Assembly (NCBI GenBank): GCA_022842645.1
Contig: JALHPE010000001.1
Location: 264,178 to 328,177, forward strand
DNA length: 64,000 bases
Direction: 5' to 3'
DNA from: Minisyncoccota bacterium
GTDB lineage: Bacteria; Patescibacteriota; Minisyncoccia; Phycocordibacterales; UBA2100
A model generated the notes under the pieces. That model saw nothing but the letters and a program-made list of their open reading frames with translations. It was not told where the DNA came from and did not search any database. This document shows, piece by piece, positions 1 to 64,000 of the stretch. A program made the position numbers and the translations under genes. Positions within the stretch are counted from its first letter, which is position 1, and the number at the start of each line of letters is the position of its first letter.

Positions 1-314
1 ATACGCCATCGCGTTGGGGATGATTATTGTCGCCACCGTGAGTCCCGCAACCACATCATCACGCACCACCTTTCGTGAGAGTGTGCGAAATAGAAGCGCA
101 CGTGGTGTCAGCACTTTCCGCACATGCGTACCCAGATCAAGTGAGAGCTCTGTTCCTGTCTGTAGTGCCGTAGTGAATGCCTTCATCATGCGCCAAGGTG
201 TATGTGCGCATGCTAACACAGACGAATCGTGCAAAACGGTTTTGATTTTTTAATCATCGCTGTTAGTCTGAATCAAGAGCAATCGCTCTTTCATTGTAAA
301 TAAGGAGAATACAA

Positions 315-689
315 ATGTCAGCATGCACATTCAGCGATGTTGAGTTGCGAGGTCAGGTAGCTGAGATTGCCCAACGGATATGGGACATCAGAGGCGCGGC
401 AGCGTCTAACGATGTCTTTCCACTCAAAATCGAGATTTGGCGCCATCCCAGCAAAGGATCAGACAACAGGGCTGTGTTGGAAGTCGTTTTCCACATACTT
501 TCCAACTACATCGAAAAAATCAACACCCCTGAAAAACTGATTGCATTTGTGGCTCAAAAAAGAGAGTGTCATGAAGAGCTTCAAAAGCTCTTTAAAGAAG
601 CTTACGATGGTGTGCCTCTAGAAAAACGTGATGGTGAGTACGATGAACATCGTGCATATCTGAAGGAAAATTTTTTCCCAGCTCTCTAG
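315..689 (+). CDS. hypothetical protein (124 aa)
   Basis: Intact ORF. AAGGAG SD about 8 nt upstream of the ATG. No recognisable domain. Confidence 0.45.
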   Translation: MSACTFSDVELRGQVAEIAQRIWDIRGAAASNDVFPLKIEIWRHPSKGSDNRAVLEVVFHILSNYIEKINTPEKLIAFVAQKRECHEELQKLFKEAYDGVPLEKRDGEYDEHRAYLKENFFPAL

Positions 690-739
690 ATCACGCAGAC
701 CCCGACTCTCCTCAAAGGCGAGTTGGGGTTTCTGTTTGC

Positions 740-1408
740 TTACCATTCAATCTCCTTCTCCCGTCTACCCTTCAAATACTCATTCGTCTTCGAAAACGGC
801 TTTGAACCAAAGAAGCCGTTATGCGCTGAAAACGGTGAGGGGTGGGGGCTTTCGATCACACAGTGTTTCGTGCGGTCAATGTGCGCACCTTTTGCCTTCG
901 CGTAATTGCCCCAGAGAATAAACACCAATCCCCCTCGCTCATCGTTGAGTTTCTTGATAACAGCGTCGGTAAATTGTTCCCATCCTTTTCCTTGGTGCGA
1001 ACCTGCGCTTCCGGCACGCACGGTAAGCGTCGCATTTAATAAGAGGACCCCCTGCCGCGCCCAGCGCGATAGATCAGTGTCATGACTTACTTCGTGTCCT
1101 AAATCATCTTCAATCTCCTTAAAAATGTTCTGAAGTGAAGGCGGCGGGCGCACGCCAGGATTAACGGCAAAACAGAGACCATTTGCTTGCCCCGCACCGT
1201 GATACGGATCTTGCCCGAGAATAACGACTTTAACCTCATCAACCGGTGCCAAATCGAACGCCCGGAAAATATTCTTAGGATCGGGAAAGATTGTCGCTTT
1301 CGTATATTCCTCCCGCACAAAATCGGTGAGCTCCTTGAAGTATGGCTCGCCAAACTGGTCTTTCAATTTCTCCTTCCATCCCCCGCCGATTTTTACCTCT
1401 TTTGCCAT
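740..1408 (-). CDS. ung: uracil-DNA glycosylase (family 1)
   Basis: GQDPYHGAGQANGLCFAV motif and overall UDG family 1 similarity. Start moved to internal Met (MAKEVKIGGGW) because the upstream extension is not UDG-like. Confidence 0.85.
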   Translation of the reverse strand: MAKEVKIGGGWKEKLKDQFGEPYFKELTDFVREEYTKATIFPDPKNIFRAFDLAPVDEVKVVILGQDPYHGAGQANGLCFAVNPGVRPPPSLQNIFKEIEDDLGHEVSHDTDLSRWARQGVLLLNATLTVRAGSAGSHQGKGWEQFTDAVIKKLNDERGGLVFILWGNYAKAKGAHIDRTKHCVIESPHPSPFSAHNGFFGSKPFSKTNEYLKGRREKEIEW

Positions 1409-1534
1409 GTATACATGGTACCCGCATAGAAACGAAAAACAATCGGATCGAATCATGTCTCATCCGTATGTAATTTGCTTTAGACGCACACGCATGTACT
1501 CTACCCGACAGTGTAGATCATTTAGGAGACATAT

Positions 1535-2219
1535 GATGGGATTCTATACAGCACTACTCATTCTCTCCCCTTCAAAACATCCACAGACACCCGAAGATTG
1601 TGTGGTTTGGCGTGTCAGCGAGCTACTCAACATAGGATACTCTGTTCGTGATCTCCCCCAACTCTCGCATGTACAGATCTCGCATGTGTCTGACCGAGGG
1701 CAACCACATGCACGGGCAGGGGTAGTGACGTTTAGCTGGATATATCCACATCTCGTGCGTCGCTTAGGGACAGCTAGGAAAGGTTGTGTTTTTGCTCCAC
1801 CATTCTTAGTAACCGAAGAAGACATGCGGCGAAGAAATGTCGTATTCGCACGTACTGAAAGTCAGATGCTCGAAATGAAGCCTGGTTCGGATTGTATTCT
1901 CCCGTTCTATGCCTTACATGACTTTTTCCCGGGAATATGGAGTATGCAGAGACATAATAAGGCGCTTGCCTCCATGACGAGTGAAAAAGACGAGCGCGCG
2001 AAACACTCTATCATCATGTGCGAGCCGTGTATTTGGGTTCCGTGTCGCGTCGTTGCCGGATGGCTTCACGATCTTCTAAGCGCAGGTAGTTCTCGTGAAC
2101 AACTGCGATTCGATAGAGAAGCTCGAGCACGGGTTGAAGGATGGTATGGACAACTACAAGCATATGCAAAAATCCACGCCCGGGTCTTGTTCGTTTTTGA
2201 TCCAGTAACGTGGCCCTAA
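1535..2219 (+). CDS. hypothetical protein (start uncertain; ORF extends to 1326)
   Basis: Long ORF with odd Trp/Cys/Arg-rich composition and no recognisable domain. Supported only by a strong downstream intrinsic terminator. Confidence 0.3.
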
Positions 2220-2224
2220 CGCAC

Positions 2225-2258
2225 AGAGCCAGCCATCTTTGGCTGGCTCTTCTTGCTT
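2225..2258 (+). terminator. rho-independent terminator
   Basis: 10-bp perfect stem AGAGCCAGCC/GGCTGGCTCT with a 6-nt loop, followed by TCTTGCTT. Lies 6 nt after the stop at 2219. Confidence 0.55.
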
Positions 2259-2658
2259 GTAAAAATGACTTTGTAGTTCTCCATGCAAAAGCAAAACACC
2301 CTGCTGTTTACCGTACGAGGTGTCATCTCTCTATTCATAGACTTGGTCACATCCTCAGACTTCATGGTAAGCTCGCGGCAGCGAGGATACGCAGATGAAC
2401 ATCTATTTCTGGTTTAGATTCTGGTTTAGACCCAGATTACTCGAGAGGCGAATCGAAAGATCGCTCAAGAGAATACGAGAGTACACTAAATCCGCTGGAC
2501 AGAGAATCGACCGAGCGGAAGAAGGTATTGCCGAGATACGAGAACATTGCGGAAGGCTGTTCCAGCTTCCAAAGTTGCCACATAAAGAGTCTCGGTAATA
2601 TAGGAAACGAAGCGGCGCGCCCACAAGGCGCGCCCCGAAACTATTTATAGAAACAAAA

Positions 2659-3120
2659 TTACCACGCGAAGTGCGCGAATGCTTTATTGGCTTCTGCCAT
2701 GCGGTGCGTTGTTTCTTTCTTGGTGACTGCAGCGCCTTCACCTTTGTGAGCAGCTTTTATTTCGTTGAGGAGGGATTCGTGCATTGGCTTCCCCTTCGTG
2801 CCTTCTGCAGCATCTACCATCCAGCGCAGCCCGAGTGCAAGACGGCGTTCTGGACGAACTTCACGCGGCACTTGGTAATTCGCTCCGCCAACGCGACGTG
2901 AGCGTACTTCCACTGAAGGCGCGGCATTTTCAAGCGCCTGCTCAAAGAATGCGACTGGGTCGCCCTCCTTCTTAAGCTCATCGAATACCTTGTAGACGAT
3001 CTTGCGCGCCGTGTCCTTCTTGCCGCGCTCCATCACATAGTTGATGAGTTTAGAAACCTTAACCGAACCGTACACTTCGTCGGGTGAAGGCATGTTTCTG
3101 TTTTTGACAGGGCGGCGCAT
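2659..3120 (-). CDS. rpsG: 30S ribosomal protein S7
   Basis: Full-length S7 similarity (KFDELKKEGDPVAFFEQALENAAP, VGGANYQVP). Confidence 0.95.
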   Translation of the reverse strand: MRRPVKNRNMPSPDEVYGSVKVSKLINYVMERGKKDTARKIVYKVFDELKKEGDPVAFFEQALENAAPSVEVRSRRVGGANYQVPREVRPERRLALGLRWMVDAAEGTKGKPMHESLLNEIKAAHKGEGAAVTKKETTHRMAEANKAFAHFAW

Positions 3121-3160
3121 AAAATTAGGTTCTAGGTGTTAGGGGCTAGGTTTTAGGGAA
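3121..3160 (-). promoter_or_regulatory. conserved G-poor CCTAAAACC-TAGCCCCTAACACC leader motif (rpsL-rpsG intergenic)
   Basis: mRNA-sense TTCCCTAAAACCTAGCCCCTAACACCTAGAACCTAATTTT-ATG. The same about 30-nt motif recurs upstream of nusA and ppa. Confidence 0.5.
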
Positions 3161-3577
3161 TTACTTTGCTGCTTTTGGCTTCTTAGCTCCGTAGAGCGAG
3201 CGGCCGCGGCGGCGTTTTTCAATTCCAGCCGTATCAAGCTTACCGCGGACGATAGTGTAGCGAACGCCAATGTCCTTCACACGACCACCACGCACGAGAA
3301 CCACTGAGTGTTCCTGGAGATTGTGCCCCTCGCCCGGAATATACGCAGTAATTTCAACGCCGTTTGAAAGGCGCACACGAGCAATCTTACGAATAGCTGA
3401 GTTTGGCTTACGAGGGGTCTTTGTGGTGACACGAGTGCAGACGCCACGCTTGAATGGTGAATTGAAATAGGTGGGGCGATTTTCGAGTGTATTGAAACCA
3501 CGACCGAGCGCTCCGGTCTTGGATTTGTAGATGCGCTTACCGCGCCCCTTACGTACAAGCTGATTGATTGTTGACAT
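3161..3577 (-). CDS. rpsL: 30S ribosomal protein S12 (with short basic C-terminal extension)
   Basis: Canonical S12 sequence ([26 protein letters not shown]) plus about 14 extra basic C-terminal residues. Confidence 0.95.
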
Positions 3578-3762
3578 GCTTCTTAAGAAAAACGCGCTTC
3601 GCCAGGCGGCGAATCAGCGCCCCACGAGTGTACTACGCCTCTTCAAGTATTGCAAGAATAAAGAAAAGCGGGCTCGAACACGAACCCGCTTCTGCCGTAT
3701 CTGCAGAGCAGGCCTGAGACCTGGCAAGATGCGGACTTTGCTCCCGCATGATACCACCAGCC

Positions 3763-4392
3763 CTAAACCCCGGCAAGAAGTCGCGCTGCGCCATAGATAA
3801 TGCTCCCGAAGGCATTTCCGGCGACGAGAATAAAGAGAATGACGATTCCGAAACCAAGGAACGGATTGTTTTCAAGCTGCATGCGCCACACGTCGTACCC
3901 TCTTCGAAGCGCACCTGGCAGTAGTGCTGAAAGCACTTTTGAGCCGTCGAGGGGCGGAATGGGGAGAAGATTGAAAATACCGAGCATGACGTTGATCGCA
4001 AGGACGAGAAAGAGAATAGCGCTCATCTCTGCGGGGAACACCTCTGCACGAATAATGAGTGCCATTACGAGCGCGATTGCAAAGTTGGACGCTGGCCCCG
4101 CAAACGCCACAATTGCCTCACCCCACTTCCCGCCCGTCCTAAAATTAAAGGGGTTGTAGGGCACGGGCTTAGCCCACCCAAGGAGAAACGGAGAACCAGA
4201 AAGTCCAAGGAGTAATGGGAGAAAAATCGAGCCAAAAGGATCGATGTGCGGAACGGGGTTCAGAGTAAGTCTCCCCTGATAACGGGCTGTAGGGTCGCCA
4301 AGCTTATCCGCCGCAACGCCGTGCGCCACCTCGTGAATCACGGCGCTAAACATGACGATTGCGATCTGAAAGACGATAAAAATTGGATCCAT
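3763..4392 (-). CDS. site-2 protease family (peptidase M50) membrane protein
   Basis: HEVAHG zinc-binding motif, multiple TM segments, LLPIPPLDG motif. Confidence 0.8.
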   Translation of the reverse strand: MDPIFIVFQIAIVMFSAVIHEVAHGVAADKLGDPTARYQGRLTLNPVPHIDPFGSIFLPLLLGLSGSPFLLGWAKPVPYNPFNFRTGGKWGEAIVAFAGPASNFAIALVMALIIRAEVFPAEMSAILFLVLAINVMLGIFNLLPIPPLDGSKVLSALLPGALRRGYDVWRMQLENNPFLGFGIVILFILVAGNAFGSIIYGAARLLAGV

Positions 4393-4482
4393 TGCGAGAT
4401 TTTAACATGTCTTGTTATTTGTTCCTCAAAGCGGTATACATTAGCTCGGTTCAGGCTTACTTGGTTCAAGGTGAAACTAGAT

Positions 4483-4507
4483 GCGGGTTCGAATCCTGCG
4501 CCAGAGG
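4483..4507 (+). other. orphan tRNA-like T-arm plus 3' acceptor fragment (GCGGG-TTCGAAT-CCTGC-GCCAGAG-G)
   Basis: Perfect T-loop consensus GGTTCGAATCC with a 5-bp stem, then a 7-nt acceptor-like strand. No matching 5' acceptor strand (CTCTGGC), D arm or anticodon arm within 120 nt upstream. Confidence 0.3.
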
Positions 4508-4585
4508 ACAGATCGCGGATCGTGTAATTGAAGTTTACGTCGGGGTAGGAGGTCACCTAATGACTGTGGATCATCCCCCTTCAGC

Positions 4586-4630
4586 CCGGTGCCGGCGGTT
4601 GCCTGAACCGCCTTTCTCTTTGCTTTTTTA
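4586..4630 (+). terminator. rho-independent terminator
   Basis: GC-rich hairpin (CCGGTGCCGG / GGCGG-TTGCCTGAA-CCGCC) followed by TTTCTCTTTGCTTTTTTA. Closes the 266-nt noncoding region upstream of rpmB. Confidence 0.5.
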
Positions 4631-4658
4631 TACGAAATATCGTAGGATACGCCAACTT

Positions 4659-4904
4659 ATGGCACGTGAATGCGTTATCACAGGCAAGCGAAGTCGCGTC
4701 GGGGGCGGCTATTCTAACCGCACGCGTGCGACCAAATTCAACCCTACCGGCTCTAAGCGAAACCTGGTGAATATCCAAAAGAAGACGGTTTTTGTTCCCG
4801 AGCTCAACAAGAAGGTGAATATTCGTGTTTCTGCAAAAGGGCTCAAAACCATGAAGAAGCGGGGTGTGTATCAGACTCTCAGGAAAGCAGGACTCGTTAA
4901 GTAA
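4659..4904 (+). CDS. rpmB: 50S ribosomal protein L28
   Basis: MARECVITGKRSRVGGGYSNRTRATKFNPTGSKRNLVNIQKK is canonical L28. The ORF in the track starts far upstream; true start placed at this Met. Confidence 0.9.
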   Translation: MARECVITGKRSRVGGGYSNRTRATKFNPTGSKRNLVNIQKKTVFVPELNKKVNIRVSAKGLKTMKKRGVYQTLRKAGLVK

Positions 4905-5146
4905 GCTCGCCCCCAAAGACAAAGCCGCCCAGGAATAAGTGGGCGGCTCGTCGTTTTGTTATCGCATGGGCACAAGGCCGAGTGCGAATGCCGCGATCGT
5001 AACGACCAAGAGGATGGCAGTAATGAGTGAGAGCGTGGGCTTCAGATCCGGATACCCTTCAAACATGTTGTTTCCTCGCGTTTCCTTGCGGGCAGTGTTT
5101 CCTACCCTTCCTCTTCGCATGCTACGCCTCCTCTCAAAAAGCACAA

Positions 5147-5998
5147 CTACTGACGCACCACCGAAATTCCATTTGAAACAAAAGTTACCGTTCCCTCGTT
5201 ACACGTATCAAGCGTGTCGACGCCAAGTGTTGAAAATGTTTCTTGCACTTCTGCGTGTGGATGACCATACGTGTTGTCGCATCCCCGTGAGTAGATAGCA
5301 TATTCAGGATCCACCATACCAACAAAGAGTGGTGATGATGATGTGCGCGAGCCATGATGCCCCGCTTTAAGTACATCCGCGCGCAATTCTTCGCCATCGA
5401 GTTGCACGAGGTACTTTTCGATTGAATCTGGTGCGTCTCCGGTGAGCATGAACGACGTCTCGCCATAGACGAGTTTTGCAATGATTGATGCAGTATTCGT
5501 TTCGAGCCCCCCAGGATCACGATCAGGGAAAAGAATTTCGAGATATGCCCCGCCCCCAATATCGATTATCTGGCCACGTCGTGCGAGGAGATGCTTCGCT
5601 CCTTCGTTTGCAACACTTTTCAACATTGATTCCGCTTGAGGTGTGTCGGCCGCAACGCCTGACTCAACAATGAGCGAGACGCGATATCTCTGAAGCACAT
5701 CAACAAGTCCCGTTACATGATCAGCGTCGGGATGTGTGGCAATCACCACATCAACTGAACGATCGTACCAAGGGATCACACGCGCAAGCTCTCGAAGCAC
5801 TGCGCGATTAGGGCCACCGTCAATCAGCACCTGCTTCCCCGTAGGAGATTCGATAAAAATTGCATCACCCTGACCGACGTCGAGGAAGGAAACGGTGAGG
5901 CCGCCGCGCGCTTCGCGCGCGGCGGCCTGAAACACAACTACATTTACCACACAAAGTACGAATATCGTCGCACCGAATAGACTCGCCCTTCGTGACAT
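5147..5998 (-). CDS. MBL-fold metallo-hydrolase, ComEC C-terminal-domain-like (stand-alone)
   Basis: HPDADHVTG and GHHGS motifs of the metallo-beta-lactamase fold. N-terminal signal/TM segment. Confidence 0.8.
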   Translation of the reverse strand: MSRRASLFGATIFVLCVVNVVVFQAAAREARGGLTVSFLDVGQGDAIFIESPTGKQVLIDGGPNRAVLRELARVIPWYDRSVDVVIATHPDADHVTGLVDVLQRYRVSLIVESGVAADTPQAESMLKSVANEGAKHLLARRGQIIDIGGGAYLEILFPDRDPGGLETNTASIIAKLVYGETSFMLTGDAPDSIEKYLVQLDGEELRADVLKAGHHGSRTSSSPLFVGMVDPEYAIYSRGCDNTYGHPHAEVQETFSTLGVDTLDTCNEGTVTFVSNGISVVRQ

Positions 5999-6074
5999 CC
6001 GAAAATTCTAGCACTTGATTGCATAGAGAATGTAAGGTATAAAACGAAGCCGCGGTAACCAAAAGGAGGAGCAC

Positions 6075-6365
6075 GTGAACATAGCTGTCAACAAAGATCA
6101 TACTGAGGCATATGCCTACCTAAAGGCTGTGGCCGACAAGCTGGATACGAGGTTCAAGAAACTGGATACCCTCTGCGGTCGATGCGCCGATGATGTTATC
6201 AAGTCGGTCGCTCGGCAGTGCTGTAGAGAATGGGACGAGGCGGTTGTGAAAGCAATCGACTCCGACTACCCCACCGAGGACATTCGAGCCGCTATATGTC
6301 GCCTCAAGAACGGCAAAAAGTGGCTCAACTACGTAGAGCTCATCGAAAAATCGAAAGCGGCGTAG
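6075..6365 (+). CDS. hypothetical protein (96 aa)
   Basis: ORF followed 24 nt later by a strong intrinsic terminator. Confidence 0.5.
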   Translation: MNIAVNKDHTEAYAYLKAVADKLDTRFKKLDTLCGRCADDVIKSVARQCCREWDEAVVKAIDSDYPTEDIRAAICRLKNGKKWLNYVELIEKSKAA

Positions 6366-6388
6366 GTTACGCTCCTAAGAGCACGTAC

Positions 6389-6421
6389 AATCGGCGTCCC
6401 AATGGGACGCCGATTTTTTAT
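6389..6421 (+). terminator. rho-independent terminator
   Basis: AATCGGCGTCCC-AAT-GGGACGCCGATT perfect 12-bp stem followed by TTTTTA. Confidence 0.7.
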
Positions 6422-6470
6422 TTAGTATTTATACGGCATACAAGATACTCGATACGGTATACTTATTGGC

Positions 6471-7067
6471 ATGCACACCTACACACCCCGCATATTTTCC
6501 ATTCCATCCCTCGATGGCATTTCTGAAAAATCCATTGTTGACCACATTGGTCTCTACGAAGGCTACGTCAAAAACTTCAACACCATTTCTCAAAAACTGA
6601 GCGAGTATGCCCGCGAAGACAGTGAGAAACATGCGCACGCGCTCTCCGAGCTCATTCGCCGTCGCTCTTTTGAATTTGACGGCATGCGCCTCCATGAACT
6701 TTATTTTGAACAATTTGAGGGTGGTGCTTCACAGCTTACAGACACAGACTCTCTCGCAGAAACACTCAAGCGTGAATATCAAGGCTATTTTGAACAGTAT
6801 TTCAAATCAATCGCACTCATGCGCGGTCCCGGTTGGGCACTCCTCTATTACGACCCTGTCGCAAAGGAACTTCTTGCCGGATTTGCGGGCGAACAACACC
6901 AAGGGCACTTTGCGACACTTCCCATTATTCTTGCACTCGATGTCTGGGAGCACGCGTTTCTTCTTGATCATGGAGCGCAGGGTAAGAAGGCCTACGTCGA
7001 TGCATTTTTCAAAAATCTCAATTGGGGTGTGATTGAGAAACGATTTTCCACAGTGGTGAATATTTGA
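6471..7067 (+). CDS. sodA: Fe/Mn superoxide dismutase
   Basis: Full-length Fe/Mn SOD similarity (HHxKHH-type N-term, DVWEHAFLLDHG C-terminal motif). Confidence 0.9.
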   Translation: MHTYTPRIFSIPSLDGISEKSIVDHIGLYEGYVKNFNTISQKLSEYAREDSEKHAHALSELIRRRSFEFDGMRLHELYFEQFEGGASQLTDTDSLAETLKREYQGYFEQYFKSIALMRGPGWALLYYDPVAKELLAGFAGEQHQGHFATLPIILALDVWEHAFLLDHGAQGKKAYVDAFFKNLNWGVIEKRFSTVVNI

Positions 7068-7142
7068 GCCACGACGCGACGCGTGCTATTCTTACATTAC
7101 CTTCGGTAGAAGGTAGTACAACTGAATAGGAGTTACTACGAA

Positions 7143-7427
7143 ATGGCGACCTCACGATCTGAGCAAGATCTACTCTCACGCCTTCGGACATCCCACCTTC
7201 GTGGTGGACGTGATGTCTTTTTGGTTGATCTTGCCGACATCCGCACATCTCGTATCATGATCAATCACGATGACATATTTAATCATGTGATGCGGAGAGC
7301 GCGTGCATTAAGTATGCAACATCATGATGTTGTACGAAAAACACGCCGACACATTGCAAACGAACGCTTGAAACTGAGAAAAGCAGTCGGTTTTGCAAGC
7401 GGAAACGGTCACGCGGTCGTGCGTTAA
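7143..7427 (+). CDS. hypothetical protein (94 aa)
   Basis: ORF only. Basic, no domain recognised. Confidence 0.25.
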   Translation: MATSRSEQDLLSRLRTSHLRGGRDVFLVDLADIRTSRIMINHDDIFNHVMRRARALSMQHHDVVRKTRRHIANERLKLRKAVGFASGNGHAVVR

Positions 7428-8935
7428 GGCGACTTCTCATGCGCGGCGGAACCTCCAGGTTCCGCCGCTTCTTTTTGCATAACAACCCACGCGAAGAGTG
7501 CTGCGTAACACCCCGCAAGCACCAATCCACTAAACGCGGGGATACTCAGCGTTCCAAAAGGAATCGCAGACAATAATTGTGCGGTCGTAATAATATACGA
7601 AAGCAGTGCGAGTGCTGGAAAACCAAATAAAGGTGCGAGAATGCCTGTAAAGAGCCCGAGGAGTGCCGCGAGCGCGGAAAAAAGCATGGCAAACGGAAGT
7701 GCAACAAGTACTAGGATATTCGCGGGGAGCGCGACGACGCTGAGCATTCCTGTCTGATAAAGCAGCAGTGGTAGAACGGCAATTTGGGTTCCAAGCGTGC
7801 CTGCTGCAATTTCTCGCACACCAAAGCGCGACGTGATCCATGAAAGATGCGTCTCAAAAAGCGGTGCGACAACGACAAGCCCGAGTGTGGCAATCACCGA
7901 AAGCTGAAAACCGGGATCATAGAGAAGTACGTAGGGGTTCCAGAAGATCATCCCCACCGCAACGAGAGCAAGTGCTCGCACAGCAAGATACGTGCGTCCG
8001 GTTGCCTTCCCTGCAATTGCGATTGTTGCCATAAGCGCCGCACGCGTCGACGCTGATGCAAATCCCGTAATCGCCGCAAAGAACAGTGCGACGAATGCGC
8101 CGAGCCCCAAACGCACTAATTGCGGTGCACGCGAGAGGGTGCGTAAGAGCGCATCCACTACGACCATAATGTTGTAGCCGGAGAGCACGACAATGTGCGT
8201 GAGACCCACGATGCGAAACGTTTCAGAAAGCTCTTCGCCGAGACCGCGCTTATCGCCCACCGTAATTCCGCCCGCGAGTCCAGCGTATGGCTCAGGAAGT
8301 GCGAGCGAAAGTCCTTCCAGAAACTTTTGCTTGAGCCAAATGGCACTGGCTTTCAAACGATTCCCCGTGCCACTTTCAATCACTTCTACGTGTGCAAACG
8401 ACATCTGATAGAGAATGCGATCTTTCGCAAGAAAGCCTGGGTAATCAAAGTATCTTCCCTCTCCTGTTTCAAAAGCTTCTGGGATGCGGAGCTCTCCCTC
8501 GACACGCACCCGATCGCCATACGTGCCGGGCGAGTGGAGTGGTGCGCTCACAATCACAGAAAGCGCACTCAATACTGTTGTTGAGCCCACACTCTCAATA
8601 CGCATGGTAAGCCGCACGTTTTTCTCTCGCACATCCGGCTCTGCTACAATCACTCCCTCGAACGAAACTTTTTCTCCCACGTAGACATCGATAAGGGGAT
8701 CACTCGTACGTGTCGCGCCCTGCATCCGCGCCATACCTCCAGCGCATGCGCAAAGGAGAAGTGCCGCAACTAATGCGACACGCCACTCTACCTGCGCAAC
8801 ACTGCTGGCGAGCAACAACATTCCTGCAAGCGCAATGAGCCACCCAAGAGTTACAACACCGAACGGAAAAAGACTTTGCACAAAAACTCCAACACTAAAA
8901 CCAATTACTAGTGTCCAAAATATTCGCACTGCCAT
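7424..8935 (-). CDS. comEC: ComEC/Rec2 competence membrane channel domain (no MBL domain)
   Basis: Polytopic membrane protein with a ComEC competence-domain signature. Start moved to internal ATG (MAVRIFW) because the TTG at 8983 overlaps the upstream terminator hairpin. Confidence 0.8.
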   Translation of the reverse strand: MAVRIFWTLVIGFSVGVFVQSLFPFGVVTLGWLIALAGMLLLASSVAQVEWRVALVAALLLCACAGGMARMQGATRTSDPLIDVYVGEKVSFEGVIVAEPDVREKNVRLTMRIESVGSTTVLSALSVIVSAPLHSPGTYGDRVRVEGELRIPEAFETGEGRYFDYPGFLAKDRILYQMSFAHVEVIESGTGNRLKASAIWLKQKFLEGLSLALPEPYAGLAGGITVGDKRGLGEELSETFRIVGLTHIVVLSGYNIMVVVDALLRTLSRAPQLVRLGLGAFVALFFAAITGFASASTRAALMATIAIAGKATGRTYLAVRALALVAVGMIFWNPYVLLYDPGFQLSVIATLGLVVVAPLFETHLSWITSRFGVREIAAGTLGTQIAVLPLLLYQTGMLSVVALPANILVLVALPFAMLFSALAALLGLFTGILAPLFGFPALALLSYIITTAQLLSAIPFGTLSIPAFSGLVLAGCYAALFAWVVMQKEAAEPGGSAAHEKSP

Positions 8936-8953
8936 CCCAGTAGCATAGCAATA

Positions 8954-8979
8954 CAAAAGCGGCACTCTTTCGAGTGCCG
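8954..8979 (-). terminator. rho-independent terminator (minus strand)
   Basis: CGGCACTC-GAAA-GAGTGCCG hairpin followed by CTTTTGTATT in minus sense. Lies between the 48-aa ORF stop and comEC. Confidence 0.55.
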
Positions 8980-9009
8980 CCAATTAGTTATGTCTTCGCG
9001 ACAGGCATT

Positions 9010-9156
9010 CTAGCCGTCAACGTACTTCCGAGTACGAGGATCATCCGCCGGACGATCGCGACGAGCCGGCGGTGCTCCCGCCCCACCAAATGTGGCGGGA
9101 GGAGCCGAAGTAACCGTCGCACCACTTGCAGTTGCAGCTTGCATGCCACTAGTCAT
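9010..9156 (-). CDS. small peptide ORF (48 aa, Ala/Thr/Gly/Pro-rich, basic C-terminus ending YVDG)
   Basis: AAGGAG SD 8 nt upstream of the ATG. Sits between the E1-like gene and a terminator. Sequence MTSGMQAATASGATVTSAPPATFGGAGAPPARRDRPADDPRTRKYVDG. Confidence 0.4.
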   Translation of the reverse strand: MTSGMQAATASGATVTSAPPATFGGAGAPPARRDRPADDPRTRKYVDG

Positions 9157-9271
9157 TTTAAGACTCCTTCTTGCCAAAGGTCCGCTTCTACAAACACGCT
9201 CTGGTTGCGGACACACCGAGCTCATTTGAATATACACAGAATAAGGCCGGGCGACAAGCTCGGCCTTATAG

Positions 9272-10000
9272 TTACTCTTCAGCATCTCCCCCAATTTCAT
9301 CTTCGTCCCAGTATTCATGGGCTTCTGCATATGTGGGAACATACTGCCACGCGAGCATATTAAGGTAGGGGTCTGGACATCCTTGTTCAAGGTGCAGCCA
9401 ACGATTGAGACGCCAGAGCATCTCGGCCGCTACACGATCGGAATTCTCGGGCATCGGAAACTCCGTTTTGCATCCTCCGTGTAAGTTTTCGGGGTCAGGA
9501 TGGTTATGGATCGGAGACTCAATGTCTGGCTCCTCGTAACATTCCAGGTGCCACGGATTGGCCGGATTGAATCCGAAAGCTTTGCCGCCATCCATGCCTA
9601 CCCTGCCATCTGCACAAAACGAAACCTTGCCACTTTGTTTGATGGATGGCAACACATCGTGATAACGAGATTTGTTTGAGTCCACTGCCATGAGCACAAT
9701 GCCACGCAGGAGAGTGTCTTTAGTTACCCTCTCGGCATGAGTGACAATGGTCGTATCGGATGCTGGATAGATGGTGCGCGCAATGCGCGCCAGACCCTCC
9801 ACTTTCAATGTGCCGACATCTGCATCGAAATACGGCTGGTTAAAGAGATTTCTTTCTTCTAGCACATCGGCATCCCACACATGGAGATTGGGTACGCGTT
9901 TGCGAAACAAATTTAAGAAAAGCTTCGCCCCCAGCGTCCCAGCCCCCACAACGTGTACTGGTCGTTCTTTCAAAAAACTGACATTGAAGAGAGTTTCCAC
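9272..10000 (-). CDS. E1-like enzyme, ThiF/MoeB/HesA superfamily
   Basis: Rossmann motif VHVVGAGTLGAKL, then NLHVWDADVLEERNLFNQ and ILMAVDSNKSR. GTG start with AAGGAGA SD 6 nt upstream. No CxxC zinc motifs. Confidence 0.8.
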   Translation of the reverse strand: METLFNVSFLKERPVHVVGAGTLGAKLFLNLFRKRVPNLHVWDADVLEERNLFNQPYFDADVGTLKVEGLARIARTIYPASDTTIVTHAERVTKDTLLRGIVLMAVDSNKSRYHDVLPSIKQSGKVSFCADGRVGMDGGKAFGFNPANPWHLECYEEPDIESPIHNHPDPENLHGGCKTEFPMPENSDRVAAEMLWRLNRWLHLEQGCPDPYLNMLAWQYVPTYAEAHEYWDEDEIGGDAEE

Positions 10001-10093
10001 GATGGTTCTCCTTGTATGCTTTGTTCACTCTGAGCACACCCTAACGCAAGTTGCGGAAAAAGAACAGGCGCATCTTCCGATGCGCCTGTATTT

Positions 10094-10789
10094 TTATCTC
10101 CCAAAGGTCTGAATGTACCATTCAGGCACATCATCAGGAGACACCTGTGGCCACAAGCGCAAATTATCGTGTTGACCACTACACTCCGCATAGCGAACGG
10201 CAATTTCTACTAGCTGCACATGATCATGTCGTTTGAAAGCATCGATAAGCGGTGGTCCCGCATTCCCTATGCAGCCGACAGCCCCTGATAACTGAACACC
10301 GGCGGGTGCTTGCATGTCTTTTACAGCACCTTCCAGATTGATCCAGTGCATCTGATTTCGATCACCCGAGAGCAATATACTGATGAGGAAAGGGCCGACG
10401 CGATGCCACTGAGAGTCAGTGCTCTTACCAAACAGCGGATGTGTCAGTATAACAAGACTCTTACCCCGAAACTGTATACTTTCTACTTGCGGCACATTGT
10501 GGATACGATGCCATTGATCTTTATACATCTCCCGCGCTAATGCCTGAGATGCATCTTCGGCTTCGACCCGATTGAGCAAACCGTGCAAACGTGTTAGCTC
10601 TGTCTTATTTCTCCCAATGCGTTTGCGAATTTTTTTCGTCGACGAATGCCCTAGATCTCCTTTAATGCGGATTTCTATATTCTGAATGTGAGTGCGCAAA
10701 AGATTTGCTTCCTTGAGAAGTTGGTCCTGGGACTTCCCCAAATAACACATACAGAACTCAACATACTCACGTTCACAGATTGGATGCAT
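10094..10789 (-). CDS. hypothetical protein (231 aa), partner of E1-like gene
   Basis: GAGGAG SD 9 nt upstream. Charged/helical N-terminal half. C-terminal half contains HDH(x13)SGQHD, which is not a canonical JAMM motif. No confident domain call. Confidence 0.55.
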   Translation of the reverse strand: MHPICEREYVEFCMCYLGKSQDQLLKEANLLRTHIQNIEIRIKGDLGHSSTKKIRKRIGRNKTELTRLHGLLNRVEAEDASQALAREMYKDQWHRIHNVPQVESIQFRGKSLVILTHPLFGKSTDSQWHRVGPFLISILLSGDRNQMHWINLEGAVKDMQAPAGVQLSGAVGCIGNAGPPLIDAFKRHDHVQLVEIAVRYAECSGQHDNLRLWPQVSPDDVPEWYIQTFGR

Positions 10790-10851
10790 CTGGTATTCTC
10801 CTCTCTTGCCTTTGGTGTGTATACCGTGTCTTTACGAAACGGTCAACACTA

Positions 10852-11154
10852 TTACTCCTTCGGCTTATCGAGCTTGTCGAAGCCGAGACCTTTCACAATA
10901 AAGTAGACCACTGCCGCGATGATGAGGAAATCGATCAAGACCGTAATGAAATCACCCAGAAGAATGGGGCCGAGTGTCATGCCCTTCAAGCCATCGGTCG
11001 AACCGAGAGCGAGACCAATAATGGGGTTTACGATATCGTTCACCAAAGCCGAGACCACTTTCGAAACCGCGCCGCCGAGAATAAAACCGACTGCAAGCCC
11101 AACAACTCCCTGTGTGCGAATAAAATCTATGAAACCTGCAAGCTGTGTATTCAT
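10852..11154 (-). CDS. mscL: large-conductance mechanosensitive channel
   Basis: Full-length MscL similarity (FIDFIRTQGVVGLAVGFILG, two TM helices). Confidence 0.9.
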   Translation of the reverse strand: MNTQLAGFIDFIRTQGVVGLAVGFILGGAVSKVVSALVNDIVNPIIGLALGSTDGLKGMTLGPILLGDFITVLIDFLIIAAVVYFIVKGLGFDKLDKPKE

Positions 11155-11188
11155 GCCGCCATCCTAGCATCCGCGCAAGGGCACGCAA

Positions 11189-11593
11189 CTAGGCGTTGTC
11201 GATAGCATTATTTACCAATGTATCAGCCTCTTTATTCTCTTCACGTGGGATATGAGTGAAGGTGACTTTCCCAAAATCCTTCAGAAGTCCTTGCACCTTC
11301 TCCACCTGCAACTTCAGTGCAGGTTCTTTTATCTTCCAATTCCCTTTAATCTGCTCCACCACGAGTTGGGAGTCGAGTTTGAATTGAATGTCACGATCGC
11401 GTAGCCCCATTTCCAAAAGTTTCCCGAGCGCAATTACGACCGCCTCATATTCTGCCCAATTGTTTGTTTGTTTCTCCCCTAAAAAATGAGCCATCTCGAC
11501 TTTCTTTTCCCCATCTTCGTAGATAACAACTCCGGCACCAGCTGGTCCCGGGTTGTTTCTCGCACCGCCGTCAGTGAAGACAACAATGCTCAT
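11189..11593 (-). CDS. rnhA: ribonuclease HI
   Basis: VFTDGGARNNPGPAGAGVV and NNWAEYEAVVIAL motifs. Catalytic DEDD pattern. Confidence 0.9.
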   Translation of the reverse strand: MSIVVFTDGGARNNPGPAGAGVVIYEDGEKKVEMAHFLGEKQTNNWAEYEAVVIALGKLLEMGLRDRDIQFKLDSQLVVEQIKGNWKIKEPALKLQVEKVQGLLKDFGKVTFTHIPREENKEADTLVNNAIDNA

Positions 11594-12213
11594 TATGCAT
11601 TCGCCGGAGCGTCAGAATGAGGAGTAGTGGAGAGTGCGCGGTATGTGTGTGCGATCGCAAGAAGAGAAACCGGAACAGAGATGAGAAGTCCGATACCAAG
11701 CGCGAGGACACCAAGAATATTGATACCGATGAGAGCAAGCATGAGCATGAAAAGCGCCCACTTGTGCCCTTTTGTGATGCGCGCGCTTTCTTTTAGCGCC
11801 TCAATAGGGCCCTTGCCCGTATCCACAACAAGATAGGTTGCAAAGAGGAATGTTAAGGCGACGATAATGCCTGGCACAATAAGGAGTACTAGGCCGATGA
11901 GAACCGCAATCGTGGTCATAATCTTTACCGCAAGATACGGAAGAAACGCCTTTGGATACCACAAATCGGCAATCTTAACCTGAGTCACATCATCATGTGC
12001 CTTAAGAATGAACGCAATAAGACCAAGTTCTATCAAAACATTTATCACAAGTGCCGCGAGCACGAGAATTATTGACCCATCTTCCCCAGGAAGTGCGTTC
12101 ACAATACTCGAAAGAATAAGAACGAGAAGAATGCTGCCCACCAGAAACAAGGGGCGCTTCAGAAACGTCTCCCACGCTGCTTTGATAGTCGGCACAACCA
12201 TGATGGTTTGCAT
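11593..12213 (-). CDS. hypothetical membrane protein
   Basis: Multiple TM helices. Start trimmed to internal Met (MQTIMVV); the upstream ORF extension is low-complexity. Confidence 0.5.
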   Translation of the reverse strand: MQTIMVVPTIKAAWETFLKRPLFLVGSILLVLILSSIVNALPGEDGSIILVLAALVINVLIELGLIAFILKAHDDVTQVKIADLWYPKAFLPYLAVKIMTTIAVLIGLVLLIVPGIIVALTFLFATYLVVDTGKGPIEALKESARITKGHKWALFMLMLALIGINILGVLALGIGLLISVPVSLLAIAHTYRALSTTPHSDAPANA

Positions 12214-12244
12214 GCAGGAAGTATACCAAAACCCACTATCCGAG

Positions 12245-13921
12245 CTACCGCGGGGTGAGGATATCCTGCAAACGAAGCGCAAGCGCCCCCTGCCCGCGAA
12301 ACACATCCCGTTCAATGGTTGCAAGTATGTCTGCAGAGAGACCCGGCGAAGGGAGGAGTGAAAAATCGGTTGGTGTCTTGAAAAACTGAAATGCGCGGCG
12401 CGAAACTCCCGACTGTGTGCATACAAGAGTCACTTCAGTATGGTTCATGTCCTTACCAAACTGTCTCGCAAAGGTGATGCGGGTTTCGCGCACTCGAAAC
12501 ACCGGCTTCGGATTCCCTATGCCAAATGGCGCAAGACGCTCGAGCTCGCGCAGAAAATCTGGCGACACTTCTCTCAGAAGAATGTCAATATAATCGCTTT
12601 CGTTTGGCGCATTCGTGCGGGCCTCAGATGCACACGACGTGGCTGCTTCGGCGAGCATTTCAGGAAGCGTATGTATGCTTTCTCGAGAAACGGAAAAACC
12701 GCCGGACGCATGGTGGCCCCCAAACTCAATCAGATGCTCTTTGGCATTCGTAAATACTTCAACCACCGAGTGTGCGCCATCCGAACGACACGAACCTTTC
12801 AAGCGGCCGAGAGCATCCTCTCCCCACACGCACACCATCCCACCGCGCTCTTCCATAACAGCGTTTGCAACGAGACCGCACAGACTCGGTTTCCACGTCG
12901 TATCGCCAAGTACGGTTACTAATTCCCCGCCCTGGTAACGCGCACGAGCGCGTGCCTTTGCCTCGCGCGTCATCGCCGCAACGGTGCCGCGACGCTTACG
13001 ATTGAGTGACTCCAGCTCTCGCGCAAGTTTCTCTGCCTCTTCGTCGCTCTCTGTGGTGAGAAGACGAAATGCGAGCTCGGGCACATCCATACGCGAGGCA
13101 GCATTGATGCGCGGCGCGATGGTAAAACCAATGTCACCCTCCGTCATCTCGGAAAGGCGCACTCGCGCGCTCGTCGCGAGTGCACGAAGCCCAGGTCGTC
13201 GTGATTTGCGGAGCACGGTCAGCCCGAAGTGTACGAGCGCACGATTCTCCCCCACAAGCGGAACAAGATCTGCCACCGTTGCAATCGCAACCAAATCCAA
13301 GAGCCATTTCTCCCACCCCTCCGGCACTGCCGCAAAAGAGGCTTCGCCTCTTGTGCGGCCTTCGATGAGTAGCGCTGATGCCAATTTCCACGCAACTCCG
13401 GCACCGCAGAGATCGCGAAACGGATAATCGCCGCGTTTTGGATTAATCACAATGGCATCAGGGAGCGTTTCTTTGAGTTCGTGGTGGTCCGTCACAATTA
13501 CATCAATTCCGAGACTGCGCGCATGCGCGACACCATCAAACGCCACCGTTCCCACATCAACCGTGATAATAAGAGAAACACCCTTCTCTTTGAGAGAATC
13601 GATTGCTTCCGCGTGAAAACCGTATCCCTCCCTGTCGCGGTGCGGAATGTAGACCTCAGCATTCTCGTAGCCAATCTTTTTAAACGTCTCAAATAACACA
13701 GCGGAGCCAGGAATGCCATCGCAGTCAAAATCGCCATACACAGCAATCTTCTCGTTCGCGTGCATGGCTGCAAACACCCGCGCAACCGCCACGTCCATAT
13801 CGGTAAGCAAAAAAGGATCGTGCGTATCCCGCGCAAAATCCGGCTTCAAAAAACGTTCCTGTTCTGCTGGATCCGTAATACCACGTTTATGAAGAAGCAT
13901 CTCAACCAGATCCGAAGTCAT
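12245..13921 (-). CDS. recJ: single-stranded-DNA-specific exonuclease RecJ
   Basis: DHH (VYGDFDCDGIPG, DHH) and DHHA1 domains, full length. Confidence 0.9.
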   Translation of the reverse strand: MTSDLVEMLLHKRGITDPAEQERFLKPDFARDTHDPFLLTDMDVAVARVFAAMHANEKIAVYGDFDCDGIPGSAVLFETFKKIGYENAEVYIPHRDREGYGFHAEAIDSLKEKGVSLIITVDVGTVAFDGVAHARSLGIDVIVTDHHELKETLPDAIVINPKRGDYPFRDLCGAGVAWKLASALLIEGRTRGEASFAAVPEGWEKWLLDLVAIATVADLVPLVGENRALVHFGLTVLRKSRRPGLRALATSARVRLSEMTEGDIGFTIAPRINAASRMDVPELAFRLLTTESDEEAEKLARELESLNRKRRGTVAAMTREAKARARARYQGGELVTVLGDTTWKPSLCGLVANAVMEERGGMVCVWGEDALGRLKGSCRSDGAHSVVEVFTNAKEHLIEFGGHHASGGFSVSRESIHTLPEMLAEAATSCASEARTNAPNESDYIDILLREVSPDFLRELERLAPFGIGNPKPVFRVRETRITFARQFGKDMNHTEVTLVCTQSGVSRRAFQFFKTPTDFSLLPSPGLSADILATIERDVFRGQGALALRLQDILTPR

Positions 13922-13986
13922 CAGACGATTCTACCATTTTTCGTATTTTCTCTTTGGGAGCATCTGCATTTTGCTATACTCTACAC

Positions 13987-14397
13987 ATGCCGGAGTGCAT
14001 TTTTTGCAAAATCGTTGCGGGCACAATTCCTGCCGAGCGAGTGTATGAAGACGAAAAAACACTTGCCTTTCTTGATATCACCCCGGTAAATCCTGGGCAC
14101 ACATTGGTCATCCCTAAGAAACACGCCGCGGATGTGTTTGAAATTGAAGAAGACGAGTGGAAAGCAGTGATGCATGCAGCGCGTACGGTGGCACACATGC
14201 TTGAAAAATCCCTCGGCGCGCATGGCGTGAACGTTACTACCAACAACCGCCCCGCAGCAGGGCAAATCGTTTTTCATTCACACGTGCACGTCATCCCCCG
14301 TTTCGATGGCGACGGTTTTCAGAATTGGAAAGGAACGCCTTATGTACAAGGCGAAGCACAAAAGATGGCAGAAAAAATCAGAAACGCCAATGCCTAA
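13987..14397 (+). CDS. HIT family hydrolase
   Basis: CIFCKI and HxHxHxx (HSHVHVIP) histidine-triad motifs. Start placed at MPECIFCKIV. Confidence 0.85.
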   Translation: MPECIFCKIVAGTIPAERVYEDEKTLAFLDITPVNPGHTLVIPKKHAADVFEIEEDEWKAVMHAARTVAHMLEKSLGAHGVNVTTNNRPAAGQIVFHSHVHVIPRFDGDGFQNWKGTPYVQGEAQKMAEKIRNANA

Positions 14398-16037
14398 AAC
14401 CACGAATCAAGTTGCACCAGTGCGTCTTTCAAGATCGCCTCGAGCGCGGAAAGCGCTGTGGCGAGCTGTGAATCAGAAGGAGCGAGAGATGTAGGAGGAT
14501 TTACGCTACATGCACCGTATTGAAATGTTGCGGTGCCTGAGAGCTTTCCATTGGTGCACGCGCGCGTTTGTGCCTTACTGCTGCATGTCGTACCAAAGGC
14601 GACTGTGCGCTCACTATAGAATGTTGCTGAATTTCCGTGCGCGACGGTTACGCCATCAAGTGCACAGGATGCAGTATCGGTACATGACGAACGATTGAAT
14701 GTTGCAGTTCCTGAGAATGTGCCGTTTGTGCACGTACGAGCCTGGCGAATTGAAGCGCATGATGCACCCGCAGGTGCAGCTGAAGCTGAATAGAACATTG
14801 CGGAAGCGCCTGGCGCAACAACAATGTTGTCGAGCGCGCACGAACCACCTGCAACCGGCGCACACGTACGATACATATATGACGCATTTCCTGAGAGCAC
14901 TCCTGAAGAACACGAGCGTGTTTGCGCATATGATGCACACTGCTCGGTCGCAGGGACATTCTGAGCAAGATAGAAGGTTGTTGAAGAACCACTTGGAACC
15001 GTCACGCCATCAAGCATACAACCTCCTATACTGCATGATGGCTTGTTGAAATCGCTTGAACCTGAGAGAACCCCGTCGTCACATGTGCGTGTTTGCGCAT
15101 ATGATGCACACGAATTGGTGCTCGTGGCGGCATCGTATCTATAGAAAGTGCGCGACTGCCCATGAGGAACTGTCACACCACCTGCCGAGCATGAATCTGA
15201 AATATCCACCTTGCACGACAAATATCTAAACTCGTTTGATCCAGAAAGAACACCATTCGAGCACGAGCGCGTTTGCGCAAACTGCGAACAGCTCTCTCCC
15301 GAGGTCGTTACTCTGCGCTTTGAGAAAAAGGTAAACGATGTCCCATGCGCCACCCGCTCCCCCTCTGCAACACACGAGGCGGCCTCGCTCTCAACGCACG
15401 AACGATATTGAAAGGCAGCATTCCCTGAGAATGAACCGTTCACACACTGACGCACAGCAGAAAATGCGGCACATGTTGAATTAAGAGGAGCCTGTGTTGT
15501 TGAATAAAACGTCTGAGTCGCACCGGAAGCGACTGTGACGCCCCCAAGCGTACAAGTGAGACTTGGATTTATTTGTGGTGCGCTTGTGCGAGAACATAGT
15601 GCGAGGATGGTCGCGCGTGTCGCCGGCCCCACTGCGCCGTATCCATTTGAATCGGGAGAACCGCCATTTACAATCCCGTGCTTAGCCTGGAACCGTTGTA
15701 TTGCCATCTGAGTCAAAGGGCCAAAGAATCCTGTCACGCTTCCGTCTTGGTAAATCGCTTTATCTAATGCAAGAAACGCTTGGAGTGCAGAAACATCTGG
15801 CCCCGACATCCCCTGACGCAGCGTGCGGGACAGAGATGGACACTGCGATGCCGAACTGGGCGCCGTACTTACTGGTGCCAACGGCGCTCCTCCCCCGCCT
15901 CCCTGAAGCTGTGCTTGAAGTGCGGCAAGCTGGGCTAGGAGAGCATTCAATTCTGCCTGTAAATTTGGAGTGCTTTGTGCGTACGCTACCGGAGTCATTA
16001 AGAAAAACGCAACAAACACAGCAATCCATGTATGCAT
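14394..16037 (-). CDS. secreted protein: signal peptide, coiled coil, peptidoglycan-binding (PG_binding_1-like) domain, 8 tandem about-55-aa Cys-containing repeats
   Basis: Signal peptide MHTWIAVFVAFFLMTPVAYAQ. PGBD-like segment LSRTLRQGMSGPDVSALQAFL...GFFGPLTQMAIQRFQAKHGI. Repeats share C..GGVTV.HG.S.TFY...C..AQTR.C..G.LSG..F.Y..C. Confidence 0.7.
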   Translation of the reverse strand: MHTWIAVFVAFFLMTPVAYAQSTPNLQAELNALLAQLAALQAQLQGGGGGAPLAPVSTAPSSASQCPSLSRTLRQGMSGPDVSALQAFLALDKAIYQDGSVTGFFGPLTQMAIQRFQAKHGIVNGGSPDSNGYGAVGPATRATILALCSRTSAPQINPSLTCTLGGVTVASGATQTFYSTTQAPLNSTCAAFSAVRQCVNGSFSGNAAFQYRSCVESEAASCVAEGERVAHGTSFTFFSKRRVTTSGESCSQFAQTRSCSNGVLSGSNEFRYLSCKVDISDSCSAGGVTVPHGQSRTFYRYDAATSTNSCASYAQTRTCDDGVLSGSSDFNKPSCSIGGCMLDGVTVPSGSSTTFYLAQNVPATEQCASYAQTRSCSSGVLSGNASYMYRTCAPVAGGSCALDNIVVAPGASAMFYSASAAPAGASCASIRQARTCTNGTFSGTATFNRSSCTDTASCALDGVTVAHGNSATFYSERTVAFGTTCSSKAQTRACTNGKLSGTATFQYGACSVNPPTSLAPSDSQLATALSALEAILKDALVQLDSWF

Positions 16038-16113
16038 CTGAAAAGTATAGCAAGAGGGCGAGTCTAGAAACCCGCCCTCCTGTGTATTACTTGGTATTAC
16101 TCGAAGCTCGTCT

Positions 16114-17688
16114 TTATCGTCCGCACGCCCCCGCATAGAGATACTCGGCTCCTGCGGCATTAAGCAGACACTTATTTGAATATGTTTTGGGATCATGGAG
16201 TTTGCATTCAAGCGTGCAATACATTCCTTCCCGGCATGTATTCGCGCATCCTGCCGGACGACCACAGACGGGGTCATACTGCGCAGTGCACGCCACTGGA
16301 TCGCTTGAAACTTTGACGGTGATAGAAACCTTTGCCTCCTTTCCATCAAGATCGCGCGCAACAACGCTCACCACATAGGTTCCCGGCGTGCTGTACGAAT
16401 GCGTAAAGGAGCTCGTTTGAGTAAAGACGGGAAGACTGGTAGAGATACCCGAGGCGTACTGTAGCTCATCCCCCCATGACACGTAGTAACTCAATTGCTG
16501 CCCCTCTGGGTCTGAGGCTTTTACCGTCCATGTTCCAGTTTCGTCTACGCGCAAGGTCGTTGGCCCTGAAAATCCTGAGATAGAAGGCGCTTTGCTGTTG
16601 TCGCCAAAATATCCGGTGCAGTACGGCTTCTGCATTGCTTCTGGCATACATGCCTTAAGCGTACACATTGCAGGGCCGTTCGGCTCAGAGCGCGAACATG
16701 AATTACATCCATCAAACCATTGCTTGCATCGCAAGTCTGTTGAGGGGTCGGTGTTTGTATCTCGACACGAACCCTCGTACAGCACTGTCGCGCCCTCGGC
16801 TCCAGCCACGCAGCGGTTGCTGTAGGTTTGCTGAATTGGATTACACGGAGTGGTGACACATACAATTGGCTTTGAGGCGCAGACTGGTTTGTATTCTTTC
16901 GTGCACGCTACTGGCCCAACAACAACCTGAATCTTACCGACCACTTCGTTCTGCACCGCTGCTAGGCAGCGCGGTGTGAGTGGATTTCCATCGTCGGGGC
17001 ATGGATCGGTAACCTTATTCAAGGTTGCTGTGTACGTGCCATTCCTGGTGTAGACATGCGTGTTTTGTCCGGGAGCGGTGCACGCATCTGCTGGTGCCAA
17101 ACAATCGGCTGCACGAGCACTCGAGCCGTCACCAAAGTCGATGGTATACGAAACGCCTGGTGCACGAAAACCGGAAAGCCACGTTTCAAAGGTGACCATG
17201 AGCGGCGCTTCGCCGCGCTCCGGGACTGCACTAAAACGCTCAGACGAATGGCCCCAACCCCCTCCGCACCACCCTCTAATGCGATCACGCGTCTTGGGGC
17301 CAATCACACCAATCGCATCAATTCCCTGTGCGGCCTGCCATTTGCGTACCGCTTCGCTCGTGAGCGCACCAAAATAGCCGCTCGCCTCTGCACTTAAATA
17401 GCCTTCTTGTTTCAAAAACTCTTGGAGTCCTTTTACATCCTCTCCACGAAAGCCGGGCAAAAGATTGCGCTCGAGAAGTGTGCACACACTATGCTTCCCC
17501 CCGGCAGGGAACGAAGCGACTTCAGGAATAGCTACTTGTGCCTGGAGGGATTTAATCTGTGCAGTGAGTCCAGAAATCTGCGCGAGAAGTGCTTGTATTT
17601 TTTCCTGCACCTCACTCGTCGAGAGCGCAGATGTTAAGACCGGCACGCATAGTACTACCATTAAAAGCCCGAGCGTCATTTTTTTCAT
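16114..17688 (-). CDS. secreted protein: signal peptide, coiled coil, PG-binding-like domain, two PKD-like domains and two Kazal-like Cys modules
   Basis: PGBD-like segment (GEDVKGLQEFLKQEGYL...GYFGALTSEAVRKWQAAQGI). PKD-like segments (DFGDGS...THVYTRNGTYTATL; WGDE...HSYSTPGTYVVSV). Kazal-like C..EYKPVC...TYSNRC...C and C.AQYDPVCG...KTYSNKC...AC. Confidence 0.7.
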   Translation of the reverse strand: MKKMTLGLLMVVLCVPVLTSALSTSEVQEKIQALLAQISGLTAQIKSLQAQVAIPEVASFPAGGKHSVCTLLERNLLPGFRGEDVKGLQEFLKQEGYLSAEASGYFGALTSEAVRKWQAAQGIDAIGVIGPKTRDRIRGWCGGGWGHSSERFSAVPERGEAPLMVTFETWLSGFRAPGVSYTIDFGDGSSARAADCLAPADACTAPGQNTHVYTRNGTYTATLNKVTDPCPDDGNPLTPRCLAAVQNEVVGKIQVVVGPVACTKEYKPVCASKPIVCVTTPCNPIQQTYSNRCVAGAEGATVLYEGSCRDTNTDPSTDLRCKQWFDGCNSCSRSEPNGPAMCTLKACMPEAMQKPYCTGYFGDNSKAPSISGFSGPTTLRVDETGTWTVKASDPEGQQLSYYVSWGDELQYASGISTSLPVFTQTSSFTHSYSTPGTYVVSVVARDLDGKEAKVSITVKVSSDPVACTAQYDPVCGRPAGCANTCREGMYCTLECKLHDPKTYSNKCLLNAAGAEYLYAGACGR

Positions 17689-17707
17689 ACTCTTTTTATA
17701 CATACTA

Positions 17708-19000
17708 TTAATATGCTTTGTAATCAGACCAACCCCCATCGGTACAGGTGAGCGTTACCGCACGCGCTTCAGTCGTCACTGAACACGAGAGCCACTGGCA
17801 TAATTGCGTACCTGGCGGAACGGTCACTGTTTTCGTAGAACCTTTTCCACTGCACGGCGTGCCAATAACGTTTGCATACCCCTGCAAGGCACCTTGGGGG
17901 GTAGACGTCGCAACTGTGTATTTCTGACAATCGGCACCAATCGATGAGCATTTGAGCCATTCCCCGTTCTCACATTTCACGATGGGCGATGATGTTGCGG
18001 GGAAATACGCGCCCTCTGTAAAAAACGGTTGCCAAAAGGAGGCTTGGCCATGCGCGATCACTTGCGCCCCCCAGGGAGTCACACAACTTTTCTGTACGGC
18101 GGTTGTGGCAATTGGAGGAACGAACGAAAAGGCGGGCGAGCTTGAACCACTCGCCTGACTGCGAACAGAAATCGCGTGGGTTGCAGAGGAGATCGCACCC
18201 AGCGTATCTTTCACATCCACGCGCAAGGTGTAATTCCCTGCTTTTGCATAGGCATGCGAGAGAAGTGAGGATTGCGTAAAAGAAGTTCCGATGCCAGCGA
18301 GTGAGCGAAGTATTTCTTCGACACTTTCATCGCCCCAGGTAACAGCGTACGAAAGAGCACTCCCTTCGGGATCTTGTGCGACGATGCGCCACGACGCGCT
18401 CTCGCCAACAAGAAGCGTGCTCGGTCCTTCAATGGCGTCGATCACCGGAGGCTTGTTGCCGGTATTTGAAAGTACGCAGCGCCATCCGGTGTGACATGCG
18501 CCGCTCTGCAGTTTTTGCCATACACCTGCGCAAGGAATGACTGGGGCTCCCGGAGCGACCGGGCACGTGGCCGCTCCTGGAGTCACGGTTTGCGCACCTC
18601 CGCAGCGTGCGGCGATCGCCGCGCGCGTCTTCACGCCCATCACGCCAAATCCTGTGCTCGCGGCATTTCCTGAAGAAACAACTCCCTCTGCTGCTTGAAA
18701 CGCACGCAGCGCTGCTTCAGTGAGAGAGCCAAAGTAGCCCGTCGCCTCACTCTGCAGAAGTCCGCGCGAGCGCAAGAATTCCTGGAGTGAGCGCACATCC
18801 TCGCCGCGTGCCCCAAGAGCGAGCGTGCGCGAGAGTGCGGGACACGCCGAAAGGCCTGAAACAGGTGGCGGCGCAGACTGCGGCGGCGCCGCCTGAATCT
18901 GCGCCATAAGCGCAGCAATCCGCGCCTGCAATTCTTCAATTGTTTGGGCGGAAAGCGAGAGTGGGAGTAGTACAAGGAGGATCAATGCGACACGAGCCAT
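17708..19000 (-). CDS. secreted protein: signal peptide, coiled coil, PG-binding-like domain, PKD-like domain
   Basis: Signal peptide MARVALILLVLLPLSLSAQT. PGBD-like segment LSRTLALGARGEDVRSLQEFLRSRGLL...GYFGSLTEAALRAF. PKD-like WGDE...SHAYAKAGNYTLRVDV. Confidence 0.7.
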   Translation of the reverse strand: MARVALILLVLLPLSLSAQTIEELQARIAALMAQIQAAPPQSAPPPVSGLSACPALSRTLALGARGEDVRSLQEFLRSRGLLQSEATGYFGSLTEAALRAFQAAEGVVSSGNAASTGFGVMGVKTRAAIAARCGGAQTVTPGAATCPVAPGAPVIPCAGVWQKLQSGACHTGWRCVLSNTGNKPPVIDAIEGPSTLLVGESASWRIVAQDPEGSALSYAVTWGDESVEEILRSLAGIGTSFTQSSLLSHAYAKAGNYTLRVDVKDTLGAISSATHAISVRSQASGSSSPAFSFVPPIATTAVQKSCVTPWGAQVIAHGQASFWQPFFTEGAYFPATSSPIVKCENGEWLKCSSIGADCQKYTVATSTPQGALQGYANVIGTPCSGKGSTKTVTVPPGTQLCQWLSCSVTTEARAVTLTCTDGGWSDYKAY

Positions 19001-19027
19001 GCACCCATTATGAGTGCCCCCTGCGAT

Positions 19028-19726
19028 TCATTTAGTCGCAAGTGTGGATAGCAACGTTTCCGCACGCGCAAGGTCTTCCGGTGCTTTTATCTCAATCCAC
19101 ATTGTTGCGCGAACGATATGAATTGGAATTGCATGTGCAAGTTTTAGCATCGTTTGCGGTAAGCCCAATTCACTTGAACCGACGGCCTTAGGAACAGGGA
19201 CGACGTCAAATATGCGCATGTCGAGTACATAGAGCCCCGTGTTTGCGAACCCTTTTTCACCCCCATGATCATCATTTTCAGCAATATCAGTAATGCGATC
19301 TTTTTGATCTACTACCACACGCCCGGTTCTAATACGGTCTTTCTCTTGCACCAAAACGGCCCAATTAGTAGTGTGTGTACACGTTGATATATCTGCTGAG
19401 GCGTAAATATTGTCCCCATTCATCACAAGAAAACGATCACGAAGGTGCGGTCGTGCAAGCCATAACGCTTGTGCAGTGCCTCCCGTTGGATTTTCTTGCA
19501 CAACATAAATAAGCTTCTTGCCGTTGTACGAATCTCCAAAGCGCTCAATGATTCTCTCTTTCAAGTAGCCAACAACAAGCACAATCTCGTGCACCTCCTC
19601 TGGAAGCGCATCAAATTTGTGCTCAAGAAGCGTCTTTCCGAATACAGAGAGCATCGGCTTCGGGAGCATGTGGGTCAGAAGTCCCATGCGAGTCCCCCTC
19701 CCCGCGGCTAAAATCACTGCTTGCAT
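19028..19726 (-). CDS. sugar-phosphate nucleotidyltransferase (NTP_transferase family)
   Basis: MQAVILAAGRGTRMG...LPKPMLSV G-rich motif. Start placed at Met34 because NTP-transferases begin at this motif. Confidence 0.8.
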   Translation of the reverse strand: MQAVILAAGRGTRMGLLTHMLPKPMLSVFGKTLLEHKFDALPEEVHEIVLVVGYLKERIIERFGDSYNGKKLIYVVQENPTGGTAQALWLARPHLRDRFLVMNGDNIYASADISTCTHTTNWAVLVQEKDRIRTGRVVVDQKDRITDIAENDDHGGEKGFANTGLYVLDMRIFDVVPVPKAVGSSELGLPQTMLKLAHAIPIHIVRATMWIEIKAPEDLARAETLLSTLATK

Positions 19727-19731
19727 AGATA

Positions 19732-19759
19732 GCTTGTAGAGTACAGCTTGTAGCTTGTA
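19732..19759 (-). repeat. TACAAGC heptamer repeats (2 tandem plus 1 after a degenerate unit) immediately upstream of the nucleotidyltransferase start
   Basis: mRNA-sense CACTACAAGCTACAAGCTGTACTCTACAAGCTATCT-ATG. Same heptamer family as in the pilin leaders. Confidence 0.6.
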
Positions 19760-19845
19760 GTGGGAAGCCCTGGTTGAATCTAAATTCGTGTACATAAAAA
19801 AGACCCGCCAGAGGTCCGAGAACATGGCGGGTCAGACGTGAAGTC

Positions 19846-20436
19846 TTAGATTTCTATCGCGGCCGTAAGACGGTGATGCGAATTAATGGGTTCAGTGTGG
19901 CAGTACCACCCACGATCCGGATCACGATGTTCATAGCCTAAACACAGTCCAAACTCCGATTTTGCACACCGCGTCCCCTCAAAACGAATTCTTAAGTAAC
20001 TAGTACCCCCACTATCCAGCTTCTTCCACGCCAAAGGAAGAGCCTGCTGATTTGCGAGGAGGACCGAAAGTGCATGCGCGCCAAGTGGAAGATATTTGCC
20101 ATCCCAATTGGCGATTTGGGCTTTATCCTTATCGAGGTGCAGAATCTTCACCTTGCTCAGATCCAGTTCAGTCAGGGAACGAGTACGGCAATCGTGCTCA
20201 ATATGCTCGACATCCATTGGATGTAATGTTTCCAAGCTAAAATCCTGCGGGACTGAAAGGATGCGCGTCCCCGGCTTGAACAGCACCTCTCGCATGAGCA
20301 TGCTGAGCTGTTGTGTGTTACGAGACCAGTATTCAATACTCTCTGACGGAAGATCTCGTGGGATGGCCGTAAGAAGACGGCCGCCGAAAGTAGCAAACTG
20401 ATCAACGGTCAGGGGTGTTCCACGTTTACGAAACAT
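19846..20436 (-). CDS. hypothetical protein
   Basis: ORF only. Start uncertain (track ORF begins at 20520). Confidence 0.4.
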   Translation of the reverse strand: MFRKRGTPLTVDQFATFGGRLLTAIPRDLPSESIEYWSRNTQQLSMLMREVLFKPGTRILSVPQDFSLETLHPMDVEHIEHDCRTRSLTELDLSKVKILHLDKDKAQIANWDGKYLPLGAHALSVLLANQQALPLAWKKLDSGGTSYLRIRFEGTRCAKSEFGLCLGYEHRDPDRGWYCHTEPINSHHRLTAAIEI

Positions 20437-20613
20437 GGGGTGTTCCTTTCTCAAAGATCGCTTCTCGGCACTATGCCGAAGAAGAAGCCCCATAGTGCAG
20501 TTGCCACAACGTTTCTGCAAGCTCGGGAATATCTAGCAGGCGTGAGCCAAGCTGTGGCCAATTTGGCGCCAAATGAGCCAGTCCTTGGCTCATGCCTGCT
20601 GGCGTGAGCCAAG

Positions 20614-20853
20614 CTAAAGAGGCTGATAGCGAGCTGCCGCGCGAATGCCAACCCGCTTCAAGCGGTCAGCTTTCACGAGTTCAGAAAGGTAGCGTGTTGC
20701 TGTTGCATCGGTCACGTGGACAAGGAGTTCGACGTCGTTGTTCCTGATAGAGCCCTTCTGCGCGGCAAGAGCAATGATTTTCTCCAATCGCTCACGTTTC
20801 TTCGCGCGAGCTTTCTCAACAGATGGCTGAAGGCGGGTGACAGGAGACGACAT
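20614..20853 (-). CDS. hypothetical small protein (79 aa) with winged-helix-like C-terminus
   Basis: ATRYLSELVKADRLKRVG resembles a wHTH recognition segment. Weak call. Confidence 0.35.
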   Translation of the reverse strand: MSSPVTRLQPSVEKARAKKRERLEKIIALAAQKGSIRNNDVELLVHVTDATATRYLSELVKADRLKRVGIRAAARYQPL

Positions 20854-20948
20854 GTATCTATTGTATACGAAAGCCCCGCTCGCATCTGTGCGAGCGGGGC
20901 AAAGTTCTAAGGATCTAAGGACAAGTGCAAAGACTCAAGCGCCAAGTA

Positions 20949-21503
20949 CTAACTTGCGAGCGCATATACAAAGCCCCCGTCCCGGTCGTTGCCAAGCCAG
21001 CCGTAGCCCCAGCGCCACATCTCGCCGTCCCAGCTGAGGGACAGCGAACACCGGCCATCGAGCGGACTCCGCAGCTCATCCCCGTCGAAGAGGATGATTT
21101 TGCCACGAAGTTCCACGGGGAGGTTGTCGCGGTCGTTCCAACACTTCCAGAACGCCTCGACGCCTGCAAGAGGTTCTCCTGCAAGACGTTTTTTAGCCTC
21201 GTCGCCAGAGATGTATGACTCGCCCTTCTTGAGGGGGGTTGGCACAACCCTTAGCTTCCGCGGATCGAAGCTCTTGGACAGAGCTTTACGGTCACCAATG
21301 ATCTTCCACCCCTTGCCGATGAAGGTGGCGGGGTCGAAGAGGCCGGGCGTTTTTGGGTCAAGCAACGTTCTCCATTCACGATTAAACCGATTGAGCGCTG
21401 TGAGATACTGTGCTCCATCCTCGCTTGCGAGATTGTCATAGACGGTCGCTACCGGTCCCCGCACTGCGGAAAGCGATAGCTTCCCAAGCATGCCTTTCGA
21501 CAT
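20949..21503 (-). CDS. hypothetical protein (184 aa)
   Basis: ORF only, Trp-rich C-terminus. Confidence 0.45.
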   Translation of the reverse strand: MSKGMLGKLSLSAVRGPVATVYDNLASEDGAQYLTALNRFNREWRTLLDPKTPGLFDPATFIGKGWKIIGDRKALSKSFDPRKLRVVPTPLKKGESYISGDEAKKRLAGEPLAGVEAFWKCWNDRDNLPVELRGKIILFDGDELRSPLDGRCSLSLSWDGEMWRWGYGWLGNDRDGGFVYALAS

Positions 21504-21575
21504 GGTTGTTCTCCTTCTTTAGTTTTAGGCACTATTGCCTAAGGCGAGCCTAGCGCACCGTAACAGAGTACGCAA

Positions 21576-22097
21576 CTAAAACGTAATTCCACTCGGAAGC
21601 GCAAATTTACTCGCATCAACTGACCATGGGCGGCACGAGAAATCGTAGTCTTGGTTTATTTGCGCCGCGACTTCTGCACTCACCTCCGCTTCGCCCTCCG
21701 ACTGTGCGATCGGGAATTTGAAACCCTGATTCATCATGCTTGTCCATGAGTAGGCCAAACCGTCACGCACTATCATATAGCTTTGGATGTTCCCCACTTG
21801 TGGAATGTTTGATGAAAAATCCGAGCGCACCATCCCGTTTGCGACATACGTCGTACCGCTTGAGGTAATGCCACCAGCGGTACTCGTCACATCACATGTC
21901 CACGAGCCGCCGCGCGCCATAAGCTCCTGCATAGAGCCACTAAAATTCTGTGACTCGTTTGTGGGAGTGTTTGTTTGTGTGTTTTGAGAAGGTGAGTCTT
22001 GAGAGGCCTCAGGCACAGCTCCACCCTGCATCTGCGTGGCATACCACGCTCCTCCCCCGAGAACCGCGAGCCCAATAACTGCGTACAGAATTTTCAT
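21576..22097 (-). CDS. hypothetical secreted protein (173 aa)
   Basis: N-terminal signal peptide MKILYAVIGLAVLGGGAWYA, Ser/Thr/Gln-rich linker. Confidence 0.5.
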   Translation of the reverse strand: MKILYAVIGLAVLGGGAWYATQMQGGAVPEASQDSPSQNTQTNTPTNESQNFSGSMQELMARGGSWTCDVTSTAGGITSSGTTYVANGMVRSDFSSNIPQVGNIQSYMIVRDGLAYSWTSMMNQGFKFPIAQSEGEAEVSAEVAAQINQDYDFSCRPWSVDASKFALPSGITF

Positions 22098-22130
22098 AGC
22101 ATGAGAATAGAAAGCGAATATGTTCGCATC

Positions 22131-23270
22131 CTACTCTAACGCTGTGATACCAGGCAAGCTGCCCTCTAAAAGATACTCAAGCATCGCCCCCCCACCGGTC
22201 GAGAGAAAACCGAGCTTTTCCTCGGGAATGCCGCTCTCCTTGAGAGCCGCGATGGTGTCTCCTCCACCAATCACGACACTCGCCCCTGCTTCAACGCGGC
22301 GCGCAAGAATTTCCCCAATTGCATGTGTGTAGGAAGTGAACCCATCTTCGTAGAGACCTGTGGGGCCATTCCAAAGAATGAATGCCGCCTTTTCAAGATG
22401 CGGTGTGATTAATTGAATGGAATCAGGGCCGATGTCGACGATCTTATCGTCCGCCTCCACCGCCTCAGGCTTTTTAGTAAACGCGTGGCCATCACTACGC
22501 TGTGCCGTCACATCAACCGGCGCAAGAAAGTGTGGGTGGTGCAGAATGTACGGCGTCGGCATTTCGTCGGAAATACGCGAACGCCCTACGGGGTGACCTT
22601 GAGCGCGAAACACGTCGTTCGCAAGTGCACCGGTGACAAACAAATGATCGTAGGAGCCGAGGAGTGTCTTTATAAGCGGCGCTTTTGTTTCAAATTTTGC
22701 GCCGCCGAGAATGGCAAATGAGGGACGCGCGGGGACGCGCGCACGCTGCAATTGCATAATCTCATCGCGCAAGAGGAGCCCCGCGTAATGAGGGAGTAGT
22801 TTCGGAAGCGCTGTAATCGAGGCGTGCGCACGATGCGCCGCAGAAAACGCATCTCCGACATACATTTCTCCGAGCGCAGCAAGTTCGCGTGCGAATGCTT
22901 CATCATTTTCTGTTTCGCGCGGGTCAGCGCGGAGGTTTTCGAGAAGGAGCACGTCCCCATTGCGCATGGCGCGTACGGCGTCATGTGCGTGTGCACCAAG
23001 TAAGTCAGGCACATAATGATGCGACACCTCGCGCACCAGTGCGCGCGAGACGGGCGCGTTCGTCTCCTTCGGATCACGCCCAATGTGCGAGAGCACAATC
23101 ACACGTGCGCCACGCTCAGAAAGAAAACGGAGCGTCTCCGCCGATCTCTTCACGCGAAAAAAGTCAGAGACTTCGCCCTTCTCATCGAGTGGAAGATCAA
23201 ACCCTGCACGCACAAGTATGCGCTTGCCGCGAACTTCCTCTCTAGGAATCTCATCAATAGAGCGAAACAT
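22131..23270 (-). CDS. pgk: phosphoglycerate kinase
   Basis: Full-length PGK similarity (RVDFN-like RAGFDLPL, hinge and C-terminal GGGA...AL motifs). Start placed at Met6 to avoid overlap with tpiA. Confidence 0.9.
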   Translation of the reverse strand: MFRSIDEIPREEVRGKRILVRAGFDLPLDEKGEVSDFFRVKRSAETLRFLSERGARVIVLSHIGRDPKETNAPVSRALVREVSHHYVPDLLGAHAHDAVRAMRNGDVLLLENLRADPRETENDEAFARELAALGEMYVGDAFSAAHRAHASITALPKLLPHYAGLLLRDEIMQLQRARVPARPSFAILGGAKFETKAPLIKTLLGSYDHLFVTGALANDVFRAQGHPVGRSRISDEMPTPYILHHPHFLAPVDVTAQRSDGHAFTKKPEAVEADDKIVDIGPDSIQLITPHLEKAAFILWNGPTGLYEDGFTSYTHAIGEILARRVEAGASVVIGGGDTIAALKESGIPEEKLGFLSTGGGAMLEYLLEGSLPGITALE

Positions 23271-23277
23271 AGCTCCA

Positions 23278-24030
23278 TTATGCATCCTTCATGACTCGAA
23301 GGAGCTCGGCAAGCCGCTTGGCGTCCACACTTGCGCGGCCCACAAGAAATCCTTTCACACCGCCATGCTCAAGCATCGTGCCCACATTAGTTCCATCAAC
23401 CGCACCTCCGTAGAGAATCATGAGCTTGTGTCCCACCTCACCATATTTCTCTACAAGCGCTTTACGAATATAAATACTCATTTCGTGCATGTCGTGCGGA
23501 CGCATGGGCTCTGCCGCACCAATTGCCCACACGGGCTCATAGGCAATAATAACTTTTGCAATTTTCTGCTGCGGCACATCACGAAGTGCGGTGAGAAGTT
23601 GCTCACGCACAAACGTAAAATGCGACCCTTCGTCATCGCGGACATGCTCACCAATGCAAATGATGGGCGTCATCTCAAGCGCAAGGAGTGCCGCAACTTT
23701 CTTTCGCACATCATCATCCGTTTCTCCCATAGCGCGACGCTCCGCGTGCCCCACAAGCGCATAGTTGGCTTTCGCATCTTTCGCCTGCAGTGCTGAAACC
23801 TCGCCCGTAAAAGAGCCGCTCTGTTCAAAATGAACATTCTGCGCGGCAAGCCCAATCTTTCCACGTCGAAGCCCTCCTATGTCGCGCAAAAAAATAGGGG
23901 GAGCTGCAACAATCACCGACACCTTGAGGAGTCCACTCATCCGTTTCGTCTCTTCAAAAAGCTTCTTGGCTTCCTTCCAGGAAATAGGATTCATCTTCCA
24001 ATTCGCAACAACAAGCGCCTTCATGGGCAA
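23278..24030 (-). CDS. tpiA: triosephosphate isomerase
   Basis: Full-length TIM similarity (ANWKMN, AYEPVWAIG, GGAV). TACAAT hexamer 9 nt upstream of the ATG. Confidence 0.9.
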   Translation of the reverse strand: MPMKALVVANWKMNPISWKEAKKLFEETKRMSGLLKVSVIVAAPPIFLRDIGGLRRGKIGLAAQNVHFEQSGSFTGEVSALQAKDAKANYALVGHAERRAMGETDDDVRKKVAALLALEMTPIICIGEHVRDDEGSHFTFVREQLLTALRDVPQQKIAKVIIAYEPVWAIGAAEPMRPHDMHEMSIYIRKALVEKYGEVGHKLMILYGGAVDGTNVGTMLEHGGVKGFLVGRASVDAKRLAELLRVMKDA

Positions 24031-24089
24031 GATTGTAGCATGGTGGTGTGCATGATACCGTGTGTCATATGTAGATCAGGAGAGGTGAC

Positions 24090-24323
24090 ATGACTACGAT
24101 AGTAGATGCAACCGCAGCAAAAGACGATCTTTGGAAAGCACATCGAGAAAAACCGTGGGGAGCGTACGTTGTTGCAATGGGGGTCCGCCATGAAAACGGG
24201 GCTTGGTACATTCTTCTTATGCACGGAAAGAATCTCCCTGCCGACATAACTATTCCCACTGAGCACAAGGGGGTGCAAATTAAAAAAACACGCCTCACTT
24301 CCCTTTGTCGCACTTTAGTGTGA
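24090..24323 (+). CDS. hypothetical small protein (77 aa)
   Basis: GGAGAGGTGA SD before the ATG. Strong terminator 5 nt after the stop. Confidence 0.5.
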   Translation: MTTIVDATAAKDDLWKAHREKPWGAYVVAMGVRHENGAWYILLMHGKNLPADITIPTEHKGVQIKKTRLTSLCRTLV

Positions 24324-24327
24324 AAGC

Positions 24328-24361
24328 ATTGGCGCGATTCATTCGCGCCAATTTCTTTTAT
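24328..24361 (+). terminator. rho-independent terminator
   Basis: ATTGGCGCG-ATTCATT-CGCGCCAAT perfect 9-bp stem followed by TTCTTTTAT. Confidence 0.7.
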
Positions 24362-24498
24362 GGCTCTCAGCGAGACGGCACTCACAAAATGCTTTCCTCG
24401 GGTCGCTGTCTGGGCGTGCTCGCCCAGCGCTCAGTCTCGCGCCCGTCGGCGCTGCGAAGACCCTCGGAAAGCATTCTTGCGAGTGTCACGAGCACTCT

Positions 24499-26001
24499 CT
24501 ACTGTTCACGCCACAACACCAACTTATAATCCGGCGAAGCCGCAGGTGTAAACGGTGGTGGGTCGAACGCAAGCAAGCGATCATAGGTGTCGACGCGCGT
24601 GTTGTAGCCCGAACAGAATGAGCCGCTACAATTCCACTTCGTGCCCACGCGATTGTTTGAAACTACACTTCCGATCGTCGTAAGCGACGACTGTGTCACA
24701 AAGGAGTTATACGCAGACGGGACGCCGTTACTTCCTCCTTGTTGATATAAATTGCGCCCCAGGTAGCCATTCTGTGCAACGAAGACGCCGCGTATGGTCA
24801 TTACATCGGGCGAATTGAGTGGTATCAAAACCGAACGCTCAGCGACAGCCGTGAGCCCCGAAGCGCCCGAAGCAGAAGCGTAGGTAATGTTGTTCGAGAG
24901 AATAATGTCTGGTGAAAAACTTCCGGTGTCTGCCGCAACAATCGTCACTTTTCCGCCCACAACTCCCTCAATCCACACTTTCGCGCGTGCAAAAATTACT
25001 GGGCAATCTGACGGAATCGTGTAGCGTCCGTGATACGTCTGGTTGGAAATAATGTGGTAGTCCGTCACCCACGTACCGATGTTGTCGATACGTTGCGCAA
25101 AGACTCCCGTCGTTCCGGTGACGCGATAAATATCGACGGTGTTGTCGCCGCGAAGCACGATGCGGAATCCGCGCTGGTCGCTGCCGCCGACTGAAGAGAA
25201 CGTGCTTCCCTGTTGAACGCCGTCAACCCGCACCGTTGTTGTGTTGAGCATGATGCCGTCATTCGTCGCATACGTTTGAAGCGCAGGAAAATCGCTCGAG
25301 ATGCCGGCAAAATTAAATGACGCCGCGGGAAACTGCCAGAGCGCAGAGCCACTTCCCGCACCAAAAACGCCCGGGCGATTCTGCGTCGGAGAACATCCAA
25401 ACGATGATGTGCAACTCCATGTGGCAACCGAACTCGAGACAATAGAGTTATTCGTGCCATCCATGCGAATGCCGCCGTTCGAGTGATACGCACCCGTAAT
25501 ATTTCTGTCGGCCCCCGCCCACACGTTCGCATTAATGATATTGGAATATTCAGCGACCGAGGGGCGCATGTAACGTGCCTCCAGTGTACGACGAAAGACG
25601 GTATTCAAATCTGAAACACCTTCAGATACAAGATCCGCTGATTGCACAACACCACATGCAGTATTTAACGTCGCGCTCACTTGAGCGTCTCCCAGTGTTC
25701 CACCCTCGGGATCAACTACTTCATATGACGCGGGGGAAACGAGCCCCGTGCCGTCCACCATAATTTGAGGGTTGTGCGCGAGGAACCATCGATAAAATTC
25801 GAGTCCGCTTTCGGCGACATTCACCGCCTGCTCACGCGCATACAAAGCTCGCCCATAGCGCCCTTGCGTGAGCGTGTAACTTAAAATGGTGCCGAGGAGA
25901 AAGAGGAAGATACCCATGAAGGTGAGAACCAGGATCACGGTCACGCCCCGTTCTGCATGAGAGTTTGTAGTTTGTAGTTTGTAGTTTGTAGTTACATGCA
26001 T
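24499..26001 (-). CDS. large type IV pilin-like / pseudopilin protein (500 aa) with repeat-containing leader peptide
   Basis: Leader MHVTTNYKLQTTNSHAERG, then hydrophobic VTVILVLTFMGIFLFLLG typical of a prepilin N-terminal helix. Leader encoded by CTACAAA x4. Confidence 0.65.
   Translation of the reverse strand: MHVTTNYKLQTTNSHAERGVTVILVLTFMGIFLFLLGTILSYTLTQGRYGRALYAREQAVNVAESGLEFYRWFLAHNPQIMVDGTGLVSPASYEVVDPEGGTLGDAQVSATLNTACGVVQSADLVSEGVSDLNTVFRRTLEARYMRPSVAEYSNIINANVWAGADRNITGAYHSNGGIRMDGTNNSIVSSSVATWSCTSSFGCSPTQNRPGVFGAGSGSALWQFPAASFNFAGISSDFPALQTYATNDGIMLNTTTVRVDGVQQGSTFSSVGGSDQRGFRIVLRGDNTVDIYRVTGTTGVFAQRIDNIGTWVTDYHIISNQTYHGRYTIPSDCPVIFARAKVWIEGVVGGKVTIVAADTGSFSPDIILSNNITYASASGASGLTAVAERSVLIPLNSPDVMTIRGVFVAQNGYLGRNLYQQGGSNGVPSAYNSFVTQSSLTTIGSVVSNNRVGTKWNCSGSFCSGYNTRVDTYDRLLAFDPPPFTPAASPDYKLVLWREQ
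25964..25991 (-). repeat. heptanucleotide tandem repeat CTACAAA x4 (coding sense) inside pilin leader-peptide codons 4-13
   Basis: Plus strand TTTGTAG x4 at 25964-25991. 28 nt is not a multiple of 3, so a one-unit change shifts the frame. Confidence 0.85.
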
Positions 26002-26019
26002 AGGATTAAGAGTTACAAA

Positions 26020-26640
26020 CTACCTGAGGTTCCTAAGAGCAGCTGTGGATCTCAGAGTAAATTGATTCGGCATACGATTCGGATTGATGTTGACTATCAC
26101 CGTTGTTTCGACGAAACGCAGTTCAGTAATATCAGAAAGGTCGGTCATGAGGTTGCCATTCAAATCATAATACTTAAAGACATCTGTCGCTTGCTCGACG
26201 TTGCGTACATATTCTGAAAGCTGCGAGATCGTTTCTGGATTGGTATAAACCGGCGGATCGCCCGATGGATCGATGAGTCCGCGATAAAGTGCCCCACCTT
26301 GGATAAAAAATCGCAGTCGCTCGATGAAAGGATCGTCATCGATATCGGCGTAGAACGACATGGAACTCGTGGCAAGCGAAATGATGGGGTATGCGCCGTC
26401 AGAGGCATATGAGGCTTCACGAATTGTTTTCACCATGCCTTCAATACCACGCTGTGCTGATGTAATCGCTGCTGCCTGCTCAACCGTGTACGAGTTTGTG
26501 CGATAAAAATATTGCACCGACGTGGTGATCGCGAGCATGGCCGAGAGTGTGATCGCCACCCACACACTCGCCTCAATTAATGTCATGCCGCGGTTGGCAC
26601 AGTGTGTAGTGTGTAGTGTGTAGTGTGTAGTTTTATGCAT
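26020..26640 (-). CDS. type IV pilin-like protein with repeat-containing leader peptide
   Basis: Leader MHKTTHYTLHTTHCANRG followed by MTLIEASVWVAITLSAML (prepilin cleavage/methylation-type N-terminus). Alternative GTG start at 26667. Confidence 0.7.
   Translation of the reverse strand: MHKTTHYTLHTTHCANRGMTLIEASVWVAITLSAMLAITTSVQYFYRTNSYTVEQAAAITSAQRGIEGMVKTIREASYASDGAYPIISLATSSMSFYADIDDDPFIERLRFFIQGGALYRGLIDPSGDPPVYTNPETISQLSEYVRNVEQATDVFKYYDLNGNLMTDLSDITELRFVETTVIVNINPNRMPNQFTLRSTAALRNLR
26603..26630 (-). repeat. heptanucleotide tandem repeat CTACACA x4 (coding sense) inside pilin leader-peptide codons
   Basis: Plus strand TGTGTAG x4 at 26603-26630. Paralogous to the 25964-25991 repeat; both genes start ATGCAT..AA then heptamers. 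Confidence 0.85.
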
Positions 26641-26666
26641 AAAAGATTTTGAGCGCGCGAGTTTCA

Positions 26667-26687
26667 CTACAAACTACAGTCTACAGA
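26667..26687 (+). repeat. three CTACAxx heptamers in opposite orientation in the pseudopilin-pilin intergenic region (inverted relative to the leader repeats)
   Basis: Plus strand CTACAAA-CTACAGT-CTACAGA at 26667-26687. Forms an imperfect inverted repeat with 26603-26630 flanking the ATG at 26638-26640. Confidence 0.6.
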
Positions 26688-28438
26688 CTGTTGAGTATGA
26701 TTGATAACCTCGATGTTCCCGACACATTCACTTCAGTCGAATTAAATGTTTGATAGCCGCTTGCCGATGCTTCAATAGTGTATGCGTTTCCTCCACCAAC
26801 ACTTCCCGCACTGAGACTGCTCCAAAAAGCGTTGCCGCAGGTGTCGCTCGTACGCGTCACATCAAAGCCGCCGCGCGTAAGGCGCACCGATGCGTTCGGT
26901 ATTACTACCCCCGCACTTGTCTTCACATCAACAAGAAGAGAATTCGTCGTCTGCGGAGAAAGAATGATTCGCGTTGTCTGCGCCGAGTTCGGCGTGAGTG
27001 TTTCCGGCTGCGGTGCACATGCTGAAGAAATATCATATCCACTGGTGTCGGGCACGATCACCGTGTACGCGTCCCACTCAAGATTCTGAATGAGGAGAGA
27101 TCCGGATGCGCCACTCGAATGAGTCGAATCATACTTATAGATGAGCGCCCCGCCAGCGGTGGTGCCGATTGTTTTTGCACCGCGCAGTGTAAACGAAACA
27201 TTCGGAAGCGGATGCGGGCCAGAATCATACGAGAGTCTCCAAGCGTCCACTGACGGCGTCGTCGATGCATTCCCTGTTGTGAGACGCCCGCGCACGACGA
27301 GTCCGGGATAGGTTGACGTTGAAACACCACTCACATTAATCGGTGACATGGTGAACCCGCCACTGTTTCCCGGGAGCTGCGAATCAGAAACGAGCGTTGT
27401 GCCAGAGCTGTCATACAGTTGTATATAGAGAGCGGTGCCACTCGGCGTATTTGCATCCCACGAAAGTGTTTTCCACGCGACAAGCGTCGAGGTTGAAACG
27501 ACGTTTGAAAAGAATGTACCTTCAAAGGGGTATTCGCCCGCCGTCTCGGTGAGCGCCACAATGCCTCCTGCAATCGTGACGTTTGATGTCGATGCAGTTC
27601 CTGCACCACCTGAAAATGTTTCCGTTGTCGTTGCGGTTGTGACCGGCGTGTATGTTTCAATGCGCTTTTCTGAAACGCGATCAATCGCAAAGGTTCCCGC
27701 AGTCGTGGTATCGAGCGCGACGGCAAGATGCGCAGGGATAGGATTCGTATTCGTTGCGTTTGCGGCATAGGTACGCGCAGTGGAGTAACCAGTTTTCGTA
27801 ACAGTAATCTGATAGCCGGCTCCTGGAGGCACACCTAAAATAGTTGCCTTGCCGTTTTCGTCAGTGAAACGCGTGAGATCAATCGTGGGAACGAGCGTGG
27901 TATTCACGACTTCCACCTCTGCGTTTGAAACAGGAAGAAGTGCGGCGTCCACCACTTCAATTGCAAGAACACCGCCCGGCACCGAGGCTTCAATTCCCGG
28001 AGGAGAAACGCGTGTGAGGAGTTCAATAGTGTGCACACCATCGCGCCCATTCCACGAAACTTGCGACTTCACCGCTTTGTAATCCGTTTCAATGCCATTT
28101 TCATCTGCACCACCAAGTCCATCCGCCGGATCATCTTCGTAGGAAATAAAAGTTCGGCGCGTGTAGGGCACATCATTGAGTTCGATACTTTCAACTTGTG
28201 CGAGCGCACCCGCAGGAATGCCACCAGCAGTCCCGACCGCGTTATAAGAAAGTGAACGAATGAATTCGAGTCGCTCGTTTGCAAGTGCAATCGCTCCCGC
28301 CCGCGCCTTGTTATTCCCCACCGCCATCACAGTCAAACGAAATGCGCCGGCAATACCGACAAACACCACAAGCATGAGCGCAGTGCCCACCACCGCATCA
28401 AGTAGCGTCGAACCTCGTTCCCCGCGAGGAAACCACAT
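26681..28438 (-). CDS. large pseudopilin-like protein (about 586 aa)
   Basis: Short leader MWFPRGERG then STLLDAVVGTALMLVVFVGIAG hydrophobic helix. Start placed at Met19, which leaves the 28455-28482 terminator hairpin outside the gene. TACAAT 8 nt upstream of this ATG. Confidence 0.65.
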   Translation of the reverse strand: MWFPRGERGSTLLDAVVGTALMLVVFVGIAGAFRLTVMAVGNNKARAGAIALANERLEFIRSLSYNAVGTAGGIPAGALAQVESIELNDVPYTRRTFISYEDDPADGLGGADENGIETDYKAVKSQVSWNGRDGVHTIELLTRVSPPGIEASVPGGVLAIEVVDAALLPVSNAEVEVVNTTLVPTIDLTRFTDENGKATILGVPPGAGYQITVTKTGYSTARTYAANATNTNPIPAHLAVALDTTTAGTFAIDRVSEKRIETYTPVTTATTTETFSGGAGTASTSNVTIAGGIVALTETAGEYPFEGTFFSNVVSTSTLVAWKTLSWDANTPSGTALYIQLYDSSGTTLVSDSQLPGNSGGFTMSPINVSGVSTSTYPGLVVRGRLTTGNASTTPSVDAWRLSYDSGPHPLPNVSFTLRGAKTIGTTAGGALIYKYDSTHSSGASGSLLIQNLEWDAYTVIVPDTSGYDISSACAPQPETLTPNSAQTTRIILSPQTTNSLLVDVKTSAGVVIPNASVRLTRGGFDVTRTSDTCGNAFWSSLSAGSVGGGNAYTIEASASGYQTFNSTEVNVSGTSRLSIILNSL

Positions 28439-28454
28439 ATAACTATTGTAGCGT

Positions 28455-28482
28455 GAAAAAGCGACCGAGTTTCCCCGGTCGC
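28455..28482 (-). terminator. rho-independent terminator (minus strand)
   Basis: GCGACCG-GGGAAACT-CGGTCGC hairpin followed by TTTTTC in minus sense. Confidence 0.55.
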
Positions 28483-28500
28483 TTGCTTGCACCCTACCAC

Positions 28501-28866
28501 TTACATCTGCACATCCCGCGCTTCAGTGAGCAGTTTGATGATGTCGCCTTTGGAAACCCAGGAGCGGTCATTGTAGTCGCCCGCATTTTCACATTGGCCT
28601 CGTGTCTTCTTTCGCACTAACGCATCTAGCTCAAGGTCACACGATTCCACTACATCAAAAGGCGCGCGGATGCTCCCGCCACCGCCATAGACAGCGCCCA
28701 GGGCGCAACAACACACAACATGAGAACGATTGTTGTACAGATCATCCCTGTCTAACAGCCATCCTGTTGCATCTCGTCCGTAACTTTCTTTCAAAAGCTT
28801 ACGCTGTTGAAGATACTGAATAGCAGCATCAAAGATGCGCCATTTCGTCGAACGTTTTTTTGTCAT
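28501..28866 (-). CDS. hypothetical protein (121 aa)
   Basis: ORF with CCCALGAVYGGGGS segment. No domain recognised. Confidence 0.45.
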   Translation of the reverse strand: MTKKRSTKWRIFDAAIQYLQQRKLLKESYGRDATGWLLDRDDLYNNRSHVVCCCALGAVYGGGGSIRAPFDVVESCDLELDALVRKKTRGQCENAGDYNDRSWVSKGDIIKLLTEARDVQM

Positions 28867-29078
28867 TCTGTCCTCCTGTGGCAGATGATTGTAGGCTCAT
28901 TTCCGCTCACACCCTACCCCAAGACTTCTACTTTTCCAACCCCACCAACCTAAGCGAGACGAGTTGTGAAAATGTACTTTTGACGGGGCCCCGCAGGCGA
29001 CGGCCGAGGATTTTGAGGTATTTTTCCAGCAGGAAAAATCCGTGCCCGTCAAAAGTACATTTTCACAACTCGCGAGCC

Positions 29079-30296
29079 CTAAATATTCTCCGAAAGCTGA
29101 TAGATCGGCGAGATCATCGCAACTGCGAAGAAGCCCACAGCGCCGCCAATTGCGATCATGAGAAACGGCTCAATCACCGTCGACATATCTTTCGTCTTTC
29201 GGTCCACCTCATCTTCGTAAAAGATAGCGAGTTTTTTCATCATGTCGGTAAGCTGCCCTGTTTCTTCTCCCACCGCCATCATCTCCCCCACAAACGCCGG
29301 ATAGAGGTGTTCGTTCCGCACAAAGGCAGCAGAGAGTGGCTCGCCCTTCCCCACATTCTCACGCGCCTCCACGACCACTGCCTTGAAATAACTGTTCTGC
29401 ACCACATCCGTCACAATCTCAAGCGAAGTAATCACATCCACGCCGGAAGAAAGGAGTGACGAGAGTGTGCGCGAAGCACGCGCCGCGTTCACTTCTTTCA
29501 CAATAGGACTAATAAGCGGGATGTGGAGGAATATAAAATCACGCACCCGAGACCCCGTCGCCGTTTTCACAAACGCAAAGATGCCACCAAAGAAAAGTAC
29601 AACCGCCGAAAATGCGACCACCGTGTAAGAGACTAGAAAATTAGAAACCGCGATGATTGCTTTTGTGGAAGCGGGAAGCTCCGCATCCATTTCCGCAAAG
29701 GTCTGTGCCAGGGTTGGCACCACGTTGATCATCATGAAAGCACCAATACCAATGATCGCAAACACTATAATGGCGGGATACAGGAGCGCGCCGCGAATCT
29801 TCTTCTTCAAAACATACATGCGCTCCATTTGTTCTGAAACAACCACAAGTGACTGCGAGAGCTGCCCGCCTTCCTCACCCGCACGAGTCATCGCGATAAA
29901 CAGTTTTGAAAAGATGCGCGGAAACTTCGCGAGTGCGGAGTGAAGCGTCTCGCCGCGGCGCACTGCGCCTGAAAGTTCGGTCACCACTTCAGCAAGGCGC
30001 GCATTCTTTGTCTGTCGCTCAATCACCGCAAGCGCACGCGCAAGCGAGAGCCCCGCAGAAAGCATCGCACCAAGGTTTCGCGCAAAGAGCACTTTGTCAT
30101 ACTCCGGGACGCTTGAAATCTTTGCATTCCAGTGCGCGAGTGAAAACCAAGACTTCGCCCCATCTTCCTCAACCGAAAGAATGCGACCACCCTCGTGGCG
30201 AACAATTTCATAAAGCGCAAAACGATCTTTCGCATCTGCGGTTCCCTTGTACACTTCCCCTCCCGCTTTCTCAGCAGTGTAAGTAAATTTCGCCAC
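29079..30296 (-). CDS. pilC: type IV pilus assembly / type II secretion platform protein PilC/GspF
   Basis: Two GspF repeats, about 406 aa from a GTG start (VAKFTYTAEKAGGEVYKG). The 132-aa upstream extension in the track is not PilC-like and overlaps a terminator and the 108-aa gene. TATAAT hexamer 6 nt upstream of the GTG. Confidence 0.85.
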   Translation of the reverse strand: MAKFTYTAEKAGGEVYKGTADAKDRFALYEIVRHEGGRILSVEEDGAKSWFSLAHWNAKISSVPEYDKVLFARNLGAMLSAGLSLARALAVIERQTKNARLAEVVTELSGAVRRGETLHSALAKFPRIFSKLFIAMTRAGEEGGQLSQSLVVVSEQMERMYVLKKKIRGALLYPAIIVFAIIGIGAFMMINVVPTLAQTFAEMDAELPASTKAIIAVSNFLVSYTVVAFSAVVLFFGGIFAFVKTATGSRVRDFIFLHIPLISPIVKEVNAARASRTLSSLLSSGVDVITSLEIVTDVVQNSYFKAVVVEARENVGKGEPLSAAFVRNEHLYPAFVGEMMAVGEETGQLTDMMKKLAIFYEDEVDRKTKDMSTVIEPFLMIAIGGAVGFFAVAMISPIYQLSENI

Positions 30297-30323
30297 ACAG
30301 TCATTATACCGTGCAAAAACATG

Positions 30324-30353
30324 CAAAAAAAAGAAGCGGGGGGTTCCCGCTTC
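30324..30353 (-). terminator. strong rho-independent terminator (minus strand)
   Basis: GAAGCGGG-AACCC-CCGCTTC followed by TTTTTTTTTGC in minus sense, directly after the 108-aa ORF stop. Confidence 0.75.
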
Positions 30354-30678
30354 AGTCACCTTCTTTAGATGATCTATTTCTAGCACTCTCGAGAGCTTCG
30401 AAGTGACCATCCACATGCACCCGAAACTCTTCCCATTGATTCCGTGACAGTTCGAGTGCCGCGGAAAAAACTCCCGTAGAGCACTCGACAAAAAGTGTTC
30501 GGACAAAATCTTCAGCTTTTGTATTTCCACCAAAACCACCAATAAAGAACTCGATATGTTTCTTGGTAAGCCGCAGATCGTGAAGAAGCGGCGGTCGATT
30601 ATGCACTTCGCGCCAAAACGAATCGAGTGTTTTCTCTTCGCGTAGCTTTTGTAGGTCGACAATGTTGTCTGTAGCCAT
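30352..30678 (-). CDS. hypothetical acidic protein (108 aa) between pilB and pilC
   Basis: Clean ORF in a different frame from the spurious PilC extension. Followed by a strong terminator. Confidence 0.5.
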   Translation of the reverse strand: MATDNIVDLQKLREEKTLDSFWREVHNRPPLLHDLRLTKKHIEFFIGGFGGNTKAEDFVRTLFVECSTGVFSAALELSRNQWEEFRVHVDGHFEALESARNRSSKEGD

Positions 30679-30737
30679 GTCTCACACCTCAAGGACGTTG
30701 CTGTTTTGAATATATCATCGGAGTCGTATCAAGCAAC

Positions 30738-32471
30738 CTATTCGGTAATCACCCTCAAAACCTCCTCTATTGTAGTAACCCCTTGCGATGCCTTAAAAAT
30801 TCCATCCTCAAGCATCGTAAGCATCCCCTCCTTTCGTGCCTGGTCGTGAATATCATCCGCCGTTGCATTCTTCATAACGAGCTCTTTTGTGGTCGCGCTC
30901 ACGGGAAGCACTTCGTAAATCCCCATACGCCCCGCAAAACCGTCACCCCCGCCATCAGTTTTCGGCTTCCAAAACGGCACGTTTTTCCACGTGGCATCCG
31001 GGGGAATAATTTTTTCCTCTTTCAGCGACTTAAGTACTATTCCCGCTTCAACTACGTGCTCAAGTTGTTTCTGTTCGTCGCGCGAGAGTTCATACTTCTC
31101 TTTCCCACCCGCAAGCTTACGCACGAGGCGTTGCCCGATCACCACCCGCAGCGTTGAAACCAAGAGAAACGGCTCAACACCCATGTCAAGAAGACGCGGA
31201 ATCGCACCCGCTGCGGAGTTTGTGTGAAGCGTTGAGAGCACTAAGTGCCCCGTAAGAGCCGCATTAATCGCAAGTGAGGCCGTTTCTTTATCACGAATCT
31301 CCCCCACCATGATGATGTCGGGATCCTGACGCACGAGTGAGCGAAGTCCATTTGCAAACGTGAATCCAATCTCTGGGCGCACCTGCGTCTGATTCACCCG
31401 CTTCATCTGATACTCAATCGGATCCTCAACGGTCGAAATATTTACGTCGGGCGTGTTCACCAGATCAAGGAGCGTGTAGAGCGTCGTTGATTTACCGGCG
31501 CCCGTCGGCCCCGTGGTGAGAATGAGTCCTGTCGTTTTCTTCATCGCCTCATGCATGTCTTCCAATGCTTTACCATGAAAACCAAGTGCCTCAAGCGAAA
31601 ATCCTGAGATGTTATCGCGGAGGAGTCGCATGACAATCTTCTCTCCATAGTAGGTAGGCAAAATGGAAACACGAAACGAAATTTTCTCGCCCCCTGCTTC
31701 AACACCAAAACGACCATCCTGGGGAAGACGCTTTTCATCAAGGCGCATGTTCGCCAACACTTTCACACGCGCGGTAATCGCAGGAGCCGCATGCTTAGGG
31801 AGCTCCATCGCGTCATGAAGGAGCCCATCGATGCGATACCGAATAAGAAGCGTCTCTTCTAGAGGCTCGATATGAATGTCTGAGGCGCCCTGCGCATTTG
31901 CGTGACGCAGAAGCGTGTCCACAATACGCACTGCGGGCACCCCTTCAGCCATCTTGCGCTCGTCATCCCCCGCGCCAGCACCCTCAGCGGCCAAGACATC
32001 CGTCTCGCGCTTGATGACATCTCCTAAATTATCTTTAAGCCCGCGCTGGTACTGCTTCAGCGCCGCTTTAATAGACGGAGCATCGGTGAGGCGCGGCAAG
32101 ACCTTCAGGCGCGTCTTCTTCTTAATGAAATCAATCGCTGCCAAGTCATCGGTATCGAGCATCGCCACTTCAAGCTCCTCGCCTTTGTGATTGTAGGCAA
32201 CGATGTTATTTCTGCGCGCGACAGGCTCAGGAATAAGAGAAAGCGTGTCAAAAGGAATCTTCTGTGTGGCAAGGGAAATAAAAGGAATGCCGAGAATGTA
32301 GGCATAGGTGCGACGAAGTTCGTCTTCGCCAATCAGTGCACGCCCAATTAAGATGTCGCCCACCGGCTGATTGCGCTCCTTAGCCTCCTGATCCGCTGCG
32401 TCAAAATCTTTCTGCGAAACCAAATTCGCATCAGAAAGAAATGTTTTTAGTTGCTGGTCAGAAATGTACAT
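30738..32471 (-). CDS. pilB: type IV pilus assembly ATPase PilB / GspE
   Basis: Walker A GPTGAGKST, Asp box, His box, GspE N-terminal domain. Start placed at MYISDQQLK. Confidence 0.9.
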   Translation of the reverse strand: MYISDQQLKTFLSDANLVSQKDFDAADQEAKERNQPVGDILIGRALIGEDELRRTYAYILGIPFISLATQKIPFDTLSLIPEPVARRNNIVAYNHKGEELEVAMLDTDDLAAIDFIKKKTRLKVLPRLTDAPSIKAALKQYQRGLKDNLGDVIKRETDVLAAEGAGAGDDERKMAEGVPAVRIVDTLLRHANAQGASDIHIEPLEETLLIRYRIDGLLHDAMELPKHAAPAITARVKVLANMRLDEKRLPQDGRFGVEAGGEKISFRVSILPTYYGEKIVMRLLRDNISGFSLEALGFHGKALEDMHEAMKKTTGLILTTGPTGAGKSTTLYTLLDLVNTPDVNISTVEDPIEYQMKRVNQTQVRPEIGFTFANGLRSLVRQDPDIIMVGEIRDKETASLAINAALTGHLVLSTLHTNSAAGAIPRLLDMGVEPFLLVSTLRVVIGQRLVRKLAGGKEKYELSRDEQKQLEHVVEAGIVLKSLKEEKIIPPDATWKNVPFWKPKTDGGGDGFAGRMGIYEVLPVSATTKELVMKNATADDIHDQARKEGMLTMLEDGIFKASQGVTTIEEVLRVITE

Positions 32472-32574
32472 ACGGTTTCCCTGCCGTGGATGCGTGCAGT
32501 ATAGCAAGAAAGCCCAGGACACTGCCCGGGCTTTCTGTACATTATTACCGTATCGGTCGTGCGCATCCTATCGG

Positions 32575-32736
32575 ATGCTCGTCGAGAAGTTTGCTGAGTC
32601 CTTCGTAATAGCAGTGTGCGCACACTTCGACGTCATCAACGCGATGATGTTCCCCATCGACACGAGGACCAAGTGGCGCACCACATGTACAGGTACGCGA
32701 TTCTGCGTCCACGCGAGACTCCTTTCACATACTTGA
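32575..32736 (+). CDS. possible small Cys/His-rich protein (53 aa)
   Basis: ORF MLVEKFAESFVIAVCAHFDV...CTGTRFCVHARL followed by terminator hairpin GTCCGGC-CGAAA-GCCGGAC plus TTTTTA at about 32792-32817. Weak call. Confidence 0.25.
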   Translation: MLVEKFAESFVIAVCAHFDVINAMMFPIDTRTKWRTTCTGTRFCVHARLLSHT

Positions 32737-32823
32737 CACAACGCCCCCCGCGAATATACTACCTCTATAGCTGAATACAGCAATGTAGTCAGTCCGGCCG
32801 AAAGCCGGACGTTTTTAATAAAT

Positions 32824-32861
32824 TACTAACACCTAAAACTTAGCCCCTAACACCTAATCCT
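32824..32861 (+). promoter_or_regulatory. conserved G-poor leader motif ACTAACACCTAAAACTTAGCCCCTAACACCTAATCCT before nusA ATG
   Basis: Shares CCTAAAAC and TAGCCCCTAACACCTA blocks with the rpsG and ppa upstream regions. No SD. Confidence 0.5.
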
Positions 32862-34100
32862 ATGGCTCTCTTCGACCTCAAAGTATTGAATAGCGCGCTC
32901 GACGAACTGCAGGCAGAAAAAGGCATCTCCCGCGACTCCGTCGTGGAAGCGATCGCAACCGCACTCGCCGCGGCCTATCGCCGTGAATACGGTAAGCGCG
33001 GGCAAATCATTCGCGCCACCTTCAACCCTGAAACGGGCGATCTTGAATTCCGTCAGGCAAAAATTGTTGTGGATGACACTCTTGTACGCAAAGAAGACGA
33101 AGAGCCAATTTCCGAGGAAGACCACCGATCCCGCTTTAACCCCGAGCAGCACATCATGCTCGAAGACGCCCGCCGCATAAAGAAAGACGCCGAACTCGAC
33201 GAAGAGATCTCGTTCCCGCTTGAAACCCAAGAAGAATTCGGCCGTATCGCCGCACAAGCCGCAAAGCAAGTGGTCATGCAGAAAATCCGCGAGGCAGAAC
33301 GTTCTTCTATCATCTCCGAATATGGCGAACGCGAAGGAGAGATTGTCACCGGCCACGTGCAGCGCTTTGAACGCGGCAATCTCTTCATTGACCTCGGCCG
33401 CGCAACCGCCATCCTTCCTTATGACGAACAGATTCCCGGCGAGAGATACCGCCAAGGCGAGCGTGTGCGCGCACTCCTCTTGCGAGTAGACGAGGGCGTC
33501 CGCGGCACCTTCATCCGCCTCTCCCGCTCCCACCCACGCTTCCTGACCAAGCTTTTTGAAGCTGAAGTGCCAGAAATGGCGCAAGGCATCGTTGAGGTGA
33601 AGGGTGTCGTCCGCGAGCCAGGCAGCCGCGCAAAGATTGCCGTATTCTCAAACGATGATCACATCGATCCTGTTGGATCTCTCGTCGGTCAGCGCGGCGT
33701 ACGTGTCGCCGTTGTCACGTCTGAACTCGGCGGTGAAAAAATCGATGTCGTCGAATGGTCGCAAAACACGGGAGATTTCGTGAAAGAAGCACTCAAGCCT
33801 GCGCAAGTTCTCGGCATTGAACTCACCGAAGAAGAAAACCGCGCGGTCGTTACTGTCACCGAAGATCAGCAATCACTCGCAATTGGTCGTGGTGGTCAAA
33901 ACGTCCGCCTCGCCGCCCGCCTCACTGGCTGGAAAATCGACATCCGCTCTATGGGCGGCGATCAGGTTGGTGGCGAAGAAGTGAAAGAGGAGAAAAAGGA
34001 AGTAGGACCTGAAGAGGTCGCCGAAGTTTCTGAGGAAGTTGTTGAAGAATCTCCTGCGGAGACATCTGCCGATGAATCTACACCTAAAGAAACCGCATAA
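32862..34100 (+). CDS. nusA: transcription termination/antitermination factor NusA
   Basis: N-terminal domain, S1 and two KH domains (GQRGVRV, IGRGGQNVRLA). Acidic C-terminal tail. Confidence 0.9.
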   Translation: MALFDLKVLNSALDELQAEKGISRDSVVEAIATALAAAYRREYGKRGQIIRATFNPETGDLEFRQAKIVVDDTLVRKEDEEPISEEDHRSRFNPEQHIMLEDARRIKKDAELDEEISFPLETQEEFGRIAAQAAKQVVMQKIREAERSSIISEYGEREGEIVTGHVQRFERGNLFIDLGRATAILPYDEQIPGERYRQGERVRALLLRVDEGVRGTFIRLSRSHPRFLTKLFEAEVPEMAQGIVEVKGVVREPGSRAKIAVFSNDDHIDPVGSLVGQRGVRVAVVTSELGGEKIDVVEWSQNTGDFVKEALKPAQVLGIELTEEENRAVVTVTEDQQSLAIGRGGQNVRLAARLTGWKIDIRSMGGDQVGGEEVKEEKKEVGPEEVAEVSEEVVEESPAETSADESTPKETA

Positions 34101-34141
34101 ATAATATCGGACGTGGCTGCGGTTCATGTATACTACGCATA

Positions 34142-34432
34142 ATGCGGGAATTTTTCCGTCGTCTTAGTAACAAACTGGATTCGGGCCTCGCAAATGCTCA
34201 GGAGGAAAAGCGTGTAGCTTTGGAGCAAAATCGCCAAGCTCAAATTGAGTTAGCAAACACAATAGAAGAAACTAACGAAAAGATAAGGCGTTATGAGGAG
34301 GACTTGCCCTCGATAATCGCCGAGGATGATCGTAGATTCAAAGAAGAACTAGCGGCTGAGAAGGCAGCGCGCGAGGCACGAAAAACACAGAGAGAGAAAC
34401 TACTCGATGAGGCGAAGAAAGGGAGAGAGTAG
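34142..34432 (+). CDS. hypothetical coiled-coil protein (96 aa)
   Basis: Highly charged heptad-like sequence. ORF only. Confidence 0.4.
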   Translation: MREFFRRLSNKLDSGLANAQEEKRVALEQNRQAQIELANTIEETNEKIRRYEEDLPSIIAEDDRRFKEELAAEKAAREARKTQREKLLDEAKKGRE

Positions 34433-34484
34433 GTCGTGCAGATACATATTTGGACACACATAAAACAGTACGCTACACTCCCCG

Positions 34485-34519
34485 CATTACCTAACACCTA
34501 GCCCCTAAAACCTCATTGT
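34485..34519 (+). promoter_or_regulatory. conserved G-poor leader motif CATTACCTAACACCTAGCCCCTAAAACCTCATTGT before ppa ATG
   Basis: Third copy of the CCTAACACC / TAGCCCCTAAAACC motif family. Confidence 0.5.
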
Positions 34520-35056
34520 ATGAACCTTTGGCACGACATTCCTCTCGGCGAAGACGCACCGAATGAAATTAACGTCATTGTTGAAGTGCCGAAAGGCTCT
34601 CCCAATAAATACGAAATAGACAAAGAGACCGGCATTATCAAGCTCGACCGCGCAAATTACTCTGCCGCCGCGTTTCCGTGCGATTACGGCTTTGCACCCC
34701 AAACGCTCTGGGAAGACGGGGATGCCCTAGACGTGGTCATCCTTGCCACATTCCCTATCCCGAGCGGGATACTCGTTAAAGTCCGTCCGGTTGCCGTTAT
34801 GGAAATGATTGATACGGGCGAGAGCGATTACAAGATCATCGCCGTTCCCGTTGACGACAAGCGCTGGGAAGACGTGCAAGACCTCGCCGACGTCAACAAA
34901 CATACACTCAAAGAAATTCAACACTTCTTCGAGACGTACAAAGCTCTAAAAGGAAAGCCGGCGGTAGTCGAAGTAAAAGGATTTAAGGGCAAATCCGAAG
35001 CAATTCCCGCGATTACAAAATCTGTCGAACTCTACAAAGCAAAATTTAGTAAGTAG
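34520..35056 (+). CDS. ppa: inorganic pyrophosphatase (family I)
   Basis: Full-length family I PPase similarity (EVPKGSPNKYEIDKETG, DGDALDVV). Confidence 0.95.
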   Translation: MNLWHDIPLGEDAPNEINVIVEVPKGSPNKYEIDKETGIIKLDRANYSAAAFPCDYGFAPQTLWEDGDALDVVILATFPIPSGILVKVRPVAVMEMIDTGESDYKIIAVPVDDKRWEDVQDLADVNKHTLKEIQHFFETYKALKGKPAVVEVKGFKGKSEAIPAITKSVELYKAKFSK

Positions 35057-35156
35057 TCGAAATTCGTATCTCTAAAGTTATCAACACGAGCGCCGTCCTA
35101 AAGGACGGCGCTCGGCGGTATGCTGAGTGTATCTACTCATTATCTATTCTAATACC

Positions 35157-35933
35157 ATGACACTTTCTCGCACATTCCTATTAGCAATCGCTCTTCCATT
35201 CCTCGCATATGGAATCGCACTTGCACAAGATACAGGAGTTGAAACTGAAACGTCGGTTGAAATGCAAGCTCCACCTCCTGCTGGCTCTCAACCACCGATG
35301 AAACCCATCGACGCCCTTCGTCGTGCAAAAGAAGCTCAGCAAGGGATCCGCACGGACGCGCGCGATGCGCGACAAGACTGGCGAGCAGAAACGAGAGCAG
35401 AATTGCAAGGCGCAGCGCCTGGAGAACGCCCCGGCATGATGCGAGAAGCTGGTTCCGAACGCATGCAAATCGCAAAAGATCGAATGGCAAGCACAACCGG
35501 ACTCCGCATGAAGATGAAGGCGGCCGTAGATCGACATGCAGGACTCATCCGTGAACGATTCTCAAACGCTATCACTCACCTTGAAAAACTTATGGCGCGC
35601 ATTGATTCGCGCATTACCAAACTCAAAGACGAAGGCGTCGATGTGAGCGCCGTCGTCGCCCTGCAGACTGATGCAGAAAGTGCCATCGTTTCGGCACAAG
35701 CTGACATTAAGGCTGTCCGCGACTACATGTCGAACGTCACTGACCAAAGCAACCGCGAAACAGTAAAAGCTGAAATCGAACCCCTTATTAAATCTGCGCA
35801 AGAAAGCATCCGCGAGGCACATAGCGCAGTACGCAACCTCGTAAAGAGTCTTGTTGATCTCAACAAAGCAAACAAATCTGCATCGGTTGAGGTCGAAGCC
35901 AGCGCCCCCGCTTCTCCAGAGACCACGGAATAA
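35157..35933 (+). CDS. hypothetical secreted coiled-coil protein
   Basis: Signal peptide MTLSRTFLLAIALPFLAYGIALAQ. Charged helical body. Confidence 0.5.
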   Translation: MTLSRTFLLAIALPFLAYGIALAQDTGVETETSVEMQAPPPAGSQPPMKPIDALRRAKEAQQGIRTDARDARQDWRAETRAELQGAAPGERPGMMREAGSERMQIAKDRMASTTGLRMKMKAAVDRHAGLIRERFSNAITHLEKLMARIDSRITKLKDEGVDVSAVVALQTDAESAIVSAQADIKAVRDYMSNVTDQSNRETVKAEIEPLIKSAQESIREAHSAVRNLVKSLVDLNKANKSASVEVEASAPASPETTE

Positions 35934-35979
35934 CGCCATCTATTTTCTAATATCTACCATCTAATATCTTCCCCTCCTT

Positions 35980-36366
35980 ATGGACCCCCTCACTCAAAAT
36001 CAAAACCCCATCACAACCGGTAGTCAGATGCCGCCGCAGATGCCAAGTTCAGAACCTGAGCGTTCTCCCATGGGCCCAGTTGCAGGCGCTGTGATTGTTA
36101 TCGTACTCCTCGTCGCAGGTGGCCTCTACTTCTATGGCGCAAAACTCAATCGAGAAACCATGATGAAAAACAACGCACCGTACATACCATCGGACACAAT
36201 GATGGAAGAAACATCGATAATGCCTACTGAAGCATCGATGGATACCATGGTCGGCCTTCCTTCACAAAGCAGTTCCGATGACGTCTCTTCCATTGAAGCA
36301 GATCTGAATGCAATGGATATGGGTGCAATCGAATCCTCAAACCAGGCTGAACTGAATAATCTCTAA
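35980..36366 (+). CDS. hypothetical membrane protein (128 aa)
   Basis: Pro/Ser-rich N-terminus, one TM helix (GAVIVIVLLVAGGLYFYG). Confidence 0.5.
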   Translation: MDPLTQNQNPITTGSQMPPQMPSSEPERSPMGPVAGAVIVIVLLVAGGLYFYGAKLNRETMMKNNAPYIPSDTMMEETSIMPTEASMDTMVGLPSQSSSDDVSSIEADLNAMDMGAIESSNQAELNNL

Positions 36367-36377
36367 AAAGCACGGCA

Positions 36378-36416
36378 AAGCCGCCGCCCGCCCCTAGCGG
36401 GCGGCGGCTTTTGCTT
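36378..36416 (+). terminator. rho-independent terminator
   Basis: AAAGCCGCCGCCCGC-CCCTAG-CGGGCGGCGGCTTT long GC stem followed by TTGCTT. Confidence 0.6.
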
Positions 36417-36429
36417 GTACACTCGCCGA

Positions 36430-37503
36430 ATGTCCAAAAAACCAAAAATTACTCGAGACGAAAAACGCTGGGAACTCATCCTCGAAGGCGAAATCGCACC
36501 AGAATCCATTGCTGAACACCGCGAACACGTGATTGCGGGCTTTGTGAAAGACGCCCACCTCCCTGGCTTCCGCCCCGGCAAAGCCCCTAAAGAACAAGTC
36601 TTAAAGCACGTCGGCGAAGCGGCCATCCTTCGCGAAACAATCCAGCATGCAATCCAGCACGAACTCCCAGAACTCCTCGCAAAAGAAGAAGCACATATCG
36701 TTGCGGCTCCACAGGTGACCGTCGAAAAAGCACCTGATTCGTTCCCCGCAACAGAGCCGATTGTCTTCACCGCTCGCGCACCTCTCGCACCTGAAGTGAA
36801 ACTCGGCGACTACACATCGATCGCAAAGAAACACAACGGAGATAAGAAAGAAGTTGAAGTAACCGACACCGAACACGCAGAAACGATGAATCACTTAAAG
36901 CGCGAACGCGCACGTATCACCAAAGTCGAGCTTGGTCTTACCCCCGCCGAAGCCGCAGAAGAAGCGCGTAAAATGGAAGAAAAAGATCTTCCCGCACTCG
37001 ACGATGAGTTCGTAAAATCTCTCGGCTACGAAAGTGCGGAGAAATTCTCCGAAACCGTTCGCACCAACATCAAGACAGAAAAAGAAATGAAAGAAACAGA
37101 AAAGCGCCGCGCGACCATGCTCGATGAAATCGTCAAAGATTCAAAAGTCTCCTACCCTGCCCTCCTTAAAGAATACGAACTCGACGACATGGAATCCCGC
37201 ATGAAAGACGACATCGAACGCATGGGCCTTTCTATGGAGAAATACCTTGCGGAAACAAAGAAATCGCTCGCCGACATCCGCAAAGAATGGGATGAACCAG
37301 CAGATAAGCGCGCCAAAATGCGCCTCGTTCTCGCGCACATCGCGCAGGCAGAAAAAATCGACGCCGACCCAGCGCGCGTGGAAAACGAATTCACCCACGC
37401 GAAAGCCCACTACAAAAACGCCAGCGAATCCGACCTCCGCACCCACATCGCCCACGCTCTTAGGAACGAAGCGGTCATCACGTGGCTCGAGCAACAAGTT
37501 TAG
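36430..37503 (+). CDS. tig: trigger factor
   Basis: Ribosome-binding N-domain (GFRPGKAPK motif) and C-terminal chaperone arms. Start placed at MSKKPKITRD (track ORF begins with TTG at 36415 inside the terminator T-run). Confidence 0.85.
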   Translation: MSKKPKITRDEKRWELILEGEIAPESIAEHREHVIAGFVKDAHLPGFRPGKAPKEQVLKHVGEAAILRETIQHAIQHELPELLAKEEAHIVAAPQVTVEKAPDSFPATEPIVFTARAPLAPEVKLGDYTSIAKKHNGDKKEVEVTDTEHAETMNHLKRERARITKVELGLTPAEAAEEARKMEEKDLPALDDEFVKSLGYESAEKFSETVRTNIKTEKEMKETEKRRATMLDEIVKDSKVSYPALLKEYELDDMESRMKDDIERMGLSMEKYLAETKKSLADIRKEWDEPADKRAKMRLVLAHIAQAEKIDADPARVENEFTHAKAHYKNASESDLRTHIAHALRNEAVITWLEQQV

Positions 37504-38213
37504 GTTACCTGCTCGAATTTTCCGATAATTCTCTCTATCCCTTCAGTGGAATTCCGGCACAGCGCTAGAACATCTACGTTTTCTCCCTCGAGAAAGAACG
37601 ATACTTTTATTTCAACTCTCGGCTTTAAATTAGTATCTATTTCTCCCTCGATTCCTTTGTTGGTTAGATAAAAATGATTGAAGGAATTCCCGTTATCATC
37701 AACATTTCTCATGGTAGTGGTTCCTGAGTGTAGAGTTAGCCTTAAAGCCTGTCCGAGAAATACAGTAGCGTCTTGCCTTCTACTTTGTGCCAATAATTTA
37801 CGATGCCCCAAATTCGAATACTTTCGTAGAAGAGAAATCCAAGCGTTCTCAGGATGATACGGCTGCGCTTCCTCAATAATTTTGAATGCTGCCAAATCTC
37901 GCCCCTTCAAATCATTCATACCAAATTGGCCAACCAAACTTCGCAATTCTTGTAGATTTTTACAGACTGGAAACTGAACCTTGTGTTTCTTCCCTTCAAA
38001 ATCTTGAAGGGTTAATTGTGATCGAATTTTATTATCAAAATAGTTAAAGATCACCTGATCAAGAAGGCGGTTTAACAGTGTTATTACAACTTGTGTCGTA
38101 TTTCTCGCTTCATCTGATACTAAAGTTTCGGTTTCTTTATGCTGGTTACATAAAGCAATAAGATTGAGTAATTGACGATTGATGTATTCGAGTTGGATTT
38201 TAATTTCGCTCAT
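37500..38213 (-). CDS. hypothetical protein, AT-rich, with RKYSNLGH (Rx6H) HEPN-like motif; candidate horizontally acquired gene
   Basis: Antisense ORF between tig and clpP. Its stop codon overlaps the tig stop codon. Visibly lower GC than flanks. No confident domain. Confidence 0.5.
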
Positions 38214-38304
38214 AGGATTCAGTTCGTGGGCATTAAAGTATAAGTTGCAGTCACACACACTTCAACATGGCATCCAAAAACTCCTCGTGCTACCATCCCC
38301 GCAT

Positions 38305-38904
38305 ATGAAAAACACACCCATAACCGCACAAATGTTAGTCCCGATGGTCGTTGAGAAAACCACCATGGGCGAGCGCGCCTATGACATCTACTCCCGCCTT
38401 CTGAAAGAGCGCATTGTCTTTCTTGGCGGCCCGATTGACGACCACGTGGCGAATCTCGTGATCGCTCAGCTCCTTTTCTTAGCAAGCGAAGATCCAAAGA
38501 AAGATATTTCTTTCTATATCAATTCCCCTGGTGGACACGTCTCGTCCGGCCTCGCGATCGTAGACACCATGAATCATATCCAGCCGGATGTCTCGACTGT
38601 GTGCGTTGGTATGGCGGCCTCCATGGGTGCGGTACTTCTCTCAGCGGGTAAAAAGGGCAAACGCTTCGCGCTTCCGAATGCCGAAGTGATGATTCACCAA
38701 CCTTCAGGCGGTGCAGAAGGCCAGGCGTCCGATATCGCGATAACCGCGAAGCACATACTTGCAACACGTGAGCGCTTGAACAAAATTCTTGCGAAAAATA
38801 CCGGACAGTCAGTTAAAAAGATCGAAACTGACGTCGATCGCGACTTCTTTATGACCGCCGACGAAGCAAAAACCTACGGCGTCATTGACAAAGTGCTCGA
38901 ATAG
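38305..38904 (+). CDS. clpP: ATP-dependent Clp protease proteolytic subunit
   Basis: [33 protein letters not shown] and catalytic Ser/His/Asp context ([11 protein letters not shown]). Start is either 38305 or 38332; the track start at 38179 overlaps the antisense gene. Confidence 0.9.
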
Positions 38905-39158
38905 TTGGACAGGTTACAGGTTTTAGGGTTTAGTTTTTAGAGGCTTTTGTTTTATGGCTTATATAAAGGTTATTCCCAGAACCTACCGCCCATTCCCTAC
39001 AACCTAGTGAGGTGCTATAGTGCATGTACACCTTACCATTTATGTCACTTTACACCGCGCACCTCTCTATCAAAGCGCACTCTAACCGTGTCTTTCTATC
39101 AATGAACTCTGTCACACGAATGCAGGCGTACTAGAGGCGCGTGGTTAAATCCACGCAT

Positions 39159-40688
39159 ATGTCATTAAAATTAATTCTCGTCCTCGTCGCTCTCTCGGGC
39201 GTTCTTGGAATTGCAGTCGGCTACTTCCTCCGCTGGATCATAAGCCTCGGAAAGCGCGGCTCGATGGAGCTTGAAATCAAGCAGATGCAATTAAACGCCG
39301 AAGAGCGTGCAAAGCAGATTCTTGAAGAAGCTGAAAAGTCGGCAAAAGAAAAAGCAACAACCCTCACCGGTGAATTTAAAGAGCGCGAACGCGAACTCAA
39401 GCAAACCGAAGAGCGCCTCGTCCGCAAAGAAGAGATGCTTGACCAACGCCAACAGAACGTTGATAACGAAAACGAATCTCTGAAGGCAAAAGCAGAGGAA
39501 GTACAAAAACAAAAAGAAAAAGCTGAGACACTGATCCGCGAACAACAGGAAAAGCTTGAGAAGGTCGCAAGCCTCTCGGCCGAAGAAGCCAAGCAGGCAC
39601 TCATCACCTCAATAGAAAAACGCTACGCAGACGATCTCGAAGGTCGCATGCGGAAACTCGAAATTTCTGGCAACGAAAGACTCGAGGCCCGCGCAAAAGA
39701 GATTCTCACCACCTCCGTTCACCGCCTTGGCAACTCTGTAGTTTCCGATGTCATCGCAACCACGATTTCTCTCCCGAACGACGAAATCAAGGGCAAAATC
39801 ATCGGTAAAGAGGGTCGCAATATCCGCACCTTCGAGAAAGTAACAGGCGTTGATGTGATCGTCGACGACACTCCGGGCACGATTACCCTCTCCTGCTACG
39901 ACCCGATCCGGCGCCAGATTGCTCGCATCGCACTCGAAAATCTCATTCTCGACGGACGCATCCAGCCCGCAAAGATTGAAGAGGCGGTACAGAAAGCTGA
40001 GGGCGAGATCAACAACATCATCAAGAAGAAAGGTGCTGAAGCGGCATACAACGCGAAGGTCACGAATCTTGATCCGAAGCTTCTTATGATTCTTGGTCGC
40101 CTCTACTTCCGCACCAGCTATGGTCAGAATGTGCTCGATCACTCAGTGGAAATGGCAAATCTTGCAGCAATGCTTGCCGAAGAACTTGGCGCTGATGTTC
40201 AAATCGCTCGTGCCGGTGCCCTCCTCCACGATATTGGCAAGGCGCTCGACCACGAAGTTCCGGGCACGCACGTCGAGATAGGCCGTCGCATCCTCCAAAA
40301 GTTTGGTGTCGATGAGCTCGTCGTGAAAGCAATGCAAGCACACCACGAAGAATATCCGTACGAAACACCTGAAAGCATGATTGTGCAGGTGGCAGACGCC
40401 ATTTCTGGTGGCCGCCCTGGCGCACGCCGTGATTCAGTTGAGAATTACATCAAACGTCTCGAAGACCTTGAGGCACTTGCGAATCAACACCCTGGGGTTG
40501 AAAAGAGCTTCGCCATCTCCGCCGGTCGTGAAGTCCGCGTCATCGTAAAACCAGAAGAAGTTACCGACCTCGAGGCGCGCAAACTCGCTCGCGACATCGC
40601 GGATTCGATTGAAAAAGAGATGCAATACCCAGGAGAGATCAAAGTGTCCGTGATGCGCGAGACGCGTGTCATCGAATACGCTCGGTAG
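39159..40688 (+). CDS. rny: ribonuclease Y
   Basis: N-terminal TM helix, coiled coil, KH domain (IGKEGRNIRTFE), HD domain (LLHDIGK...H). Confidence 0.9.
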   Translation: MSLKLILVLVALSGVLGIAVGYFLRWIISLGKRGSMELEIKQMQLNAEERAKQILEEAEKSAKEKATTLTGEFKERERELKQTEERLVRKEEMLDQRQQNVDNENESLKAKAEEVQKQKEKAETLIREQQEKLEKVASLSAEEAKQALITSIEKRYADDLEGRMRKLEISGNERLEARAKEILTTSVHRLGNSVVSDVIATTISLPNDEIKGKIIGKEGRNIRTFEKVTGVDVIVDDTPGTITLSCYDPIRRQIARIALENLILDGRIQPAKIEEAVQKAEGEINNIIKKKGAEAAYNAKVTNLDPKLLMILGRLYFRTSYGQNVLDHSVEMANLAAMLAEELGADVQIARAGALLHDIGKALDHEVPGTHVEIGRRILQKFGVDELVVKAMQAHHEEYPYETPESMIVQVADAISGGRPGARRDSVENYIKRLEDLEALANQHPGVEKSFAISAGREVRVIVKPEEVTDLEARKLARDIADSIEKEMQYPGEIKVSVMRETRVIEYAR

Positions 40689-40798
40689 GAGTTAGAATTA
40701 GGCATCAATTAGATGCCCTTTGCAACCTATTGACAGCCTGAAAATACGGCTCAAAATGGTCATTGATTAGGGTGTTATAAGCTAATCCACCTAAACAT

Positions 40799-41074
40799 AT
40801 GGCGAATAAAATGGATTTGGTTGATAAGGTGCACTCCACAATCGGCTGCACCAAGGCAGATGCGGAGCGTGCTGTCGAGGCGATCATCGACACGATTACT
40901 GATAATCTTAAGCGTGGTGAAGAGGTCTCTGTCGCAGGCTTGGGTATCTTTGAAGCAAAAACACGTGCAGGACGCACGGGTAGGAACCCACGCACCGGTG
41001 CGACCATCCAGATCAAATCAATGCGCGTACCCAAATTCCGCGCCTCCAAGACCCTGAAGGATGCAGTGAAATAA
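40799..41074 (+). CDS. hup: DNA-binding protein HU
   Basis: Canonical HU sequence (GFGKFE-like GLGIFEAKTRAGRTGRNPRTGATIQI). Confidence 0.9.
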   Translation: MANKMDLVDKVHSTIGCTKADAERAVEAIIDTITDNLKRGEEVSVAGLGIFEAKTRAGRTGRNPRTGATIQIKSMRVPKFRASKTLKDAVK

Positions 41075-41110
41075 GGCGCCAGGTTCAAGAGAAAAGGTTT
41101 TAGAACAAAA

Positions 41111-41135
41111 ATCCGCTTGAAGCGGATTTTTGTTT
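41111..41135 (+). terminator. rho-independent terminator after hup
   Basis: ATCCGCT-TGA-AGCGGAT followed by TTTTTGTTTG. Confidence 0.65.
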
Positions 41136-41164
41136 GCACCCGTATTCGTGTAGAGTATGCAGAC

Positions 41165-41235
41165 GCGGGATTCGTTCAATGGTAGGACATCAGTTTTCCA
41201 AACTGAGGACAGGGGTTCGATCCCCCTATCCCGCA
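41165..41235 (+). tRNA. tRNA-Gly (anticodon UCC)
   Basis: Manual fold: acceptor GCGGGAT/ATCCCGC, D arm GTTC-AATGGTA-GGAC, anticodon stem TCAGT/ACTGA with loop TTTCCAA, T arm AGGGG-TTCGATC-CCCCT. CCA not encoded. Confidence 0.85.
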
Positions 41236-41236
41236 C

Positions 41237-42331
41237 ATGTTCAGACTCCTTGGCTTTGCTTTCGTACTTGTGCTCGCCTTGTTTGTACTCTCCGCGGCGC
41301 CTGAAGTTGCTCACTCCCCCACATACACACGCGAACCAATACCGCCAACTGAGCTCTCTTCCTCAACCGAGTCCGTGCTCGAAAAATCCCCGCCGACAGA
41401 CGATACTGCGGAAGAACTACAGCTACCTCCCGAGCCCCAAACGGAAGTCGTGGCACCAGAAAAAGCAGTACCTCCACTACCCTCTCCTCTTGAAATTGCT
41501 CGGGCGAACGCCCAGAGAGCTGTTGTTAATATTCTCTGTGAGCCAAAGGCAAACGGCAGAATGGCAGTTTCCGGCACCGGAGTCATCATCGACCCCCGCG
41601 GGGTCATAATCACCAATGCCCACGTCGCACAGTATGTACTTCTCTCGGCACGGGAAGAAGTGAACCTGACATGCATTATCCGCACTGGCTCCCCTGCGGT
41701 AAAAACATGGAAAACCGATATTCTTTATATCCCCCGAGAGTGGGTGGATGAGCACGCAGAAGACATTATAAAAACAAGACCGTCAGGCACGGGCGAGGAT
41801 GATTACGCCTTCCTTATTGTGAGGGGTCTAAATGACGAAGCAGTAGGTCCCCTTCCCTTTCTCCCCATAGAAACTGCCATCGACACTAGTGTGGTTGGGA
41901 GCACCACCGTTCTTTCGGCTTACCCGGCCGAGTTCTCAGGATTAGCTGCAACTCAGCAATTCCTCCTCTCATCGGCAATACTGACCCCCGTACGCAACAT
42001 ACTCACATTCAACGCCAATACAATAGACGTGCTCTCCTTCGGCGCCGTAGCCCTCGCCCAAGGTGGCTCATCGGGCGGTGCGGTTGTAAATGGAGATGGC
42101 AAGCTTATAGCCATAATCTCCACAACAAGCGACAAGGAATTCATTGCTGAGCGCGATCTTCGGGGCGTTAGCCTCTCATACATAGATCGCGCATTAAAGG
42201 AGAGCTTGGGGATTGATTTATCCACCATGCTTGAAGGAGACGTATTTGCACAAAGCGCACAATTTAGATTAAACCAAGCCCCAGGACTGGCACAACAGAT
42301 AATTAACTTCCTCTCTCAGAAACAACAGTAG
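41237..42331 (+). CDS. secreted trypsin-like serine protease (S1 family)
   Basis: Signal peptide. GVIITNAHV His region. GGSSGG catalytic Ser motif. Starts 2 nt after the tRNA. Confidence 0.75.
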   Translation: MFRLLGFAFVLVLALFVLSAAPEVAHSPTYTREPIPPTELSSSTESVLEKSPPTDDTAEELQLPPEPQTEVVAPEKAVPPLPSPLEIARANAQRAVVNILCEPKANGRMAVSGTGVIIDPRGVIITNAHVAQYVLLSAREEVNLTCIIRTGSPAVKTWKTDILYIPREWVDEHAEDIIKTRPSGTGEDDYAFLIVRGLNDEAVGPLPFLPIETAIDTSVVGSTTVLSAYPAEFSGLAATQQFLLSSAILTPVRNILTFNANTIDVLSFGAVALAQGGSSGGAVVNGDGKLIAIISTTSDKEFIAERDLRGVSLSYIDRALKESLGIDLSTMLEGDVFAQSAQFRLNQAPGLAQQIINFLSQKQQ

Positions 42332-42344
42332 CTCTTATTTCGTA

Positions 42345-42415
42345 TCGGGGCGCCGAGAATCGAACTCGGTCTATCTGCTCCCAAAGCAGACGTACTACCG
42401 GTATACTACGCCCCG
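42345..42415 (-). tRNA. tRNA-Pro (anticodon UGG)
   Basis: Manual fold of the minus-strand sequence: acceptor CGGGGCG/CGCCCCG, anticodon stem TCTGC/GCAGA with loop TTTGGGA, T arm CCGAG-TTCGATT-CTCGG. Confidence 0.85.
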
Positions 42416-42574
42416 TAAACAGGAAGGATTCTAGCACCTTTTCATAAAAACGTCCGCTTCACTGATACCACCCTACTGTTTAGGGGGTTTGCGCCAGAGA
42501 ATCGTTTTTAAAAGCAAATACCACTGCCACTGCTTACCTTGTCATAAAGGACGAAATGCTTTTTATTTTGTCCT

Positions 42575-42958
42575 TTATAAAACCTGCTCGTAAAACCGAC
42601 ATCTCGCAATTCGATTTTGGGTATCAAGCACCACCGCCACGACATCGATCTGATATTCACGATTATCACCCTTCTCCTCCATGTAGAGACTAGCGGTTCT
42701 TGCGACTTTCCGAAGCTTTGAATCGTGAGCCATTTCTTCTGGTCGGTGATCAGACATTTCACGTGAACCGTCATCACGCAGAGTTTGTGACTTAACCTCA
42801 ACAAACCTAACCACCCCTCCCTTCTCAGCAATAATATCTATCTCTCCCCACTTCTTGCGAAAATTAGTTTCTAATATAGAAAAACCCTTATTTTCCAAGA
42901 ATTTACGTGCAATATCCTCACCAAGATTGCCGGTTATCTGTTTTGAGGTCTTTCCCAT
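42575..42958 (-). CDS. yraN: YraN family (UPF0102) endonuclease-like protein
   Basis: GNLGEDIARKFLENKGFSILETNFR...GEIDIIA...VRFVEVK motif pattern of UPF0102. Confidence 0.8.
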   Translation of the reverse strand: MGKTSKQITGNLGEDIARKFLENKGFSILETNFRKKWGEIDIIAEKGGVVRFVEVKSQTLRDDGSREMSDHRPEEMAHDSKLRKVARTASLYMEEKGDNREYQIDVVAVVLDTQNRIARCRFYEQVL

Positions 42959-43299
42959 GTGTTTTCACGTGAAATGTTAAACTTTGTGTAACTTAAGAAA
43001 CATTATCGTCAAAATACAGGATGTCTCTTATTTTATGGCTTAAAAGCTGAGTTTTAAGTATAAACCCCTAAAAACGGTATATGTCCTATATCCACATATC
43101 CCCAGAGTTGTCCACATATTGGTCATTGTTTTGGACAGAAGTCACAAAAACTCTCTTTACTTCGTTTCCTGGTACCGATACTCGCTATGCTCGTTTCCGT
43201 AGGTGGTCGAAATTAGTCTAATGCGGATACTTCATGTCCGTACGTCGTCGCTCGAAAGCAAAAGAGCCTTTCAGGCTCTTTTGCTTTACTCGCCCCTAG

Positions 43300-43370
43300 T
43301 GCGGATAAGGAGAATCGAACTCCTATTTTCTCGTTGGCAACGAGGCGTTTTACCACTAAACTATATCCGC
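43300..43370 (-). tRNA. tRNA-Gly (anticodon GCC)
   Basis: Manual fold: acceptor GCGGATA/TATCCGC, anticodon loop TTGCCAA, T arm AGGAG-TTCGATT-CTCCT. Followed in minus sense by terminator GAGCC-TGAAA-GGCTC plus TTTT (43261-43282). Confidence 0.85.
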
Positions 43371-43448
43371 TACATGTGCCTCAGGAGACCCCCGATGCAA
43401 CGCAGGGGATTATACAGCAAGAATAGGGGAGGGCAATTTTTATTTATT

Positions 43449-43576
43449 GGTCACGGATAACCCGACTGCCGTCGCAGTCGAGTTTCCGCGACCCCGCCTC
43501 GGCCGTTTCGCCTTTTGGAGAAACATGCCTCCGGCCAGCACCGGATCGAAAAAACCTGCCGCAGGGCAGGTTTTTT
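43449..43576 (+). ncRNA. candidate structured small RNA, copy A of a 3-member paralogous family (own terminator)
   Basis: GGTCACGGATAA head. Hairpin CGACT-GCCGTCGC-AGTCG. Conserved TTTCCGCGACCCCGCCTCGG. Hairpin GTTTCGCC-TTTT-GGAGAAAC. Terminator CCTGCC-GCAG-GGCAGG plus TTTTTT. About 75 percent identical to copies at 61408-61587 and 61588-61717. Confidence 0.55.
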
Positions 43577-43584
43577 CATATCGG

Positions 43585-43656
43585 TGCTCCCGCCAGGACT
43601 CGAACCTAGAATACGACGTCCGAAGCGTCGCGTGATATCCATTTCACCACGGGAGC
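43585..43656 (-). tRNA. tRNA-Arg (anticodon UCG)
   Basis: Manual fold: acceptor GCTCCCG/CGGGAGC, D arm GTGA-AATGGATA-TCAC, anticodon stem CGACG/CGTCG with loop CTTCGGA, T arm CTAGG-TTCGAGT-CCTGG. Confidence 0.85.
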
Positions 43657-43696
43657 GAGTCCCTATCATACAGCCAAACTGCTCTGTAATGCTAGA

Positions 43697-45166
43697 ATGC
43701 GTCTGATGAAGCTTGAAGTGCCTCAAATCGTACATGATGTGCACGCGCGCCTCAGAGAAGCTGGTTTTGAGGCATATCTAGTCGGTGGATGTGTGAGAGA
43801 CCTCCTACTCGGGCGCATTCCTAAAGATTGGGACATCACTACAAACGCAACTCCCGAACAAATTCAACCTTTGTATGATGAAACGTTTTACGAGAATGCG
43901 TATGGCACCGTGGGAGTTGTCACTGAGTCTGACGACCTAAAACTAAAAGTCGTAGAGATAACGCCATACCGAACCGAAGGGAAGTACTCAAACGCCCGAC
44001 ACCCTGACGAGGTGGCGTGGAGCACAAACCTCTCCGACGATCTAAAGAGGCGTGATTTCACCATAAACGCGATTGCATATGATCCCGTATCTGAAACTAT
44101 TGTCGATGAACATGGGGGAAAAGAAGATTTAGAGCGTAAAACACTAGTTGCCGTGGGAAATCCGGAGGATCGTTTTGCTGAAGACGCACTTCGAATGCTC
44201 CGCGCAGTGCGCCTTGCCGCGGAACTTGATTTTGCGCTCGATGGCGCTACCGCTGCAGGAATAGCCCTGCATGCGGGAAAACTCGCCGACATATCTCGAG
44301 AGCGCGTGCGCGATGAGTTTATACGAACACTCGAGAGTGACCGCCCAATGCAAGCGCTTTATGTGGCTCAAAAACTAGGTATTTTGAAGCACATCATTCC
44401 TGAACTGGAAGAGGGGATTGGGTGCGAACAAAATCAAGCGCACTCATTCGATGTGTTTGAGCACCTTCTGCGAGCCATGCAACATGCTGCAGATGAAAAA
44501 TGGCCGCTTGTGGTGAGACTTTCAGCACTCCTCCACGACGTTGGAAAACCCGCCACAAGAAAGTGGTCGGATGAAAAGAAAGATTGGACATTCCATGGAC
44601 ACGACGTCGTAAGCGCGCGTATGGCGCGAACAATACTTGCGGATCTACGTATATCCAAAGACCTCGCTCAAAAAGTGGAGTCCCTCGTGCGATGGCATAT
44701 GTTCTTCTCGGATCCCGACACCATCACACTTTCTGCGGTTCGCAGGGTCATAACGCGCGTAGGAACCGAGAATATCCAGGATCTTCTTAAGCTCAGGGTG
44801 TGTGACCGAATTGGCACAGGACGCCCTAAAGCACATCCATTCAGGCTTCGTAAGTACATGTCCATGGTAGATGAAGCAATGCGCGATCCGATATCCGTGA
44901 GCATGCTAAAAGTGAACGGGGAAGATATACAAAAAATGGGGGAGAAGCCTGGGCGTCGCATAGGATGGGTTCTTCATGCACTTCTTGAAGAAGTGCTCGA
45001 AGACCCTACAAAAAACACAGCCGAAGCCCTTACGGAGCGCGTACAGGTACTACTCTCACTCCCCGATAAAGAATTGCAGGATCTCGGGGAAGCGGGGAAA
45101 GACCGAAAAGAAGAGGAGGAGAAAGGGGTGGTAGCGGAACTGCGCAAGAAACATCACGTACGTTAA
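43697..45166 (+). CDS. cca: CCA tRNA nucleotidyltransferase with HD domain
   Basis: GGCVRDLLLGRIPKDWDITT polymerase head motif. HD domain (LLHDVGK). Full length. Confidence 0.9.
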   Translation: MRLMKLEVPQIVHDVHARLREAGFEAYLVGGCVRDLLLGRIPKDWDITTNATPEQIQPLYDETFYENAYGTVGVVTESDDLKLKVVEITPYRTEGKYSNARHPDEVAWSTNLSDDLKRRDFTINAIAYDPVSETIVDEHGGKEDLERKTLVAVGNPEDRFAEDALRMLRAVRLAAELDFALDGATAAGIALHAGKLADISRERVRDEFIRTLESDRPMQALYVAQKLGILKHIIPELEEGIGCEQNQAHSFDVFEHLLRAMQHAADEKWPLVVRLSALLHDVGKPATRKWSDEKKDWTFHGHDVVSARMARTILADLRISKDLAQKVESLVRWHMFFSDPDTITLSAVRRVITRVGTENIQDLLKLRVCDRIGTGRPKAHPFRLRKYMSMVDEAMRDPISVSMLKVNGEDIQKMGEKPGRRIGWVLHALLEEVLEDPTKNTAEALTERVQVLLSLPDKELQDLGEAGKDRKEEEEKGVVAELRKKHHVR

Positions 45167-45555
45167 GGCGGAAAAAATACCAAAGACAAAAGCCGTCCTG
45201 GTGTAATGTACGAAGACTTTCGTACGTCGCACCAAGACGGCTCTGCTTTCTCGCTCACGCAAATAGGTTTTTGTGGTTCAAAGTACTTTTTCCAAGGTGT
45301 AAGACCGCTCTGCTTGTCTCACTTATATGGGTGTACCTGTTTTTACCAACTTACCTCTAAAGAACACGGATGCGAGTCTACCAGGTACGCTGTACCTGAT
45401 TTTTTAGTCGATAGGCGAGAGATTTATTTCCCTGGTTACCTCTTCCTCCTTGTCGAACTATATGAGCACGAAGCTCACTAGGGGTAATAGTATATGTATA
45501 AAGGACGGTGTAAAGGACGCGCTGTGGATAACTATGTCCTTTACAAAATATGGCT

Positions 45556-46350
45556 CTAAACAAGCTCGATTGAGACAGGGCAGTGATCTGAGCCTAAAAT
45601 ATCGGGGTGTATTCGCGCGTGTTTTACTCGTTTCTTTAGAGTACTGCTCACGAAAAAGTAGTCTATTCTCCAACCAACATTTCTGGCGCGGGCATTTCCA
45701 AAATTACTCCACCAAGAATAGTGCCCGTTACCCTTGGTAAACATCCTGAACGTGTCCACAAACCCCGCATCAATAACTCTGTCGATACCGGCTCGTTCCT
45801 CTTTGGTAAAACCATGATCGCCTTCGTTGGCCTTGGGGTTAGCCAAATCTTCTGGGGTATGCGCGACGTTCAAATCCCCACAGAAAATGACCGGCTTTTT
45901 GCGCTCGAGCGCCTTGCAATATGTGAGGAATGCGGGATCCCAGCCCTTCTCCCTAAGGGGAAGTCGGCTAAGGTCCGGCTTTGCATTGGGAGTATAGACA
46001 TTCACGACAAAAAAATCTTTAAATTCAGCAGCTATAACCCTACCCTCGGCATCTGGATCGCCATAGCTATCAGTCAGCCGAAACTTCTGTCGTACGTCCT
46101 CTGGAAAACCAAAAAGTACCGATTGAGGCTCGTGTTTCGTGAAAATCGCAGTCCCGCTATAGCCCTTCTTTCGAGCTGAAGAATGCCAATACTCCTCATA
46201 GCCGGGAAGATCAATCTCAATCTGCCCCTTCTCTGCTTTTGTCTCCTGGAGGCAAAGAATGTCCGGTTTCAGGGTTTCAAGGGCAGGAGCAAGCAGGTTT
46301 TTCCTCACAACGGCTCGAATACCATTCACATTCCACGACACGAGTTTCAT
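45556..46350 (-). CDS. xth: exodeoxyribonuclease III
   Basis: Full-length ExoIII/APE similarity (MKLVSWNVNG, LQETK, GDLNVAH, SDHCPV). Confidence 0.9.
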   Translation of the reverse strand: MKLVSWNVNGIRAVVRKNLLAPALETLKPDILCLQETKAEKGQIEIDLPGYEEYWHSSARKKGYSGTAIFTKHEPQSVLFGFPEDVRQKFRLTDSYGDPDAEGRVIAAEFKDFFVVNVYTPNAKPDLSRLPLREKGWDPAFLTYCKALERKKPVIFCGDLNVAHTPEDLANPKANEGDHGFTKEERAGIDRVIDAGFVDTFRMFTKGNGHYSWWSNFGNARARNVGWRIDYFFVSSTLKKRVKHARIHPDILGSDHCPVSIELV

Positions 46351-46392
46351 GACCGCATCATATCAAATTGGGCGCTTTATCTTTTCTCTCAC

Positions 46393-47310
46393 TTACACTT
46401 TTCGCTTCCCATGGAAATTACGGTGGATCTCGCGGAGGTGTTTGTCGGTGACGTGGGTATAGACCTGGGTTGTTGCAATGTTTGCGTGCCCCAAAAGCGC
46501 CTGTACCGAGCGGAGATCGGCGCCATTTTCTAGAAGATCAGTTGCAAATGAGTGACGAATCGTGTGCGGCGTCACTTTGCGAGTAATACCTGCCTTCACT
46601 GCATATTGCTTCACAATGTATTGCACCGAGCGTGAGGTAAGACGCTTTTTGTCCGCCCCTTTTCCACTGGTGCCGCCGCGACCATATCCAACAAAGAGGG
46701 CCTCACCCATGTCTCCTCGTTTTTTGAGGTAGTCAGCCACCGCACTCTTCGCAGAGGGGGACAGAAACACCACACGCACCTTTTCCCCCTTCCCGCGCAC
46801 CGAAAACTCATCGCGTGAAAGGTCAATATCGGCGTTCAGGGAACAGAGCTCCGAGACGCGCAATCCTGTCGAAAAAAGAAGTTCGAGAATTGCTCTGTCA
46901 CGGAGGGCTTGTAGGGATTCTCCCGAAGGACCCTTCATGAGGCGGCCCAGTTCAGCGCTCGTAATAAGATCGAGGTCGCGCCCACCCACCTTCGCAAGCT
47001 CTATGCGCTCGGGGGAGAGGGATTCAATACCTTGCTTCCGCATGTATTTAAGAAAGGCGCGTAAGGCAATGAGGTAATAGTTCTGGGTCTTTTTCTTCAT
47101 AGAACCCGCCACCCCTGGCTCACGGTTGAGCCAAATGCGGAATTCACGGACGACGGGCTCCGTGAGCTGTGCAGGAGTTTTAACCTTGGTTCTCTCAAGA
47201 AATCGAGAAAGATACCGGTCATAATTTTCAACCGTTTTCACCGAACGCCCTTTTTCGATCTCACAGTATTCGAGAAACTGTGTTTTTAGGCTTTTGAGAT
47301 CTTGTGCCAT
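46393..47310 (-). CDS. xerC: tyrosine recombinase XerC/XerD family
   Basis: N-terminal SAM-like domain. Catalytic R...HxxR...Y pattern (ELLFSTGLRVSE, HTIRHSFAT, QVYTHV). Confidence 0.85.
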   Translation of the reverse strand: MAQDLKSLKTQFLEYCEIEKGRSVKTVENYDRYLSRFLERTKVKTPAQLTEPVVREFRIWLNREPGVAGSMKKKTQNYYLIALRAFLKYMRKQGIESLSPERIELAKVGGRDLDLITSAELGRLMKGPSGESLQALRDRAILELLFSTGLRVSELCSLNADIDLSRDEFSVRGKGEKVRVVFLSPSAKSAVADYLKKRGDMGEALFVGYGRGGTSGKGADKKRLTSRSVQYIVKQYAVKAGITRKVTPHTIRHSFATDLLENGADLRSVQALLGHANIATTQVYTHVTDKHLREIHRNFHGKRKV

Positions 47311-47346
47311 TGAAATAAATTATACCTTTCATTTCGCACAATATTT

Positions 47347-48102
47347 CTACACCAAAGGCCACAGGTTCTTGAATACCTCCCGTTGGTCGTTCGCAAGCGT
47401 CGCGTCATGGATTTCCACAAGATAGAAGGGGTGTTTGCGTGTATTTATCATACACACATAATCGCCAGTAACCCATGTAGTCGATAGGAAACTATCTGTT
47501 TTATCCCAAAATTTTATCGCACGTCTCGGATACTTGCCGCTTAGCTTGGTTTCCGCCTCCGAACGATTACTCAAGAGCTTGAGCGAGATATCAGTGGGCG
47601 CTTTTTTCCACTGCCAATCGATCCAATCGCGGAAATGTTCGACAAAGGTATGGTCCTGGAAACCGAACCATGAAGAATGCGTCGCGAGCATACTTTTCCA
47701 CCACAGCGGCGTCTGTTTAAAGAGGAACTGTTCGATCTTATCTTCCTCGATGAATCGGATCTGCGGAACCGGATATGTTTTTTGGGCAGTCGCGCGCGAG
47801 AGTTCGACAGAAAGTTCCTTGAACATATTCTCGCGCGCAGCAAATTTCATGCGCTCATCTGCAATAAGAGCATCAATCTCTTTCGGGGAAGCAAGCGAAA
47901 AAGTACGCGGTCGCTTTGTCGAATTCTCTACAAGCAATCCTTTCTCCGAAAGGGAGCGGGCGATGCTATAGGCGGTAGTACGCTTGATGCCGGTCATCTT
48001 TGAGAGGGCGACGGGCGTGACTTCGGGGACCTTGAGAAGAGCGCGATAAACTTTGAGCTCTCTCCCAGCGAGACCGAGGGAAGCGATAATCTTTTCGTTC
48101 AT
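47347..48102 (-). CDS. TrmB-family transcriptional regulator
   Basis: N-terminal wHTH (LGLAGRELKVYRALLKV...VALSKMTGIKRTTAYSIARSLSEKGLL) typical of TrmB-like regulators. Confidence 0.65.
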   Translation of the reverse strand: MNEKIIASLGLAGRELKVYRALLKVPEVTPVALSKMTGIKRTTAYSIARSLSEKGLLVENSTKRPRTFSLASPKEIDALIADERMKFAARENMFKELSVELSRATAQKTYPVPQIRFIEEDKIEQFLFKQTPLWWKSMLATHSSWFGFQDHTFVEHFRDWIDWQWKKAPTDISLKLLSNRSEAETKLSGKYPRRAIKFWDKTDSFLSTTWVTGDYVCMINTRKHPFYLVEIHDATLANDQREVFKNLWPLV

Positions 48103-48218
48103 GTGAACATCCTATCCTGTTGTCGAATACTTGTCAACATTTGTCCGTCAAATATTGACAAATAACTGATTCGCGCTACTATACAGCTAGTTGCAATCGA
48201 TTCAAGGGAGAGAATCTA

Positions 48219-48686
48219 ATGTCGGATCTATTTAAGCCATCGGAAGCAACGCCAGAAGCCCTTGGACGGCTCGTGCTGGAACGGGCGCTAATTAAATGGG
48301 GCACGTGCAATGTAGTGGCAATCGCGAAGCAGATCTGTATCTCTCCGACAACAATGAGCGGTATACTTGCGGGTCGCTTTCCGGGTGAGCCTTCGAAGAA
48401 TACGGCCCAGGCGCATCGCAAGTTTAAAGACGGACGTCTCGCAACTCTCACGAAGGTGTGCGACGCTCTCGAACTTGACTTGGATGCATGTATTGCCGCG
48501 TGCGGACTCGAGCGAGACGATCGCGTCATTCTGATAGCCAAAAACTCGACTGCACAGGGGCATTTTGTTCTTGTTCGCGCAGATCTTGAAATGCTGTTAG
48601 AGATCGTCGACAGGACAGGGTCGCTTCCGATCAATGTTGTCGTCCACCTTGTGAAACTGCTTCGCGACCACAAAGACGCGTCGTAA
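48219..48686 (+). CDS. XRE-family helix-turn-helix protein
   Basis: HTH segment VVAIAKQICISPTTMSGILAG. AAGGGAGAG SD upstream. Confidence 0.55.
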   Translation: MSDLFKPSEATPEALGRLVLERALIKWGTCNVVAIAKQICISPTTMSGILAGRFPGEPSKNTAQAHRKFKDGRLATLTKVCDALELDLDACIAACGLERDDRVILIAKNSTAQGHFVLVRADLEMLLEIVDRTGSLPINVVVHLVKLLRDHKDAS

Positions 48687-48761
48687 TGACTTGGGGGCAA
48701 TTTCGGTTGCCCCTCTTCTTCAGTCGCGAAATCATTTCGCGACTGAAATGGAGGAACGAAC

Positions 48762-49166
48762 ATGATGCAGTGCTTTGTGTTCAAGCCTGACTATCTTGCC
48801 ACCCACTACCATGCGGGTTCCGGCGACGCGCAGTGCTTCTACCTTCCACCATTCAATATTTCCGAACTCCACTCGGCGATTGCCAAGGATGGAGGAAGAA
48901 TGATTGCGCGACACGGCAGGATCGAGGTAACGAGTCAGGATGACGAACTGCATGCTCATCCAGGCCTGACGTTCGTAACGATCGTTGCTGGCTCCGGAGT
49001 GTTTAGGACCGCTGAGGGCGACCATAAAGTGCGAGCAGGCGACAAACTCATCATTCCGCCGAATGTGCTCCATCTGAGCGTCGCCGACACTCACACAACA
49101 ATGATCGAAGATATCGTCTACATTGGGGCTGAGTATGATGTGCAGTCTATGGTTCCTTTCGTGTAA
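48762..49166 (+). CDS. cupin domain protein
   Basis: Cupin motifs (HAHPGLTFVTIVAGSGVF...GDKLIIPPNVLH). GGAGGA SD upstream. Confidence 0.6.
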   Translation: MMQCFVFKPDYLATHYHAGSGDAQCFYLPPFNISELHSAIAKDGGRMIARHGRIEVTSQDDELHAHPGLTFVTIVAGSGVFRTAEGDHKVRAGDKLIIPPNVLHLSVADTHTTMIEDIVYIGAEYDVQSMVPFV

Positions 49167-49208
49167 ACGATGAAGTGTTTTGGGTCAACCTCAGGAGGTT
49201 GACCCAAT

Positions 49209-50354
49209 TTATTTCAAGTATTTCCTCCTCTTCAACTTCTCCGGCAGATAACTTTTGGTGTCATACATTTTGTACCCCTCACCGTATTTCAAATCTTTCA
49301 TTAGTTTCGTAGGGGCGTTACGAATGTGGAGCGGAATAGGGAGGTTCCCGTGTTTTTTTACGTCCTCGAGTGCGGCAAAGATCCCGTCATACGCGCGACG
49401 GTCTTTTTTACACTGTGCGAGATAGACGACGCCGTGCGCAAGGTTAATGGTAGCTTCGGGGTAGCCGATTGATCGCACTGCTTCAAAAACCGCATTCGCA
49501 ACGACAAGCGCCGTTGGTTGTGCGAGCCCCACATCCTCACTCGCAAAAATAACCATGCGCCGTGCAATGAATTTTGCGTCCTCCCCCGCATCCACCATTC
49601 GTGCCAAGTAATAAAGCGCGGCATCCACCTGCCCAGCGCGCATTGATTTAATAAATGCGGAAATGGTGTTGTAGTGCTCCTCACCCTTCTTGTCGTAGCG
49701 CAAATGCTTTGACTGCACCGCCTCTTTCAGAGTCTCAACAGAAATCTTCCCATAAAGCCTTTGCGCTGTTTCTAACACCGTTATTGCCTGTCGAGCATCT
49801 CCTCCAACCATCTGCAAAAGCCATGCCCGCGCATCTTTCGGCACTTTGAGCTTCGTGCGCACAATTATTTTCTCCATTTCGCTCTCAGAGAGTTCGTTCA
49901 ATACGAATACTCGACAGCGAGAGAGGAGGGGAGCAATAACCTCAAACGAAGGATTCTCGGTCGTCGCACCAATAAAGGTGACGTCGCCGCGCTCCACAAA
50001 GGGAAGAAGGTAGTCTTGCTGTACCTTATTGAACCTATGAATCTCATCAACAAAAAGGATGCGCGGCTTCTGTGAGAGAAGTCCACTCCGCCCGCCAACC
50101 ACCTTCCGCACATCATCCTTGCCCGCTTCCACTGCAGAAAGCTCGAAAAAATCCGCACTGAGGGCATGTGCGTAAATACGTGCGAGCGTCGTCTTTCCAC
50201 TCCCCGGAGGCCCCCACAAAATAAACGAGAAGAGTTCTTTCTTTTCTATCGCAACACGTATTGGTTTCCCCGCGCCGGTAAGATGCTCCTGCCCCACATA
50301 CTCACGGAGAAGTTGGGGGCGAATACGAGAGGCGAGAGGTTCGCTCATGCACAA
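49209..50354 (-). CDS. rarA: replication-associated recombination protein RarA/MgsA (AAA+)
   Basis: Walker A GPPGSGKTTLAR, Walker B FVDEIHRFNK, MgsA C-terminal helical domain. Confidence 0.9.
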   Translation of the reverse strand: MCMSEPLASRIRPQLLREYVGQEHLTGAGKPIRVAIEKKELFSFILWGPPGSGKTTLARIYAHALSADFFELSAVEAGKDDVRKVVGGRSGLLSQKPRILFVDEIHRFNKVQQDYLLPFVERGDVTFIGATTENPSFEVIAPLLSRCRVFVLNELSESEMEKIIVRTKLKVPKDARAWLLQMVGGDARQAITVLETAQRLYGKISVETLKEAVQSKHLRYDKKGEEHYNTISAFIKSMRAGQVDAALYYLARMVDAGEDAKFIARRMVIFASEDVGLAQPTALVVANAVFEAVRSIGYPEATINLAHGVVYLAQCKKDRRAYDGIFAALEDVKKHGNLPIPLHIRNAPTKLMKDLKYGEGYKMYDTKSYLPEKLKRRKYLK

Positions 50355-50416
50355 ATTATATGCTTCTCCCCAGGAAGTGCAGTTGCCAAAACAGTATGAG
50401 TGTGTACCCTTACGGA

Positions 50417-50944
50417 ATGCAGACTAAACTCATTGGCATAATCGTACTTATCATTCTTTTAGCAATCGGTGGTTATTTCGTGTGGGGATGGATGGCGCCA
50501 AGTGATACAACCACAGCATCAACAGACAACACAGGGACACCTAATCCAAATCTCCCACAAGTAGAGGGGCAAGATGTAACGGTAGGCACAGGCGCAGAAG
50601 CTACACCCGGCTCGATCGTCTCTATTCTCTATGTTGGTATGCTCGAGGACGGAACCGTCTTCGACAGCTCGGCAAACAATAACAATCAGCCTCTTGTGTT
50701 CCAACTCGGAGCAGAGGGCATCATCCCCGGGTTCCAGATTGGAGTAAACGGTATGAAAGAGGGTGGCGAGCGCCGTATCTCCATCCCATCCGAACTTGGG
50801 TATGGCGGTGAGGGCGTAAAGGACGCAGCTGGCACTCAAATCATCCCCGGAAATGCGAAACTTGTTTTCGATGTCCGCCTCGTGAAGGTTGAACCAGCTC
50901 CCGCAGGCACTCCTTCAGCACCAGGAGCCCCGGCAAGTAATTAG
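50417..50944 (+). CDS. membrane-anchored FKBP-type peptidyl-prolyl cis-trans isomerase
   Basis: N-terminal TM helix then FKBP domain (VTVGTGAEATPGSIVSILYVGMLEDGTVFDSS...GFQIGVNGMKEGGERRISIP). Confidence 0.8.
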   Translation: MQTKLIGIIVLIILLAIGGYFVWGWMAPSDTTTASTDNTGTPNPNLPQVEGQDVTVGTGAEATPGSIVSILYVGMLEDGTVFDSSANNNNQPLVFQLGAEGIIPGFQIGVNGMKEGGERRISIPSELGYGGEGVKDAAGTQIIPGNAKLVFDVRLVKVEPAPAGTPSAPGAPASN

Positions 50945-50980
50945 CTTGCTAGAAGCAAGGGAATGTGCTATCATTCCCGA

Positions 50981-51247
50981 ATGCTCACAAAGCGGAAGAA
51001 GCAGAATGAAATCTCAAAAGTTTCCCGTCACGATACCGATACGGGCTCTCCTGAGGTGCAGGTCGCTATCCTCACGCGCCGTATTGAGGAACTTTCCCAG
51101 CATTTGGACAAAAATCGCAAGGACAAGAGTTCGCGTCGAGGCCTTCTTGGCCTTGTTGCCGACCGCCGCAAGCACTTGAAGTATCTCGAGACGAACAATA
51201 AGCGCGCCTACAGCGCCCTTACGAAGAAGCTTGGGCTCAAGAAGTAA
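50981..51247 (+). CDS. rpsO: 30S ribosomal protein S15
   Basis: DTGSPEVQVAILT...HLDKNRKDKSSRRGLLGLV canonical S15. Hairpin GGGAAT-GTGCTATC-ATTCCC ends 3 nt before the ATG. Confidence 0.9.
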   Translation: MLTKRKKQNEISKVSRHDTDTGSPEVQVAILTRRIEELSQHLDKNRKDKSSRRGLLGLVADRRKHLKYLETNNKRAYSALTKKLGLKK

Positions 51248-51320
51248 CGCTTTTCTCCTTTGTTAGCTATACTAGGAACAGTCGGTTCCTTAGTTTTTAT
51301 ATTTGTTAGTTTATTTTTAT

Positions 51321-51908
51321 ATGTCTATTATCAAACATCCCGAACAGCGTGTTGCCGTTTTTATCGACACACAAAACCTCTATCACAGCGCAAAGAATCT
51401 TTATCATTCGCGCGTTAACTTTGGGAACGTCCTCAAGGACTCTGTAGCCGGGCGACGTCTCGTACGCGCCCGCGCCTACTCGGTCACCACAGAAAGCGGT
51501 GAAGAAAAAGCGTTTTTTGAAGCCCTCGGCAAGGTAGGAATCGAAATGATCACCAAGGACCTCCAGGTCTTCTACGGCGGCGCGAAGAAAGCCGACTGGG
51601 ATGTCGGGCTCGCAGTAGATGCGATTACTGCCGCTCCGAAAGTGGATACCATCGTGCTTGTGACCGGCGACGGCGACTTTGTGCCTCTTGTTGAATACTT
51701 GCAGATGCACAGCGGATGCCAGGTAGAAGTTGTTTCCTTCGGGCGATCAACCTCATCCAAACTCAAAGAAGCCACCGACGATTTCCTCGATCTCGACGAC
51801 GAACCCCGCCGCTACCTTCTTGGATTTCGTGGGGGACGACGCGGTTCCTTCAAACCGCAAGATTCTGATGGAAGCCAAGGAGAAGCAGAGACCGTAGAGC
51901 TCGAATAA
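51321..51908 (+). CDS. NYN domain (LabA-like) protein
   Basis: RVAVFIDTQNLYHSAKN and IVLVTGDGDFVPLVEYL motifs of the NYN/LabA nuclease-like fold. Confidence 0.8.
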   Translation: MSIIKHPEQRVAVFIDTQNLYHSAKNLYHSRVNFGNVLKDSVAGRRLVRARAYSVTTESGEEKAFFEALGKVGIEMITKDLQVFYGGAKKADWDVGLAVDAITAAPKVDTIVLVTGDGDFVPLVEYLQMHSGCQVEVVSFGRSTSSKLKEATDDFLDLDDEPRRYLLGFRGGRRGSFKPQDSDGSQGEAETVELE

Positions 51909-52043
51909 GAACAGCCCCACACGGGGCTGTTCTTACGCTGAAATACTGATATAGTCTTGGTATTATCATCATCGCCGGATAGGTAGTTCTCAAGAAGTGC
52001 TTGAGACCTAAAATCCGGAGGTGTAACAAATGTTCTCGACTAT

Positions 52044-54245
52044 ATGCAGAAAAAAGAATATGCAGTTGAGTTCGGCGGGAAAACATTGACCGCCGAGTTT
52101 AACGACTGGGCAAACCAGGCAAACGGATCGGTACTCGTCCGCTACGGCAACTCCGCCGTCCTCGCGACCGCCGTCATGGGTTCGAAAGAAACTAGCCTCG
52201 ATTATTTTCCTCTTTCCGTTGAATACGAGGAAAAGTTTTATGCCGCAGGAGCAATCCTCGGCTCACGCTTTATGCGCCGCGAAGGACGCCCTTCGGATGA
52301 GGCCGTGCTCTCGGGTCGCATCGTGGATCGCACCATTCGCCCACTCTTTCCTAAAGGCTTGAAGCGCGATGTACAAGTCATCATTAGCGTGCTCTCACTC
52401 GAAGAGTATGATCCCGATGTGCTCGGTGTTATTGCAGCATCTCTTGCACTCGGTACTTCAAACATTCCCTGGAATGGTCCGGCGTCTGCTGTTCGCATCG
52501 GACAAATCGATGGAAATGATGCATTTGGTGTGAACCCTACCTACGCCGAGCGCCAAGAAGAAGTCGCACCGAAAGCAAAACTCGACCTGCTTGCCTGCGG
52601 CAAAGATGGTCTCATCAACATGATTGAAGTGGGCGCACGCGAAGTTTCCGAAGAAACGCTGGAGAAAGCTTTCAAGCGCGCAACCGAGGAAATTGAAAAA
52701 GTACAAGCGTGGCAGAACTCAATCATCAAAGAGCGCGGCACCGCGAAGCATGTGCTTCCTATCGCCGTTGAAGACGATGGGCTTCGCGCGGCATTCGACG
52801 AAGTGGTTATAAAAGACTTTGCTACAAAAGCCGGCGTACTCACTAAACAAGATCTCGGCGCCGCACAATCGGCGTGGCGCGCGCATGTTGCAGAAAAATT
52901 CCCCGAAACACCTGCAAGTGCAGCAGATAGTTACTACGAACACCGTGTGGACGCGTATGTGCACGACCTTGCAATCAAAGAAGGTAAGCGTGTGGATGGA
53001 CGTCGTTTCGATGAGATTCGCCCTCTCTACGCACAGGCCGGCGGTATTTCACCCGTGATTCATGGCTCCGGCGTTTTCTACCGAGGTGAAACGCACGTGT
53101 TAGCCGCGCTCACACTTGGCGGTCCTGGCGATGCACAGCTCATCGACACTATCGAATATCAAGAAGCGAAGAAACGCTTCATGCTTCACTACAACTTCCC
53201 TCCGTTTAGCGTTGGCGAAACTGGTCGTATGGGCGGCGCAAACCGTCGCATGATTGGCCATGGCGCACTCGCTGAAAAGGCGCTTCGCGCTGTTCTTCCT
53301 GAAAAAGAAGTATTTCCGTACACAATCCGTATTGTCTCCGAATGTCTCGCATCAAACGGCTCGACCTCGCAGGCGACAGTGTGTGCGGGCACCCTCGCGC
53401 TCATGGATGCGGGCGTCCCCATCACAAAGCCCGTCGCAGGTATTGCAATGGGTATGATGTCTGATGCAAAAAACAACGTATATAAAGTCTTGACCGACAT
53501 TCAAGGACCAGAAGATCATCATGGCGACATGGATTTCAAGGTTGCTGGGACAAAAGACGGCGTCACTGCAGTTCAGATGGATGTGAAAGTTGAGGGAGTG
53601 CCCCTCGCGACTCTCGCAGAAGCATTTATGCAGGCAAAGAAAGCACGTCTTGAGATTCTTGATGTCATCACCAAGGAAATTGCTGCGCCACGCGCAGATA
53701 TCTCCCCACGCGCACCAAAGATCCTCACCCTTAAGGTAAAAGTTGATCAGATCGGTCTCGTCATCGGTCCGGGCGGAAAGACCATCAACGGCATCAAGGA
53801 GGCAACGAAAGCGGATGACATCACCATCGAAGAAGACGGTACCGTCTTCATCACCGGCAAGAACGGTGCAGCCGAGGCGGCATTCAAAGAAATTTCTGAT
53901 CTCACGCGCGATTATGAACCGGGGGAGCGCTTTGATGGCGTCGTCACTCGTCTCATGGACTTTGGCGCATTCGTAAAGATCGGCCCCAACACAGAAGGGT
54001 TGGTACATGTTTCCGAAGTTGCACCTTTTAGAATTGGCTCGATTGCAGACGCTGTACACGTCGGTGACACAGTCCCTGTGCTTCTGAAGGAAATTGATGA
54101 GAAGGGGCGGTATAATCTCTCTATCAAGGCAGCCGATCCGGAATGGGCTTCTCGCAAGGGACTCACACCGGAAAGTGGCGGTCATGAAAATCATGGGGAA
54201 CGACGCCATCATTCCGAACGACCAGAACGCCGAAGGCGCATCTAA
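52044..54245 (+). CDS. pnp: polynucleotide phosphorylase
   Basis: Two RNase PH domains, KH (GPGGKTINGIKE) and S1 domains. Basic C-terminal tail. Confidence 0.95.
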   Translation: MQKKEYAVEFGGKTLTAEFNDWANQANGSVLVRYGNSAVLATAVMGSKETSLDYFPLSVEYEEKFYAAGAILGSRFMRREGRPSDEAVLSGRIVDRTIRPLFPKGLKRDVQVIISVLSLEEYDPDVLGVIAASLALGTSNIPWNGPASAVRIGQIDGNDAFGVNPTYAERQEEVAPKAKLDLLACGKDGLINMIEVGAREVSEETLEKAFKRATEEIEKVQAWQNSIIKERGTAKHVLPIAVEDDGLRAAFDEVVIKDFATKAGVLTKQDLGAAQSAWRAHVAEKFPETPASAADSYYEHRVDAYVHDLAIKEGKRVDGRRFDEIRPLYAQAGGISPVIHGSGVFYRGETHVLAALTLGGPGDAQLIDTIEYQEAKKRFMLHYNFPPFSVGETGRMGGANRRMIGHGALAEKALRAVLPEKEVFPYTIRIVSECLASNGSTSQATVCAGTLALMDAGVPITKPVAGIAMGMMSDAKNNVYKVLTDIQGPEDHHGDMDFKVAGTKDGVTAVQMDVKVEGVPLATLAEAFMQAKKARLEILDVITKEIAAPRADISPRAPKILTLKVKVDQIGLVIGPGGKTINGIKEATKADDITIEEDGTVFITGKNGAAEAAFKEISDLTRDYEPGERFDGVVTRLMDFGAFVKIGPNTEGLVHVSEVAPFRIGSIADAVHVGDTVPVLLKEIDEKGRYNLSIKAADPEWASRKGLTPESGGHENHGERRHHSERPERRRRI

Positions 54246-55308
54246 GGCGCAGGTGCCGCAGGCAGGTTCAACACCAGCGCCCCTTGAGGCGGACATAGGC
54301 GATATTCTGAAGGGAGTAAAACTTCCCGAACGACGCATCGAAACATCCGCCCCTCAATCACAGTACGACACAACGCTTGCAGATCCAGAACGGGCGATGC
54401 CCAAACCTCTCCAATCACCCGAAGCAGCACCCTCCTCAAGTGAGGGAGGTATTGTTTCACTTCATACCCTTAAGGATGATCTGCAGCATGTTGTGCAGAC
54501 AAATAAAATATCCTACGTCCGCGCAGTGGCTCTTGAGGAGGAGCGGCGCCAAAAAAGAGAGGTTGTTGCTGCCCCCAAACGCGATCGCCGTTTACTGACA
54601 CGCTTTGTGCTCACCGGACTCCTTGTGGGGATAGGCGTACTTGCACTGCTCGCAGTTTTTTTCGTCCAACAAGAACGTTCAAATCCTCAGAGCGGAATCG
54701 TGCGTCAAGAAATTCTTTTTGCGGAGCAAACCGTGCAATTCCCAATAGATAATCAAGCGCCCGGAGATTTAAAACGCACCATCGCTTCGGCACGCACCGC
54801 GGGATCACTCACGCTCGGCGCTATTTTACAGATTATTCCTGTACGTAACGTAGAAACTGAAGAAGGAGAGGTTCCTGTGCCAGTAACATCAAGTGAATTT
54901 TTCGCGGCACTCGGCGCACGAGCCCCTGAGGGGCTCGTGCGCGCCCTTGGAGACTCCTTCTTTTTCGGCATTCACACCGTAGACGAAAATGCGCCGATTA
55001 TGATTATCCCCGTCGTTTCATACGAACGCGCGCTCGCGGGCATGCGCGACTGGGAAGAGCTTATGAATGCCGATCTTGAACCCATATTCACACAACTACC
55101 AACTCAAAAACTTGCGGAAAATCTCGTGACCGAACGCAGCTTCGACGACATGGTCATACGCAACTACGATGTGCGCGCCCTCAAGGATGATGCGGGAGTG
55201 GTACAGCTCTACTACTCATTTCCCACACGCAATGTTCTCATTATCGCCGAAAGCCAGTTTTCATTTGCCGAGATTTTGGGACGTCTTCGCGCGGATAGGC
55301 GCTTATAA
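54184..55308 (+). CDS. hypothetical membrane protein (start uncertain; overlaps pnp 3' end in another frame)
   Basis: Pro/Ser-rich N-terminal region, one TM helix (LLTRFVLTGLLVGIGVLALLAVFFV), large extracytoplasmic domain. Confidence 0.45.
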   Translation: MKIMGNDAIIPNDQNAEGASKAQVPQAGSTPAPLEADIGDILKGVKLPERRIETSAPQSQYDTTLADPERAMPKPLQSPEAAPSSSEGGIVSLHTLKDDLQHVVQTNKISYVRAVALEEERRQKREVVAAPKRDRRLLTRFVLTGLLVGIGVLALLAVFFVQQERSNPQSGIVRQEILFAEQTVQFPIDNQAPGDLKRTIASARTAGSLTLGAILQIIPVRNVETEEGEVPVPVTSSEFFAALGARAPEGLVRALGDSFFFGIHTVDENAPIMIIPVVSYERALAGMRDWEELMNADLEPIFTQLPTQKLAENLVTERSFDDMVIRNYDVRALKDDAGVVQLYYSFPTRNVLIIAESQFSFAEILGRLRADRRL

Positions 55309-55343
55309 GTTGCGGCGCGAGGAAGGATTGGTATCATACGCAC

Positions 55344-55691
55344 ATGGAACATCTTTCAACGGATGAGCGCGAGGAGTTGCGTGCAGCGCTCTATGCAGAA
55401 AAAGACTCGCTCGAGGAAGAGCTTGCCTCGTATGGCAAGAAAGTGGGTGGTGATTGGCAAGGAACTGCTGCAGGCTTTGAAGAAGAGGAGGCGGATGATG
55501 TAGACGCAGCGGATAAAATGGAAGAACTTACAGTCAATGTACCGCTTGTTGAGGAACTTGAATCGCGCCACAAAGAAATTGTTGCGGCACTGGCGCGCAT
55601 GGAAGATGGGACATATGGTCTCACTGAAAGCGGCGACCCTATTGACGTTAAACGTCTTCGTGCAAACCCCGCAGCCACCACATTGGTTTAA
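55344..55691 (+). CDS. DksA/TraR-family protein lacking zinc-finger cysteines
   Basis: Acidic coiled-coil N-terminus. C-terminal DGTYGLTESGDPIDVKRLRANPAATT aligns to the DksA C4 finger, but the Cys positions are T/E/S/D. Confidence 0.55.
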   Translation: MEHLSTDEREELRAALYAEKDSLEEELASYGKKVGGDWQGTAAGFEEEEADDVDAADKMEELTVNVPLVEELESRHKEIVAALARMEDGTYGLTESGDPIDVKRLRANPAATTLV

Positions 55692-55712
55692 TTTCCGCGT
55701 TACAATAGCGGC

Positions 55713-57245
55713 GTGGCAAAAAGCATTGAGTCCGGATTTGCACGAGTCTTTGGCGCGCAACCGGCGCTTCCTAGTGGAGTGATTGTGTCGGTTGAGTGCG
55801 ACATCGGCAAGGGACTCCATGCATTTTCGATCGTCGGACTTCCCGATAAGTCGGTCGAAGAAGCAAAAGATCGTATCTCCGCAGCAATCAAGAACAACAA
55901 CCTCGAATCCCCCAAACGTACTAATAAAAAAATTATTCTTTCTCTTGCGCCGGCCACTCTTAAGAAGGAGGGAGCGGTATTTGATATACCACTTGCACTC
56001 TCGTTTCTTCTCGCATCAAAGCAGGTAACATTTTTACCGGAGAAAAAACTGTTCGCTGGAGAACTCGCGCTCGATGGCGCAATCCGACCCATTCGCGGGG
56101 TTCTCGCGATTGCAAGCGCCGCACACAAATCTGGTTTTGAAGAACTATACGTACCCGAAGAAAATATAGAAGAAGCCGCGCTAGTAAACGGACTTCAGGT
56201 ATACGGCGTATCGTCTCTTAAAGAACTCATACACGCTTTGGAGAAAAAGCCTCGAGCAGCTACCCGTGTCACGAGATCCGCCACAACTGAAGAGGACACA
56301 TCTTTCGACGAAATCCGAGGGCAGGAAAGTGCAAAGCGCGCCCTCGTCATTGCACTTTCGGGGGGACATAATATTGCGCTCTATGGCCCGCCAGGCACCG
56401 GAAAAACCATGCTTGCGCGCGCGGCACGCTCGCTCCTTCCCGATCTTGAGGACGAAGAAATGATTGAAGTAACAACGATCCACTCGCTCGCGGGAGCACT
56501 TGAAACAAAAGCAGTGCGTCGCCCGCCACTGCGCTCACCGCACCACACCTCTTCCTACGCGTCTCTCATCGGCGGTGGCTCGGGCACGGTGCGCCCCGGC
56601 GAGGCAACACTTGCACATCGGGGCATCCTTTTTCTCGACGAGTTTCCTGAATTCCACCGCGACGTCATCCAGGCGCTCCGCGAACCCCTTGAAGACGGCG
56701 TTGTCTCCATCGCGCGTTCAAAAGCTTCCGCAGTATATCCGGCAAATTTCCTCTTGATTGCAGCCTTAAATCCGTGTCCGTGCGGTTTCTGGGGTAGCGG
56801 TAGATGCGAATGTATGCCACATGCAATTGAAAAATACCGCCGAAAGATTTCGGGGCCTATTGCCGACCGTATTGATATGTGGGTAACGGTCGGGCAGATG
56901 CCACTTTCAGCACTCGGGACAAAAGCCAAGCGCGCTTCAGGGGAAACGAAGGCGGCACGAGGCGCCATTGCAAACGCCCGCTCTCTTCAGAAAAATCGCT
57001 TCGGGGACTCGGAACGCTTGCGAACGAACGCCGACATGAAAGCTCGGGACATTGAAATGTACGCACTGCTTGAAGAAAACGCTGAGCGAGCGCTCCAAGA
57101 GGCTGCTGAACGCCTGAAGCTCTCCGCCCGCGGCTACCACCGCACCATAAAGCTCGCCCGCACGATTGCAGATCTCGCGCACACTGAAACTATTCAAACA
57201 CCCCACATGCTCGAAGCACTGCAGTACCGCGCTCGTGAAATTTAA
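55713..57245 (+). CDS. comM: YifB/ComM family Mg-chelatase-like AAA+ ATPase
   Basis: Lon-like N-domain, Walker A GPPGTGKTMLA, Walker B FLDEFPEF, Cys cluster CPCGFWGSGRCEC. Confidence 0.9.
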   Translation: MAKSIESGFARVFGAQPALPSGVIVSVECDIGKGLHAFSIVGLPDKSVEEAKDRISAAIKNNNLESPKRTNKKIILSLAPATLKKEGAVFDIPLALSFLLASKQVTFLPEKKLFAGELALDGAIRPIRGVLAIASAAHKSGFEELYVPEENIEEAALVNGLQVYGVSSLKELIHALEKKPRAATRVTRSATTEEDTSFDEIRGQESAKRALVIALSGGHNIALYGPPGTGKTMLARAARSLLPDLEDEEMIEVTTIHSLAGALETKAVRRPPLRSPHHTSSYASLIGGGSGTVRPGEATLAHRGILFLDEFPEFHRDVIQALREPLEDGVVSIARSKASAVYPANFLLIAALNPCPCGFWGSGRCECMPHAIEKYRRKISGPIADRIDMWVTVGQMPLSALGTKAKRASGETKAARGAIANARSLQKNRFGDSERLRTNADMKARDIEMYALLEENAERALQEAAERLKLSARGYHRTIKLARTIADLAHTETIQTPHMLEALQYRAREI

Positions 57246-57298
57246 ATAAAAAAACGGAGGGAAAGGATAATCTGTATGAAAAAAGGTGTGTTCATATC

Positions 57299-58321
57299 TT
57301 AAAAAGGATTGCGTGGACCGCCACGAATCTCAAAGTGGAGGTGGGCGCCAGTTGAGCGTCCACTGTTTCCTACGCGTGCAATTGTTTCACCCTGCGAAAC
57401 GTACTGCCCAACACCCACAAGTACCGCAGACGTGTGCGCATAAAGCGTTTGCGTACCATTCGGATGACGAATAACCACATACGAGCCGTACCCGCCGTTC
57501 CATCCACCTTGGCGCGCGACGATAACGTCTCCCGAAGCAGAAGCAACGATGGGCGTACCCACAGGTGCTGCAATATCTACGCCGTTATACCCATGGACTC
57601 CTTGTGTTCGTACACCAGTTGTCGGACGCATATAGTACCCAGCGTACGAAGGCGATGGAGCCCCCGGCGAAGCCTTGCGCACCGGAGCTGGAGCCACTAT
57701 TTCACCATTTGGAATGATGATTTCAGAGCCCACCGCGAGCTCTCCCTCGATAAGACCGTTGAATTGTGCAATTTCTTCAGCATCTCCCTGATAATTCTTC
57801 GCGATCGAGGCAAGGGTGTCGCCCTTTTTTACCGCATATTTAAGACCGCTCACCGGAAGGATAGTGAGGGTATCTCCTTTTTTAATAGCTGTAGCGCGCG
57901 GTAGATTGTTTGCCCAGAGTATAGTGTTGACCGAAACATCAAACATATCCGCCACCTGCGAGAGAGTGTCGCCTTCGCGTACCACATAGAGGCTAATAGT
58001 TGCGTTTTTAGGCTTTTCAATATCAGCAATCGTGCCAGAAGGGCCATCCTCAGCAACAACGGCGCTTTCATCGAGAATAGTAACCCCACCACCACCCTTT
58101 GCCGGAAGAGGGCCGGCACTCGCTTCTGCGAGAGCCATCGACTGAACTGTCGCTGGACGAGGTGACGATGATGCTTGTGCTTTAGAGCTAAAAAGTGCCT
58201 GAATTTCAAATGAAAATGCCCGCGCCGAAAGCGGGGCTACTGAAATGACTGAACCTAAGATGCAAAGAATCGACACAAATGCAAATACTCCGTTCTCCCG
58301 GAGTCGGCTTTTTTGTTTCAT
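57299..58321 (-). CDS. LysM-domain M23 family peptidase
   Basis: Two LysM repeats (YVVREGDTLSQVA; YAVKKGDTLASIA) and an M23 domain (HGYNGVDIA...GRSTGAHLHFEI). Confidence 0.85.
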   Translation of the reverse strand: MKQKSRLRENGVFAFVSILCILGSVISVAPLSARAFSFEIQALFSSKAQASSSPRPATVQSMALAEASAGPLPAKGGGGVTILDESAVVAEDGPSGTIADIEKPKNATISLYVVREGDTLSQVADMFDVSVNTILWANNLPRATAIKKGDTLTILPVSGLKYAVKKGDTLASIAKNYQGDAEEIAQFNGLIEGELAVGSEIIIPNGEIVAPAPVRKASPGAPSPSYAGYYMRPTTGVRTQGVHGYNGVDIAAPVGTPIVASASGDVIVARQGGWNGGYGSYVVIRHPNGTQTLYAHTSAVLVGVGQYVSQGETIARVGNSGRSTGAHLHFEIRGGPRNPF

Positions 58322-58580
58322 TTCCTGGGCTTTTTGGTGCTTCCCAGGAAAATCCTGTTTCTTCAGTAATATAAGCCAACGTGAACGACTTTCCCGCTTC
58401 AAGGACCGGAGAGGGGACTTTCCCTAAGTGCCTCTGGAAACTCGAGCTTTTAAGCCGTTTTTGGGTGGTAGCAGAGCGAGGTCAGAAGAATATGGCTCTA
58501 TACAAAGCTTTTTTAGAGAGCCGAATCGAGCGGTATGCCACCTCACAGGTAACGGTACCCGTTTCAGGGGTCACTCGTCA

Positions 58581-60566
58581 ATGATAAAAACATTCGAGGA
58601 GTGGATAGTGAATGTGTCAATTTTGGGTGACGTAGCGTGCTATAGTGCCCGCGTGAACTACCTTTCGGGACTCAACGAGCGGCAAAAGCAGGCCGCCGAA
58701 CATCTCGCAGGACCCCTTCTCATCATTGCTGGCGCGGGAGCTGGAAAAACCAAGACCATTACGCACCGTATCGCACACCTCATTGGAGGAGGGGCGCGCC
58801 CAGACTCTATTCTCGCCGTCACCTTCACCAATAAAGCTGCTGCTGAGATGCGGGCGCGGACACTCACACTCCTTGGCCTTGACCCGGGACTATCTCCCTT
58901 CTCGTCGCGCTCTCCAAGAATGACAACCTTCCATTCGCTCGGAGTACAAATTCTCCGGGAACATGCCGGGACCTTCGGAATACCCACATCTTTCAATATC
59001 TGGGATCGTGACGACAGTAGCCGCCTCATAAAGCGAATTCTTGCAGACCGAGGACTTGAACGCTTCACGCCACGCACGGTTTTGGGACGAATCTCACGTG
59101 AGAAGGGTAAGGCACAAACGGTCGATCATTTTGTGGCACAGACACACTCATTTGAGTCAGAAGAAATAGGAGAGGTGTGGCGTCGCTATGAGGAGGGACT
59201 TCGTAAAGAAGGGGCGCTCGATTTTGACGACCTTCTCCTGCGCACCCTTCTCCTCCTCCAGGAAGAGGCGCATGTGCGGCAAGCGCTGCAGGAGCGGTGG
59301 CATCACCTCACGATTGATGAGTATCAAGATACTAACCGTGTGCAGTATGAAATTGCACGCCTCCTTGCAGGAGAGCGCATGAATCTCTGCGCAGTTGGAG
59401 ATACCGATCAAAATATTTACAGCTGGCGTGGCGCAGATCCTCGTTATACGCTCTCGTTCGAGCGCGATTTTCCTAATGCAAAAGTAGTGCTTCTCGAAGA
59501 AAACTACCGCTCAACACAAACTATCCTTGCCGCCGCAAACAGTGTGATCGCGAAAAATACGAGGCGTTTTGATAAACGTCTTTTTACAGGGAATCCAACC
59601 GGAGAAGCCATCACGCTCTTTGCAGGGGCAAGCGATAGGGAGGAAGCGATGTTTGTAGCACGCACCGCACGCGAACTCCTTGGAAGTGGTGTGCCCGCAT
59701 CGGAGATTGCCGTTCTTTTTCGTGAAAACTTTCAATCGCGCGCACTCGAAGAGGCGTTCATCTGGGCAGGCCTTCCATATCGCGTGCTTGGTGTACGCTT
59801 TTTTGATCGCGCCGAAGTGAAAGATGTGCTCTCCTATGTGCGCGCAGCACTCAATCCTCATGCGTTTACCGATTTTGCGCGCGCCGCGGGCGTGCCATCG
59901 CGCGGCATCGGCAAACAAACCCTTGAAAAAATTGCCCGCGGAGAAGAGTCAGTGCTCAGTGGCGCGGCGCGTATCAAAATAGACTCGTTTCGGTCTCTTC
60001 TTAGGCGCGTACGAGAGGCTCTACTCCAGAAACCAGCATCCGAAGCACTGCGATTAGTGCTCGCCGAAAGTGGGTTGGAACGAATACTTGCCGAAGGAGA
60101 CGAAGAAGCGCGCGAGCGCCTCACAAACATTTTTGAACTCATTTCACACGCAATGCGGTATGACGAACTCTCTCCGCCGCATGGCATAGAGAAACTCTTG
60201 GAAGATGCAGCACTGATGGGTGAGCAAGATGCACTCCAAGATTCGCGCGAGCGCCCGATTTCACTTATGACTGTCCATGCTGCAAAAGGACTCGAGTTTG
60301 ATGCGGTATTTGTTACAGGCCTTGAACAAGGGCTTTTTCCCTCCGAGCGCGCGAACGACGAAGAGCGCGACAATGAGGAAGAACGTCGCCTTTTTTACGT
60401 CGCGCTCACTCGAGCAAAGAAGTTTTTATACCTCACACTTGCTGGCGTGCGTATACGCTATGGCGCTCGTGAACACACCATTCCCTCATCATTCCTTCAT
60501 GACATTGATGAGCGCCTCATTTCTTATGCCGACACTCGTATGTTTGAGCCAACTATAGAACTATGA
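58581..60566 (+). CDS. pcrA: ATP-dependent DNA helicase PcrA/UvrD
   Basis: Helicase motifs I (AGAGAGKT), II (IDEYQDTN), VI (TVHAAKGLEFD). Full-length UvrD-like. Confidence 0.9.
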   Translation: MIKTFEEWIVNVSILGDVACYSARVNYLSGLNERQKQAAEHLAGPLLIIAGAGAGKTKTITHRIAHLIGGGARPDSILAVTFTNKAAAEMRARTLTLLGLDPGLSPFSSRSPRMTTFHSLGVQILREHAGTFGIPTSFNIWDRDDSSRLIKRILADRGLERFTPRTVLGRISREKGKAQTVDHFVAQTHSFESEEIGEVWRRYEEGLRKEGALDFDDLLLRTLLLLQEEAHVRQALQERWHHLTIDEYQDTNRVQYEIARLLAGERMNLCAVGDTDQNIYSWRGADPRYTLSFERDFPNAKVVLLEENYRSTQTILAAANSVIAKNTRRFDKRLFTGNPTGEAITLFAGASDREEAMFVARTARELLGSGVPASEIAVLFRENFQSRALEEAFIWAGLPYRVLGVRFFDRAEVKDVLSYVRAALNPHAFTDFARAAGVPSRGIGKQTLEKIARGEESVLSGAARIKIDSFRSLLRRVREALLQKPASEALRLVLAESGLERILAEGDEEARERLTNIFELISHAMRYDELSPPHGIEKLLEDAALMGEQDALQDSRERPISLMTVHAAKGLEFDAVFVTGLEQGLFPSERANDEERDNEEERRLFYVALTRAKKFLYLTLAGVRIRYGAREHTIPSSFLHDIDERLISYADTRMFEPTIEL

Positions 60567-61342
60567 AGCATGGAGCTCGCCTCGGACAACACTTCCTCAA
60601 CGCCGACTGGGTTGCGCGCGATCTGACAAAAAGCGTGAACGTACGAGACGGCGAGACTATTCTCGAAATTGGTCCCGGCACTGGTGTGTTGACGCGCCAC
60701 CTTCTTAAAACAGGCGCCCCTGTTGTCGCCATTGAAAAAGACGAAGTCCTTGTTGCTCGCCTCCGCGAGACATTCGCAGAGGAAATCGCACAAGATACAC
60801 TCTCGCTCGTAGAAGGTGATGTGCGTGATGCTGCTCCAGAAAAACTGTTGCCCTCTAATTCGTATGTACTCGCCGCGAATATCCCGTACTACATTACGGG
60901 GGAAATCATTCGCCTCTTTCTCACCGCAAAAAAGCAACCGCGCGCGGCCGCACTTCTCATACAAAAAGAGGTTGCGGAACGCATCGTTGCCCGTGACGCG
61001 AAAGAAAGTATTCTTTCGCTCTCGGTAAAAGCCTATGGAACACCAAAAATAATCGCAAAAGTTCCTGCGGGATGTTTTAATCCGCCACCATCGGTAGACT
61101 CCGCAATCATTCTTATAGAGAACATTTCAAGAAACTTTTTTAGCACCACGAGCGAAGAGAATTTTTTTAAAGTGGTAAAAGCAGGATTTGCCTCAAAGCG
61201 TAAAATGCTGGCGGGGAACTTGAAAAAAATGTTTCCTGATGCAGCGGGAATGCTGCGAAGTCTTGGATTAGATGAGAAAGTGCGAGCCGAAGACGTGGCA
61301 CTTAAGGAGTGGAGGAGTATTGTGGAGAAACTCGAGTCTTGA
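60563..61342 (+). CDS. rsmA: 16S rRNA (adenine1518/1519-N6)-dimethyltransferase
   Basis: GQHFL, ILEIGPGTGVLT SAM motif, ANIPYYI motif. Confidence 0.9.
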   Translation: MKHGARLGQHFLNADWVARDLTKSVNVRDGETILEIGPGTGVLTRHLLKTGAPVVAIEKDEVLVARLRETFAEEIAQDTLSLVEGDVRDAAPEKLLPSNSYVLAANIPYYITGEIIRLFLTAKKQPRAAALLIQKEVAERIVARDAKESILSLSVKAYGTPKIIAKVPAGCFNPPPSVDSAIILIENISRNFFSTTSEENFFKVVKAGFASKRKMLAGNLKKMFPDAAGMLRSLGLDEKVRAEDVALKEWRSIVEKLES

Positions 61343-61350
61343 GAATATTG

Positions 61351-61587
61351 GCTCGGTCACAAGTCGTTTTGTTGCCCCGGGTCGGCAGACGACGCAGAAA
61401 AAGTTCGCGGTCACACATAATTTCCTGCTGGAAATTTGCGCGACCCCGCCTCAGCGCCAAGCGCTTCCGGCCTTGCGAAGCCACGCTTCGCTCGCTTCTC
61501 ACCCGGCTCGCCGTTTCGCCTACTGGCGAAACATGCCCGCGACCGAGTTCCCAAGAAAAAATCAGTGCTCAAGCACTGATTTTTATT
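61351..61587 (+). ncRNA. candidate structured small RNA, copy B1 (partial 5' head duplication, about 55-nt internal insertion, own terminator)
   Basis: GCTCGGTCACAAG head. Second head at 61408 CGGTCACACATAA. Hairpin AATTTCC-TGCT-GGAAATT. Conserved TTTGCGCGACCCCGCCTCAG. Hairpin GTTTCGCC-TACT-GGCGAAAC. Terminator TCAGTGC-TCAA-GCACTGA plus TTTTT. Confidence 0.55.
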
Positions 61588-61717
61588 GCTCGGTCACAGA
61601 TAATTCTTTTGCCGTCGCAAAAGAATTTCCGCGACCCCGGCTCGCGGTTTTGCCTTCTGGCAAAACATCGCTCCGCCCGTCGAGTCTGATGAAAAAGAGT
61701 GCGCAGGCACTCTTTTT
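61588..61717 (+). ncRNA. candidate structured small RNA, copy B2 (tandem to B1, own terminator)
   Basis: GCTCGGTCACAGATAA head. Hairpin AATTCTTTT-GCCGTCGC-AAAAGAATT. Conserved TTTCCGCGACCCCGGCTCG. Hairpin GTTTTGCC-TTCT-GGCAAAAC (compensatory change relative to A and B1). Terminator AGAGTGC-GCAG-GCACTCT plus TTTTT. Confidence 0.55.
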
Positions 61718-62043
61718 CACTGACTCGACCCCATCATGTCGATGTTGACGCCAGAATCGACTTGGATTGGCGCAAGAGACCAGACGCAATAATAGGGAGC
61801 ACTTGCAAGCCCGAGAAGCCACTGTCCTGTGCGTCGCGGTGGACCAAACTGATAGGTGCGTGTTGCGGGGGTCCAGATAAACGAACCGCCGCGCGGTCCC
61901 GAAAGATATACCTGAATCGCATTGTTGTAACAGGGGCGCACCATAGTGATTTGTCCTCCAAAGGGAAACGCGTAGGTTATGTTGGGAAGCGCGAGCGCAA
62001 AAAGAAGTCCCACTACGAGAAAACGCATGTGTACAGTGTACAA
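61717..62043 (-). CDS. hypothetical small secreted protein (108 aa)
   Basis: Signal peptide MRFLVVGLLFALALPNITYA. ORF only. Confidence 0.45.
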   Translation of the reverse strand: MYTVHMRFLVVGLLFALALPNITYAFPFGGQITMVRPCYNNAIQVYLSGPRGGSFIWTPATRTYQFGPPRRTGQWLLGLASAPYYCVWSLAPIQVDSGVNIDMMGSSQ

Positions 62044-62051
62044 CCACTCAC

Positions 62052-63029
62052 GTGGACACAGCTATACTTACGCACATGCTCCAGGCAGGTGGTAACTATA
62101 ATGACATGATCGGGACGGGAGATCCTACGCCCGTATCTGTAGAGCCGGCACAAGAAGCAAAGGAATCGTGGGTGCATCGCCATCCCTTGCTCGCAGGAAC
62201 AATCGCCCTAAGCGGACTCATTGTCCTCGGTGGAGCAATTGTGCTCCAGCGCATGGGCGTAACTCCTGCGCCACAAAGCGGATCGTGGGGTGGGGCAGGT
62301 GGGGCATTTTTTAGCACCGTCCGAAATGCCACCCCCGTTCGCCCCGCTTCAGGGAGCGCGCCAACCACACCAACCGAAGATTATGCAGTTATTCCCATAT
62401 TTGATACCACGATTTCTGAGGATACCACTGAGGTTCCCGAAGGCTTAAACGAGCTTCTTGCACTCCTTGTGCAACCAAAAACCGACGTCGACATAAACGC
62501 ACCGGAAACGCCCGATGCCTACTCATTTATTCCTCAAGGGCTCGTCAGTGCTGAAAAACCCGAAAAACCACGTACACAGACACAAAATTCCCTGCATTCT
62601 TTTGGAAACGCAGTTGGTACGCTCGTGAAGCCTTTCGAGGAAAGTGCACGCATAAACGCTCAAACACTGAAAAATCACGCCGAAGACCGTTCTGACCCAG
62701 AAAAAATGGCACAGGTAGAGGCCCTTGCATTTACACTTGCACAGCTCGGTGTGGATATTCTTGGCATCGCCGATATTCCCGAGAGCGCACGCGCAGCGCA
62801 TAAAGAATACGGCACCGCCTATCGCATTCTCGGCACACAACTTGCTGCACTTTCAAAAGCGAAGACCGATGAAGAATTCCTGAGTGCAATCGTCGACTAC
62901 AACACTGCCGTTGAGGAGCTCACCAAGAAGTTCCTTATGCTTGTTGCCATCTTTAATGCAAATAATGTCACGTTCTCATCGTCAGACCCAGGAAGTATTT
63001 TTATGTTTTCCGGCACTGCTGGTCTCTAG
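62052..63029 (+). CDS. hypothetical membrane/secreted protein (325 aa)
   Basis: One N-terminal TM helix (LLAGTIALSGLIVLGGAIVL), Pro/Thr-rich linker, C-terminal helical region. Confidence 0.5.
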   Translation: MDTAILTHMLQAGGNYNDMIGTGDPTPVSVEPAQEAKESWVHRHPLLAGTIALSGLIVLGGAIVLQRMGVTPAPQSGSWGGAGGAFFSTVRNATPVRPASGSAPTTPTEDYAVIPIFDTTISEDTTEVPEGLNELLALLVQPKTDVDINAPETPDAYSFIPQGLVSAEKPEKPRTQTQNSLHSFGNAVGTLVKPFEESARINAQTLKNHAEDRSDPEKMAQVEALAFTLAQLGVDILGIADIPESARAAHKEYGTAYRILGTQLAALSKAKTDEEFLSAIVDYNTAVEELTKKFLMLVAIFNANNVTFSSSDPGSIFMFSGTAGL

Positions 63030-63056
63030 AACCTTAGAGCGCGTTATACTAAGAAA

Positions 63057-63905
63057 ATGAACAAGCGTCTCTCGCGCGGTGCTTCTCCTATAGCCGTTGC
63101 GGCAGCTCTTTCTGTTGCGATGCTTATCGCCGCGCTTGGCTCAGAACTTGGAGAACGTATGCGCACAAAGCCTGTGCCTGAAACTCCCACACCCTCAGAG
63201 GCGCGCGAGTATGTACCCATCGCGGACGCCGACAAGGATGGTATAGCAGACTGGCAAGAAGAGCTTTTAGGAGAAACTGCTTCTTCTACGGGAACATCAT
63301 CTCCCTCAGCTCCGACTGACCCCGTAGAAAATTTTGGTGGCGCAGTCATGCAATCCCTCGTTTCGGGCTATCTTTCGCTCAAAGAGCACAATCAATATAC
63401 GCCCGAGAGGGGAGAGCTTCTTGCGGAACGCCTTGCAACACAGATAAAAGCACCTGTTATCTTCGTGCCGCACACCGAATCCGAACTCACCCTCGTTGTG
63501 GATACGGGCGAGGCGCAACTCCTACGCTACCGCTCCGATATGCGCGCAGCTCTTGCGCCGATGGTGGATCTTTCTGCCGAGCCAGAGTTCTCGCTCTACG
63601 CACGTTATATTGCGACAAACGACACAGCGTGGCTCGATCAACTGTCCGAAACTGCTGCACGCTATCGCACCGCCGAATCCGCTGTGCTTAAAGTGGAAGT
63701 TCCCATGAGTGCGAAAGACGTACATTTGCGCGCAGTGAATGCGCTCGGTAAATACACAGAAACCCTCGAGCGACTTGTCCGCTTTGCAAATGACCCAATC
63801 GCCTCCTTAGCACTTTTGAGAACGTATAATGAAGATGAGCGAGAATTCCTTCTCGCGTTTGATGCATTGGCGAAATTTTATGTTGCAAACATCAAGGGAA
63901 ACTAA
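63057..63905 (+). CDS. hypothetical secreted protein (282 aa)
   Basis: Signal/anchor sequence (IAVAAALSVAMLIAALG). ORF only. Confidence 0.5.
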   Translation: MNKRLSRGASPIAVAAALSVAMLIAALGSELGERMRTKPVPETPTPSEAREYVPIADADKDGIADWQEELLGETASSTGTSSPSAPTDPVENFGGAVMQSLVSGYLSLKEHNQYTPERGELLAERLATQIKAPVIFVPHTESELTLVVDTGEAQLLRYRSDMRAALAPMVDLSAEPEFSLYARYIATNDTAWLDQLSETAARYRTAESAVLKVEVPMSAKDVHLRAVNALGKYTETLERLVRFANDPIASLALLRTYNEDEREFLLAFDALAKFYVANIKGN

Positions 63906-64000
63906 TTTCTTTTTGTGCATTTTGCTTGTGTTTTTAACTTTAGTCTGTGTGCTTTCTGCCAGTCCGCGACAGGTAAATGCCCAAGTCACTGACAACGCCA

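Follow-up and report, generated by a model that had tools for sequence, protein, structure and literature searches.

What do tandem seven-nucleotide repeats do at the start of a pilin gene, where they flank the start codon as inverted copies of each other? This question is raised by a gene for a 206-aa prepilin/pseudopilin (26020 to 26640, minus strand) in a stretch of 64,000 nucleotides from a Minisyncoccota bacterium, which we analysed at its full length and refer to as the window. The CPR/Patescibacteria, to which this organism belongs, are uncultivated, with reduced ribosomes and regulatory repertoires, and to our knowledge almost nothing is known of how they control gene expression. In epibionts, pilus subunits are thought to serve attachment and DNA uptake.

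Heptamer blocks around a pilin start codon

The genes and repeat blocks of this locus all lie on the minus strand. The 206-aa protein consists of an 18-aa leader and a mature protein of 188 aa, and its ATG (26640-26638) is followed shortly downstream by four copies of CTACACA (26630-26603). Tandem Repeats Finder reported this tract at 26601-26631 with period 7, 4.4 copies and 100% matches; this periodic tract (26631-26601) forms the 3' arm of an inverted repeat and encodes TTHYTLHTTH. Upstream of the ATG lie the heptamers TCTGTAG, ACTGTAG and TTTGTAG (26687-26667), the reverse complements of CTACAGA, CTACAGT and CTACAAA, and together with flanking bases that extend the inverted repeat they make up the 5' arm (26665 to 26691). 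The two arms (26691-26665 and 26625-26599) are complementary at 85% over 27 nt, with 39 nt between them. The original prediction had described these three elements, namely the four units in the leader codons, the three inverted heptamers upstream and their arrangement as inverted copies around the ATG, as well as the leader, MHKTTHYTLHTTHCANRG, followed by MTLIE, and we found each of them as described. It had also placed the upstream block in the intergenic region, which holds for part of the block only, as the upstream gene's final codons and its TAG stop (26683-26681) fall within the first heptamer. The 5' arm carries TAG in all three reading frames.

Between the arms is an A-rich spacer (26632 to 26664), the loop of the predicted hairpin, which includes the ATG; this ATG also sits inside a 14-bp palindrome, TTTTATGCATAAAA (26644-26631). 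An in-frame alternative start, GTG (26667-26665), adjoins the spacer. The related genome L002 has conserved an ATG some 10 nt before its array, whereas the GTG there is out of frame. The whole heptad cassette is about 90 nt long and occupies the space between the end of the upstream pilin-like gene and the conserved, putative cleavage site Arg-Gly/Met-Thr-Leu-Ile-Glu, where AAC CGC GGC (Asn-Arg-Gly, positions -3 to -1) is followed by the ATG of mature residue 1 (26584 to 26595). We counted 9 occurrences of CTACANNCTACA in the window, where 0.03 would be expected, and none of 100 shuffles reached 9.

The gene lies in a putative pilus operon. Upstream on the same strand are a PilB-like ORF (30738-32522) and a PilC-like ORF (29079-30296); the neighbouring gene on an identical Logan contig has a T2SSF Pfam match, and the arrangement of a pilin next to PilB/PilC is kept in 64 loci. 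Directly upstream is a 585-aa pilin-like gene (26681 to 28438) with the leader MWFPRGERG followed by STLLD, which most likely starts at the ATG at 28438 and not at the GTG of the listed 603-aa ORF. It looks leaderless, with a TACAAT box (28450-28445) and six bases before the ATG at 28438, and a terminator hairpin (28482-28456) precedes the box. Downstream is a 500-aa pilin-like gene (24499 to 26001) with the leader MHVTTNYKLQTTNSHAERG followed by VTVILV and with a paralogous cassette (25964 to 26023). This cassette has one inverted copy, GTAGTTTGTA (26023-26014), which holds the stop TAG of the 206-aa gene (26022-26020), then the ATG (26001-25999) and four copies of CTACAAA (25991-25964). The leaders of the 206-aa and 500-aa genes share a 41-nt direct repeat, 85% identical, at a distance of 639 nt. 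No TAnnnT box was seen by sequence inspection at leaderless distance from the ATG at 26640 or at 26001.

The 206-aa protein has the features of a class III signal peptide, with ...ANRG followed by MTLIEASVWVAITLSAMLAI and a hydrophobic N-terminal helix; 43 orthologues retain Gly(-1) and have Glu or Asp at +5, and the leader is probably cleaved after Gly(-1). Among the window ORFs that were scanned there was no gene for a peptidase A24 (prepilin peptidase). Searches of Pfam and NCBIfam for a PF07963 or TIGR02532 profile in the 206-aa protein gave no match, no pilin domain was matched in any of the three pilin-like proteins, and a PDB sequence search with these three returned nothing meaningful. 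One homologue of 71% identity carries PF07963, and homologues are named 'pseudopilin PulG', 'PilV' and 'type II secretion system protein' in their source databases.

An exchangeable insert and a class of period-7 arrays

Comparison with relatives pointed to an insertion. The pilin of the closest relative, L001, is 92% identical in amino acid sequence, has no insert and begins with the four-residue leader MNRG; there the upstream stop overlaps the start (cTATGA), the junction reading cTATGAatcgtggc. The form M(N)RG is found in most relatives, and Gly(-1) is kept in all orthologues. The Asn-Arg-Gly codons, AAC CGC GGC here and AAT CGT GGC in L001, differ only synonymously. Relative to the MNRG leader, the block appears to be a recent insertion. 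Leaders across three pilin families are typically 3-10 aa long and array-bearing ones 16-37 aa, so that the leader of 18 aa is indeed, as had been proposed, unusually long by comparison with its orthologues. In every array-bearing pilin leader (more than 18 cases) the frame is open from the ATG through the array to Gly(-1).

The same architecture, an inverted arm, a spacer with the ATG and a sense arm, recurs at orthologous and paralogous pilin genes of at least seven related genomes, with different heptamer sequences. The proposed search of related genomes for heptamer-bearing pilin leaders was successful, and the recurrence supports the suggestion that the repeats are maintained and not accidental. 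Here and in most of the relatives' cassettes the upstream stop codon lies inside the 5' arm. The cassette type varies among pilins that are 86-92% identical (CTACACA in the window, TAGCCAC in L070, ATAC in P0003), and L001 and other 192-aa pilin homologues have no cassette. Conversely, cassette families are common to different pilin genes in distant genomes: the TAGCCAC/CTAGTGG family occurs at the counterpart of the 206-aa gene in L070, at those of the 206-aa and 500-aa genes in L011 and at that of the 585-aa gene in L013, and the CAAGGGA/TCCCTCCA family at the counterparts of the 500-aa gene in L070 and of the 206-aa gene in L023. Within one family the arms are nearly invariant and the spacers diverge. 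In pilin genes the cassette is an exchangeable insert, predicted to form a hairpin, that lengthens the putatively cleaved signal peptide. The pilus operon has a hypervariable spot at which closely related strains carry different cassettes or none, which bears on strain-level variation in pilus expression.

On sequence grounds, the CTACACA block belongs to a class of period-7 arrays that is specific to the lineage and is found at the 5' ends of many genes. In 1.15 Mb we counted 75 arrays of period 7, compared with 0, 7, 4, 37, 3 and 8 for periods 5, 6, 8, 9, 10 and 11, respectively, that is, 75 against 0-8 at other periods that are not multiples of three. The strong enrichment is seen in the present genome, which is Kaiserbacteria-like (Patescibacteria), and in relatives with a patchy distribution: even among close relatives, L001 has almost no arrays and L005 and L019 have none. 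The centres of 54 of the 75 arrays lie within 130 nt of a predicted start, and the arrays are on the sense strand of genes that include rpsG, nusA, ppa, sodA, pilB and the pilins. Throughout the data set they have 4-6 units, never more, and many keep only 3-4 columns per heptamer, for example CCTA plus three or CTA plus four variable positions. Of 41 curated arrays, 22 have CTA as their periodic triplet. The sense strand of start-proximal arrays is 34% A, 28% C, 23% T and 15% G; C exceeds G in 29 of these arrays and G exceeds C in 6 (p = 1e-4), and A is more frequent than T in 35, the reverse holding in 6.

Within the window, CCTAnnn x5 (3126 to 3157, minus strand) takes up the space between rpsL and rpsG, up to 3 nt from the ATG at 3120 of the ribosomal protein S7 gene. 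ACTAACA CCTAAAA CTTAGCC CCTAACA CCTAATC (32824 to 32860, plus strand) adjoins the nusA ATG at 32862, and CCTAnnn x4 (34490 to 34513, plus strand) lies upstream of the ATG at 34520 for inorganic pyrophosphatase. A CTACAAG-type array (19730 to 19760, minus strand) ends directly at the ATG of an NTP-transferase gene. ATACnnn x5 (6431 to 6462, plus strand) precedes the ATG at 6471 for Fe/Mn superoxide dismutase, and TCTAnnn x5 (35939 to 35969, plus strand) the ATG at 35980 for a 128-aa protein of unknown function. An array of the opposite, TAG-type orientation (38911 to 38940, plus strand) is found just past the clpP stop codon. The window thus contains the heptamer cores CTACA, CCTA, ATAC and TCTA, and relatives have AAGCT, CTGAAAC, CAAGGGA, GACT and others; from one genome to another, a given gene can have a different core. 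In 7 genomes nusA has retained its array, of which nothing but CTA is kept at the 7-nt period.

Genes led by arrays have no Shine-Dalgarno sequence; others are leaderless (TAnnnT, 6-7 bases, ATG) or have AAGGAG. The pilB array is preceded by a TGnTATAAT box in L002, L008, L011, L013 and L021, which places the array within the transcript. The arrays were also considered as tandem -10 boxes, a candidate that we rejected since most heptamers lack the final T and the pilB arrays are downstream of TGnTATAAT. Their reading as an unstructured ribosome landing pad was likewise rejected, as the region from -45 to +20 at 50 array-adjacent starts had a mean z of -0.05 relative to shuffles; the G-poor, strand-biased composition of the arrays is real even so. 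A literature search on heptamer or heptanucleotide repeats in Patescibacteria, Parcubacteria and Kaiserbacteria found no relevant paper among those covered, and the period-7 gene-start arrays of this CPR lineage are a previously undescribed kind of repeat block. Neither this class nor the insertion relative to the MNRG leader had been noticed in the original prediction. The class is visible from genomes alone, where it marks the starts of rpsG, nusA, ppa, sodA, pilB and pilus subunits.

A predicted hairpin and its possible role in translation

The suggested prediction of the RNA fold over the start region (26595-26695) gave -28.1 kcal/mol, with z = -4.76. Pairing is predicted only from about +10 onward, and the loop is A-rich. 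Long, periodically interrupted hairpins were predicted for 11 of the 11 two-armed cassettes tested, which come from 8 genomes and have unrelated heptamers (-19.8 to -42.7 kcal/mol, z from -3.1 to -6.0), and in all of them the AUG is in a loop of 30-45 nt. A stem-loop that occludes the start codon had been suggested; the stable stem-loop is indeed predicted, but the stem does not occlude the AUG, because the AUG lies in this loop. A weak 6-bp mini-hairpin was also flagged at 26691-26676. The structure does not look like an intrinsic terminator, as no U tract follows the 3' arm, the next bases being CUGUGCCAACCGCGGCAUG. Rfam 15 gave no match over 25800-26900 at E-values up to 1, and a scan of the whole window at gathering thresholds returned four tRNAs only.

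An account that we tentatively favour, while holding it to be quite possible and not yet probable, is that the cassette acts at the level of the mRNA to gate or couple pilin translation and is itself translated as a disposable leader. The arm of TAG heptamers ends the upstream reading frame and closes all three frames, the A-rich spacer carries the start codon, and the complementary, G-poor arm of CTA heptamers would be translated into an extended prepilin leader and afterwards removed with it. In the mRNA the predicted pairing of the arms gives an imperfect stem of some 25 bp that leaves the AUG in the loop. Because the 5' arm contains the upstream stop, ribosomes that reach the end of the upstream gene would open the stem and so free the pilin start region and the first codons. 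The cassette would couple the pilin to translation of the upstream gene in this way, replacing an ancestral overlapping stop and start (ATGA). From the predicted folds we infer that the hairpin may form in vivo and that it may gate or couple translation.

Several observations bear on the gating account. In its favour, no sigma-70-like promoter was found on the gene strand inside the operon, from 28950 to 24400. Against it, permutation of the imperfect 3'-arm heptamers in 16 cassettes showed that the observed pairing never beats random order (fraction at or above the observed pairing, 0.33-1.0); in the L011 cassette at 13809-13904, for example, 31 of 32 pairs would form if heptamer order were reversed, compared with 26 of 32 as observed. 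The idea that the arms were selected as a precise inverted repeat was rejected on this basis. The sister cassette at the next gene, with its single inverted heptamer copy, also counts against gating, as its predicted hairpin is weak (z = +0.26), and so does the finding that array-bearing initiation regions in general are not less structured than shuffles. Since housekeeping genes have single arrays without a partner arm, the hairpin cannot be the function of the whole class.

Known mRNA hairpins between cistrons or in 5' leaders, which gate translation and couple it through unfolding by ribosomes, resemble the cassette, in which a stable stem is predicted over a two-cistron junction, with the upstream stop in one arm and no Shine-Dalgarno sequence. 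The cassette differs from them in that its arms are built of tandem 7-nt units with mismatches every 7 nt, its AUG is in a large loop and not in the stem, its 3' arm is translated as part of the signal peptide, and it is exchangeable, being present or absent among close relatives.

More speculatively, and with less confidence than we attach to gating at the pilin, the period-7 'heptad' signal might be a third kind of initiation or regulatory region in Kaiserbacteria-like Patescibacteria, beside leaderless and Shine-Dalgarno starts. It would consist of 4-6 copies of a short motif, mostly CUA, spaced at 7 nt and placed beside the start codon on the sense strand, and would be read on the mRNA by an oligomeric factor or by the reduced ribosome; pilins would have a two-armed, self-pairing, horizontally exchangeable version that provides a stop, a start and a disposable leader. 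If a dedicated factor does read the 7-nt period, it would represent a new regulatory mechanism.

Alternative explanations for the repeats

The patchy presence of arrays among close relatives would be expected of a dispensable or selfish element no less than of a regulatory one. A serious, if unfavoured, alternative is that the cassettes are selfish or neutral micro-elements that spread by recombination between the conserved flanks of pilin genes, possibly after DNA uptake, and persist only where arbitrary sequence is tolerated, such as untranslated leaders, intergenic spacers and cleaved signal peptides; the hairpin and the keeping of frame would then be consequences of origin and filtering. 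The variation in presence and family among 86-92% identical pilins, the occurrence of one family at non-orthologous pilin genes of distant genomes, the patchy distribution in the clade and the lack of optimised heptamer order are all in line with this explanation. However, at nusA, ppa, the NTP-transferase gene and pilB, arrays are retained at orthologous sites in genomes with PilC 60-90% identical, and the CTA/CT columns are kept while other columns drift, which argues for purifying selection on the period. Orientation and composition are strongly biased relative to the gene, array length is narrowly bounded at 4-6 units, and neutral inserts would be expected to be deleted fast in compact genomes. 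Nor was target-site duplication or association with a transposase seen; flanking the 206-aa pilin cassette we found only a 4-nt CAAC match, which is not meaningful. REP/BIME, Correia/NEMIS and ERIC elements, small palindromic repeats and MITEs that are transcribed together with genes, are similar in being inverted-repeat elements of about 100 nt that lie in intergenic regions within operons, form hairpins in mRNA (predicted ones in the cassettes), vary in presence among strains and have families common to several loci. In contrast to MITE and REP elements, the cassettes have tandem heptamer arrays as arms instead of unique terminal inverted repeats, fall into many families of unrelated sequence with the same period, carry a start codon in frame, embedded in coding sequence, and show no target-site duplication.

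Slightly less likely, in our view, is that the heptamers serve as repeated targets of an oligomeric protein, which would recognise one and the same short motif at 7-nt intervals, either on DNA, in the manner of omega, or on RNA, in the manner of HutP or TRAP, and would repress or activate the downstream gene. In the pilin cassette, a protein bound to the UAG arm would keep it from pairing with the CUA arm. The 3-4 conserved columns per heptamer are what a triplet-reading oligomer would be expected to leave, CTA is periodic in more than half of the curated arrays, and the arrays adjoin start codons, where a bound protein would block ribosomes. The omega repressor, a ribbon-helix-helix protein of pSM19035 and other inc18 plasmids, recognises 7-bp heptads that share the single consensus WATCACW and lie in arrays, both direct and inverted. 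The arrays described here are similar in consisting of contiguous 7-bp units, direct and inverted, at gene starts. They have no single consensus of that type, with at least four unrelated cores in the window, no cognate ribbon-helix-helix protein was identified, and they differ from omega operators in being strand-biased relative to the gene and, for pilB and the pilins at least, lying within the transcript. A 7-bp period is moreover out of phase with the DNA helix.

On the RNA side, HutP binds three NAG triplets per face with 4-nt spacers, and the 5' arm, UAG ACUG UAG UUUG UAG, has a short triplet at just this fixed spacing (UAG-N4-UAG-N4-UAG), that of the 21-mer HutP site. HutP recognises three XAG motifs per surface, with two XAG-rich sites flanking a linker, and its binding remodels an adjacent hairpin (PMC2425495), which would be a further likeness to the cassette. 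However, a second NAG-rich site 12-17 nt downstream, which HutP needs, is absent: the downstream arm, (CUACACA)4, has CUA in place of NAG, the linker is 39 nt, and many arrays have other cores. The context of the cassette is translation initiation and not a terminator, and no HutP or TRAP homologue, or any other candidate binding protein, was identified. Finally, several unrelated cores coexist in one genome and the core of a given gene differs between genomes, so that one sequence-specific reader cannot explain all arrays.

It seems improbable that the CTACACA tract is a contingency locus, in which slipped-strand mispairing would add or remove 7-nt units, shift the frame and switch the pilin on or off. 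The tract has the structure of such a locus, being a perfect repeat of a unit that is not a multiple of three (4.4 copies at 100%) between the ATG at 26640 and the mature N-terminus of a surface-filament subunit, and perfect tracts of 3-4 units are commoner in pilin than in housekeeping leaders. Yet it consists of no more than four units and, at the level of assemblies, does not vary among seven independent Logan contigs, which come from at least three runs (SRR28154519, SRR28154524, SRR28154529 and others). A variable-gap pattern scan of JGI metagenome contigs for copy-number variants gave 0 matches. Orthologous arrays have 4-6 units, are often imperfect and are never long, and the same class occurs in untranslated housekeeping leaders, where reading frame is irrelevant; the suggestion of a slippage template is poorly supported. 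Three Logan contigs do stop precisely where the neighbouring CTACAAA tract has its last unit, which is where the assembly graph should branch if there were a longer allele or a longer paralogous tract. These assemblies break just as reproducibly at 24437, where there is no repeat, and we consider the contig ends weak evidence of slippage for this reason. The opa genes of Neisseria, in which CTCTT repeats in the signal-peptide region switch expression by slippage, have roughly 7-28 copies. The likeness to opa is a tandem repeat, with a unit that is not a multiple of three, in the leader codons of a surface protein; the differences are the four units and the invariance of copy number here, the inverted partner arm of the CTACACA repeat, and the presence of the array class in non-coding housekeeping leaders. 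An invertible DNA switch, also suggested, was rejected because the spacer of about 39 bp makes inversion mechanistically implausible and no inverted variant was seen.

Exact-product look-ups were made for the alternative products expected from frame-shifted alleles. Products of 500 aa and 481 aa were not on record. A 188-aa product was, and it reflects a difference between gene callers, which give 206 aa or 188 aa for the pilin on identical DNA, because the DNA of this record is identical to the window. For annotation, the cassette-encoded leaders inflate apparent protein diversity.

Period-7 arrays at gene starts

Repeats with a period of seven nucleotides extend beyond the pilin genes, and we regard this as the decisive finding. 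Within the window, a 3-mer recurred at least four times at a fixed period at seven loci for period 7, and at zero to two loci for each of the other periods from 4 to 12. A column-conservation scan of the window and 64 related loci (1.15 Mb) returned 75 period-7 arrays, and 0, 7, 4, 37, 3 and 8 arrays at periods 5, 6, 8, 9, 10 and 11, respectively; the 37 period-9 arrays reflect coding repeats. Retrieval based on PilC placed the window among metagenome-assembled genomes of Patescibacteria (Paceibacteria, Kaiserbacteria-like), of which a patchy subset was array-rich (the window and the related loci L002, L003, L007, L008, L011, L013, L017, L020, L021, L023 and L047); arrays were nearly absent from the other genomes, including the close relative L001. 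All arrays were 28–44 nt long (four to six units), and 54 of the 75 were centred no more than 130 nt from a predicted start codon. The sense strand of 41 curated start-proximal arrays was G-poor and A-rich (A 34%, C 28%, T 23%, G 15%), with C exceeding G in 29 and G exceeding C in 6 (p = 1e-4), A exceeding T in 35 and T exceeding A in 6, and CTA as the periodic triplet in 22. Orthologous arrays persist while their sequence drifts: the nusA array was retained in the window, L001, L002, L003, L008, L011 and L012 with CTA alone constant at period 7, and the units of the ppa array read CCTAnnn (window), CCTGnnA (L011) or GCTnnAA (L015).

Arrays in the window adjoin the starts of nusA, of the genes for inorganic pyrophosphatase, superoxide dismutase and an NTP-transferase, and of a gene for a 128-aa protein with no assigned function, while five CCTAnnn units at the rpsG start fill the rpsL-rpsG spacer. 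A Shine-Dalgarno sequence was absent from all six array-led genes; other window genes are leaderless (TAnnnT, 6–7 bases, ATG) or carry AAGGAG. The pilB arrays of L002, L008, L011, L013 and L021 have a conserved extended -10 box (TGnTATAAT) 15–40 nt on their 5' side and so belong to the 5' untranslated region; pilB is leaderless or nearly so in array-free relatives.

Many window genes look leaderless, with a TATAAT, TACAAT or TATACT -10 box 6–7 nt 5' of the start (30308–30294, 28450–28436 and 46393–47310 on the minus strand, 55713 and 63057 on the plus strand, and others), and a clear AAGGAG Shine-Dalgarno sequence is seen in a minority. The 128-aa protein (35980–36366, plus strand) had no Pfam match and a very weak NCBIfam similarity to the conjugative pilin TrbC (E = 0.004, far below cut-off); 5' of its gene are a G-free array of five TCTAnnn units and CCCCTCCTT. 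The CCTA-type arrays at 3126–3157, 32824–32860, 34490–34513 and 38911–38940, and at 4740–4770 of L013, include exact CCCTAAA/TTTAGGG units. This is the plant-type telomere repeat, and its presence here is probably a coincidence. Of the CCTA arrays, three stand ahead of rpsG, nusA and ppa; an array of the complementary TAGG type comes after the clpP stop (38904), about 200 nt short of the RNase Y gene.

The repeat block at the 206-aa pilin gene

The minus-strand gene cluster is type IV pilus-like, with PilB (30738–32522), PilC (29079–30296), a small DUF6197 gene (28501–28866), and a terminator (28482–28456) preceding the promoter of the 585-aa gene. There, TACAAT, six bases (agttat) and ATG at 28438 (28450–28436) look like a leaderless promoter and start; pilC also looks leaderless (TATAAT, gactgt, GTG at 30296; 30308–30294). 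Three pilin-like genes of 585, 206 and 500 aa stand in a row; in each, Arg-Gly closes the leader and a hydrophobic N-terminus follows (MWFPRGERG then STLLD, ...CANRG then MTLIE, and ...HAERG then VTVILV, respectively), and no sigma-70-like promoter was found within this stretch. Profile searches recognised none of the three proteins; source databases name homologues pseudopilin PulG or PilV, and one homologue carries PF07963. The slot between pilC and the pilins is variable, since the related contig L071 has an acetyltransferase-like gene (282–692) where the window has DUF6197.

On the minus strand, the 206-aa reading frame (26020–26640) opens at ATG 26640 and continues with ATGCATAAAA, the four CTACACA units (26630–26603) that the original prediction had placed in the leader, TGT GCC AAC CGC GGC, and ATG ACA TTA ATT GAG. 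Tandem Repeats Finder assigned this tract 4.4 copies of period 7 (100% matches), the sister CTACAAA tract (25962–25993) 4.6 copies (100% matches), and the upstream block (26666–26689) 3.4 copies (82% matches). The upstream heptamers TCTGTAG ACTGTAG TTTGTAG (26687–26667) are, as had been proposed, inverted relative to the leader repeat, with which they form a 27-nt inverted repeat (85% complementary, arms 39 nt apart); however, the block is intergenic only in part, as its first heptamer holds the upstream gene's stop TAG (26683–26681). The window contains nine copies of CTACANNCTACA, versus 0.03 expected. The GTG at 26667, raised as an alternative start, is disfavored because it is out of frame in L002, whereas an ATG about 10 nt 5' of the array is common to the window and L002, favoring ATG 26640. 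Gene calling on Logan contigs of identical DNA put the start at ATG 26640 (206 aa) in four and at ATG 26586 (188 aa, leader-free) in three, so start annotation of these pilins is unstable in public data.

The start codon of the 206-aa gene sits at the centre of a perfect 14-bp palindrome, TTTTATGCATAAAA (26631–26644), and ATGCAT also opens the next gene (26001–25996). The first two upstream heptamers make a small local palindrome, ACAGTC TGTA GACTGT (26676–26691, minus strand), which is followed by a T-rich stretch, was flagged as weakly terminator-like and shares bases with the stop of the 585-aa gene. Within the 500-aa gene's leader is an out-of-frame mini-ORF (ATG CAG AAC GGG GCG TGA; 25959–25942, minus strand) whose end overlaps, as GTGA, the GTG coding the first mature residue.

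Insertion and exchange of pilin cassettes

Comparison of 206-aa pilin orthologues at 43 loci shows that the cassette (a 5' arm of TAG-type heptamers, an A-rich spacer with the ATG, and a 3' arm of CTA-type heptamers) is an insertion. In L001, whose pilin is 92% identical, the upstream stop and the start share bases (cTATGAatcgtggcATG) and the leader reads MNRG, as it does in L019 and L039; most other orthologues have MRG or a similarly short leader. Relative to this short-leader form, a cassette of about 90 nt replaces the ATG in the window, and the Asn-Arg-Gly codons are kept with synonymous changes (AAC CGC GGC versus AAT CGT GGC). Across all three pilin families, leaders typically span 3–10 aa, versus 16–37 aa in array-bearing orthologues. 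All of the latter (more than 18) have an open frame running from the spacer ATG through the array to Gly(-1), which argues that the arrays are translated as part of the prepilin leader. This leader, for which cleavage is predicted, is one of the few coding segments that tolerate arbitrary sequence, because it is putatively removed.

About a third of the best 120 homologues from a database search had long leaders, whose peptides sort into recognisable types mirroring heptamer families: TTxYxLxTT from ACTACNN, SGYWLVAS from CTAGTGG/CTATTGG, NTLYVIPYTRY from ATAC types, and DKGQGTRDEG...SIPPSLHP from CAAGGGA/TCCCTCCA. Cassettes differ or are lacking in pilins that share 86–92% identity with the window's. 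In L070 (86% identical), the 5' arm TAGTAAT TAGCCAC TAGCGAC TAGCCAC TAG is followed by at-ATG and the 3' arm CTAGTGG CTACTCC CTAGTGG CTAGTGG; these arms recur nearly invariant, with different spacers, in L011 (206-aa and 500-aa genes) and L013 (585-aa gene). The pilins at those genes share only about 45% identity with the window's. The CAAGGGA/TCCCTCCA cassette is found at the 500-aa gene in L070 and at the 206-aa gene in L023. As the same families occur at different pilin genes in different genomes, cassettes are exchanged between pilin genes and between genomes, most likely by recombination via conserved flanks, which would be the codons for the C-terminus of the upstream pilin on one side and the RG-xTLIE region on the other.

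L011 has a further two-armed CTAG-nnn cassette (13809–13904), with the last pilin gene on one side and the leaderless promoter of tpiA on the other. Its variable triplets run in the order of their complements in the 5' arm, not in mirrored order (pairing 26/32 as observed and 31/32 with the order reversed), which simple inverted duplication fails to explain.

Predicted hairpins and readings of the cassettes

All 11 two-armed cassettes tested were predicted to fold into long hairpins of 4–7 bp helices, with small internal loops every 7 nt and the AUG in a 30–45-nt A-rich loop (-19.8 to -42.7 kcal/mol; z -3.1 to -6.0 against dinucleotide shuffles). The window cassette (26695–26595) gave -28.1 kcal/mol (z = -4.76), and -34.5 kcal/mol (z = -2.83) in a 141-nt context; the stem-loop first suggested at this start codon is thus predicted, but with the AUG in its loop. 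In most cassettes one of the first two TAG triplets in the 5' arm holds the upstream gene's stop, so that a terminating ribosome would unwind this arm.

The best-supported reading, which we hold tentatively, is that the cassette gates or couples pilin translation at the mRNA level. The cassette would end the upstream frame, supply a start codon and a disposable leader, and could fold such that the region from about +10 stays paired until the upstream gene is translated, replacing an ancestral ATGA coupling. Counting against a strict hairpin requirement, the imperfect heptamer order is not optimised for pairing, the inverted copy in the sister cassette (26023–25964) measures just 10 nt and the cassette gave no significant fold, and single arrays have no partner arm.

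That the cassettes are selfish or neutral is doubtful, and that they form a heptad code read by a protein is somewhat less likely still. The 7-nt period could possibly be read by a triplet-reading oligomer, by analogy with HutP or TRAP on RNA or omega on DNA; it might also reflect a property of these organisms' ribosomes, or a mutational or selfish process filtered by selection. Rfam gave no family match, and a literature search found no account of such period-7 arrays. Each ingredient is known by itself (coupling hairpins, repeats within signal-peptide codons, heptad operators, small interspersed palindromic elements), but a period-7 class found across the clade at gene starts, together with a two-armed version that is in frame, exchangeable and located in predicted cleavable pilin leaders, appears to be an undescribed combination.

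Phase variation by slippage in the CTACACA tract is improbable, being poorly supported given only four units, a length bounded across the clade and many imperfect arrays; at the assembly level, seven Logan contigs from several runs were identical to the window through the tract, showing none of the proposed length variation, and a variable-gap scan of JGI metagenomes gave no matches. Of the contigs, three stop exactly where the fourth CTACAAA unit in the next gene is complete (25964), where a longer tract, if it existed, would create a de Bruijn branch, but this is weak evidence for slippage because the same assemblies break as reproducibly at the repeat-free position 24437. The exact product of the 500-aa gene, between these two ends, was not recovered. 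Contig ends recur at both positions in several runs, and co-existing strain variants likely lie behind them.

Follow-up and report, generated by a model that had tools for sequence, protein, structure and literature searches.

Results

Predicted promoter-start modules in the window

The window, meaning the whole stretch of 64,000 nucleotides that was analysed, comprises 66 genes in our curated table, and its features are listed in Table 1. The module that we take as typical lies at pilC. An intrinsic terminator ends the small gene upstream, with a hairpin GAAGCGGGAACCCCCCGCTTC that has an 8-bp GC-rich stem and a T8 tail and was also recovered in the terminator scan (30353-30333); then follow 16 nt, TATAAT, 6 nt and the GTG start codon. 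The initial annotation had placed TATAAT-GACTGT-GTG directly after a terminator, and these letters are present as written on the minus strand. With this spacing, the 5′ end of the transcript is predicted to be the G of the GTG codon. The protein read from here begins with the family-typical MAKFTYTAEK, and the alignments of 74 orthologues most often begin at the same codon. The relatives are all Patescibacteria MAGs, and we assign the window to a CPR genome of the Paceibacteria/Kaiserbacteria type. Searches for an exact match to the PilC sequence, read either from the GTG or from an internal start, gave no result. On inspection by eye, a −10-like TATACT or TATAAT was found a few nucleotides 5′ of the pilC start in 24 of 25 orthologues (loci L001-L016, L018-L025 and L053), at a spacing of 6-8 nt where this was counted (L001-L016).

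Table 1. Start-region features of the window, in order of position
Feature	Position	Strand	Description
ung	1406..1420	-	TACCAT-6-ATG
rpsG leader	3121..3160	-	rpsL-rpsG intergenic G-poor repeat (CCTAA/CCTAG units), ends 4 nt 5′ of rpsG ATG
rpsL promoter and leader	3575..3655	-	TTGCAA 3655-3650, 17 nt, TACACT 3632-3627; ATG at 3577; Pfam S12
M50 peptidase	4390..4404	-	TGt TAAAAT-6-ATG
MBL-fold protein	5996..6010	-	TGc TAGAAT-6-ATG
sodA	6436..6473	+	four tandem NNATACN heptamers, the last TATACT; then 7 nt, ATG
comEC	8933..8947	-	TGc TATGCT-6-ATG; follows hairpin
E1 cassette	9998..10802	-	SD-led; hyp10094 (AGGAGaataccagATG), ThiF/E1 (AGGAGaaccatcGTG)
DUF975	12211..12225	-	TGg TATACT-6-ATG
recJ	13933-13919	-	TGg TAGAAT-6-ATG; divergent from HIT
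HIT	13975-13989	+	TGc TATACT-6-ATG; divergent from recJ
NTP-transferase start and array	19724..19760	-	tandem (CTACAAG)x4.4, 19730-19760; TRF period 7; ATG 19726
tpiA	24022..24040	-	TGc TACAAT cttgccc ATG; extended −10, 7-nt spacer
pseudopilin	28436..28450	-	TACAAT agttat ATG, directly after terminator-like hairpin; gene 26681-28438
DUF6197 gene	28864..28877	-	SD-led AGGAGGacagaATG; own TACAAT 23 nt 5′ of ATG, ~16-nt leader
pilC (T2SSF platform protein)	29079..30296	-	405 aa from GTG; Pfam T2SSF 5e-57
pilC module	30294..30308	-	cgg TATAAT gactgt GTG; −10 box 30308-30303, GTG 30296-30294
intrinsic terminator	30325..30353	-	ends upstream small gene; 16 nt 5′ of pilC −10 box
hyp30352	30676..30690	-	SD-led orphan between pilB and pilC, GAGGTgtgagacATG
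nusA promoter	32733-32760	+	TTGACA-16-TATACT; ATG 32862
nusA hairpin and repeat leader	32792-32861	+	terminator-like hairpin 32792-32810; G-poor CCTAA-repeat 32820-32861
tig	36418..36432	+	TACACT-6-ATG; directly 3′ of terminator
clpP	38291..38307	+	TGc TACCAT-8-ATG
cca	43693..43708	+	TGc TAGAAT-7-ATG
exoIII	46362-46348	-	TGa TATGAT-6-ATG
xerC-like	47324-47308	-	TATAAT-8-ATG
trmB	48114-48100	-	TTGACA-17-TAGGAT-6-ATG
mgsA / FKBP, divergent	50346..50419	- / +	TATAAT-6-ATG / TACCCT-6-ATG
rpsO (S15)	50969..50983	+	TGc TATCAT-6-ATG; Pfam S15
comM	55701..55715	+	TACAAT-6-GTG
uvrD	58641..58655	+	TGc TATAGT-6-GTG; Pfam UvrD domain position
hyp62028	within 62026..63059	-	TACACT-6-ATG
hyp62052	within 62026..63059	+	TATACT-7-ATG
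hyp63057	within 62026..63059	+	TATACT-6-ATG

The pseudopilin and tpiA modules were likewise present as first read (TACAAT-agttat-ATG at 28450-28436 and TACAAT-cttgccc-ATG at 24037-24022). TACAAT-6 nt-ATG at the pseudopilin gene is identical in loci L001, L002, L005, L030 and L031, and TGnTACAAT at 6 or 7 nt from ATG was found in most of 26 tpiA orthologues (50-82% amino acid identity), exceptions including L009 and L066. HIT orthologues mostly kept a −10-like hexamer 6 nt 5′ of ATG, several tig orthologues carried TAGACT, TACACT or TAAACT 5′ of ATG, and TACAAT was located 7-8 nt 5′ of ATG in several recJ orthologues. The hexamer-to-start layout is thus kept in pilC, tpiA and HIT orthologues at 50-90% amino acid identity, with variable flanking bases, and in a subset of genomes for recJ, tig and pseudopilin.

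A hexamer at a fixed distance from the start codon

In the curated table, a TAnnnT hexamer lies 6-8 nt 5′ of the start codon in 32 of the 66 genes, at exactly 6 nt in 25; the start codon is ATG in 29 of these genes and GTG in three. This predicted leaderless class is wider than had been noted, and includes tig, clpP, sodA, rpsO, recJ, uvrD, comEC and cca. For about six of the 32 (fkbp, NYN, hyp35127, hyp62052, PGb3, which has CATAAT, and mgsA) the start was partly picked for the motif. The chance test was start-agnostic: the distance of TAnnnT was scored at 5′-proximal candidate starts, with no start chosen. Among 159 such candidates from the 66 ORFs, 18 had TAnnnT at 6 nt (binomial p=9e-11); the corresponding share was about 1.6% for the other spacings and 0.7% among internal in-frame candidates. 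The same peak was seen in 34 close related loci (p=9e-44) and 36 distant loci (p=5e-15). Enrichment was sharp at 6 nt and also present at 7-8 nt.

Start codons were backed independently by Pfam profile positions and by the N-terminal boundaries of orthologue alignments. Position 2 of the Pfam TIM profile aligns at residue 4 of the tpiA product, and position 2 of the NTP_transferase profile at residue 36 of the long NTP-transferase ORF; orthologue alignments start at residues 13-17 of the long comEC ORF and at residues 69-73 for DUF975. The ung product begins with MAKEVKIGGGWKEKL...PYF, which we take to resemble the N-terminus of E. coli Ung. Thirteen of the leaderless-class starts have no other start codon between them and the upstream stop. 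Public gene calls for the same species differ from ours in length: 443 against 405 aa for pilC, where the public ORF crosses the terminator, 238 against 222 aa for UDG, 661 against 637 aa for uvrD, where the public start lies 24 codons further 5′, and 144 against 153 aa for S7.

The hexamer has the character of a promoter

A G at position −14, as in extended −10 (TGn) promoters, was present in 23 of the 32 hexamers and TG in 14 of the 32; this feature had not been used for selection. In related loci, G at −14 accompanied 55% of hexamers at 6-8 nt but 25% of those at other spacings (p=9e-13), and in distant loci 51% and 23% respectively (p=1e-11). The share of ATG was 81-92% for hexamers at 6-8 nt and 50-63% for other spacings in related and distant loci. 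The most frequent hexamers in the loci were TATACT, TACAAT and TATAAT. The aligned matrix of window modules had no conserved −35 column, and a canonical −35/−10 scan of the window gave 8 matches, against 10.4 expected, which is not above shuffles. An exception is trmB, with a −35 element in TTGACA-17-TAGGAT.

Modules lie directly 3′ of terminators at pilC, tig, pseudopilin, comEC and HTH20853, and back to back in the divergent intergenic regions of 65-70 nt at recJ/HIT and mgsA/fkbp. At recJ/HIT the 65-nt region (13919..13989) contains two back-to-back predicted leaderless promoters. The hexamer was not present 5′ of the operon-internal genes pgk, rnhA, ksgA, PGb2 and rpsG of the window. One candidate, CATAAT-6-ATG at pgk, was rejected as a promoter because it shares bases with the tpiA stop codon and orthologues do not conserve it.

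Genes with leaders, heptamer repeats or coupling

Housekeeping starts had been described as devoid of Shine-Dalgarno (SD) motifs, and inspection of the start regions bore this out for rpsL, nusA, tig, clpP, rny, pnp and sodA; none was found at rpsG, ppa or pilB either. The TTGCAA-17-TACACT promoter read earlier at rpsL (3655-3627) is there as written. Its TACACT is 49 nt 5′ of the ATG, and the leader of about 43 nt holds a terminator-like hairpin (3620-3593) and a T run but no SD. Ordinary leaders without an SD were also found at pnp (about 63 nt) and pilB (about 19 nt). G-poor repeat leaders precede nusA, rpsG and ppa, and pgk, rnhA and ksgA are coupled to the upstream gene, pgk with GGAG at the coupling site. 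Since leaders without an SD and coupled genes both exist, there are more than two start classes, and the lack of an SD does not equate to leaderless. An Rfam search of the window returned four tRNAs only, with no known ribosomal protein leader or riboswitch behind the rpsL, nusA and pnp leaders.

The NTP-transferase gene had been read as TACAAG-ctatct-ATG and placed in the leaderless class. The letters are correct (start 19726), but TACAAG was rejected as a −10 box because it does not end in the invariant T and belongs to a (CTACAAG)n heptamer array, as one of its units. In the 45 nt 5′ of nusA, ppa and pilB orthologues, lag-7 autocorrelation was 0.31-0.32 against about 0.25. As this rise is modest, heptamer arrays appear to belong to a subset of genomes and not to be universal. 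Phase variation at the arrays was rejected because they do not differ between seven Logan assemblies made independently for this species.

SD-led genes are short and accessory

Thirteen genes of the window are SD-led, and besides them only pgk shows an SD-like motif. AGGAG occurs 5-10 nt 5′ of the start at 7 of 57 starts (p=5e-8). The SD minority first described was recovered at 315-689, the ThiF/E1 pair, 24090-24323 and the cupin gene, all with AGGAG or GGAGG 7-8 nt 5′ of the start; no gene matching the XRE entry of that description was found. SD-led genes are short, with a median length of 129 aa among the 10 tested (p=3e-4), and mostly without a Pfam, PHROG or PADLOC family. Their GC content is 0.49 against 0.52 for the rest (p=0.06) and their codon-usage fit is slightly worse (p=0.018), so that the relation between SD presence and compositional outliers suggested by the initial annotation, tabulated here in the window, amounts to a weak deviation.

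None of five SD-led genes was present in at least five loci, compared with 14 of 19 in the comparison group (p=0.006). SD-led genes were not found in the syntenic regions of 70 relatives, and hyp30352 had no homologue in 74 related loci. Across the loci, SD-class ORFs occurred in a median of 0 other loci and extended −10 ORFs in 28 (p=5e-13; size-matched p=7e-10). As short orphans missing from relatives, the SD-led genes are accessory genes; their horizontal acquisition is plausible but unproven. Phage origin was searched for in PHROG, with no match except weak ThiF ones, and IMG/VR held no close relatives of the three SD-led genes tested. In the search for a defence-system origin only ThiF scored, as a weak match to the E1 part of CBASS E1-E2 models. 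No rRNA gene is present in the window, in L001-L074 or in flanking Logan contigs; given 13 well-placed SDs, the anti-SD may be retained in the source genome.

Discussion

Most transcription units of this region very probably have TGnTAnnnT promoters set to give 5′ ends at the start codon, with predicted leaderless translation. We infer transcription from the start codon and leaderless translation from the motif, its spacing and statistics, its conservation and its promoter-like properties. At the level of sequence, the positional peak, the extended −10 TG, the ATG preference, the location at unit starts and the conservation in orthologues uphold the original proposal of widespread leaderless or near-leaderless mRNAs. 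Sigma-70-type extended −10 promoters with no recognisable −35 would drive most units. The usual transcription start, seven bases 3′ of the hexamer, would coincide with the A (or G) that opens the start codon, giving mRNAs with no 5′ UTR, or with 1-2 nt at most, as 7-8-nt spacers could yield. The ribosome with initiator tRNA would then bind the 5′-terminal AUG or GUG without SD pairing. In E. coli, GTG works poorly as a leaderless start, and the three GTG starts among the 32 therefore count against this reading, yet GTG is accepted in mycobacteria. Minority start contexts would be SD-led short accessory genes, G-poor heptamer-repeat leaders at some highly expressed genes, leaders without an SD, and coupling. 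Extra upstream promoters may make leadered isoforms alongside the leaderless ones.

The initial annotation had further suggested that, across the genome, start context may set native leaderless genes apart from SD-dependent genes gained by horizontal transfer. On balance we lean somewhat against this division. The part that stood is that SD-led genes are short, mostly family-less and absent from the syntenic regions of relatives, with a slightly worse codon fit. However, accessory does not mean foreign, no donor lineage was found among the sources searched, including IMG/VR for three of the genes, and the compositional signal is weak. Nor is the split binary, because native genes without an SD include leadered and repeat-leader classes, and pgk has GGAG; many of the predicted leaderless genes are hypotheticals too, with little conservation. 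In related loci about 60 SD-class ORFs are expected by chance, as estimated from motif frequency, and SD enrichment there is weak.

A broader proposal, which we regard as rather unlikely, is that the lineage has largely dropped the SD, with leaderless starts at about half of genes, G-poor heptamer leaders, pilin hairpins and a tRNA-released mRNA, and the SD only on recent imports. On this view the arrays would form a new type of cis-acting element in the start region. Heptamer leaders with a CTA or CTG core in some 4-5 copies would serve nusA, ppa, rpsG, pilB and NTP-transferase, for example as a binding platform for an S1 protein of 3-4 domains, or as a structure gating pilin translation.

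It is improbable that TAnnnT is instead a non-SD ribosome-binding or translation-enhancer element in ordinary 5′ UTRs, like the A/T-rich motif of Bacteroidota 'group B'. Some non-SD signal is to be expected, since SD motifs are rare in the lineage and part of the Parcubacteria lack the anti-SD, and the hexamer is located at a distance also typical of ribosome-binding motifs (PMC6028130). A group B motif, however, should precede operon-internal genes too, and pgk, rnhA, ksgA, PGb2 and rpsG have no TAnnnT. The hexamer also fits the −10 consensus, with the extended −10 G or TG at −14/−15; it often lies 15-25 nt 3′ of a terminator, which leaves no space for another promoter, and the 65-nt recJ/HIT region has no other promoter-like element. 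That the pattern reflects chance or the choice of start codons, the hexamers being ordinary promoters with true starts further downstream and normal leaders, is scarcely credible: start codons in MAGs are unverified and the motif-bearing candidate was preferred for several hypothetical genes, but the start-agnostic test gave p=9e-11 to 9e-44, Pfam coordinates or orthologue N-termini fix the starts of pilC, tpiA, HIT, comEC, DUF975, uvrD, NTP-transferase and S7, and the 13 starts that come first after a stop stand against it.

The predicted arrangement of promoter and start codon is the known leaderless architecture of GeneMarkS-2 'group C' genomes in a new lineage, with 5′ ends predicted from sequence. 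That group is diagnosed by a Pribnow box lying 6-8 nt from gene starts, and 25-50% of its transcription units are leaderless (about 60% in D. deserti; PMC6028130). In group C (Actinobacteria with Mycobacterium tuberculosis, Corynebacterium and Streptomyces; Deinococcus-Thermus with D. deserti), as here, the −10 box lies 6-8 nt from operon-first genes, a large share of units follows this pattern and internal genes use other signals; here 48% of genes are predicted to be leaderless. Unlike group C, the present genome belongs to the Patescibacteria/CPR and has an extended −10 without a −35, and the SD is almost absent from its remaining native genes instead of being the default for leadered ones. 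Extended −10 sigma-70 promoters share the TG or G 5′ of the hexamer and the lack of a conserved −35, but are usually a minority class, whereas here they are apparently the general promoter type of the region, as far as function can be judged from sequence. Bacteroidota group B also has housekeeping genes without an SD; its motif is found 5′ of every gene, operon-internal ones among them, and does not act as a promoter, while the present hexamer is promoter-like and confined to unit starts.

In the same broad lineage, the anti-SD motif was detected in 48% of Parcubacteria only, and these bacteria often lack bS21 (Tsurumaki et al. 2022, PMC9297842). These losses fit a lineage with little SD dependence and offer a rationale for SD-independent initiation; that study covers rRNA and ribosomal protein content, whereas mRNA 5′ architecture is the subject here. 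No report of leaderless mRNAs in Patescibacteria/CPR was found in the literature searched. The predicted modules would tie CPR ribosome reduction to a concrete mRNA architecture, and predict that these organisms depend on leaderless initiation of the 70S type and on promoters that need no −35. Gene callers that favour an SD or the longest ORF would misplace starts in such genomes, and these errors would propagate to protein-family, signal-peptide and structure analyses of CPR MAGs. Promoter-start modules could help to delimit transcription units in MAGs, and for the few Patescibacteria that can be cultivated TGnTAnnnT-6 nt-ATG may offer a simple template for building expression constructs.

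The region has a further feature that falls outside this account, namely heptamer-repeat leaders and hairpins at pilin genes. One annotated pilin-gene difference was set aside: lengths of 181, 188 and 206 aa are gene-caller start choices and not real variants. In a single case in the window, among the tRNAs detected, an ORF abuts a tRNA, and its mRNA is apparently released directly from the tRNA 3′ end. Around the minor-pilin start codons, heptamer arrays occur in pairs that are complementary to each other and would form long periodic hairpins.

Spacing of -10-like hexamers and start codons

The initial annotation had described -10-like hexamers a few nucleotides upstream of start codons. Its strings were found exactly as quoted for pilC (TATAAT-GACTGT-GTG, minus strand, at the claimed coordinates and after a terminator), the pseudopilin gene (TACAAT-agttat-ATG), tpiA (TACAAT-cttgccc-ATG) and rpsL (TTGCAA-17-TACACT, 49 nt before the ATG). 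The similarity boundary in alignments of 74 pilC orthologues peaked at the GTG codon. TACAAG-ctatct-ATG is likewise present at the NTP-transferase gene, but it was rejected as a -10 box: the invariant final T is absent, and the hexamer belongs to one unit of a tandem heptamer array.

As motif-based choice of starts had to be avoided, every ATG, GTG and TTG up to codon 25 of each long ORF was counted, and the spacing (nt to the start codon) of upstream TAnnnT hexamers was scored. Among 159 candidate starts (66 ORFs) in the window, 18 had a match at 6 nt (binomial p=9e-11), with approximately 2.5 at each other spacing; spacings of 7 and 8 nt contributed another four and two. Internal in-frame candidate starts in the window had TAnnnT at 6 nt in 0.7% of cases. 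In 34 close related loci (524 ORFs) there were 102, 54 and 37 matches at 6, 7 and 8 nt (p=9e-44), and in 36 more distant Paceibacteria loci the 6-nt peak was present but weaker (p=5e-15).

We then classified 66 curated genes, backing their starts with orthologue N-termini and positions on Pfam profiles wherever this could be done. A hexamer lies 6-8 nt upstream of the start in 32 genes (25 at exactly 6 nt; 29 ATG, 3 GTG), 13 are led by a Shine-Dalgarno (SD) motif, seven have G-poor repeat leaders, five are coupled to the upstream gene and nine are other. The hexamer class includes ung, sodA, comEC, recJ, HIT, tpiA, the pseudopilin gene, pilC, tig, clpP, cca, exoIII, a XerC-like recombinase gene, trmB, mgsA, rpsO, comM and uvrD.

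Coordinates of features in the window and in related loci
Feature	Position	Strand	Basis or remark
Terminator hairpin GAAGCGGGAACCCCCCGCTTC + T8	30353-30325	minus	sequence and terminator scan; 16 nt before pilC TATAAT
pilC TATAAT, then GACTGT	30308-30303	minus	sequence
pilC start GTG	30296-30294	minus	opens MAKFTYTAEK, usual PilC N-terminus
G-poor heptamer leader	3121-3160	minus	
G-poor heptamer leader, NTP-transferase	19730-19760	minus	(CTACAAG)x4.4
G-poor heptamer leader	32820-32861	plus	
G-poor heptamer leader	34480-34519	plus	
G-poor heptamer leader	35938-35969	plus	
rpsL leader hairpin and T run	3587-3620	minus	
nusA leader hairpin and T run	32792-32815	plus	
pnp leader hairpin	51975-52000	plus	
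NNATACN array	6436-6463	plus	
NNATACN array, locus L002	9965-9993		upstream of pilC
NNATACN array, locus L011			upstream of pilC
NNATACN array, locus L028	3414-3441		upstream of pilC
Complementary array pair	26601-26631 + 26666-26689	minus	
Complementary array pair	25962-25993 + 26014-26023	minus	
Complementary array pairs, L002	13688-13779; 14362-14458		
Complementary array pairs, locus L003	13728-13804; 14378-14470		
Complementary array pair, locus L025	10810-10896		
Prepilin-like junctions ..RG/MTLIEA, ..RG/VTVILV	26586-26640, 25944-26001	minus	minor pilins
tRNA-Gly(tcc)	41165-41236		
Protease ATG	41237	plus	
Weak HTH ORF	20614-20853		TACAAT-6-ATG
SD-led two-gene cassette	9272-10789	minus	
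PrgI- and TraC-like genes, L075	8956-16011		past the window's right end

The hexamers as likely promoters

Four properties independent of how the hexamers were selected say that they are likely promoters. When window genes were aligned on the hexamer, G was found two bases upstream in 20 of the initial 28 genes and in 23 of the final 32, and TG was present in 14 of 32. This is the signature of an extended -10; there was no conserved column near -35. In the related loci, 55% of the hexamers lying 6-8 nt from a start had this G, versus 25% of those at other spacings (p=9e-13); the distant loci gave 51% versus 23% (p=1e-11). ATG made up 81-92% of the start codons that follow 6-8 nt hexamers and 50-63% of the others. 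The modules open transcription units: they directly follow terminator hairpins at pilC, tig, the pseudopilin gene, comEC and the small HTH gene at 20853, stand back to back in divergent intergenic regions of 65-70 nt (recJ/HIT, mgsA/fkbp), and are absent at the operon-internal genes pgk, rnhA, ksgA and rpsG.

The hexamer-start arrangement is retained between orthologues while the surrounding bases vary. Inspection by eye of pilC orthologues (60-92% identity) revealed TATACT or TATAAT just before the start in all but one, at 6-8 nt where counted; in the single exception pilC lies directly behind pilB. Most of the 26 genomes displayed for tpiA, down to 50% identity, have 'TGnTACAATcgccnc ATG'. 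A -10-like hexamer at module spacing was also seen in most HIT orthologues, and in some orthologues only of recJ, tig and the pseudopilin gene.

Transcription usually starts at the seventh base downstream of the -10 hexamer. With a 6-nt spacer this base is the A of the ATG, which holds for 21 of the initial 28 genes. The best explanation is that leaderless or near-leaderless mRNAs arise from extended -10 promoters, where the transcription start itself is one that we infer; the spacing peak, promoter features and orthologue conservation favour the earlier proposal that such mRNAs are widespread. Extended -10 promoters would drive transcription of hexamer-class genes, the mRNAs would have no leader or one of at most 2 nt, and the ribosome and initiator tRNA would bind the 5′-terminal start codon directly to allow translation.

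With transcription starts deduced in this way, hexamer-class genes in the window would share the architecture of GeneMarkS-2 group C, in which 25-50% of operons have a Pribnow box at a distance of 6-8 nt from the gene start; Actinobacteria and Deinococcus-Thermus are typical, with starts mapped in M. tuberculosis and D. deserti (PMC6028130). A leaderless reading also fits the reported ribosome features of Parcubacteria, in which an anti-SD motif was found in only 48% and bS21 is often absent (PMC9297842). Leaderless mRNAs are well known elsewhere, and their occurrence in the CPR/Patescibacteria lineage would be what is new: a full-text literature search found no description there, though supplementary tables may list them.

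Some of these promoters trail tandem NNATACN heptamers, -10-like boxes at 7-bp spacing whose last unit is a functional-looking TATACT. Separately, the ATG of a trypsin-like protease (364 aa, with signal peptide) lies one base past tRNA-Gly(tcc), a junction resembling mitochondrial tRNA punctuation. RNase Z-type 3′ processing there would free an mRNA beginning at AUG. Among all tRNAs found in the window and the loci, no other abuts an ORF in this way.

Genes with leaders

Absence of an SD does not imply a leaderless mRNA. Among the housekeeping starts that had been listed as lacking an SD, tig, clpP and sodA belong to the hexamer class, and nusA, rpsL and pnp have leaders. A TTGACA-16-TATACT promoter lies approximately 100 nt upstream of nusA, followed by a terminator-like hairpin and a G-poor CCTAA-repeat leader; a similar repeat occupies the rpsL-rpsG spacer, and ppa has a G-poor repeat leader behind a TACACT box. 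The leaders of rpsL (hairpin and T run), pnp (hairpin) and pilB are approximately 43, 63 and 19 nt long, and pgk, rnhA and ksgA are coupled to the gene before them. In rpsL and nusA the terminator-like hairpin and T run lie between promoter and start and could be attenuators; the pnp hairpin recalls an RNase III autoregulation site. None of these three leader structures matched Rfam.

The SD-led minority

The 13 SD-led genes have AGGAG/GGAGG-type motifs 5-10 nt upstream of the start. AGGAG occurs at 7 of 57 starts (p=5e-8), and the SD signal is therefore real in this genome; in the relatives overall, SD motifs are hardly enriched. An XRE gene with an SD, named in the initial annotation, was not located: only a weak HTH ORF was found, with a hexamer module and no SD.

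SD-led genes are short (median 129 aa, 10 tested; p=3e-4) and, apart from ThiF/E1, cupin and DUF6197, matched no family in Pfam, PHROG or PADLOC. Where they lie in the conserved pilus-nusA-tig region, they are insertions: 0 of 5 were present in at least five related loci, versus 14 of the 19 genes around them (p=0.006). When all loci were compared, ORFs of the SD class recurred in a median of 0 other loci; the median for extended -10 ORFs was 28 (p=5e-13, or p=7e-10 after size matching). On these results the SD-led genes are accessory and lineage-specific. That much of the suggested division between native leaderless and acquired SD-dependent genes holds. Foreign origin is plausible; no donor lineage was identified, and no phage relatives were found for three genes tested. 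No rRNA gene, and with it no 16S 3′ end, turned up in the window, the 74 related loci or the flanking Logan contigs. The proposed link to compositional outliers was weak in the window: the fit to the codon usage of other genes was slightly poorer (p=0.018) and GC slightly lower (0.49 versus 0.52, p=0.06).

One SD-led cassette encodes a 231-aa orphan and a 242-aa ThiF/E1-like protein. The latter has a weak similarity (best E=1e-8) to CBASS E1-E2 (Cap2) models, in their E1 portion. A remnant, or a minimal module for ubiquitin-like conjugation or defence, is a possible reading.

Heptamer repeats and minor pilins

Period 7 was the commonest tandem-repeat class in the window and 74 loci (1.24 Mb), with 123 of 531 arrays, versus 31 of period 6 and 42 of period 8; two-thirds (81/123) lie at gene 5′ ends. 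Single G-poor arrays of approximately 4-5 heptamers with a CTA/CTG core (CCTAACA/CCTAGAA, CTACAAG, ATCTAAT) precede pilB, nusA, ppa, rpsG, the NTP-transferase gene and one hypothetical gene; at the last five they stop 4-20 nt short of the ATG. Heptamer leaders also precede nusA, pilB and ppa in loci L001-L032, with units differing between orthologues. Such leaders could be a non-SD translation element; the lag-7 signal across all orthologues is modest only.

At minor-pilin genes downstream of pilC, two mutually complementary arrays flank the start codon or leader-peptide region. Such pairs give long periodic hairpins whose loop holds an ATG; z was -4.4 for the window, -6.4 for L002 and -3.6 for L025. 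Unit sequence varies by genome and complementarity is retained. A complementary partner lies within 150 nt of 23% of period-7/14 arrays versus 4.6% at other periods. Array copy number did not vary among seven assemblies of the species; heptamer arrays are also where Logan contigs tend to break. The minor pilins have prepilin-like junctions, and in one ORF (pp26020) an in-frame ATG falls exactly at the first mature residue, M28, where initiation would give a pilin needing no prepilin peptidase.

Gene content and gene starts

Pfam bore out the names given to pilC, pilB, tpiA, pgk, the NTP-transferase, rpsL, rpsG, nusA, tig, clpP, rny, pnp, sodA, the ThiF/E1 protein and cupin, and rpmB and rpsO were additionally identified. 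The window has 51% GC. The pilC product is a platform protein of the T2SSF/PilC type (Pfam 5e-57). In one-genome-per-species contigs all its relatives come from Patescibacteria (CPR) MAGs, which bear the labels Kaiserbacteria, Paceibacterota, Nomurabacteria or 'Patescibacteria group'; the top relative is 92% identical, and approximately 30 are at 60-80%.

Public gene calls for the same species (Logan assemblies SRR28154519-31, L075-L090) misplace several starts. They give 443 aa for pilC, crossing the terminator, where the start supported here gives 405; the corresponding lengths are 238 and 222 aa for UDG, 661 and 637 for uvrD, and 144 and 153 for S7. One pilin gene of identical DNA has three public lengths (181, 188 and 206 aa). 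On the same contig, L075 extends past the window into a type IV secretion/conjugation-like cluster.

Follow-up and report, generated by a model that had tools for sequence, protein, structure and literature searches.

CTA-phased heptamer arrays stand immediately upstream of a subset of Shine-Dalgarno-less start codons in a Parcubacteria genome

What is the G-poor sequence that precedes the start codons of rpsG, nusA and ppa in this genome, and does it take the place of a Shine-Dalgarno (SD) sequence? An earlier note on the window (the whole stretch of 64,000 nucleotides of DNA that was analyzed) had described it as a conserved, ordered motif of about 30 nt, for which it suggested a test of enrichment upstream of ribosomal and translation genes. 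All sequences that it quoted upstream of the three genes were found as written; the nusA copy ended at 32861 as given but began at 32825, not 32824 (a slip of 1 nt). Two further copies that it described were likewise real, the weaker one before rny at 38983-39006 and the inverted one behind clpP at 38917-38940. A 25-nt sequence, CCTAAAACCTAGCCCCTAACACCTA, was present directly upstream of rpsG (3133-3157, minus strand), nusA (32832-32856, plus strand) and ppa (34490-34514, plus strand) with 0, 1 and 3 mismatches, respectively, compared to 0.00 matches expected from shuffled sequence. The sequence CCTANNNCCTA occurred eight times in the window versus 0.45 expected, and all eight copies were at rpsG, nusA or ppa, or upstream of rny.

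The order within these copies was not fixed. Instead, the element is a degenerate tandem array of heptamers with a CTA triplet every 7 nt, the units of which are shuffled between copies. This 7-nt period was absent from the earlier note. Runs of at least three CTA triplets spaced by 7 nt were found seven times in the window, compared to 0.58 in shuffled sequence, and no such runs were detected in the window at periods of 4-6 and 8-11 nt. When one mismatch was allowed, CTA(N4)CTA(N4)CTA gave 32 matches versus 4.4 expected. When every triplet was screened without bias at periods of 5-9 nt, CTA at period 7 came out at the top for the window and again for 977 kb of related loci, and period-7 arrays were called independently by TRF. 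By contrast to these period scans, a plain scan for G-poor windows was far too unspecific (127 matches) and was not used further. From 73 units a heptamer consensus of [A/C][C/A]CTA[A/G/T][T/A/C] was derived, with 7% G overall and a UAG reading (CUAG) in 20 of the 73. CTA was constant across all 73 units and the 4-nt spacers were variable, a constancy that is partly circular in that CTA phasing was how the arrays were found, although CTA was also the choice of the unbiased screen. The degree of repetition differed among arrays: TRF scored the rpsG array at 69% matches for period 7 and 92% for period 14, the two arrays at pseudopilin-like genes at 100%, and the nusA and ppa arrays were too degenerate to be called.

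About ten arrays were detected in the window (Table 1). Arrays belonged to rpsG, an NTP_transferase (NTase) gene, two pseudopilin-like genes, nusA, ppa and an ORF of 128 aa (orf128). The remaining arrays were the copy far upstream of rny and two inverted copies, each located just 3' of the preceding gene. The identities of rpsL and rpsG were confirmed by Pfam matches to S12 and S7, respectively, and NusA domains were found in the nusA product.

Table 1. Heptamer arrays and neighboring features, by position in the window.
Feature	Position	Strand	Units or sequence	Location and remarks
rpsL-rpsG spacer array	3121-3160	-	CCTAAAA CCTAGCC CCTAACA CCTAGAA CCTAATT, then TT-ATG (five units in phase)	Fills the whole 40-nt intercistronic spacer
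NTase array	19727-19767	-	CTACAAG CTACAAG CTGTACT CTACAAG CTATCT	Before ATG (19726) of NTP_transferase gene
Perfect array	25961-25993	-	(ACTACAA) x4.6	Begins 9 nt after ATG (26001)
Perfect array	26600-26631	-	(ACTACAC) x4.4	Near ATG 26640
Inverted copy	26666-26690	+	Minus-strand RNA reads CTGTAGACTGTAGTTTGTAGT	
Predicted nusA promoter	32733-32760	+	TTGACA-16-TATACT	11/12 matches
Terminator-like hairpin	32792-32817	+	GTCCGGCcgaaaGCCGGAC and T-run	Between nusA promoter and array
nusA leader array	32825-32861	+	ACTAACA CCTAAAA CTTAGCC CCTAACA CCTAATC CT-ATG	Abuts ATG at 32862
Predicted ppa promoter	34451-34479	+	TGGACA-17-TACACT	Just upstream of ppa array
ppa leader array	34485-34519	+	CCTAACA CCTAGCC CCTAAAA CCTCATT GT-ATG	Abuts ATG at 34520; Pyrophosphatase Pfam match
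orf128 array	35938-35979	+	ATCTATT TTCTAAT ATCTACC ATCTAAT ATCTTCC CCTCCTT	Before ATG of 128-aa ORF (35980-36366)
Inverted (antisense) copy	38905-38945	-	CTAAAAA CTAAACC CTAAAAC CTGTAAC C (minus strand)	Immediately 3' of clpP (Clp protease Pfam match)
Weaker sense array	38975-39012	+	CCCAGAA CCTACCG CCCATTC CCTACAA CCTAGTG	About 130-150 nt upstream of rny (RNase Y Pfam match), not start-adjacent

The arrays stood in a tight register to the start codon. Most of those in the window were on the sense strand and ended 3-16 nt before the ATG. In 11 of 16 arrays the last in-phase CTA began 6-10 nt ahead of the ATG, with 8 nt as the commonest distance (seen at both rpsG, where the ATG is at 3120, and nusA), and in three more of the 16 it began at 15 nt, i.e., 8+7. 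Orientation was biased to the sense strand (12 sense versus 2 antisense, p = 0.013), and several of the cases left unclassified or scored as 'antisense' are artefacts of the scoring. Exceptions to start adjacency were the rny copy, the inverted copies, and two sites in related loci (L037 and L059 site 749). Random placement with respect to gene starts, which the earlier note had named as an outcome that would speak against its proposal, was not observed. A dispersed REP-like repeat, its other such outcome, was ruled out by the 5' location, the sense bias and leaders predicted to form no palindromic stem-loop; REP elements are imperfect palindromes that fold into stem-loops and mostly stand 3' of genes, in either orientation. 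The inverted copy behind clpP was predicted to pair only weakly with the array upstream of rny (z = -1.86), and this observation is the basis for no claim.

The element was not confined to ribosomal and translation genes. Arrays also preceded ppa, the nucleotidyltransferase gene, orf128 and the two pseudopilin-like genes, and were missing from rpsL, tig, pnp and cca; no enrichment was found. The claim that the element stands instead of an SD sequence was borne out. GGAGG-like sequences were absent from every array leader, and GGAG, GAGG and AGGA were not detected in positions -18 to -6 of rpsG, nusA, ppa, orf128 and NTase, which had only 0-4 G in the 40 nt upstream of the start (0 for orf128, 1-3 for the leaders described in the earlier note). 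Lack of an SD sequence is, however, the rule in this genome, where about one third of the ORFs look leaderless and about 10% have AGGAG, fractions that are approximate at the gene level as the greedy ORF caller is noisy. At least seven other genes had AGGAG at a distance of 7-9 nt before the start; since these use SD sequences, the anti-SD of this organism appears canonical, the 16S gene itself being outside the window. Pairing with the anti-SD was considered and rejected, since the array sequence looks like the 3' tail of 16S rRNA (CACCU...) and not like its complement. TANNNT boxes peaked at a 6-nt spacer before ATG/GTG (17 cases compared to about 2 at other offsets), and this peak suggests that about one third of the 67 ORFs in the window are leaderless.

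Predicted promoters place two of the arrays within mRNA. Both the nusA and the ppa array lie downstream of a strong -35/-10 pair, and should therefore be transcribed as part of the 5' untranslated region (UTR), of which the ppa array would form almost the entire length. The rpsG array is internal to the rpsL-rpsG operon, as the earlier note had stated. These positions render a lineage-specific promoter element, one of the roles suggested for the motif, unlikely. The hairpin GTCCGGCcgaaaGCCGGAC between the nusA promoter and array, which relatives also have, probably serves as an attenuator of nusA and is not part of the array. The two perfect arrays at pseudopilin-like genes differ in that they may be coding, which would go against a pure-leader reading. 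If translation starts at ATG 26001, the array at 25961-25993 may encode part of a prepilin-like leader peptide, MHVTTNYKLQTTNSHAERG followed by VTV...; from ATG 26640, the array at 26600-26631 may likewise be in frame within a prepilin-like leader peptide, MHKTTHYTLHTTHCANRG followed by MTLIE. The latter array was predicted to pair with CTGTAGACTGTAGTTTGTAGT, encoded by the neighboring inverted copy, in a long hairpin of -34.5 kcal/mol (z = -2.83).

The predicted minimum free energy (MFE) of the region from -40 to +20 was -1.2 to -2.6 kcal/mol at rpsG, nusA, ppa and orf128, compared to -12.0 +/- 4.8 kcal/mol for background 60-mers, of which only 1.8% were as open. By the same measure SD-led starts ranged from -6.8 to -18.1 kcal/mol and the NTase leader, at -8.6 kcal/mol, was less open than the other array leaders. 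Leaders alone had MFE values of 0 to -1.2 kcal/mol. The description of the leader as G-poor and, by prediction, unstructured was upheld, with few G upstream, a predicted MFE near zero, and a position on the sense strand directly 5' of starts. A predicted local structure minimum at the start codon, the criterion for a non-SD initiation region of Scharff 2011, was found in all of these leaders except NTase. Depletion of G extended to those positions of the unit that vary freely, where 16 of 219 bases were G, versus 23% in other upstream regions (p ~ 9e-10). Start-like triplets were also rare: the five leaders had 1 per 200 nt, whereas upstream regions elsewhere had 8.9 over the same length. Provision of stop codons in all three frames was rejected as the purpose of the arrays: TAA/TAG was found in only 52 of 73 units, and units with CTAC or CTAT lack them. 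When Rfam 15 was searched at the gathering threshold, four tRNAs were detected in the window and no family at the arrays; likewise, no family was detected at this threshold in the array-rich related loci L009, L016, L037 and L059.

Heptamer arrays were also found in relatives. NusA sequences with 80-86% identity were from metagenome-assembled genomes (MAGs) of Candidatus Kaiserbacteria and other Parcubacteria (Paceibacterota), and the organism is a relative of Candidatus Kaiserbacteria. Three independent Logan assemblies, compared at nusA and ppa, had identical leaders there; since the same DNA is present in all three, the arrays did not arise through misassembly. Over 1.04 Mb of DNA from Parcubacteria (the window plus related loci), 7 nt was the commonest tandem period, with 47 arrays of at least three copies, of which 30 were start-adjacent and 2 deep in ORFs. 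Period 7 was the only period mostly non-coding and start-adjacent; periods 6, 9 and 12 were mainly inside ORFs. Period 7 was again commonest in a separate set of rpsG loci totalling 362 kb, with a weaker association with starts. An autocorrelation peak at a lag of 7 nt (and 14 nt) was detected in positions -42 to -1 of nusA, ppa and pilB and not in coding sequence.

Heptamer units are common to leaders within a genome and differ between genomes. Units were shared among rpsG, nusA and ppa in the window, between nusA and pilB in L009 (CCTAACACCTAGTCCCTAT), and between nusA and site 749 in L059. Elsewhere, GACTTTC (x5) and CAAACCT stood before pilB in L069 and L053, respectively, TGTTCAC/TGTACAC before ppa in L019, and TTCAAAT before rpsG in L128. 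No further species was found to carry the module of the window. The nusA array was patchy among the 80-86% identical relatives, which implies that arrays are dispensable there. An array upstream of ppa was found in genomes with Ppa proteins of 61-73% identity (the window, L038, L059, L060 and L063). The rpsL-rpsG array of the window was not seen in the metagenome relatives that were found, all of which are at most 67% identical (best matches 50-67%); their rpsL-rpsG spacers were mostly very short and AT-rich, and a few had other heptamers (L119, L128). Relatives had a -10 box 7-9 nt before the ATG (TACACT at ppa, the same box as in the window, and TATAAT at pilB), giving these genes a leaderless look. 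An array was located between the -10 box and the ATG at ppa in the window and at pilB in L009 and L016. These comparisons suggest that insertion or expansion of an array turns leaderless genes into leadered, SD-less ones, a reading made by eye, as MAFFT did not align the -10 box of the window ppa with those of its relatives.

We give about an even chance to the reading that the arrays are slippage-born leaders which act as structure-free, SD-independent initiation regions. Both the slippage origin and a role in promoting or permitting initiation are inferred, and the promoters and RNA structures on which this reading draws are predictions. The arrays form the 5' leader or intercistronic spacer immediately before the start codons of a subset of genes, in this genome and in other Parcubacteria. 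Replication slippage, or the copying of a module particular to the genome, most likely created and lengthened them in the stretch that runs from the promoter or the upstream stop codon to the ATG, and in several cases this growth appears to have made a formerly leaderless gene leadered. Arrays are probably kept since their RNA is a good SD-independent initiation region: G-poor, non-folding and nearly free of AUG/GUG/UUG, such that the first start codon lies in an open, single-stranded zone where ribosome landing is possibly aided by S1 or another single-strand RNA-binding protein. Non-SD genes are known to rely on a local lack of structure (PMC3121790), and unstructured 5' tails serve as ribosome standby sites (PMC5934652). 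Openness and G depletion nonetheless leave the invariant CUA, the strict 7-nt phase and the genome-specific shared modules unexplained. The near-identical 25-nt module in three unrelated leaders, with similar cases in L009 and L059, hints at sequence-specific recognition or a copy mechanism.

The main rival to initiation by openness is that each array is a multivalent target of a sequence-specific factor, either a single-strand RNA-binding protein or one associated with the ribosome, that reads CUA every 7 nt, with one subunit or domain per heptamer, and that activates or represses translation of a post-transcriptional regulon; the unit sequences would evolve together with the factor in each genome. 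We consider it unlikely, while noting that it would account for the invariant CTA with variable 4-nt spacers, the phase of exactly 7 nt, the genome-specific modules common to unrelated leaders, and the presence of GACTTTC, CAAACCT, TGTTCAC and TTCAAAT before the same genes in other lineages. There are precedents: the HutP hexamer reads XAG triplets separated by 4-nt sequence-independent spacers (PMC2425495), each CspB protein binds a single heptamer, and for another family of heptamer repeats, TAACTGA, the proteins S1, Csp and CsrA have been proposed (PMC4679880). Against such a factor, the gene set is functionally incoherent (rpsG, nusA, ppa, NTase, pseudopilins and orf128), even close relatives differ by gains and losses of arrays, and no candidate protein was found; neither the window nor the nusA loci held a cold-shock protein gene, which is uninformative genome-wide. 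A broader version, that CUA-phased arrays and the other heptamers of Parcubacteria are together a genuine alternative ribosome-recruitment or translational-control signal of the candidate phyla radiation (CPR), read one heptamer at a time by a dedicated single-strand RNA-binding factor or by a component of the ribosome, with a unit that co-evolves with this reader in each genome and a module copy-pasted into formerly leaderless genes, is in our estimate improbable.

A further rival is that the arrays are neutral by-products of heptamer-biased slippage, tolerated only where harmless, with position and orientation reflecting their birthplace, e.g., a duplicated CTANNNT -10 box beside a leaderless start. 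Several -10 boxes in the window do read (TG)CTANNNT, similar to the unit, perfect arrays exist, and arrays appear and vanish between relatives. Among long simple sequence repeats, moreover, those with heptanucleotide units are described as the most abundant class of many prokaryotes, with polymerase slippage proposed as their cause (Mrazek 2007, as cited in PMC4679880). A purely neutral by-product is still disfavoured, and we rate it rather unlikely: G is scarce even where the bases of the unit vary independently (p ~ 9e-10), the sense-strand bias is strong, there is no -10 box to duplicate in the rpsL-rpsG spacer or downstream of the nusA attenuator, and arrays stand before essential genes, including ppa in genomes with 61-73% identical Ppa. 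Contingency repeats, in which shifts in copy number switch or tune expression as for hmw (ATCTTTC)n of Haemophilus influenzae, would fit the perfect arrays at the 5' ends of the pseudopilin-like genes, possibly in frame in leader peptides, and the pairing of the 26600-26631 array with its upstream inverted copy in a long hairpin like that of hmw (PMC12721329). Phase variation is plausible only for these two arrays and very unlikely as a general account, given that rpsG, nusA and ppa are housekeeping genes, that the degeneracy of their arrays (69-92% matches) would suppress slippage, and that the nusA and ppa leaders are identical in three independent assemblies. The slightest chance is given to a role at the level of DNA or transcription, whether as a promoter or UP-like element, a sigma-dependent pause or a C-rich Rho-loading (rut) site. 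The units do resemble -10 hexamers (TANNNN) and the RNA is C-rich, G-poor and unstructured like rut sites, but the unit ends in C or A where a -10 box needs the key -7 T, the nusA and ppa arrays already have good promoters ahead of them, the 7-bp period is off the helical repeat of DNA, 30-40 nt is short for rut, and a tight spacing of 6-10 nt from the ATG suggests a role in translation.

Among described systems, the closest is the family of TAACTGA heptamer direct repeats (MacGregor 2015, PMC4679880), which is of the same kind and of a different sequence family. TAACTGA repeats occur in marine Beggiatoaceae, some Cyanobacteria and Bacteroidetes; their function is unknown and a translational role has been proposed (PMC4679880). 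Like the arrays here, they are tandem 7-nt direct repeats (2-6 copies) located mostly a few nt upstream of start codons that usually lack an SD sequence, where they overlap the expected ribosome-binding site, are present inside ribosomal-protein operons (here rpsL-rpsG) and precede genes without a common function (PMC4679880). Unlike TAACTGA, the unit here is CCTANNN, with other heptamers in other Parcubacteria; units are degenerate with only CTA fixed; modules are genome-specific and common to several leaders; and the host is a CPR lineage with a leaderless-rich genome. The hmw repeat is similarly a heptamer repeat in a 5' UTR with an arm that pairs in a long hairpin, comparable to the hairpin at 26600-26690 and to the inverted copy behind clpP; it has at least 11 perfect units, is phase-variable, controls an adhesin and needs RNase III (PMC12721329). 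Unlike hmw, the arrays of rpsG, nusA and ppa stand before housekeeping genes and consist of only 4-5 units, which are degenerate and form no hairpin by prediction.

Triplets at regular spacing are also a feature of regulatory RNA. TRAP of Bacillus binds RNA sites of (G/U)AG-N2-3 triplet repeats. The (XAG-N4)x3 sites of HutP in Bacillus share with the present arrays a fixed triplet, non-conserved spacers and a 7-nt period (PMC2425495). HutP and TRAP sites belong to the terminator/antiterminator leaders of single operons and are bound by known ring proteins. In the arrays, by contrast to HutP, the fixed triplet is CUA, UAG being read in only the 20 units noted above, and the arrays are outside terminator hairpins. 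Cyanobacterial STRRs are heptamer repeats as well, and we know of no report of a tight start-codon register for these or for heptanucleotide repeats in general. As tandem heptamers that are over-represented in intergenic DNA they resemble the arrays (PMC4692102; Mrazek 2007, as cited in PMC4679880). They differ in their units and in that the tracts are often perfect and of great length. Some G-less, CA-rich translational enhancers, e.g., CA multimers and the omega leader of TMV, are built of repeats as well, unstructured, G-poor and SD-independent. Unlike the arrays, these are viral or synthetic, with other units and no 7-nt CUA phase. Non-SD initiation regions and standby tails likewise lack an SD sequence, and there too the start codon is in a stretch predicted to be free of structure; those regions are compositional, with no repeat or phase, whereas the open region here is made of phased heptamers with an invariant triplet (PMC3121790, PMC5934652).

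The translation of SD-less leadered mRNAs is an open question, and start-proximal heptamer repeats have so far been known mainly as TAACTGA in a few lineages, without an established mechanism. A literature search on SD and leaderless initiation in Patescibacteria/Parcubacteria, in which heptamer repeats in these bacteria were not a specific topic, returned nothing relevant. The same architecture built of other units across Parcubacteria suggests a general use of 7-nt leader blocks where SD dependence is low. At 30-40 nt, the arrays are compact, testable elements before essential genes, e.g., rpsG and ppa, and they may mark genes that changed between leaderless and leadered expression. They also bear on annotation: gene callers tuned to SD sequences will misplace starts beside arrays, as exemplified by the ORF at 24499-26001, the longest frame of which crosses an array.

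Among related Parcubacteria loci, a -10 box was found 7 to 9 nt before the ATG of ppa (L007, L010, L011, L016 and L017) and of pilB (L004, L007, L018, L020 and L025), and the ppa and pilB starts of these relatives look leaderless. In the genomes that carry the array (a degenerate tandem heptamer run with CTA every 7 nt), this box is parted from the ATG by the array. Because the same box lies near the ATG in the relatives, it seems from this comparison of sequences that the heptamer array arose by insertion at a start that had been leaderless.

Numerous genes across the window likewise appear to be leaderless. A TANNNT box was detected 5 to 9 nt upstream of about 25 of the 67 ORFs, and a spacing of 6 nt between the end of the box and ATG or GTG occurred in 17 cases compared to about 2 at other offsets. 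A clear AGGAG Shine-Dalgarno was present for only about 7 genes.

The CTA core of the array is less general than its 7-nt period. In other Parcubacteria, tandem heptamers with several very different units adjoin the starts of the same genes. Some units of the array read CCCTAAA, complementary to TTTAGGG, the telomere repeat of the plant type (telo-box core), a likeness that in a bacterial genome is taken to be a coincidence. CCCTAAA-type arrays with no start codon after them were observed in L059 and L060. There, an opposite-strand gene has at its 3' end a short stretch, GGGTTTAGG, that adjoins the array and is complementary; thus, arrays can also form part of intergenic hairpins.

Two 100%-perfect arrays were located at neighbouring pseudopilin-like genes. 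Translation from upstream ATGs would turn both into leader peptides of the prepilin type, the first reading MHVTTNYKLQTTNSHAERG|VTV... and the second MHKTTHYTLHTTHCANRG|MTLIE. Since gain or loss of one heptamer unit would shift the frame, these genes are candidate phase-variable pilins. For the second array, pairing with an inverted copy that lies upstream is predicted at -34.5 kcal/mol (z = -2.8).

Between the predicted nusA promoter and the nusA start, a GC-rich hairpin followed by a T-run was observed. Its position is conserved across the Kaiserbacteria relatives (L005 to L026), even those without a heptamer array. This hairpin looks like a transcription attenuator, possibly one that serves NusA autoregulation.

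Coordinates of arrays, hairpins and starts (window unless a locus is named)
Feature	Position	Strand	Remark
-10 box and array before ATG	34474-34519; L009 5925-5983		
Perfect arrays	25961-25993; 26600-26631	-	5' ends of pseudopilin-like genes
Inverted copy	26666-26690		pairs with 26600-26631 (predicted)
CCCTAAA units	3147-3160; 34503-34512		also in L059/L060 arrays
Arrays without start	L059 720-790; L060 720-752		CCCTAAA-type
Other heptamers	L069 6558-6592; L053 1303-1342; upstream of ppa (L019); L018 8356-8379; upstream of rpsG (L128, L119)		GACTTTC, CAAACCT, TGTTCAC/TGTACAC, GCTGCAA, TTCAAAT, GCTGTAA/GCTGATA
Leaderless-looking starts (examples)	28438, 24024, 47310, 46350, 13921, 48102, 50348, 5998, 8935, 4392	-	
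Leaderless-looking starts (examples)	63057, 6471, 36430, 55713	+	
nusA hairpin and T-run	32792-32817	+	
Longest clpP ORF	38182-38904	+	
clpP-rny spacer	38905-39158		inverted array, AT-rich stretch, sense array, stable hairpin (about 39007-39036)

In the longest clpP ORF, the Clp protease domain starts only at residue 63, and the true start is probably an internal ATG at about 38305 or 38332. The spacer between clpP and rny is of unusual length (about 250 nt) and also holds a possible 38-codon ORF from 39025.
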